Source: Pseudomonas sp. nanlin1 (GTDB lineage: Bacteria; Pseudomonadota; Gammaproteobacteria; Pseudomonadales; Pseudomonadaceae). Taken from it: a stretch of DNA of 24,000 nucleotides. The notes beneath the pieces are model-generated. The model worked only from the letters and a program-made list of their open reading frames with translations, had not been told where the DNA came from and searched no databases. Numbering within the stretch: position 1 is the stretch's first letter; the number at the start of each line of letters is the position of its first letter. The stretch spans positions 5,307,663 to 5,331,662 of the forward strand of contig NZ_CP124218.1 in assembly GCF_045571515.1 (NCBI RefSeq). The letters are read 5' to 3'. Of the stretch, positions 1-24,000 are shown piece after piece. The translations under genes were made by a program, and so were the position numbers.

Positions 1-1
1 C

Positions 2-520
2 TATCGCGATGAGCAGCCACCCCTGGCTGGCGACTATATCCAGGCCGTCCGTGACCGCCTGGAGGGCCGAGACTTGGCGCTAGTGTTCGAACCGGGCCGT
101 TTTATCGTGGCCAACGCCGGTGTTTTGCTCACCCGCGTGGAATACCTCAAGCACACCGAGCACAAAGACTTCGCCATTGTCGACGCGGCCATGAACGACC
201 TGATCCGCCCTGCCCTTTATCAGGCCTGGATGGGTGTCAGTGCGGTACGCCCGCGCGCCGGCGAGAGCCGCCCCTACGACATCGTTGGGCCCATTTGCGA
301 GACCGGCGACTTCCTGGCCAAGGACCGCCCACTGGTACTGGCTGAAGGCGACCTACTGGCGGTGCATTCCGCTGGGGCCTATGGTTTTGTTATGAGTTCG
401 AACTACAACACCCGCGGGCGTTGCGCCGAAGTGTTGGTCGACGGTGATCGAGCCTTCGAAGTGCGTCGCCGCGAAACGGTGGCTGAATTGTTCGCTGGCG
501 AAAGCCTACTGCCGGAGTGA
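2..520 (+). CDS. lysA: Diaminopimelate decarboxylase LysA, C-terminal part (5' end lies outside the window)
   Basis: The open frame runs from the window edge to TGA at 518-520. The translation (...[24 protein letters not shown]...[11 protein letters not shown]...[17 protein letters not shown]) matches the conserved C-terminal beta-domain of PLP-dependent DAP decarboxylases. It sits directly upstream of dapF, as in Pseudomonas. Confidence 0.85.
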
Positions 521-524
521 TCCC

Positions 525-1355
525 ATGCTATTGCGCTTTACCAAGATGCATGGCCTGGGCAACGACTTCATGGTGCTCGACCTCGTCAGCCAACACGCGC
601 ATATCCTGCCCAAGCATGCCAAGCAATGGGGCGATCGCCACACGGGTATCGGCTTCGACCAACTGCTACTGGTCGAGGCCCCCAGCAACCCTGAGGTGGA
701 TTTTCGCTACCGCATTTTCAACTCCGACGGTTCGGAAGTGGAACAGTGCGGCAACGGTGCACGCTGCTTCGCCCGCTTCGTGCTGGACAAACGCCTGACC
801 GCGAAAAAATGCATTCGGGTGGAAACCAAGAGCGGCATAATAGTGCTCAACGTGCGCAACGATGGCCAGATCAGCGTCGACATGGGCCCACCGGTGCTGG
901 CGCCGGCGGACATCCCGTTCCAGGCTCAAGCACAGGCCTTGAGCTACGACCTGCAGGTCGATGGCGAGTCGTTGTCCATGGCCGCCGTTTCCATGGGCAA
1001 CCCGCACGCCGTATTACGCGTGCAGGACATCAACCAAGCCCCCGTGCACCAGCTGGGGCCAAAAATTGAGCACCACCCGCGCTTCCCGGCTCGGGTCAAC
1101 GTCGGCTTTTTGCACGTCGTCGACCGCCAGCGCGCGCAATTGCGCGTGTGGGAGCGCGGTGCCGGAGAGACCCAAGCCTGTGGCACCGGGGCTTGCGCCG
1201 CGGCGGTGGCCGCCATCAGCCAGGGCTGGATGGATTCACCCCTGCTCATCGATCTTCCTGGCGGGCGCTTGTCGTTGGAATGGGCAGGCCCTGGCCAACC
1301 CGTGATCATGACTGGCCCCGCCGTGCGCGTCTACGAAGGTCAAGTCCGTTTATAA
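525..1355 (+). CDS. dapF: Diaminopimelate epimerase DapF
   Basis: ATG at 525 gives [19 protein letters not shown]..., the canonical DapF N-terminus. Both catalytic Cys motifs are present (EQCGNGARC and ACGTGACAA). The longer ORF-track start at 444 overlaps lysA and is rejected. Confidence 0.95.
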
Positions 1356-1368
1356 GTGAGCGATTTTG

Positions 1369-2079
1369 ATGACCGATCAGCCTCAGGTTCCAGCCAGCCA
1401 CACCGACGCCGAAGCGGCGGCGGTGGCCGAGTATTTGCGCAAGAACACTGGTTTTTTCGTCGACCACGAAGAGCTGCTGACCAGCCTGCGTTTGCCCCAT
1501 CAACGCGGAGACACCGTGTCGCTGGTCGAACGCCAGGTCAAAGTGCTGCGCGAGCGCAATATCGAAATGCGCAATCGCTTGTCACAGTTGATGGACGTTG
1601 CCCGGGACAATGATCGACTGTTCGAGAAAACGCGTCGGCTGATTCTCGACCTGCTCGACACCAGCAGCCTGGAAGAAGCGGTGATCGCCGTCGAGGACAG
1701 CTTGCGTCAGGAGTTTCAGGTGCCGTTCGCTAGCCTCATTCTTTTCGCCGAAACCCCCACTCCCGTAGGGCGCTCGGTGACCCTGGCCGAGGCCCAAAAG
1801 GCGATTGGTGGGTTGCTGACGGAGGGCAAAACCCTGTGCGGCACCCTGCGAGACCACGAACTGGACTTTCTATTTGGTGAAGACCAGCGCAAGCAGATCG
1901 GCTCCACGGCCGTGGTTGCCCTGAGTTACCAGGGGGTGCTGCAGGGCGTACTTGCGGTCGGCAGCCGCGACCCACAGCATTACAAGAGCTCATTGGGGAC
2001 GCTATTTCTCAACTACATCGCTGAAGTGCTCAGCCGCGTCCTCCCGCGCTACACCAACCTTTTGCGCCCGGTGCGCTAG
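1369..2079 (+). CDS. DUF484 family protein (YigA-like)
   Basis: 236-aa ORF starting at the ATG at 1369; the ORF track starts it one codon earlier, at TTG 1366. It lies between dapF and xerC, the same position as yigA in the conserved dapF-yigA-xerC-yigB arrangement. The sequence has a coiled-coil N-terminus followed by a GAF-like C-terminus. Confidence 0.8.
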
Positions 2080-2081
2080 CT

Positions 2082-2978
2082 ATGTTGGCCCAGCTCGAGG
2101 CTTATTGCGCGCATTTGCGCACCGAGCGCCAGGTCTCCAGCCATACGCTGGAAGCCTACCGCCGCGACTTGAACACGGTGCTGGGTTTTTGCGAAAAGGA
2201 GCAGCTGTCGAGCTGGGCGGCGCTGGATATCCAGCATCTGCGCCGGTTGATCGCTCGCCGCCACCAACAGGGCCAATCTTCGCCAAGCCTGGCCCGGCTG
2301 CTATCTGCAGTGCGGGGCTTTTATCGTTACCTCAATCGCGAAGGCCTCTGTAGCCATGACCCGGCCAACGGCCTGGCACCGCCCAAGGGCGAGCGGCGAC
2401 TGCCGCGCACGCTGGACACCGACCGCGCGCTGCAATTGCTCGAAGGCGCGGTGGAGGACGACTTCCTGGCCCAACGTGACCAAGCCATGCTGGAGCTTTT
2501 TTACTCCAGCGGGCTGCGCTTGTCGGAGCTGACCGCCCTTAACCTGGAGCAATTGGATTTGGCCGATGGCCTGGTGCAAGTGCATGGTAAGGGCAGTAAA
2601 ACCCGCGTCCTGCCCGTCGGGCGCAAAGCGCGTGAGGCGTTGCAGCAATGGTTGCCGCTGCGGGCCCTGAGCAACCCGGCCGACGATGCCGTATTCGTCA
2701 GCCAGCAGGGCCGCCGCCTGGGCCCGCGGGCCATTCAGCTGCGGGTCAAGGCTGCCGGCGCACGCGAGCTGGGCCAGAATCTGCATCCGCACATGCTGCG
2801 GCATTCATTCGCCAGCCACCTGCTGGAGTCCTCCCAAGACCTGCGTGCCGTGCAAGAAATGCTCGGCCACGCCGACATCGCTACCACCCAGATTTACACC
2901 CACCTCGACTTTCAACACCTGGCGACGGTGTACGACAGCGCCCACCCCAGGGCCAAACGCAAAGGCGGCGACACATGA
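2082..2978 (+). CDS. xerC: Tyrosine site-specific recombinase XerC
   Basis: 298 aa. N-terminal SAM-like domain ([19 protein letters not shown]). C-terminal catalytic region is [39 protein letters not shown], containing the R-H-R-Y signature residues. Its stop overlaps the next ATG (ATGA at 2975-2978). Confidence 0.93.
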
Positions 2979-3667
2979 GCATCCAATTGATCACGTTCGA
3001 CCTTGACGATACCTTGTGGGACACCGCCCCTGTCATCATCAGCGCTGAAAGCGCATTGCGTGAGTGGCTGAACGCCCATGCCCCGCGACTGGGCCCGCTG
3101 CCTGTGGAGCAGGTGGCAGAGATCCGCAAGCGCATGGTCGACGCGGACCCCAGCTTAAAATACCGCATCAGTTTTTTACGCCAGCGAGTGCTGGCCCACG
3201 CCCTCGCCGAGGCCGGCTATGCCCAACCCGAAGCTGAGACGTTGGCTGAACAGGCATTCGCGGTGTTCCTGGAGGCCCGGCAGCAGGTCGAGGTGTTTCC
3301 CCAGGCGCAACCTGCCCTGGCGCTGCTTGCGCAAAGCTATACCTTGGGTGTGATCACTAACGGCAACGCAGATGTGCACCGTATCGGGCTGGGCGAGCAT
3401 TTCGCCTTTGCCTTGTGCGCTGAGGACATGGCCATCGGCAAGCCTGACGCGCGGCTGTTTCAGGAGGCGTTACGCCGAGGTGGGGTGCCGGCCGGCGCAG
3501 CCGTTCACGTTGGTGACCACCCCGGCGATGACATTGCCGGCGCGCAGGCTGCAGGCATGCGCGCGATCTGGTACAACCCCCGCAGGCTGCCCTGGCAAGG
3601 CGATGGCCGGCCAGATGCCGAGGTCGCCAGCCTGAGCGAGATCGCCGAAGCTGTGCGCGCGCTTTGA
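2975..3667 (+). CDS. HAD-superfamily hydrolase (YigB-like phosphatase)
   Basis: ATG at 2975 gives [16 protein letters not shown], the DxDxT HAD motif I. Motifs VITNG and GKPD...[12 protein letters not shown] follow later. The upstream part of the track ORF (2648-2974) is an out-of-frame overlap with xerC and is rejected. Confidence 0.85.
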
Positions 3668-3677
3668 GGGGTGCAAG

Positions 3678-3734
3678 AGATCGGGGGCGAGCCCCCTCCT
3701 ACACATGACGTAGGAGGGGGCTCGCCCCCGATCT
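3678..3734. repeat. REP-like perfect 25-bp inverted repeat (stem-loop) between convergent genes; probable bidirectional terminator
   Basis: The left arm 3678-3702 (AGATCGGGGGCGAGCCCCCTCCTAC) is the exact reverse complement of the right arm 3710-3734. The loop is 7 nt. The element sits between the HAD stop (3667) and the stop of the minus-strand gene at 3741. Confidence 0.8.
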
Positions 3735-3740
3735 TCTGCC

Positions 3741-4064
3741 CTAAATAGGGCGGCTGCCGTATTTGTTGTCCGGCTTCTTGGGTGGGTCGGCCACCACATT
3801 CGCTTCGACCTCCTGCACTTTGCCGCCACGCGCAAGAAACTCTTCCATGGCCCGGGCCAAGGCGTCGCGTTCCTTATTTTTGGCTTCAATGCTGGGAAGC
3901 TCGTCTACGGAGACAGCGGCCTTGGCCTTGCCTTTGGCGGCAGGGGCTGGTGAATCGCCACCGTCATCTTCCGCTACCTCCTCAGGGCCGGCCTCGAGGG
4001 ACTCCTCGGTTTCGTCATCCTCTCCGACTTCAAGGTCGTCTTGTTCCAGATCATCGTCGCTCAT
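3741..4064 (-). CDS. sutA: Small acidic protein, SutA-like RNA-polymerase-associated transcription factor
   Basis: 107 aa with a highly acidic N-terminal tail (MSDDDLEQDDLEVGEDDETEES...). The central helix is KERDALARAMEEFLARGGKVQE and the C-terminus is PPKKPDNKYGSRPI. This matches my recollection of Pseudomonas SutA; the name is from memory and was not database-checked. Confidence 0.6.
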   Translation of the reverse strand: MSDDDLEQDDLEVGEDDETEESLEAGPEEVAEDDGGDSPAPAAKGKAKAAVSVDELPSIEAKNKERDALARAMEEFLARGGKVQEVEANVVADPPKKPDNKYGSRPI

Positions 4065-4163
4065 GTTCTACCTCATGACTTGCGAAAGCAGATTATTTAT
4101 GGCCCAGCTCACCCTCTATCGACGGCAACCGGAAAAAATTCACATCCACTGTTAACCAGCGGT

Positions 4164-4589
4164 TTAAAAGCGCTCACCTTGTAGCGTCGCGAGCACCCTG
4201 CGAGCGCCGCCATGATCGCGGTGTTCGCCTAAGTAAACACCCTGCCAAGTGCCCATCGCCAACCGTCCATCCGTGACCGGCAGGCTAAGTTGGCAACCCA
4301 GCAGGCTGGCTTTGAAATGCGCCGGCAGATCGTCAGGGCCTTCATCGTTATGCTCAAAACCATCGACACCTTGCGGAGCGATAAAGTTGAAAAAACGTTC
4401 GAAATCTCGACGAACAGCCGGGTCGGCGTTTTCGTTGATGGTCAACGAGGCCGACGTGTGTTGCAGCCACACGTGCAGCAACCCGATGCGACAATCACTC
4501 AACCAGGGTAACCCGGCCACCAACTCGTCAGTGACCAGATGAAACCCTCGGGGCCTTGCCCGCAGGGTAATCAGTTGTTGCTGCCACAT
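4164..4589 (-). CDS. yjbQ: YjbQ/UPF0047 family protein (secondary thiamine-phosphate synthase-like)
   Basis: The ATG at 4589 (minus strand) gives MWQQQLITLRARPRGFHLVTDE...HTSASLTINENADPAVRRD...GPDDLPAHFKASLLG...LGTWQGVYLGEHRD, typical of the YjbQ family. The longer track ORF reaching 4820 runs through the amtB terminator and is rejected. Confidence 0.85.
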   Translation of the reverse strand: MWQQQLITLRARPRGFHLVTDELVAGLPWLSDCRIGLLHVWLQHTSASLTINENADPAVRRDFERFFNFIAPQGVDGFEHNDEGPDDLPAHFKASLLGCQLSLPVTDGRLAMGTWQGVYLGEHRDHGGARRVLATLQGERF

Positions 4590-4761
4590 ACTGTTCTCCG
4601 CACATTCGGGGCGCATTCTAGCGCGCTCTGGGGAAAAGCAAAGAGGTGGATGTAGAACAAAAGCTGTCGGAAACCACCCCCGGTTTTGCCCGCCCTCAGT
4701 GCAGTGTCGAGCAGGCCCCGAACAAACGCCCTGCCCCTGAATCAAGTGACAAACGCCAGGC

Positions 4762-4794
4762 AAAAAAATGCCCGGCGAACCGGGCATTTTTTTT
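4762..4794 (-). terminator. Rho-independent terminator downstream of amtB (symmetric, usable in both directions)
   Basis: AAAAAAATGCCCGG-CGAA-CCGGGCATTTTTTTT: a 9-bp GC-rich stem with a 4-nt loop, flanked by an A-run and a T-run. It starts about 10 nt after the amtB stop at 4804. Confidence 0.75.
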
Positions 4795-4803
4795 GGAACG
4801 CGA

Positions 4804-6138
4804 TTACAGGTTGTAACCACGCTCGTTGTGCTGCGCCAGGTCGAGGCCTACGGCTTCTTCCTCGTCGGTGACACGCAAGCCCATGATCGCATCCAGCACC
4901 TTCAGGATGATGAAGGTGACCACAGCGGTGTAGACCACGGTAAAGGCAACGCCTTTGAACTGAATCCAGACCTGCGCCGGGATGTCGGTCACGGTGCCGA
5001 AGCCGCCCAATGCTGGGGCTGCGAAAACACCGGTGAGTATCGCACCGACAATGCCACCGATCCCGTGCACGCCGAAAGCGTCCAGGGAGTCGTCGTAGCC
5101 CAGCTTGCGCTTCAGGCTGGTGGCGCAGAAGAAGCAGATCACACCGGCCGCCAGGCCAATGATCAGCGAGCCCATCGGGCCGACGGTACCGGCCGCTGGT
5201 GTGACTGCCACCAAGCCTGCAACCACACCCGAAGCGATACCCAGGGCGCTGGGCTTACCGTGGGTCAGCCACTCAGCGAACATCCAGCCCAAGGCCGCAG
5301 CTGCGGTAGCGATCTGGGTGACCAACATCGCCATACCGGCAGTGCCATTGGCCGCTGCGGCGGAGCCGGCGTTGAAGCCGAACCAGCCTACCCACAGCAT
5401 GGCCGCGCCGATTAGGGTGTAGCCCAGGTTGTGCGGCGCCATCGGGGTGGTCGGGAAGCCTTTACGCTTGCCGAGCACGATGCACGCCACCAGGCCAGCA
5501 ATACCGGCGTTGATGTGCACCACGGTGCCGCCCGCGAAGTCCAGTACGCCCCAGTCCCACATCAGGCCACCATTGCCCGACCACACCATGTGAGCGATCG
5601 GCGCATATACCAGGGTGAACCACACACCCATGAACACCAGCATCGCGGAGAACTTCATGCGCTCAGCGAAGGCACCGACGATCAGGGCAGGCGTGATGAT
5701 GGCGAAGGTCATCTGGAAGGTGATGAACACCGCTTCCGGGAACAGCGCCGTGGCGGAGGTCAGGCTGGCGGGGGTGACACCGCTCAGGAAGGCTTTGGAC
5801 AAGCCGCCCACGAAGGAATTGAAGTTAACCACGCCTTGTTCCATACCCGTGGTATCGAACGCCAGGCTGTAGCCGTACACCATCCACAGGATGGAGATCA
5901 GGCCGGTGATCGCGAAACACTGCATCATCACCGACAGGATGTTCTTGGAACGCACCATGCCGCCGTAAAACAAAGCGAGGCCGGGGATCGTCATGAACAG
6001 CACGAGTGCGGTAGCGGTGAGCATCCAGGCGGTGTCGCCGGAGTTGAGGACGGGGGCTGCCGCCTCCTCTGCCATGGCCAGGCCTGGCAAAGCGAGGGAC
6101 AACAGGGCTCCTAGCCCTGCGAATTGACGCAGAGTCAT
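4804..6138 (-). CDS. amtB: Ammonium transporter AmtB
   Basis: 444 aa. Signal peptide MTLRQFAGLGALLSLALPGLAMA is followed by about 11 TM segments. Amt-family motifs are present (DFAGGTVVHINAGIAGL; FGFNAGSA; DDSLDAFGVHGIGGIVG). It lies directly downstream of glnK. Confidence 0.95.
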   Translation of the reverse strand: MTLRQFAGLGALLSLALPGLAMAEEAAAPVLNSGDTAWMLTATALVLFMTIPGLALFYGGMVRSKNILSVMMQCFAITGLISILWMVYGYSLAFDTTGMEQGVVNFNSFVGGLSKAFLSGVTPASLTSATALFPEAVFITFQMTFAIITPALIVGAFAERMKFSAMLVFMGVWFTLVYAPIAHMVWSGNGGLMWDWGVLDFAGGTVVHINAGIAGLVACIVLGKRKGFPTTPMAPHNLGYTLIGAAMLWVGWFGFNAGSAAAANGTAGMAMLVTQIATAAAALGWMFAEWLTHGKPSALGIASGVVAGLVAVTPAAGTVGPMGSLIIGLAAGVICFFCATSLKRKLGYDDSLDAFGVHGIGGIVGAILTGVFAAPALGGFGTVTDIPAQVWIQFKGVAFTVVYTAVVTFIILKVLDAIMGLRVTDEEEAVGLDLAQHNERGYNL

Positions 6139-6171
6139 ATTGTTTTCTCCTGGGGCTTTGAGTATGGAAGG

Positions 6172-6678
<507 letters not shown>

Positions 6679-6717
6679 TCACAGCGACTGCTTCAGTGCG
6701 TGGGTCAATTGCCAATA

Positions 6718-6733
6718 AGCAGAAAGCTTGCCA
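6718..6733 (-). promoter_or_regulatory. Candidate sigma54 (-24/-12) promoter of glnK-amtB
   Basis: The minus strand reads TGGCAAGCTTTCTGCT, that is GG-N10-GC. This compares well with the consensus TGGCAC-N5-TTGCW. The implied transcription start is near 6707, about 197 nt upstream of the glnK ATG. Confidence 0.6.
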
Positions 6734-6807
6734 TGTCGCCCCAATCATCAAATTAAAGGGGATAAACCCGGCCTTTGATCAGGAAACAACCAGCCGCAGA
6801 AATGTCG

Positions 6808-6857
6808 CGCACCCAATCGGTGCGAACGCCCGGCCTAGCGCGCACAAAAACCGTGCA
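6808..6857. promoter_or_regulatory. Two candidate NtrC enhancer sites upstream of the glnK sigma54 promoter
   Basis: 6808-6824 is CGCACCcaatcGGTGCG and 6841-6857 is CGCACAaaaacCGTGCA, against the consensus TGCACC-N5-GGTGCA. By my count their centres lie about 109 and 142 nt upstream of the inferred start. This matches the classic two-site spacing of NtrC-activated promoters such as glnAp2. Confidence 0.55.
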
Positions 6858-6926
6858 ACGCTTGGGCGCCATCGAGCCCGGGCCCTGGCGTGCTACACTG
6901 CCCACCTTCAATTCAGGAGCCCGCCC

Positions 6927-7187
6927 ATGCTAGCGCCCAAAGCCTTTCTCGACGCCCTGAGCGACCAAGCTTCGCGTCTGTTCAGCGGTGACACCACGCA
7001 GCCCCGTGCCGAACTCGAAAGCCAGTTCAAAGCCCTGCTGCAAAGCGGCTTCAGCAAGCTCGAACTGGTCAGCCGAGAAGAATTCGACAGCCAGATGGTC
7101 GTATTGGCGCGCACCCGTGCGCGATTGGAGAGCCTGGAAGCCCAGGTCGCAGCACTCGAAGCCAAGCTCGCTGCACCTGCACCATAA
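6927..7187 (+). CDS. ubiK: Ubiquinone biosynthesis accessory factor UbiK (BMFP/YqiC family)
   Basis: The ATG at 6927 is preceded by CAGGAG. The 86-aa product is MLAPKAFLDALSDQASRLFSG...LVSREEFDSQMVVLARTRARLESLEAQVAALEAKL, a typical coiled-coil YqiC/UbiK. The track ORF start at 6528 is rejected. Confidence 0.8.
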   Translation: MLAPKAFLDALSDQASRLFSGDTTQPRAELESQFKALLQSGFSKLELVSREEFDSQMVVLARTRARLESLEAQVAALEAKLAAPAP

Positions 7188-7262
7188 CGTACCGCGCAAG
7201 CCGCTGGACGCCGCTGCAAGCCCTCCTTAAACTCCATCGACGTATCTGATGGATCGGTGTCG

Positions 7263-8186
7263 ATGAACCGCAATGAACTGCGCAAGGCCGATATAAACCT
7301 GATGGTGGTTTTCGAGACCCTGATGCAGGAGCGCAACGTTACCCGCGTCGCCGAGAAGCTTTTTCTCGGCCAACCCACCGTCAGCTCTGCGCTCAACCGC
7401 CTGCGTACTTTATTCAACGACCCGCTGTTCATCCGCGTGGGCCACCGCATGGAGCCTACCGCCCGCGCCGAAGAGCTCATCAAGCACCTTTCGCCGGCGC
7501 TGGATGCCATGTCCATTGCTCTGAGCCTGAGCCACGACTTCGACCCGGCTAGCAGTAATATGACCTTTCGCATCGGGCTCTCCGATGACGTCGAATTTGG
7601 CTTGCTGCCGCCCTTGCTGCGAGCGTTGCGCCTGGAAGCGCCCAAGGTGGTGTTCGTGGTGCAGCATGTGGACTACTGGCGTATTCCCGATCTGCTTGCA
7701 TCCGGTGATATCACCGTAGGCATCAGCCAGACCCGCGGGCTACCCGCCAATGCCAAGCGCAAGTTGCTGCGACGCATGCGGCCACGGGTACTGCGCGCCG
7801 ACAAGTCCGCAACCCCGCTGACCCTCGACGAATACTGCGCACGCCCCCATGTGCTGGTGTCACACACGGCCAACACCAGTGGCATCGCCGATGAGTGGCT
7901 GCACGAAATCGGGCGCTCGCGCCATGTGGTGCTGTCGGTCCCGCAATTCAGCTCGCTGCCCGCGCTACTGGCGGGCACTGACCTGCTCGCCGGCCTGCCC
8001 GATTACACCGCCGACGCCATGGCCGCCGCCGGCAATCTGTTCGCTGAACCGCTGCCATTCGATACCCCCAGCCTCGACCTGTCCATGGTCTGGCTGAGCA
8101 TCATGGACACCGACCCCGCCGAACGCTGGTTACGCGCGCGGCTGGAGGCCTTTATGGGTGACCTGCCACCGCCCGTGCCCTTGTAA
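7263..8186 (+). CDS. LysR-family transcriptional regulator
   Basis: The N-terminal wHTH is DINLMVVFETLMQERNVTRVAEKLFLGQPTVSSALNRLR, followed by a LysR substrate-binding domain. I prefer the ATG at 7263; GTG at 7257 is an alternative start. Confidence 0.85.
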   Translation: MNRNELRKADINLMVVFETLMQERNVTRVAEKLFLGQPTVSSALNRLRTLFNDPLFIRVGHRMEPTARAEELIKHLSPALDAMSIALSLSHDFDPASSNMTFRIGLSDDVEFGLLPPLLRALRLEAPKVVFVVQHVDYWRIPDLLASGDITVGISQTRGLPANAKRKLLRRMRPRVLRADKSATPLTLDEYCARPHVLVSHTANTSGIADEWLHEIGRSRHVVLSVPQFSSLPALLAGTDLLAGLPDYTADAMAAAGNLFAEPLPFDTPSLDLSMVWLSIMDTDPAERWLRARLEAFMGDLPPPVPL

Positions 8187-8249
8187 ACACAACGCCTACC
8201 GCCTGGGGTATCCTTTCGGCCCTCGATATGCTCAGAGCCCGAAGTCCTG

Positions 8250-10187
8250 ATGTCTGCGTTTGCCCCTGCCACCGCTCTACACTCGCCCTTGCCCGCCGTA
8301 CTGGTGGGCCCACTGCTACGGCGCCTTGAACCCCAACGGGTGGTGCTCTGGCTGGTGGCATCGAGGCGCTTGAGCCTGCAATTGCAGTTGCATAGCCCCG
8401 GGGCACAGGTGGCGACCTTCGCGCTCAATGAGGAACATTGCCAGGTGGTTGCCATTGGTGTGCACGCGTTCGTGCACCTGGTCGATGTCAAATTGGGCGC
8501 TCCCCTGCCCTTCGACCAGTCCATCGGTTACGACCTGCTAATCGATGAGCCCGGCCCAGGCCAGCAAGGCATCGCCCAGTGGGCCCCTCACTTGCTGTAT
8601 GACGGTGCACAGCGGCCCAACTTCGTGCTGCGCGAGCGCATCGACCAGATCCTCCATGGCTCTTGCCGCAAGCCGCACCACCCGGCAGCCGACGGCCTGC
8701 TCTGCGTCGACCGCCTGCTCGCCGCCTGCGAGCAACCGCAACAGCGCCCGGCCCTGCTAATGATGAGCGGCGACCAAGTGTATGCCGACGATGTGGCCGG
8801 GCCGATGCTACGCGCCATCCACTGCCTGATAGAGCGCCTCGGGCTGTACGACGAGCAGTTGGAAGGTGCCGTGGTGGACGACAGCGCCGCCTTGTATACC
8901 CACGCCGCCAGCTATTACCGGCGCGCTGACTTGCTGCCCGCTTTGAAAAGCAACGATACCCTACGCGAGCGTTTTTTCGGCGGCACGCGTAAACCGATTT
9001 TCACCAGTAGCAGTGCCGACAACCACTTGGTCACCCTGGCCGAGGTGCTGGCCATGTACCTGTTGGTCTGGTCGCCAACCCCCTGGCAACTCATCGCGCC
9101 GCAACCGCCCGCCTTGGCACCCGAGCAGCAAGCTCGCTACGCCGAAGAGAGCGTTTGCATCGACGGCTTCCGCGACGGCCTGGGCGCCGTGGCCCGCGCC
9201 CTTGCGCACTTGCCGTGCCTGATGATTTTCGACGACCACGACATCACCGATGACTGGAACCTGTCGGCGCAATGGGAAGAAACCGCCTACGGCCACCCCT
9301 TCTCCAAGCGCATCATCGGCAACGCCTTGATCGCCTACCTGTTGTGCCAGGGCTGGGGCAATAACCCCGACGCATTCGGTGCCCCCTTGGCCAAGCTTCA
9401 GGCGCTCAGCGCCAGCGGCCGTGATACCTGGTTCGACAAACCCGTGCAGGACGACCTGATCACTGACCTGCTGCAGTTCCACCAATGGGAGTACGTGCTG
9501 CCGACCAGCCCCTCCCTGGTGGTACTCGACACCCGCACCCGGCGCTGGCGCAGCGAACTGAACCTCAAACGCCCCTCGGGCCTGCTCGATTGGGAAGCCC
9601 TGAGCGAACTGCAGCAGAAATTGCTCGACCACCCTTCCGCCATCGTGGTGTCTGCGGCGCCGATCTTCGGGGTAAAACTGATCGAAACCGTACAAAAGGT
9701 ATTCAGTTGGTTCGGCCAGCCGTTGATGGTCGACGCCGAAAACTGGATGGCCCACCGAGGCGCCGCCCAAGTGATCCTGAACATATTCCGACACTCCCGT
9801 ACGCCAAGGGACTACGTGATCCTGTCCGGAGACGTACACTATTCATTCGTCTATGAAGTAAAGATCCGCTACCGCGAACGCGGCCCCACCATCTGGCAGA
9901 TCACCAGCAGCGGCGTCAAAAACGAATTCCCTCGTGGCCTGCTGGAGACCTTCGACCGCCTCAACCGCTGGCTCTACGCCCCTTGGTCGCCGCTCAACTG
10001 GCTCACCAAACGCCGACGCATGGAAGTCGTACCACGCGTACCGCAACCCCGTGAGGCGGGCGAACGCCTGTGGAACGGCTCGGGGGTCGGGCAGGTGTTT
10101 TTTAACGAAAAGGGGCAGCCGAGTCGGATTTTTCAGTTGAATGCGAATGGGCATGAGGCGACGGAGTTTTTGCCGTTAGAGCGGTAA
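8250..10187 (+). CDS. PhoD-like / calcineurin-like metallophosphatase family protein
   Basis: 645 aa. Metallophosphoesterase-type motifs are SGDQVYADD, FDDHDITDDWN and LSGDVHYSF. GC content and codon usage look like the core genome. The substrate is unknown. Confidence 0.65.
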   Translation: MSAFAPATALHSPLPAVLVGPLLRRLEPQRVVLWLVASRRLSLQLQLHSPGAQVATFALNEEHCQVVAIGVHAFVHLVDVKLGAPLPFDQSIGYDLLIDEPGPGQQGIAQWAPHLLYDGAQRPNFVLRERIDQILHGSCRKPHHPAADGLLCVDRLLAACEQPQQRPALLMMSGDQVYADDVAGPMLRAIHCLIERLGLYDEQLEGAVVDDSAALYTHAASYYRRADLLPALKSNDTLRERFFGGTRKPIFTSSSADNHLVTLAEVLAMYLLVWSPTPWQLIAPQPPALAPEQQARYAEESVCIDGFRDGLGAVARALAHLPCLMIFDDHDITDDWNLSAQWEETAYGHPFSKRIIGNALIAYLLCQGWGNNPDAFGAPLAKLQALSASGRDTWFDKPVQDDLITDLLQFHQWEYVLPTSPSLVVLDTRTRRWRSELNLKRPSGLLDWEALSELQQKLLDHPSAIVVSAAPIFGVKLIETVQKVFSWFGQPLMVDAENWMAHRGAAQVILNIFRHSRTPRDYVILSGDVHYSFVYEVKIRYRERGPTIWQITSSGVKNEFPRGLLETFDRLNRWLYAPWSPLNWLTKRRRMEVVPRVPQPREAGERLWNGSGVGQVFFNEKGQPSRIFQLNANGHEATEFLPLER

Positions 10188-10307
10188 AGGATTGCTGTAT
10201 GGACAAAGCGGGATGAATTATCAAATCTGGTAAAACAGACAGGACTGCAGGTTGGCGAGCGATAACTCCCAATATGAACAGAAAATATAACTGCAACCAA
10301 TTAGATA

Positions 10308-11480
10308 TCATAAAATATCGACCTTTACGCGTTCAGATTTCAGTTGCTCGCTTAAAGTCCGCATTGATTTCACCCAGAAGTTGATTGATAAAGATGAGGT
10401 TAGAGATTTGATCTCATGAAACCAACCTTCAGGCAAAAAAAGGATATCTCCTGGTTTCAAATTAACCTCAATAAAAAGGACCTGTTCCGCCTTAGGGAAT
10501 GCGGTATAGTCGGGCGCTGTGGGCTTGAAATCACAGCCTTCCAAACCGCCGTTCAGTGACGTTGACCAACAGCCCAGAGCCTCGCGATTGTGAGGCGCTG
10601 CTAGGAGAACCGATTTTTCTCCCCACACTTGGGCAAAAATGTTGTCGACATCATCTCTGTGTAATGGAGTAAGGGTGCCTTCAGGGCCTAGCCAAAAGCG
10701 CGGCGTGTGATATAGAGAACGATCAAAAAAATTAGGAAATTTGATGAATTCAATCAGCCTCTCAGGCAGAATATTATTACCCATATACGCTGGCAGCTCA
10801 TCAGAACTCTTACGGGGCATGTCATCAATATTTGCAATAAATTCTGAAATAGAAGAAACCCTAAACTCCCGCTCAGTTGAGAAAGCCTTATCGACATATG
10901 CACCATGACGAGTAATACCCTGTAAATTCGAAAATATTTCTTGAACAGAATCCCTCGACATACTGAATAACGGCCAATCTCTCAGCCCTTGAGAAATTAC
11001 AACTGGAATTCCTTTCAAACGATGGTTAACAGTAAATTCTTTACGAGACAAATCATCTGCTGGAATTCGCATGACTCCATTGTCAAAACTTAAACGTTCT
11101 GATACATCTTCACTAAAACGAGGCAATGCGGGATATCGCTTATTCATCACGACCTCAATCGCACCAGAGTTTTTTCTGTCGATCGCCCGTATCAGATCGG
11201 GAATTAAAGTTGCCCGACCAAGGTCACCAACTATTTTCAACCTACCTTCAGAAAATAATTGCTCAATGTCAGCTTCGCCTTGCACCACCTTGTAAAAAAA
11301 ATATTCCAGTATGTGGATAGTAACGTCAGGGAAAGCATGCATACCACACTGAGCAGTCTTTGATTTGGGAGCATTTATCCAGTAGCGATCAGAGTCTGAA
11401 AAAACAAACTGAAAAACTCCTGAAACACCTACCAAATCAGCATTGTAAAACAATTCAGAAACCTTGTTTATTAAGCACAT
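10308..11480 (-). CDS. SCP2-domain / JmjC (cupin, FIH-like) 2-oxoglutarate-Fe(II) oxygenase fusion protein
   Basis: The C-terminal half has TPLHRDDVDNIFAQVWGEKSVLL (HxD plus a 2OG-binding Lys context) and GDILFLPEGWFHEIKSL (distal His). It closely parallels the FIH motifs NFFAQIKGYKRCILF and GDVLYIPMYWWHHIESL as I recall them. The N-terminal approx. 110 aa has an SCP2-like signature (...VTIHILEYFFYKVVQGEADIEQLFSEGRLKIVGDLGRATLIPDL). I prefer the ATG at 11480, preceded by GGAG; the track start at 11570 would overlap the upstream gene by 37 nt. Confidence 0.8.
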   Translation of the reverse strand: MCLINKVSELFYNADLVGVSGVFQFVFSDSDRYWINAPKSKTAQCGMHAFPDVTIHILEYFFYKVVQGEADIEQLFSEGRLKIVGDLGRATLIPDLIRAIDRKNSGAIEVVMNKRYPALPRFSEDVSERLSFDNGVMRIPADDLSRKEFTVNHRLKGIPVVISQGLRDWPLFSMSRDSVQEIFSNLQGITRHGAYVDKAFSTEREFRVSSISEFIANIDDMPRKSSDELPAYMGNNILPERLIEFIKFPNFFDRSLYHTPRFWLGPEGTLTPLHRDDVDNIFAQVWGEKSVLLAAPHNREALGCWSTSLNGGLEGCDFKPTAPDYTAFPKAEQVLFIEVNLKPGDILFLPEGWFHEIKSLTSSLSINFWVKSMRTLSEQLKSERVKVDIL

Positions 11481-11533
11481 ATCTAACTCCGAGCCACCCT
11501 TAATATATACAAATCCGGCGCACAATATAATTT

Positions 11534-12646
11534 CTAATGATCGTTCAAGGCAGCCGCCCCCCCTGAACATTCAATCAAAACTTTATCAATATCTAACAAA
11601 CGCTGAGTAGTTGCTTTCCACGCTGCTAATCGCTCGTATGCACTTATGAACCAACACAGGTTTTCGCACAAATTGCCGAAAGCCGAATTTATCTGCATAA
11701 TATCGCCAAAACTTAGGCTGCCCGCAAAAAACCGAGGTACTGCCAGCATGCTGCTGAAAATTAGGCAAAACTTGTTATAGCTTATGCTAAATAGGGTCAA
11801 GCGACTTTTAACCATAATTACCTGGCGCATGTTCGTGAGACTCACTTCTAATTTTTTCATAACAGATGCCTTTCTAGAACAGTTTATTTTCTCTATACGC
11901 TGCATTAGAGAATTACTTCGAAAGGAGACAAGTTCAAATCGGAGATCAGCCTCAGATCGTTGTTGATCATTACTTAACAGAACCAAACTAGAGCCTATCC
12001 TTTGGCAAATATATGTACCGAAAAAAGCGTATAGAATGGCAGCCCAAAACATATGAGCCGGCACCGTAACGCCCCATACAGAAGCCTCGCCGGAAATTTC
12101 GACTAATACGAAGCTAAATGAGATGATGCTTACAGCCGTATAAATCAGCCCGCACAAAAGATCTAACGATTCAAAGGTGAATTTCTTGATATCCTCTGCG
12201 ATTCTCTGATCAGGGTTGTCAATAATCCATTCAATCTCATGTGCCCGAGCGGAAGCAGAGCCCCATTTAGAAATATAATAGCGAGTTAACCAGCGCCTCC
12301 ATTTGAGCGCAAGCAAATCGACAAGGTAAGTAACGGCAACGAGCCTAGCGACGCAAAAGATGGAAATCCCGACAAAAAACCCAATTAAACTATAAAAGCC
12401 CCGCACGTCGCGATCTTGGATGGCATTGTAAAAATTTTTATACCATTCATTGATAGCCAGAGCTGATACCACCCCCAAGATCGAAAGAGCGAGCAACGTA
12501 AGAATTGCAAACCAAGCAAAAGCACGCTCTTGGCTGCCCCAATAGAGCGAGATGATAGGAATCAAAGACTTAAAAAAACAATTACTTTCAACTTTTGATA
12601 CTTTATTGCGATACGCCATGTATCCTTCACCCGCAGTATGCATCAT
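11534..12646 (-). CDS. SbmA/BacA-like peptide transporter (transmembrane domain only, no ATPase domain)
   Basis: 370 aa and polytopic. Motifs NEWYKNFYNAIQ, KWRRWLTRYYISKW, NPDQRIAEDIKKF and a C-terminal INSAFGNL...ERLAAWKATTQRL line up with E. coli SbmA (NAWYAPFYDLIQ, RWRTAMNEYYMANW, AAQRVQEDTMRF, ITNVFGQV...MSIYKRLRSFE) as recalled from memory. No Walker motifs are present. An alternative start is the ATG at 12619, preceded by GAAGGA. Confidence 0.72.
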   Translation of the reverse strand: MMHTAGEGYMAYRNKVSKVESNCFFKSLIPIISLYWGSQERAFAWFAILTLLALSILGVVSALAINEWYKNFYNAIQDRDVRGFYSLIGFFVGISIFCVARLVAVTYLVDLLALKWRRWLTRYYISKWGSASARAHEIEWIIDNPDQRIAEDIKKFTFESLDLLCGLIYTAVSIISFSFVLVEISGEASVWGVTVPAHMFWAAILYAFFGTYICQRIGSSLVLLSNDQQRSEADLRFELVSFRSNSLMQRIEKINCSRKASVMKKLEVSLTNMRQVIMVKSRLTLFSISYNKFCLIFSSMLAVPRFFAGSLSFGDIMQINSAFGNLCENLCWFISAYERLAAWKATTQRLLDIDKVLIECSGGAAALNDH

Positions 12647-12684
12647 AGCATTTGTAAGATTATCTCGGTTAACTGGTGGTATCG

Positions 12685-14106
12685 CTAAATCGACCAGAAG
12701 CCTAACTTTCCCAAACTAGAGCCAAGTCGGAGACGCGCGATTTGCCAGTTTTTCATCGTGTCAATGTGTTCCTGATTGGCAGCAGAGGAGGCAGACAAGG
12801 CATTTAACAACTCAATCATGCTGCCGACTCCGGACTGATAGCGTCCCCGTTCAATATTTAATGATTGACTTGAAAACTCTACCCATTTATCTGTGGCGTC
12901 TAACGAGTCCGTTGCAGATTTAAGATCTTGGACATTTGACCAGACATCTAATGCAACTTGTAGTTCTTGACCTAAAATTTCGGCTTCGCGCTGTTCCAGC
13001 CGTGCTTGGGCAGCGCGTGCGTTAGACCGCCCTTCGAAACCATCAAACAAAGGAATAATTAATTGAATGCTAATGCTATTATCTTGGATATAGCTCCTCC
13101 CACTCGGTTGTACAGATTGATCAGTTCTGACGTTGCTATGACTAACTTTCAGATTAATTCTCGGCATTGTCTCCGCACGCTGCACCTCAATGGCCGCTTT
13201 TTGGGCGTCTCTTACAGAATTTGCAAAAATCATGGAAGGATGATCTCGCTTGGCTTGTTCGATGAGCTCATTGACGCTTTCAGAAAATTTGATACCTGGA
13301 TTTCGGCGTAAATTCACCGCTAGTTCTAAAGGAGTTTCAGGTGGGAGCCCCATGCGCAACGCGATTAGTCCCTTAGCTTTAAGGAGTGTTCTTTGGTGAT
13401 GGCCCCTGTTAATTTGAGCCTGGGAATAAGCGGTCTGGGCCTGGAGACGATCTGAAAGCGCGGCCGCACCTGATTCATACTTAGCGGTCGCCACTTGAAG
13501 ATATTCAGATGCGTAGGCAGAAACTTGGCTTGCCGCGACAAATCTATGATGTGCCGCAACTGTATCGTAGAATAGTTGTGAAGCATGTAAAAACACATCC
13601 TGCAGATGATTGTCTTGGCCAGCGTTTGCTGCAATGAGTAAATGTTTTGCATTTCTAAGATTCGCATCCCTGTGACCGAAGTCAAATAGCACCCAACTCA
13701 AACTCAGTCGGTTGTGAATTTGCCGCAGATACCCATGTGTAGAAAGGTTATACCGCTGATCGTATGCGATGTCCTTGTCACTACCGGTAACAGCAACGAT
13801 GCCATCGAGGCGTGGCAGATAAGCTGACTTTCTGACCTCAACAGCTTCGGCTTGAGCTTTGGAAATAGCCAATCCCCGCCGAACCTGAGGATCATTACAA
13901 AAAACTCGTTCGACCACGTCTTCCAAAGTCAAGACCTTCGGCAATACATTGCTATGACAAGCGATGGGTAGACTACCAAAGCGATGTATATCACTACTGT
14001 ACATACTAATCGGAGTTAGTGAGCCCGCAGCATCCGATGCTCCGACAGAGTTTGAATAGACCAAGTATAGAAAGCATGTGATGTGAGTTATAAATTTCTT
14101 TAGCAT
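12685..14106 (-). CDS. TolC-family outer membrane channel (type I secretion OMP)
   Basis: 473 aa. Signal peptide is MLKKFITHITCFLYLVYSNSVGA. The N-terminal region LTLEDVVERVFCNDPQVRRGLAISKAQAEAVEVRKSAYLPRLDG is typical of TolC/OEP repeats, and the architecture shows two OEP repeats. The gene starts 3 nt after the ABC gene stop. Confidence 0.88.
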   Translation of the reverse strand: MLKKFITHITCFLYLVYSNSVGASDAAGSLTPISMYSSDIHRFGSLPIACHSNVLPKVLTLEDVVERVFCNDPQVRRGLAISKAQAEAVEVRKSAYLPRLDGIVAVTGSDKDIAYDQRYNLSTHGYLRQIHNRLSLSWVLFDFGHRDANLRNAKHLLIAANAGQDNHLQDVFLHASQLFYDTVAAHHRFVAASQVSAYASEYLQVATAKYESGAAALSDRLQAQTAYSQAQINRGHHQRTLLKAKGLIALRMGLPPETPLELAVNLRRNPGIKFSESVNELIEQAKRDHPSMIFANSVRDAQKAAIEVQRAETMPRINLKVSHSNVRTDQSVQPSGRSYIQDNSISIQLIIPLFDGFEGRSNARAAQARLEQREAEILGQELQVALDVWSNVQDLKSATDSLDATDKWVEFSSQSLNIERGRYQSGVGSMIELLNALSASSAANQEHIDTMKNWQIARLRLGSSLGKLGFWSI

Positions 14107-14109
14107 TTT

Positions 14110-16236
14110 TTAACGTCCGCAGCCGGACATATTGACGCGATCATCCACAACTCGACCAGCATGCAACGAAACCACTCGATTTGCAGTAGCTATAGTCTCG
14201 GGGCGGTGCGCAACAAGAATCCTAGTTATTTGAAGAGATTGCAGAGCAAGATTTACTTGGCGCTCACATGCTAGGTCAAGATGACTTGTTGCCTCATCAA
14301 GTATAAGAATGTCCGGTTTTTTATAGAGCGCCCTTGCCAGAAGCACGCGCTGCTTCTGCCCCCCAGATAAAACAGTGCCCATATCCCCAACGAGTGTATT
14401 GTAACCCATCGGCAGTGCCTGAATTTCATCGTGAATTGAGGCCTTCCGGGAACACTCTATGATCCAGTCCAAGTCAGGACTAGTATCAAAAAAAGCGATA
14501 TTATCTGCAAGTGAACCAGCAAAAAGACAATCATCTTGCATAACGGTGCCGATTTGGCTGCGAAATTTATTCACATTTAAATGGCGGAGATCTTCACCGG
14601 CTATTTTTATCTTTCCTTCCGTAGGGGTTAAGATCCCCAATAACAGCCCAATGAGAGTACTTTTACCACTACCAGAAGCGCCGGCGATCGCAACTAACTC
14701 CCCATAAGCAATATGCAGGTCTATACCCTTTAATACATAATCTTCATGCGCCGAATAACGATACTTTAAACCCTTTATATCAATATCGCCAAAGAGAGCA
14801 GGATCTCTATCTTCAAACTCCTTGATATCTTCAGGGGGAGAGGTAACAATATCTGCCAAACGCTCAGCCTGTAATCTAAGCATATTAAGTGCAAAAATGC
14901 TGTCTATTAAACTGGATACACGACTCATAAACTGAGTTTTATACGCTATAAATGCCATCAGCACACCGACAGTGAATTCACTATTCATAACCATTGAAGC
15001 ACCAAACCCGACTGCAATAATACTTTCAGCGCCAAAAATCAAGCTATTCAATTGCGTATATGTCAGCTGTAGTTTGTGGGTTCTTAAACCGGCGTTGATC
15101 TGCTGGACCAGTAACGCGAGCCAAACTGACCGCCTCTCAGCGTCACGTTGAAAAAGCTTAATTGTACGTATGCCTCGTACAGTTTCGAAAAAATGACTTT
15201 CTTGTCGAGCAGTATGAGTGATTTGCTCCTCACTTGCCCGGCGTAATGGAAGGTACCATGCCCATCTAAAAGCTGCGTAGGCAACAATGGCGGCCACACT
15301 TACCAGTGAAAGTGGTGGACTATAAGCAAACATTAGAATGAGCGTTGCTATGGTCATTAATCCATCAAGCAGAGTGGAAAAAAAAGCAGCCGTCAGTGTT
15401 TTCTGTATTTCGCCAATAGCGCCGAATCTTGAAACGATGTCACCTAAATGGCGCTTTTCGAAATACTGAACGGGTAAGCGGAGAAGATGAGTAAATACGT
15501 TGGCACGCCACTGAACACTTAATAAGGTAGTCATGTGAATCATGACCAAAGCAAGTGTAAAACTAACCGCTTGCTGCATCACTAATAATATAGAAAATCC
15601 TATTATTAACATATGCAGCAGATCGCGATCCTGGGTAATCAATACATTGTCGAAGATCCATTGTAAAAAAAATGGACCTATCAGTGACATGGTCTCCAGC
15701 ACAAGCGCCAATATTAGCACTTGCGTTAAACTCCGATATAGTCCGTGGACTCTGCCTACGATATCTGCAATTTTTATCTCCGACTTGGCCTTCTTTTTTT
15801 CAAAACCGTTGTCCGTCCATAATTCAACAGCTATACCAGTGAAAGATAGGCTGACTTCAGATAGACTTAACTTACAGTTGCCTTTTGCGGGGTCATGCAA
15901 GACTACATACTCTCCCTGTATGGCTTTTAGAACAACAAAGTGGTTGAAGTTCCAGTGCAAAATGCACGGCAAGCTGAGCTTCCCTATATCTTCAAGCTCA
16001 AGCCTGACAGATCTTGTACCCAGCTTGAGAATTTTAGCTGTTGTAATCAGCTGCTTCAGATTCATTCCTTTGAGGGACACACTAAATTGACGGCGTAAAT
16101 CCATAAGTGATACGTGGTATCCGTGATAACATGAGATCATTGCTAAGCACGCCAAACCACATTCGGTAGCTTCCGTTTGGAGAATCAATGGTAGCCGTCG
16201 GCCAATCCGAAACGCTAACGAATCTAAGTAACTCAT
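14110..16236 (-). CDS. Peptidase-C39 domain ABC transporter (bacteriocin/microcin processing exporter, CvaB/MchF-like)
   Basis: 708 aa. The N-terminal C39 domain has a catalytic Cys context (QTEATECGLACLAMISCYHGY) and a His/Asp context (ILHWNFNHFVVL...VLHDPAKG). Six TM helices follow. The NBD has Walker A GASGSGKST, signature LSGGQKQR and Walker B ILILDEATS. Confidence 0.95.
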   Translation of the reverse strand: MSYLDSLAFRIGRRLPLILQTEATECGLACLAMISCYHGYHVSLMDLRRQFSVSLKGMNLKQLITTAKILKLGTRSVRLELEDIGKLSLPCILHWNFNHFVVLKAIQGEYVVLHDPAKGNCKLSLSEVSLSFTGIAVELWTDNGFEKKKAKSEIKIADIVGRVHGLYRSLTQVLILALVLETMSLIGPFFLQWIFDNVLITQDRDLLHMLIIGFSILLVMQQAVSFTLALVMIHMTTLLSVQWRANVFTHLLRLPVQYFEKRHLGDIVSRFGAIGEIQKTLTAAFFSTLLDGLMTIATLILMFAYSPPLSLVSVAAIVAYAAFRWAWYLPLRRASEEQITHTARQESHFFETVRGIRTIKLFQRDAERRSVWLALLVQQINAGLRTHKLQLTYTQLNSLIFGAESIIAVGFGASMVMNSEFTVGVLMAFIAYKTQFMSRVSSLIDSIFALNMLRLQAERLADIVTSPPEDIKEFEDRDPALFGDIDIKGLKYRYSAHEDYVLKGIDLHIAYGELVAIAGASGSGKSTLIGLLLGILTPTEGKIKIAGEDLRHLNVNKFRSQIGTVMQDDCLFAGSLADNIAFFDTSPDLDWIIECSRKASIHDEIQALPMGYNTLVGDMGTVLSGGQKQRVLLARALYKKPDILILDEATSHLDLACERQVNLALQSLQITRILVAHRPETIATANRVVSLHAGRVVDDRVNMSGCGR

Positions 16237-16246
16237 TTAATTTCCT

Positions 16247-17518
16247 TCAGAATTTTTCTGTCAGACTATAGATAGGATTGATCACCCATTCATATAGATG
16301 GCGACTTTCCTGCAAGATGTCTGCTTCAACCAACATGCCAGCACGAAGCGGACGAGATTCTCCATTAGCCATCACGAATTGGTCCTCGATTTCAACGCGA
16401 ACTTGATATACTTGCTCCCCACCAACTTCGAGCCCGGGCACGGTTCCAGACACAGAAGCTAATTCATGTGCAGACAAAGCAATTTTTGTAATGCTTTTGA
16501 TCTTTCCGGCGTGCTGACCAAATTTTTGATAGGGGAAGGAGTGATATCGCATCATCACAACATCCCCGACGTCAATAAATCCGACAGCTCTACCTGGAGC
16601 ATATAGCTCAACTAGGAGAGAAGACCCTTCCGGTAAAACAGTCATCAACGGCCGATTATAGTGTATGGTTTGACCTGGCTCGGCTAAGATAGCCGTTACC
16701 AAACCCGCCTGCGGAGCAATCACTATTTCTGTACGCTGGGCCTCGCTTTCAATAAACTCCTGCTCTACATTGAGCAGCGCACGTTGAATAGCGGCTTCTT
16801 GATTTTGATGTATAGCCGAAAGCTGCGAGCAATAACGTGTCCGCTCTGTAAACTCGTAATCTAGGACCTGGGCCTCTCTAGCTAGCATCTGGAGCTTTTG
16901 CCGCTGACCCAATAGTTCCGCTTGGCGTTGCTGTAATTGGTCGATCGATATGTAACCTTTTTCCCTGAGACCTTGATAACGATTGCTTGCGTCCGCGGCC
17001 AGTTGGACCAGCCTTCTTTGGTCCGCTATCTGCTCGCTTAATGCCTCTAACTGATGCTTGAGACTTTTTAGCTTGCTTTGAATACCAGACGTCTCCTCAG
17101 CCTGAATCTGCTTGAGTGTTAACAATTCCTTCCGAAGAGATAGTCTTCGCTGTCCTATGCGATCACTAACACCTGCATGCACGTGGCTTAAATCCCCTGA
17201 ACGACGCTCGCCGGATAACCGAACCAGCCGCTCTCCCTGCTTGACCACTTGGCCCTCTTCAACAAACCGCTCGAGTATTGAGCCATTCCCCCTGGCATAT
17301 ATTTTTACCAGGCCTTGGGACGGTACCAACTGCCCGGAAAGCGTAACGCGCTTTGTATAACTGCCAAGAAATAGCATCATGATTAGCGAAACTAACGCGC
17401 CCCCCGCAAGCATCGTGTATAGACGAAATGATATTGGCCGAACTATTAAAACCTCGCCCAACCATAGAGCGCCTCTAGAACTCAATGCTTCAGAACGAAA
17501 CAACCTTTTTTTTGACAT
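16247..17518 (-). CDS. HlyD-family membrane fusion protein (CvaA/MchE-like)
   Basis: The ATG at 17518 gives MSKKRLFRSEALSSRGALWLGEVLIVRPISF..., which parallels the CvaA N-terminus (FRQDALE...). A single TM helix is followed by a long coiled coil and a C-terminal beta-barrel. The stop lies 10 nt upstream of the ABC start, and an AAGGAA SD lies in the gap. Confidence 0.9.
   Translation of the reverse strand: MSKKRLFRSEALSSRGALWLGEVLIVRPISFRLYTMLAGGALVSLIMMLFLGSYTKRVTLSGQLVPSQGLVKIYARGNGSILERFVEEGQVVKQGERLVRLSGERRSGDLSHVHAGVSDRIGQRRLSLRKELLTLKQIQAEETSGIQSKLKSLKHQLEALSEQIADQRRLVQLAADASNRYQGLREKGYISIDQLQQRQAELLGQRQKLQMLAREAQVLDYEFTERTRYCSQLSAIHQNQEAAIQRALLNVEQEFIESEAQRTEIVIAPQAGLVTAILAEPGQTIHYNRPLMTVLPEGSSLLVELYAPGRAVGFIDVGDVVMMRYHSFPYQKFGQHAGKIKSITKIALSAHELASVSGTVPGLEVGGEQVYQVRVEIEDQFVMANGESRPLRAGMLVEADILQESRHLYEWVINPIYSLTEKF

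Positions 17519-24000: not shown

Follow-up and report, generated by a model that had tools for sequence, protein, structure and literature searches.

In the papers searched, class IIb (siderophore) microcins were described from no group other than the Enterobacterales, and salmochelin-type partners were the sole kind reported for them. Serratia marcescens has been reported to contain microcin loci that combine MchC, lysine-acyltransferase and NRPS genes (PMC13101503, 2026). The fusion of an SCP2 domain to a JOR/JmjC domain is not itself new, having been recognised computationally in proteins of pyoverdine clusters in 2010 (Iyer, Abhiman, de Souza and Aravind, PMC2938197). The literature searched contained nothing relevant on pvdL together with a cupin, on a sterol carrier together with pyoverdine or on class IIb microcins of Pseudomonas. 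Neither did it report a class II microcin cluster with an enzyme of this type, in agreement with the initial annotation, which had known of none.

The window, a stretch of 24,000 nt from the Pseudomonas sp. nanlin1 genome, carries an SCP2-JmjC gene inside a horizontally acquired island of 43% GC (62% GC for the Pseudomonas genome). The gene ends a row of five genes that share one orientation and is accompanied by a divergent regulator gene:

10308..11480, minus strand: SCP2-JmjC (Cupin_8) Fe(II)/2OG oxygenase, 390 aa (open reading frame, Pfam, AF2 model, Foldseek)
11534..12646, minus strand: SbmA/BacA-like membrane protein lacking an ATPase domain, ORF of 370 aa, annotated as 361 aa (PF05992/PF06472; NCBIfam SbmA/YddA-type)
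12685..14106, minus strand: TolC-family outer-membrane channel (PF02321; TIGR01844)
14110..16236, minus strand: C39-peptidase ABC exporter, PCAT (Peptidase_C39, ABC_membrane and ABC_tran; bacteriocin-export NCBIfam models)
16247..17563, minus strand: HlyD-family membrane fusion protein (HlyD_3; TIGR01843)
17754..17963, plus strand: small LuxR/GerE-type HTH regulator (PF00196, E = 3.6e-19; synteny)

The successive gaps between the HlyD, C39-ABC, TolC-like, SbmA-like and JmjC genes were 10, 3, 38 and 53 nt, and the five genes are presumably co-transcribed. The regulator gene, oriented divergently to the exporter operon, was kept in related cassettes. A scan for sigma-70 promoters and terminators between 9800 and 21000 gave counts no higher than the shuffled expectation and did not inform the operon boundaries. 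No tRNA or Rfam features were found at the island edge.

The SCP2-JmjC reading frame starts with an ATG at 11478-11480, six nucleotides downstream of a putative GGAG ribosome-binding site, and ends with a stop codon at 10308-10310 on the minus strand. Its product is 100% identical to the NCBI entry 'cupin-like domain-containing protein [Pseudomonas sp. nanlin1]' and is composed as follows:

11205..11441, minus strand: SCP2 lipid/hydrophobic-ligand-binding domain, aa 14-92 (PF02036; PDB SCP2 chains)
10374..11039, minus strand: JmjC/Cupin_8 catalytic domain, aa 148-369 (PF13621; invariant residues; JMJD5 alignment)
10659-10661, 10653-10655, 10641-10643, 10614-10616 and 10416-10418, minus strand: active-site codons of H274, D276, N280, K289 and H355, respectively

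Pfam matches were judged against the curated cut-offs and all exceeded them: Cupin_8 (PF13621; E = 1.5e-30, 107.4 bits vs. 27.4), SCP2 (PF02036; E = 6.4e-7, 30.1 bits vs. 21.3) and JmjC_2 (PF08007; E = 2.2e-5, 24.5 bits vs. 22). A profile search of the PDB matched residues 19-95 to the SCP2 structures 2c0l, 1qnd and 1c44 (E = 7e-9 to 4e-8), and the AlphaFold model of the protein was confident (pLDDT 89.5, pTM 0.88). The H274-R-D276 ... H355 iron triad and K289, located at His+15 and predicted to be the basic residue for the C5 carboxylate of 2OG, did not vary across 72 aligned homologues or across 86 sequences derived from loci. The initial annotation had proposed the SCP2-JmjC architecture, the HxD...H triad with its Lys and the terminal position in the exporter array, all of which were borne out. 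Based on these motifs and the model, the predicted product is a catalytically competent, cytoplasmic Fe(II)/2OG hydroxylase of the JMJD5/JMJD7/FIH (Cupin_8) subfamily, whose SCP2 domain presumably holds the hydrophobic or acyl part of the substrate.

The best match over the whole catalytic domain was human JMJD5/KDM8, an arginyl C3-hydroxylase (PDB 6f4p, 4gjy and others). The JMJD5 profile match spanned residues 120-370 (E = 1.6e-26), and Foldseek gave E = 2e-20 and a TM score of 0.84, with an rmsd of about 3 Å and 25% identity, in line with a double-stranded beta-helix fold. Residues H321, D323, N327, K336 and H400 of JMJD5 aligned with H274, D276, N280, K289 and H355, the Asn lying at His+6, whereas the SCP2 domain has no counterpart in JMJD5. 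The label 'FIH-like' given by the initial annotation was right as to the subfamily, the triad and Lys spacing of FIH (H199/D201/K214/H279 in its own numbering) being the same and Foldseek returning E~4e-17, but FIH is the more distant relative, ranking behind JMJD5, JMJD7 and TYW5. Its profile match was restricted to the C-terminal half (residues 261-372, E~2e-17), its global superposition was poor (rmsd of about 13 Å), and similarity did not extend over full-length FIH with its substrate-binding N-terminal half. The residues binding Arg in JMJD5 (E238, Y243 and W248) aligned with Y195, F200 and F206 of the window protein; according to this alignment, the replacement of the guanidinium-binding E238/Y243 by Tyr/Phe makes an Arg target unlikely.

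The precursor gene and its neighbours were located further along the island:

20060..20374, minus strand: microcin precursor with the double-glycine leader MRELTDEEIFMVSG followed by A, a Gly/Ala-rich core and a Gly/Ser/Ala tail ending in NGIDRLGGSGGAGGSLAA
20377..20628, minus strand: 83-aa hydrophobic ORF, candidate immunity protein (4-nt overlap with the precursor ORF)
20817..22637, plus strand: MchC/MceJ-like protein with a SelO/YdiU nucleotidyltransferase fold (homology; AF2; Foldseek)
22627..23103, plus strand: HlyC-family acyltransferase, MchD/MceI-like (PF02794, E = 9.8e-18)

The MchC/MceJ-like ORF encodes 606 aa (578 aa as annotated) and matched enterobacterial 'MchC protein' entries with E~1e-40 as well as PF02696 proteins; in BLASTP, its MchC homology reached 7e-52. 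The AF2 model (pLDDT 88) resembled YdiU/SelO in Foldseek (E = 4e-12). Homology, PF02794 and the fold thus identify the 'acyltransferase pair' of the initial annotation as an MchC/MceJ-like and MchD/MceI(HlyC)-like pair. The absence of a sugar step, also remarked on there, held true, as neither a glycosyltransferase (MceC/MchA) nor an esterase (MceD/MchS1) was found in region 10200-24000 or in L090, L092 and L135, whose cassettes are complete. The hydrophobic ORF, which may encode the immunity protein, had no family match and no homologue among the other cassette loci. The precursor tail GGSGGAGGSLAA is Gly/Ser-rich with Ala as the final residue, and related tails terminated in GA, GS, SGQ, SSS or NRGS. 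No Lys conserved as a lipidation site was found in the precursors.

Comparison of related cassettes showed that the mobile microcin cassette of Pseudomonas can do without the JmjC gene, which would be an optional tailoring gene. An SbmA-like gene followed by a JmjC gene on the same strand was found in 14 loci, corresponding to 10 distinct sequences, from P. monachiensis, P. fluorescens LY3, P. soli, P. bharatica, P. wayambapalatensis, strain 1P02AnB and metagenomes. The cassette JmjC gene was always positioned directly 3' of an SbmA-like gene, and this constant order may reflect only one ancestral insertion. The JmjC gene was missing from L090/91, L105, L106, L111-113, L117/118, L135 and L136, and both genes were missing from L092 and L110. 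The P. soli-like loci L105 and L107, which have the same precursor, were 92-95% identical except for a clean 1.2-kb indel of the JmjC gene. Overall, about 15 cassette-type JmjC clusters were counted vs. about 100 MchC clusters, which places the gene in about 15% of related cassettes.

One explanation of the enzyme is beta-hydroxylation of the microcin peptide itself, at a core residue (Asn, Asp or His) or at one in the C-terminal region, which would tune activity or receptor binding or provide a hydroxyl for acyl or partner transfer by MchC/MchD. The characterised close relatives JMJD5, JMJD7 and FIH all modify peptide or protein side chains, the SCP2-JmjC gene shares its island with the precursor, and an enzyme installing a sugar is absent. 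Moreover, family-1 precursors (those of the window and of L007, L010, L011, L016, L018, L105 and L110) share a C-terminal motif, G-N-x-x-R-[LVM], in which Asn and Arg occur, and the JmjC gene was present in six of the eight family-1 cassettes of known status. However, L067, L100 and L104 carried the gene with only family-2 or family-3 precursors devoid of this motif, and L105 and L110 carried family-1 precursors without the gene. The idea that the gene tracks the motif was rejected, as its presence or absence was independent of it.

JmjC-positive cassettes contained precursors of family 1, 2 or 3 and JmjC-negative ones those of families 1, 2 and others, with no residue or tail feature dividing the two groups in this small sample (about 10 vs. 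about 11 cassettes; precursors were assigned within the sequence range around each locus and more may lie beyond it). L104 and L107 even had a common backbone with different precursors. Such independence of an optional gene from the precursor family argues against core-specific hydroxylation of Asn, Asp or His. The same pocket was present in paralogues from NRPS loci, which lack ribosomal peptides, most MchC/MchD cassettes work without a JmjC gene, and the Tyr/Phe residues at the Arg-binding positions of JMJD5 speak against the motif's Arg as a target. The hydroxylation of a particular core residue suggested by the initial annotation (NLINEHTPVQSWISNGIDR) was therefore unsupported. Since the gene is lacking from most MchC/MchD cassettes, provision of the acceptor hydroxyl, which the initial annotation also proposed, cannot be a general role of the enzyme; it is left as an option for particular hosts or partners. 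To our knowledge, every Cupin_8 hydroxylase characterised so far has a residue of a protein or peptide, or a tRNA base, as its target; because of this precedent a peptide substrate is still conceivable, but we consider peptide hydroxylation rather unlikely.

The strict pairing of the JmjC gene with the SbmA-like gene could also mean that the two form a separate module acting on a hydrophobic, lipid-like molecule or a foreign peptide, for instance in detoxification, self-protection or signalling, physically linked to the microcin genes without a part in maturation. The SbmA/BacA family consists of importers whose cargo includes peptides; the full-length relatives closest to the SbmA-like protein are annotated as vitamin B12/bleomycin/antimicrobial-peptide transporters, and the SCP2 fold binds lipids. 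In P. soli-type cassettes, the precursor gene sits between the exporter genes and the SbmA-like/JmjC pair, which would suit a module of its own, but in P. lactis-type cassettes the TolC-like, SbmA-like and MchC/HlyC genes are contiguous in one array, suggesting integration into a maturation/export operon. Since the pair was not seen outside cassettes and the JmjC paralogues of pyoverdine loci had no SbmA-like neighbour, an independent module appears distinctly improbable.

These paralogues were the closest relatives of the window protein, with the same architecture (about 375-390 aa) and 51-58% identity; they reside in pyoverdine/NRPS loci of native GC, whereas the window gene lies in a low-GC microcin cassette behind an SbmA-like gene. 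The cassette clade, comprising 10 distinct sequences including that of the window and confined to such low-GC cassettes, was sister to about 76 sequences from NRPS/pyoverdine loci. At 163 positions the two clades were conserved and identical, and 17 positions differed, almost all conservatively; the triad, the 2OG site and all pocket residues were identical. The paralogues occurred in two contexts, either beside a variable NRPS starting with a C domain and a type II thioesterase or flanked by PvdT/OpmQ/PvdM/PvdN-like genes on one side and PvdH-like genes on the other. The neighbouring NRPS of 4,100 aa was considered as PvdL and rejected, because its first domain is a condensation domain and it is not collinear with the PvdL-type model; it is a variable peptide-chain NRPS. 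The pyoverdine-locus paralogues remained 86-100% identical while the adjoining first A domain fell to about 44%, which suggests a conserved rather than a strain-specific substrate. Two genomes combined a pyoverdine-locus JmjC gene with a JmjC-less cassette, a complementarity that is uninformative because about 85% of cassettes lack the gene anyway.

In both settings the enzyme might directly hydroxylate an acyl chain or another hydrophobic group, the SCP2 domain acting as a substrate channel. The SCP2 fusion would fit with this, as would the invariant Y195, F200, F206, W263 and W369 at positions lining the substrate pocket of JMJD5, although the pocket was assigned by sequence alignment. A myristoyl or myristoleoyl chain is present on pyoverdine precursors in the cytoplasm. 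Hydroxylation of a fatty acyl chain is not known to us from any JmjC/Cupin_8 enzyme, however, and with no conserved Lys for lipidation in the precursors, this explanation is given only a slim chance.

The explanation tentatively favoured here is that SCP2-JmjC is an optional cassette enzyme tailoring a conserved partner of the pyoverdine-pathway type and not the variable core. The position of its nearest relatives in pyoverdine clusters hints that a siderophore-type partner is joined to these microcins and that the core is not hydroxylated. The enzyme would be added to a cassette core consisting of the double-glycine precursor, the C39-ABC/HlyD/TolC exporter, the LuxR-type regulator and the MchC(SelO-fold)/MchD(HlyC) conjugation pair. 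Its reaction would probably be that of the paralogues in pyoverdine loci, and its substrate a conserved non-ribosomal moiety of the pyoverdine-pathway type that is probably hydrophobic and possibly acylated. The MchC/MchD-like pair would then join this moiety or a derivative to the Gly/Ser/Ala-rich C-terminus of the microcin, with SCP2-JmjC standing in for the glycosyltransferase and esterase that do the tailoring in enterobacterial class IIb systems. The fallback of the initial annotation, tailoring of a hydrophobic cofactor, comes closer to this favoured reading.

A fuller version, a Pseudomonas siderophore-microcin, is on balance unlikely. In it, the MchC/MchD pair of a mobile cassette would join the Gly/Ala-rich microcin to a partner derived from the pyoverdine pathway in place of salmochelin, the SbmA-like protein would bring this partner into the cytoplasm and a conserved portion of the partner would be hydroxylated by SCP2-JmjC, which might make or modify the site of attachment.

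The promoter regions were also scanned for signals of iron regulation. No Fur box (at least 13 of 19 matches) was present in any promoter region scanned, and the two matches to the PvdS iron-starvation box (TAAAT-N15-17-CGT) in the window equalled the chance expectation, neither being located in an intergenic promoter. The lack of Fur and PvdS boxes at promoters, like the lack in the cassettes of anything linking directly to pyoverdine, counts against the favoured view. So does the nature of mature pyoverdine, a periplasmic and non-acylated molecule, which makes conjugation in the cytoplasm speculative.

If the siderophore-microcin reading is true, the SCP2-JmjC family of pyoverdine loci gains its first function; this conserved enzyme was noted in 2010 and apparently never studied since. 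Natural presence/absence pairs, such as the P. soli-like L105/L107, open the question to mass spectrometry. The answer bears on the catalytic range of bacterial JmjC hydroxylases and on the design of Trojan-horse antibiotics against Pseudomonas.

Compared with the class IIb systems of MccE492, MccH47 and MccM (MceC/D/I/J; MchA/S1/C/D), the window shares the double-glycine precursor, PCAT and membrane fusion protein export, and the MchC/MceJ-like and HlyC-type MchD/MceI-like pair; its C-terminal tail is likewise Gly/Ser-rich but ends in Ala, where the class IIb tail of about 10 residues ends in Ser. It differs in its Pseudomonas host, its own TolC-like gene and LuxR-type regulator, and in carrying SbmA-like and SCP2-JmjC genes without a glycosyltransferase or an esterase. 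In the Pseudomonas cassette family (about 100 MchC clusters), the conjugation pair is kept and the genes tailoring the partner are swapped, the JmjC gene being the one component that hints, via its paralogues, at the identity of the partner. The MchC and HlyC proteins of Serratia marcescens were 32% and 38% identical to those of the window, and in S. marcescens locus L137 the pair is coupled to NRPS genes, so that genes of non-ribosomal peptide metabolism adjoin it instead of salmochelin tailoring genes. Serratia, a precedent for coupling such a pair to NRPS genes, carries those genes themselves, whereas in the Pseudomonas cassette there is only a paralogue of a tailoring enzyme from NRPS clusters, together with an SbmA-like protein.

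The SCP2-JmjC gene lies on the minus strand at window positions 10308-11480 and encodes a protein of 390 aa with the N-terminus MCLINKV, whose sequence matches 'cupin-like domain-containing protein [Pseudomonas sp. nanlin1]' at 100% identity. An in-frame longer version of the ORF reaches 11570, but it is absent from the public annotation and the homologues begin at the same Met as the 390-aa form; a GGAG sequence is located 6 nt ahead of this start. Pfam searches detected Cupin_8 (E=1.5e-30, residues 148-369), SCP2 (E=6.4e-7, residues 14-92) and JmjC_2 (E=2.2e-5), all exceeding the curated cut-offs. The motif TLTPLH274RD276DVDN280...K289...H355 was found, with H274, D276, N280, K289 and H355 invariant in 72 aligned homologues and in 86 locus-derived sequences. 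Because of these matches and this invariance, the SCP2-JmjC fusion with an HxD...H triad and an accompanying Lys, as described in the initial annotation, is genuine and far above chance. No signal peptide or membrane segment was seen on inspection of the N-terminus, and the protein should therefore be cytoplasmic.

Positions 1-10200 of the window have 62% GC and carry ordinary Pseudomonas core genes, whereas the GC content from about 10200 to the window end is about 43%. The step is abrupt and comes directly after the PhoD-like gene, which is convergent and has its stop at 10187 (edge at about 10190-10310). JmjC is the outermost island gene at this side, and the island continues to the window end (10200-24000). 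The edge showed no tRNA, integrase or direct repeat; the xerC-like integrase at 2082-2978 belongs to the core dapF-xerC region. The features of the window are as follows:

1-10200: core genes dapF, DUF484 gene, xerC-like, HAD hydrolase, amtB-glnK, LysR regulator and PhoD-like phosphatase
10308-11480, minus strand: SCP2-JmjC ORF
11534-12646, minus strand, upstream of JmjC: SbmA/BacA-like membrane protein with no ATPase domain
12685-14106, minus strand, upstream of JmjC: TolC-family channel
14110-16236, minus strand, upstream of JmjC: C39-peptidase ABC exporter
16247-17563, minus strand, upstream of JmjC: HlyD-type fusion protein
17754-17963, divergent from the exporter array: small LuxR/GerE regulator
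20060-20374, minus strand: microcin precursor, in which a double-glycine leader (MRELTDEEIFMVSG|A) precedes a core rich in Gly/Ala and a tail of Gly/Ser/Ala
overlapping the precursor ORF: 83-aa hydrophobic ORF, candidate immunity gene
from 20817, plus strand: 606-aa MchC-like ORF, then the HlyC-family acyltransferase

The gaps in the five-gene array from HlyD to JmjC are 10, 3, 38 and 53 nt, and JmjC is its last gene, as originally proposed. Given this tight spacing and the conserved synteny, the JmjC gene is probably co-transcribed with the exporter and SbmA-like genes. The ORF-poor 2-kb stretch that separates the LuxR-type regulator from the precursor gene (17964-20060) contains a degraded IS5-family transposase remnant (18231-18984) with no intact ORF and 74% DNA identity to annotated IS5 transposases of Pseudomonas plasmids.

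The AlphaFold model of the JmjC protein, made from 72 sequences, was of high confidence (pLDDT 89.5, pTM 0.88). Foldseek ranked human JMJD5 first in the PDB (E=2e-20, TM 0.84 on the target, rmsd about 3 A, 25% identity), followed by JMJD7, TYW5 and FIH. The profile search of PDB sequences agreed, matching JMJD5 at E=1.6e-26 over residues 120-370, whereas FIH and JMJD7 (about 2e-17) were limited to residues 261-372; SCP2 proteins matched residues 19-95 (7e-9). The designation 'FIH-like' thus holds for the Cupin_8 hydroxylase subfamily, although among characterised enzymes JMJD5 is the closest. In the profile alignment, H321/D323/N327/K336/H400 of JMJD5 correspond to H274/D276/N280/K289/H355, and W310/S318/W414 to W263/T271/W369. 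E238 and Y243, the JMJD5 residues gripping the substrate guanidinium, correspond to the invariant Y195 and F200, and on the basis of this alignment arginine is not expected as the substrate. It is concluded that the gene product is a predicted active JMJD5/FIH-subfamily hydroxylase with SCP2 as a substrate-holding domain.

About 190 homologues were found, nearly all from Pseudomonas and all with SCP2 and Cupin_8 domains (51-58% identity); no P. aeruginosa homologue was among the matches listed. Eighty of 132 genome matches were fetched as loci, together with contigs, and scored with the window's proteins. These loci divided cleanly into two contexts. The first is the microcin cassette, with the order HlyD, C39-ABC, TolC-like, SbmA-like, JmjC, plus LuxR, MchC and HlyC, hosted by P. 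monachiensis, P. fluorescens LY3, P. soli, P. bharatica, P. wayambapalatensis, strain 1P02AnB and metagenomes. The second comprises about 70 loci in which JmjC adjoins a large NRPS with an initial condensation domain and a type II thioesterase. In P. capeferrum WCS358, the gene is located between PvdT-, OpmQ-, PvdM- and PvdN-type genes (by domain make-up) and a PvdH-like aminotransferase gene, in what is, from the known gene order, a pyoverdine locus. The pyoverdine-cluster context and the SCP2-JmjC architecture were described in silico by Iyer et al. 2010 (PMC2938197); no experimental study of the pyoverdine-locus enzyme was found in the literature searched.

In a neighbour-joining tree, the cassette copies formed one clade, sister to the pyoverdine-locus clade, with the window's protein on the longest branch. 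Cassette copies reside in low-GC islands (44-60% vs 61-66% in the flanks) and pyoverdine-locus copies have native GC. A comparison of 10 cassette with 76 pyoverdine-locus sequences revealed 163 positions at least 90% conserved and identical across the clades and only 17 clade-specific ones, all conservative except R154/L, with every catalytic and putative pocket residue the same. On these grounds, the enzymes of both clades most likely share their reaction and the kind of group they act on. No ribosomal peptide is encoded near the pyoverdine-locus enzymes. Across the P. fluorescens group (loci L001-L089), the pyoverdine-locus JmjC retains 86-100% identity, as do the thioesterase and MFS genes beside it; for the first adenylation domain of the adjoining NRPS, identity falls to about 44%. 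The 2010 proposal linked the enzyme to the strain-specific peptide, whereas this conservation suggests that it is probably tied to a pathway feature common to all. Together with the SCP2 domain, the conservation of the paralogues suggests that the substrate is a conserved non-ribosomal intermediate of hydrophobic or acyl-bearing character. Cytoplasmic pyoverdine precursors bear a myristoyl chain, which would fit the SCP2 domain; direct hydroxylation of a lipid was also considered and is judged very improbable.

The cassettes were surveyed by a metagenome scan with the MchC alignment, all loci being re-scored and four more contigs looked up. Three types were distinguished: with SbmA-like and JmjC, with SbmA-like only (e.g., P. 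lactis, where SbmA-like is directly followed by MchC and HlyC) and with neither (e.g., P. corrugata). No cassette JmjC without an SbmA-like gene was seen among the surveyed loci. Clustering at 90% identity gave about 15 cassette-type JmjC, 75 SbmA-like and 100 MchC clusters. The P. soli-like cassettes L105 and L107 have a DNA identity of 92-95% and differ by a clean 1.2-kb indel that is exactly the JmjC gene. The SbmA-like and JmjC pair could have a separate uptake or detoxification role, which we regard as improbable; JmjC is concluded to be a tailoring gene carried as an option by a mobile microcin cassette of the MchC/MchD type in Pseudomonas.

The SbmA/BacA-like protein (11534-12646) consists of the membrane domain alone (about 370 aa), and its close relatives, roughly 75, all come from Pseudomonas cassettes. 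Those next in similarity (35-40% identity) are YddA/BacA-type ABC proteins of about 580 aa that include an ATPase domain and carry annotations as vitamin B12/bleomycin/antimicrobial-peptide transporters. The SbmA/BacA-like protein is a presumed importer encoded within a producer cassette. In P. bharatica CSV86 (L018, 5201-8776), the exporter is apparently pseudogenised: C39-ABC is split into ORFs of 284 and 475 aa and the TolC-like gene into ORFs of 229 and 233 aa; the JmjC, MchC and precursor ORFs are intact.

Precursors mined across all cassettes represent at least three core families that are unrelated to one another. The family-1 ending is ...G-V-I-x-G-N-x-x-R-[LVM]..., after which comes a short tail of Gly/Ser/Ala; the variant in the window, NGIDRL, carries one inserted residue and a tail longer than any other in the family (S-N-G-I-D-R-L-GGSGGAGGSLAA). 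Its members are the window precursor (20060-20374), L007 39-380, L010 1938-2204, L011 2436-2711, L016 7580-7873, L018 810-1088, L105 4162-4455 and L110 833-1126. Family 2 ends in ...SWNPSAFxGTSFFPQ... and family 3 in ...GIPWGASMGGGSGA. Family-2 precursors are always accompanied by a conserved membrane protein of about 158 aa with no family match, likely their immunity protein, which is absent from the window:

L005 37-513: membrane protein of about 158 aa
L007 7237-7716: the same
L092 8783-9250: the same
L100, L101, L102, L103, L106, L108, L111 and L067: the same

JmjC occurred with family 1 (window, L007, L010, L011, L016/L107, L018), family 2 (L007, L067, L100) and family 3 (L104). Cassettes devoid of JmjC carried family 1 (L105, L110), family 2 (L092, L106, L111) or other families. 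L104 and L107 have a common backbone and both carry JmjC, but their precursors differ; L105 and L107 have the same precursor but differ in JmjC status. No residue or tail feature divided the precursors of the two groups in the mined cassettes. The suggested target, a core Asn/Asp/His (for example in NLINEHTPVQSWISNGIDR), is therefore disfavoured, and hydroxylation of the peptide itself appears unlikely.

The 606-aa protein had no Pfam match but matched enterobacterial proteins named MchC (E~1e-40; Serratia MchC, 32% identity, E=7e-52) and SelO-family proteins, and its AlphaFold model (pLDDT 88) matched the AMPylases YdiU/SelO (E=4e-12). By sequence and predicted fold, it and HlyC are the counterpart of MchC/MchD (MceJ/MceI), the enzymes responsible for siderophore attachment in class IIb microcins (PMC6071977; PMC12219008). 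A possible start at 20817 gives the 606-aa form; a start 28 codons further on, giving 578 aa, is used in the public annotation and corresponds to most homologues (window 20817-20900). In Serratia marcescens (L137, 9001-18964), MchC-like and HlyC-like genes lie directly upstream of two same-strand NRPS genes (C-A-T; C-A-T-TE), with small ORFs on both sides. A 2026 paper lists these genes among the candidates for microcin modification, in an undefined subclass (PMC13101503). The arrangement is a precedent for coupling an MchC/HlyC pair to non-ribosomal chemistry, and a different way to supply a partner to the same conjugation pair.

As the most likely mechanism we tentatively propose, at somewhat less than even confidence, that JmjC would hydroxylate a pyoverdine-pathway-type non-ribosomal partner or its precursor, possibly delivered by the SbmA-like protein, and that the MchC/MchD pair would then join this partner to the microcin C-terminus. 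Within the cassettes, nothing tied directly to pyoverdine and no Fur or PvdS boxes were found.

The SCP2-JmjC architecture (2010, in silico) and the enzyme class were already known. The cassette context, the sister relationship of the cassette clade to the pyoverdine-locus enzymes and the accessory, SbmA-linked distribution of the cassette JmjC are new. They provide a specific lead, testable at low cost, to the partners that non-enterobacterial 'siderophore-type' microcins are joined to, although not yet a new principle. The cassette resembles class IIb microcin systems but, with no glycosyltransferase or esterase in the microcin gene surroundings of the window, it represents a new, class IIb-like system without sugar-tailoring genes, hosted by Pseudomonas.

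Follow-up and report, generated by a model that had tools for sequence, protein, structure and literature searches.

The permease encoded in a class II microcin gene cluster of Pseudomonas sp. nanlin1 is, by comparison of sequences, not an orthologue of SbmA/BacA; it belongs instead to a clade confined to Pseudomonas that is nested among full-length ABC transporters of the YddA/BclA/Rv1819c type and has therefore lost its ATPase domain (NBD) independently of SbmA/BacA. On this assignment, the permease represents, quite literally, a lineage of truncated ABC half-transporters, in which the truncation is conserved and under selection and no accident. A possible function, favoured here only tentatively, is to import, without ATP, the molecule to which MchC/MchD join the peptide at its C-terminus; the direction of transport, the energy source, the dimeric state and the cargo are what we infer.

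The permease gene and its genomic context

The features of the analysed 24 kb stretch of DNA (hereafter, the window) that are relevant to the permease are listed in Table 1. Translation of the permease gene probably begins at the ATG at position 12619, to give a protein of 361 aa; a GAAGGA ribosome-binding site is located 6 nt 5' of this codon, and the same start is used in the NCBI model of Pseudomonas sp. nanlin1 (P0001, 100% identity). The gene starts 38-65 nt past the stop of the TolC-like gene (12685), and a gap of about 50 nt separates its end from the probable start of the SCP2+Cupin_8/JmjC gene (the ATG at 11480, preceded by a GGAG ribosome-binding site and yielding a product of about 390 aa); no convincing terminator was found between the two. 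The genes for HlyD, the C39-peptidase ABC exporter, TolC, the permease and the JmjC/Cupin_8 oxygenase form one apparent operon. The first-pass annotation, which had located the permease between a dedicated TolC and an oxygenase, co-oriented with the exporter in a class II microcin producer cluster, is confirmed in this respect. The nearest solved relatives of the oxygenase-like protein are JMJD5, FIH and JMJD7, and the same succession of a permease gene and an SCP2/Cupin_8 gene is found in P. mosselii (L085/L086).

Table 1. Predicted genes of the microcin cluster in the window
Feature	Position	Strand	Basis and remarks
SCP2 + Cupin_8/JmjC 2-oxoglutarate oxygenase-like protein	10308..11570	-	Pfam: Cupin_8 107, SCP2 29.9, JmjC_2 24.2 bits
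Permease ORF	11534-12646	-	uninterrupted, 370 aa (longest ORF)
Dedicated TolC-family outer-membrane channel	12685..14106	-	Pfam OEP 137.6 bits
C39-peptidase ABC exporter (PCAT)	14110..16236	-	Pfam Peptidase_C39, ABC_membrane, ABC_tran; sole NBD of the window
HlyD-family membrane-fusion adaptor, type I secretion system	16247..17563	-	Pfam HlyD_3, HlyD_D23
Small HTH-only regulator of the GerE/LuxR type, divergent to the export operon	17754..17963	+	Pfam GerE 68.6 bits
Microcin precursor, double-glycine-type leader MRELTDEEIFMVSGA	20060..20380	-	translation; leader-motif scan
83-aa protein with two hydrophobic segments	20377..20628	-	translation; stop abuts precursor start
MchC/MceJ homologue (SelO-like tailoring enzyme)	20817..22637	+	tblastn matches to genes annotated 'MchC protein'
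HlyC-family acyltransferase-like protein (MchD/MceI counterpart)	22627..23103	+	Pfam HlyC 64.7 bits; overlaps MchC stop

Two of the export components score below the curated cut-offs of the more specific profiles, namely the TolC-like channel against TIGR01844, type_I_sec_TolC (157 bits, cut-off 225), and the HlyD adaptor against TIGR01843 (117.9 bits, cut-off 208.65). A homologue of the GerE-type regulator adjoins the export operon in related loci as well. The leader-motif scan identifies the precursor of the window together with paralogous precursors in related loci, all with short C-terminal tails rich in Gly, Ser and Ala. The window precursor has a Gly/Ala-rich core and the C-terminus ...RLGGSGGAGGSLAA, its tail ...GGSGGAGGSLAA ends in Ala, not in Ser, and the mature microcin comprises about 89 aa. 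The adjacent 83-aa protein has no match in Pfam and is probably a dedicated immunity protein, judging solely by its position and hydrophobicity.

The MchC homologue of the window is similar to genes annotated as 'MchC protein' on plasmids of Salmonella and Pantoea (tblastn, 30-35% identity, E down to 1e-38), and the next gene after each plasmid MchC gene whose context was inspected encodes an HlyC-type acyltransferase. About 100 relatives of this protein are found in Pseudomonas, followed by the enterobacterial MchC proteins. MchC itself is a member of the SelO family (PMC3281104), and the MchC-like protein has no match among the sequences of solved structures; for the HlyC-family protein, a solved relative is ApxC. 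The whole cluster is a low-GC island (~39-47% GC) in a chromosome of 62% GC, and a tRNA scan for an integration site found none.

Assignment to the YddA/BclA/Rv1819c lineage

A search of the Pfam profiles identifies ABC_membrane_2 (PF06472; 120.7 bits, gathering cut-off 24.4) and SbmA_BacA (PF05992; 98.5 bits, gathering cut-off 24) in the permease but no ABC_tran domain, so that the domain family is not an unrelated one. The term 'SbmA-like' used in the first-pass annotation for this ATPase-less protein accordingly stands at the level of the superfamily; it does not stand as a statement of orthology. The score against the SbmA equivalog NF008306 is 87.5 bits, with the cut-off at 492; the best solved relative is Rv1819c, with 123 bits (E 1.6e-34) compared to 58 bits for SbmA. 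Identity to full-length YddA-type members from Pseudomonas and other proteobacteria is 35-41%, and identity to the YddA-like proteins of Pseudomonas in particular is 37-41% (37-39% in one comparison), whereas identity to E. coli SbmA is 23.5%. The sampled relatives at 28-41% identity (26 full-length proteins) are all 571-685 aa long and contain fused TMD and NBD. In a neighbour-joining tree that was built from Kimura distances and includes just one SbmA sequence, the permease clade is monophyletic in 100 of 100 bootstraps, the clade that unites the permeases with the Pseudomonas YddA-like proteins leaves SbmA outside in 98, and SbmA is the sister of the permeases in 1; the topology within the YddA radiation is unreliable in such a tree, and the conclusions drawn from it here are limited to two, that the permease clade is monophyletic and that SbmA is excluded. 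It is hence very improbable that the island took up a true SbmA/BacA (SLiPT) orthologue, even though the protein exceeds the Pfam SbmA_BacA gathering threshold and bears the NCBI name 'SbmA/BacA-like family transporter'; the lack of a TM0 domain and of most of the SbmA glutamate ladder (see below) likewise speaks against such an origin.

The permease ORF ends about 20 aa past TM6. The first-pass annotation had raised the alternative of a standard ABC half-transporter with its NBD behind a frameshift or encoded downstream; neither is present, because a tblastn search of the whole window with three YddA-type NBDs has its sole match at 14131-14739, the NBD of the C39 exporter. A distant match that appeared to offer a second example of an NBD-less protein (P0087) turned out to be a split gene with the NBD encoded immediately downstream. 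When a plasmid collection was searched with the permease, only full-length transporters of the YddA/BclA type were detected (36% identity at most) and no member of the microcin-associated clade.

Predicted structure and conserved residues

The permease is predicted to be a six-helix protein with the fold of the membrane domain of type IV ABC transporters. The AF2 model (mean pLDDT 83.6, pTM 0.78) contains six long TM helices, and a Foldseek search started with this model identifies Rv1819c, SbmA and ABCD1 as the top matches, followed by exporters of the MsbA/Sav1866 type; the TM-scores are low (0.4-0.47), as is expected when one protomer of a domain-swapped dimer is compared on its own. Ahead of TM1, the model includes just two short helices (residues 6-17 and 24-36). 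The TM0 domain (helices TM0a and TM0b), the N-terminal extra of SbmA/BacA (PMC8442886), is absent from the alignment with E. coli SbmA, which begins at about SbmA residue 60-68, and the permease is 36-45 aa shorter than that protein. The glutamate ladder of SbmA consists of E193, E203, E269, E276, E287 and E378 (PMC13316013); the respective positions of the window protein are E151, L161, S225, E232, R243 and A342, that is, two of the six are retained. At the position of E378, an acidic residue (D or E) is present in 13 of the 14 clade members, so that the clade has at most three of the six. At two sites where the clade typically carries an acidic residue, the window protein has I288 and A342. 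Three charged residues within the helices, R101, D110 and D162, are specific to the clade and strongly conserved.

The EAA-like motif RENAESIALYGGE, which aligns to aa 241-258 of the window protein, is the sole segment that is less conserved in the clade than in the full-length relatives (entropy of 2.1-2.7 bits against 0.9-1.2 bits), apart from the N-terminus, which does not align, and the loop between TM2 and TM3 (aa 127-144), where the difference is 0.1-0.2 bits. The TM4-TM5 loop is only 5 residues long in the AF2 model. SbmA/BacA lack the coupling helices with which an NBD is docked; the permease, however, still has a short helix (135-142) and, invariant in the clade, the DNPDQRIAED motif in the TM2-TM3 loop. 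Alignment and model together indicate that the NBD-docking EAA-like motif has decayed and that the permease probably no longer docks an NBD.

Conservation and inheritance

About 75 orthologues of the permease, all from Pseudomonas, are ~370 aa long and share 51-63% identity and 92 invariant columns. The permease is under purifying selection, with dN/dS of 0.05-0.12 where this ratio is computable; for most pairs it is not, the synonymous sites being saturated. The permease gene is present in 13 of the 14 Pseudomonas islands examined, in four different gene orders and in most clusters directly after TolC; the pair of MchC and HlyC is present in every one of these islands. In addition, 18 further permease representatives are encoded on a contig that also carries an MchC-like representative (co-location was judged by identical contig size). 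The only cluster without the permease, that of P. corrugata, keeps the precursor, exporter and tailoring genes, and in P. trivialis the permease is intact and MchC is called as two fragments. The possibility that the permease is a non-functional remnant, a truncated ABC half-transporter pseudogene riding on the island, could draw on the fused NBD that is normal in the lineage of origin and on the one syntenic cluster that lacks the gene. It is scarcely credible, however, given the number of intact orthologues of constant length with their invariant columns, the low dN/dS at saturated synonymous sites, the integrity of the gene in P. trivialis with its fragmented MchC call, and the conservation of the clade, which exceeds that of the full-length relatives in every aligned TM and loop segment except for the docking motif and the small differences given above.

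The permease is co-inherited with the export genes and not with the tailoring and precursor genes. Its divergence tracks that of HlyD, the ABC exporter and TolC (r = 0.88-0.92) and only weakly that of MchC and HlyC (Spearman 0.27 and 0.16). Two loci, L082 and L099, encode permeases that are 99% identical, along with most of MchC and all of HlyC in differing versions (66-69% amino-acid identity) and a recombination breakpoint inside MchC. This swap, taken together with the pattern of divergence, implies that the permease is not specifically tied to the tailoring enzymes. Another module swap, suspected from unlike identities between the P. chlororaphis loci L001 and L101, was rejected, these loci being ~90% identical throughout. 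The islands, a family specific to Pseudomonas, share an export 'chassis' that consists of the GerE regulator, the HlyD adaptor, the C39-peptidase ABC exporter and the dedicated TolC, with the permease as a fixed part; precursor/immunity cassettes and a part of the MchC/MchD tailoring genes are swapped onto this chassis.

Functional predictions

Under the tentatively preferred reading, acceptor import, a protein of the YddA/BclA/Rv1819c branch, having lost the ATPase domain and the EAA-like docking motif independently of SbmA/BacA, would form a homodimer that transports inward without ATP, presumably at the expense of the membrane gradient, and would bring a bulky hydrophilic partner molecule into the cytoplasm of the producer. 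The MchC/MchD homologues would then couple this molecule to the Gly/Ser-rich C-terminus of the precursor, ahead of leader removal and secretion by the C39 exporter. The partner would probably be a siderophore, e.g., pyoverdine, whose maturation takes place outside the cytoplasm or which is acquired from the environment. In enterobacteria, the MchC and HlyC pair joins a siderophore to a Gly/Ser-rich C-terminus (PMC7472721), and both the ubiquity of this pair in the Pseudomonas clusters and the short Gly/Ser/Ala-rich tails of the precursors are compatible with an equivalent reaction. Neither an IroB-like glycosyltransferase nor an IroD-like esterase is found among the large ORFs of the island (10.2-23.1 kb) that are plausible as genes, all of which are accounted for, or among the gene calls of related Pseudomonas loci, a further point in favour of import; a classical Pantoea cluster carries glycosyltransferases. 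Characterised members of the family import bulky hydrophilic cargo, namely cobalamin, bleomycin and peptides (PMC12003926, PMC8442886), the E. coli yddA gene adjoins yddB, which encodes a TonB-dependent receptor, and, among the clusters examined, the permease is missing only from that of P. corrugata, a single case.

Several observations weigh against acceptor import. The permease diverges in step with HlyD, the exporter and TolC and hardly with MchC/HlyC, and the nearly identical permeases beside differing MchC/HlyC would fit a constant acceptor but would be no less expected if the role were a generic one, either protective or on the export side. The one Ralstonia MchC/HlyC cluster inspected contains no such transporter, and an importer is not logically required because class IIb clusters can take their acceptor chemistry from elsewhere in the genome (PMC7472721). 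A Fur box (GATAATGATAATCATTATC, up to 3 mismatches) has no match in the window, which counts on the same side, although by itself this speaks neither for nor against iron regulation. Finally, the SbmA-type proton pathway is incomplete and leaves the energy source unexplained, and the window protein is short of the two acidic residues typical of the clade. The housekeeping YddA-like gene of Pseudomonas (L025) is found together with peptide-binding SBPs and a two-component system, and no iron or siderophore genes are located near it, so that its context provides no clue to the cargo. The most specific version of the preferred reading, in which a YddA-type ABC importer would have given rise, in this clade, to an ATP-independent transporter for a second time and independently, the clade being at an intermediate stage and recruited to import a periplasm-matured siderophore (e.g., pyoverdine) for coupling by MchC/MchD, is rather unlikely. 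The intermediate stage refers to the loss of the NBD and the coupling motif in a protein that has no TM0 and an incomplete glutamate ladder.

Protective re-uptake ranks just below acceptor import and is nearly as likely: the permease would remove microcin that has strayed or is re-entering on the periplasmic side of the inner membrane by taking it into the cytoplasm, where it would be degraded. Import as protection has been discussed as a physiological role of the family (PMC8442886, PMC12003926, PMC12912959), with BacA and BclA shielding rhizobia from membrane-active NCR peptides in this manner. The co-orientation and co-evolution of the permease with the exporter genes are compatible with such a role, and 99% identity through an exchange of precursor/tailoring cassettes is what a promiscuous, peptide-independent function would predict. 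A probable dedicated immunity factor, the small two-segment hydrophobic protein, is nevertheless encoded directly upstream of the window precursor, and P. corrugata retains the precursor, exporter and tailoring genes without the permease. The mature peptide of ~89 aa is also large for this route, the known cargos of the family being, to our knowledge, several times smaller.

Class II microcins commonly need an inner-membrane transporter, such as ManYZ or SdaC, as a receptor. If the microcins in question entered target cells via the housekeeping YddA-like half-transporter, the island paralogue might confer generic immunity by forming dead heterodimers with it or by titrating the peptide. The nearest relatives of the permease are exactly these housekeeping transporters, with near-identical TM6 (MQINSAFGN...WFI.AY), a poison subunit would be expected to have lost its NBD and coupling motif, and a generic role would suit a component of the chassis. 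This mode of action is nonetheless improbable: we know of no precedent for paralogue-decoy immunity among microcins, heterodimerisation is uncertain at 37-41% identity, and the conserved membrane-embedded charges R101, D110 and D162 suggest a working transporter rather than a passive decoy. Equally doubtful is an outward-acting accessory role, in which an efflux or flippase-type permease would expel a by-product, a cofactor or misinserted peptide. The location right after TolC in most clusters and the evolution in concert with the type I secretion genes would be in line with it, E. coli YddA has been reported to be a multidrug efflux protein (PMC9728188), and a review grants such transporters import '(and possibly export)'. 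But the characterised close relatives, BclA, Rv1819c and SbmA/BacA, are importers, there is no NBD to power export, and PCAT-HlyD-TolC is already a complete export route.

Implications

The literature searched contains no description of such a permease in a class II microcin cluster or of this type of Pseudomonas cluster. SbmA/BacA have been proposed to descend from a YddA-like ABC transporter by loss of the ATPase and gain of a proton pathway (PMC13316013, PMC12912959). The Pseudomonas clade would be an independent natural repeat of this event, apparently less advanced, and would permit a direct test of the minimum that is required for an ABC membrane domain to work as a transporter without ATP. 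The permease also marks a family of MchC/MchD-type microcin islands that is widespread in Pseudomonas and uncharacterised, with about 100 clusters of MchC-like proteins, and is the most obvious handle on their cargo and hence on their modification chemistry. Should import of a periplasm-matured siderophore prove to be its function, the islands would encode the first siderophore-microcin pathway that does not use enterobactin chemistry, and no earlier such pathway is known to depend on import of its siderophore. Should the permease instead protect the producer or block uptake, it would represent a new, generic kind of immunity that resides on the export module, and would bear on the prediction of resistance to engineered microcins.

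Comparison with known systems

By sequence, the permease is closest to transporters of the YddA/BclA/Rv1819c type (35-41% identity, with Rv1819c as the best solved match), with which it has in common the six-helix core and the motifs DNPDQRIAED and MQINSAFGN. Unlike these proteins, which have a fused NBD, it has no NBD nearby, shows a decayed EAA-like motif and carries the clade-specific helix charges R101, D110 and D162; its gene is part of a microcin island that moves horizontally, in contrast to the YddA type at its housekeeping locus. With SbmA/BacA, the permease shares the superfamily and fold, the restriction to the membrane domain, the probable loss of NBD coupling and the equivalents of SbmA Y116, R190, E193, E276 and R385. 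It differs from them in its separate evolutionary origin, in having no TM0a/TM0b, and in the residues that replace E203, E269 and E287 across the clade (L/I/V, S/N and R, respectively) and E378 in the window protein (Ala). The SbmA/BacA proteins known so far function in target cells or in cells associated with a host, whereas the permease is part of a producer cluster.

The window resembles the enterobacterial class IIb clusters (MccE492, MccH47, MccM) in the double-glycine-type leader and Gly-rich core of the precursor, the putative small immunity gene adjoining it, the C39-peptidase ABC exporter with the HlyD adaptor, and the MchC/MceJ and MchD/MceI pair. It differs in the absence of an IroB-like C-glycosyltransferase and an IroD-like esterase; truncated enterobacterial class IIb clusters also lack these genes and borrow them from other parts of the genome (PMC7472721). 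The window precursor ends in Ala rather than Ser, and the Pseudomonas islands have components that set them apart from the class IIb clusters, namely a regulator of the GerE type, a TolC dedicated to the cluster, the additional permease and, in some islands, an SCP2-JmjC oxygenase.

The permease gene and its family

The permease ORF is uninterrupted; its ATG at 12619 is preceded by a GAAGGA ribosome-binding site and is the start of P0001, an NCBI protein of Pseudomonas sp. nanlin1 (361 aa) that is 100% identical to the permease. A Pfam search identifies ABC_membrane_2 (120.7 bits) and SbmA_BacA (98.5 bits), both well over the gathering thresholds, and no ABC_tran domain. When three YddA-type ATPase domains (NBDs) are compared with the full 24 kb window, the single match is in the C39 exporter, which excludes both a frameshift and a downstream NBD. 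These results confirm the first-pass annotation, an ATPase-less, SbmA-like permease in a producer cluster. The permease starts 38-65 nt downstream of the TolC-like gene and ends ~50 nt upstream of the SCP2+Cupin_8/JmjC gene (likely start 11480, with a GGAG ribosome-binding site), and no convincing terminator separates them.

Features of the window and of the loci compared with it
Feature	Locus	Coordinates	Strand	Description
xerC-like gene	window	2082-2978		host gene
SCP2+Cupin_8/JmjC gene	window	10308-11570	-	directly downstream of permease
Permease ORF	window	11534-12646	-	370 aa
NBD match	window	14131-14739		C39 exporter
GerE regulator to precursor	window	17964-20059		~2 kb
Short ORF (example)	window	19219-19506		no Pfam match
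Right end	window	23100-24000		GC ~39-44%
Precursor	window			double-glycine-type leader (MRELTDEEIFMVSGA), Gly/Ala-rich core, tail ...RLGGSGGAGGSLAA
83-aa protein	window			abuts precursor; two hydrophobic segments
Export genes	window			HlyD, C39-peptidase ABC exporter, TolC-like channel
GerE-type regulator	window			69 aa
606-aa protein	window			no Pfam match; gene overlaps HlyC-family gene
HlyC-family acyltransferase	window			gene overlaps 606-aa protein gene
Two precursors	P. mosselii (L085)	7887-9117
SCP2-Cupin_8 gene	P. mosselii (L085)	11141-12286		directly downstream of permease
Near-identical segment	P. syringae pv. avii (L082)	1131-13400		compared with P. lactis
Near-identical segment	P. 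lactis (L099)	1-12300		compared with P. syringae pv. avii
Split MchC	P. trivialis (L090, L091, L092)	~11120-12846		two fragments
Permease region	P. brassicacearum (L098)	18410-19712		compared with P. corrugata
Two-component system	P. corrugata (L100)	830-3190		in permease's place
DUF3857+transglutaminase-core	P. chlororaphis (L001)	13815-15677		620 aa
DUF3857+transglutaminase-core	P. syringae pv. avii (L082)	15993-17861		620 aa
DUF3857+transglutaminase-core	P. lactis (L099)	13621-15483		620 aa
DUF3857+transglutaminase-core	P. chlororaphis (L101)	12594-14456		620 aa
yddA, yddB	E. coli K-12 (L097)	1575500-1581500		directly adjoining; yddB, putative TonB-dependent receptor gene

A homologue search over 5.8 billion proteins identifies ~75 clusters at 51-63% identity to the permease, all ~350-406 aa long and without an NBD, for which every named source is Pseudomonas; below a sharp gap follow hundreds of proteins of 560-610 aa with fused membrane domain (TMD) and NBD, at 33-40% identity. 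A second scan, of one genome per species, found the short form at 2 loci, both in microcin clusters, and the other loci extracted (26/26) encode full-length transporters of 571-685 aa. Among these 26 is the housekeeping YddA-like gene of Pseudomonas (37-41% identity to the permease). Of the solved structures, the ABC importer Rv1819c matches best (123 bits), with SbmA (58 bits) and ABCD4 behind. The window permease is the most divergent clade member, with 48-57% identity to the others, which share 52-99% among themselves.

In a neighbour-joining tree of membrane domains rooted with the C39 exporter TMD, the short clade is monophyletic in 100/100 bootstraps, groups with the Pseudomonas YddA-like proteins to the exclusion of SbmA in 98/100, and has SbmA as its sister in 1/100; given that the tree is distance-based and includes one SbmA sequence, reliance on it is limited to clade monophyly and the exclusion of SbmA. 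This placement, with Pseudomonas YddA-like proteins and apart from SbmA, indicates that the clade lost its NBD in an event separate from the NBD loss at the origin of SbmA/BacA. The SbmA/BacA loss has been placed in an early YddA-like ancestor, in work that puts 2.1% of the "SbmA"-annotated proteins outside the main clade and does not describe the permease group (PMC13316013, PMC12912959).

Features compared with SbmA-like transporters

The TM0 domain is absent: the permease aligns with SbmA only from about residue 60-68 of the latter onwards, and in the AF2 model (pLDDT 83.6) six long helices come after two short N-terminal ones. The glutamate ladder (E193, E203, E269, E276, E287 and E378 in SbmA numbering) is incomplete: the window permease keeps only E151 and E232 (its own numbering), and throughout the clade L/I/V, S/N and R stand in place of E203, E269 and E287, respectively. 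At the E378 position, 13/14 clade members have D or E and the window has Ala (residue 342), and position 288 is Glu in 12/14 and Ile in the window. Together with the tree, these features effectively rule out a true SbmA orthologue, so that the SbmA/BacA label holds at the superfamily level but not at the orthologue level.

Residues 241-258, which align to the conserved 'RENAESIALYGGE' of the full-length proteins in the TM4-TM5 cytoplasmic loop, have an entropy of 2.1-2.7 bits in the permease clade, compared with 0.9-1.2 in full-length relatives; at this point the AF2 model has a loop of just 5 residues. By reference to ABCD and type IV exporters, we take the 'RENAESIALYGGE' segment to be the EAA-like motif, or coupling helix 2. 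In all other aligned transmembrane and loop segments, conservation in the clade exceeds that in full-length relatives, apart from a marginal deficit of 0.1-0.2 bits in the TM2-TM3 loop and at the N-terminus, which aligns poorly. This localized decay is direct sequence evidence for loss of the ATPase partnership, such that the permease probably no longer works with an ATPase, either in cis or in trans. Clade-specific charged residues lie inside helices (R101, D110, D162 and E288) and, speculatively, could be candidates for a new coupling mechanism.

The 33 orthologues have 92 invariant columns in common, and dN/dS is 0.05-0.12 where synonymous sites are not saturated. These values support retention of the permease by selection and effectively rule out a dead remnant.

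The microcin island and related Pseudomonas clusters

The permease lies inside a low-GC island (~39-47% GC) in a chromosome of 62% GC, with dapF, xerC, amtB, a LysR regulator and a PhoD-like gene as host genes on the left. Because GC stays low up to the right end of the window, the island probably extends past it; neither a tRNA gene in the window nor an integrase in the island was found. The stretch between the GerE regulator and the precursor, with GC ~47-50%, above the rest of the island, contains no convincing gene, only short ORFs without Pfam matches, and could be the remains of a degraded cassette. The 83-aa protein is probably the immunity protein.

The 606-aa protein is 30-35% identical (E to 1e-38) to annotated "MchC protein" genes from Salmonella and Pantoea plasmids, where a HlyC-type acyltransferase comes next after the MchC gene in 3/3 contexts inspected, and is an MchC homologue. 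MchC is a divergent SelO-like protein (PMC3281104), and the enterobacterial MchC/MchD (MceJ/MceI) attach glycosylated enterobactin to the Ser/Gly-rich C-terminus of class IIb microcins (PMC7472721). The closest solved relatives of the SCP2+Cupin_8/JmjC protein are the protein-residue hydroxylases JMJD5, FIH and JMJD7, and it may hydroxylate the peptide or an imported molecule. Among the clusters examined, its gene occurs only in the window and P. mosselii, the precursors of which have the tail ...(D/S)RL(G/W)GSG... in common.

Fourteen independent Pseudomonas MchC/HlyC clusters were compared, including those of the window, P. chlororaphis (two strains), P. antarctica, P. syringae pv. avii, P. 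svalbardensis, P. mosselii, P. trivialis, strain BP8, P. brassicacearum, P. lactis and P. corrugata. The permease is present in 13, and 18 further permease representatives reside on a contig of the same size as one bearing an MchC-like representative. The commonest order is HlyD-ABC-TolC-permease-MchC-HlyC. The permease still follows TolC in the window, strain BP8 and P. brassicacearum, with MchC/HlyC at a separate place in the cluster; in P. mosselii it comes after the precursor genes, just downstream of TolC and away from MchC/HlyC, and in P. svalbardensis it is grouped with MchC/HlyC. The sole cluster without it, in P. corrugata, is syntenic with that of P. brassicacearum (~85% nucleotide identity) and carries a response regulator and a histidine kinase in its place; the MchC there is a different, inverted allele. 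In this non-fluorescent species, a pyoverdine cluster was not found (PMC4528175).

In three near-identical P. trivialis genomes, MchC is called as two fragments, with a different split point in each (191+354, 253+287 and 148+384 aa), and HlyD is uncalled in 2/3; an intact, identical permease occurs on 22 contigs. The split reflects either a decaying cluster or assembly errors. The DUF3857+transglutaminase-core protein encoded beside the cluster in P. chlororaphis, P. syringae pv. avii and P. lactis points to a favoured site of insertion, unlike that of the window or the relA/cysM-side site of P. brassicacearum and P. corrugata.

In pairwise comparisons of nine loci, permease identity tracks that of HlyD, the ABC exporter and TolC (r = 0.91, 0.88 and 0.92) and correlates poorly with that of MchC and HlyC (Spearman 0.27 and 0.16), which track each other (r = 0.80). 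The pattern is plainest in the P. syringae pv. avii and P. lactis segments, which are 98-100% identical in nucleotide sequence over GerE, HlyD, the ABC exporter, TolC, the permease and the first ~500 bp of MchC, and identity drops to 56-71% over the remaining MchC and HlyC, a pattern suggestive of a recombination breakpoint within MchC and of a recent horizontal transfer of the shared part between species groups. From these comparisons, the permease is part of a conserved export chassis, to which tailoring and precursor cassettes are apparently joined by recombination. Precursor C-termini are of several types (...RL.GSG..GA/SLAA; ...FFPQ.PG..GS / ...FRPQTPTAS; ...NRLSNGS / ...SRLESGGA; ...TRNISSS; ...PYNPADAK), a variety that parallels that of MchC/HlyC alleles.

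Predicted function

The data support a permease that would be ATP-independent, peptide-generic and expressed together with the exporter; its transport direction and cargo we only infer. The characterised relatives BclA, Rv1819c and SbmA/BacA import bulky hydrophilic molecules, and the adjoining yddA and yddB genes of E. coli hint at a parent lineage that works in uptake across the two membranes. Any proposed role is constrained by the gene apparently travelling with the export module.

Because the clusters carry C-terminal attachment enzymes without genes making the attached molecule, we tentatively prefer import of the acceptor, possibly a siderophore that would mature outside the cytoplasm. 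Nearly as likely, though still doubtful, is protective re-uptake of the microcin, comparable to the action of BacA against NCR peptides; it fits well with membership in the export chassis, but against it stand a dedicated (probable) immunity gene, the size of the 89-aa mature peptide and the permease-free P. corrugata cluster. Two other readings appear improbable, and equally so: the permease as a decoy of the host YddA-like transporter (or its dominant-negative paralogue), and the permease as an outward-acting accessory.

Comparison with known systems

In the literature searched, neither this Pseudomonas cluster type nor a permease in a class II microcin cluster is described. The permease is an independently derived, NBD-less protein of the YddA lineage inside a producer island. 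The ladder of YddA itself is reported to be likewise incomplete, without equivalents of E203 and E287. The pair of the MchC homologue and HlyC likens the window cluster to class IIb clusters, but it has no IroB-like glycosyltransferase or IroD-like esterase; the Pantoea cluster, unlike that of the window, contains glycosyltransferases.
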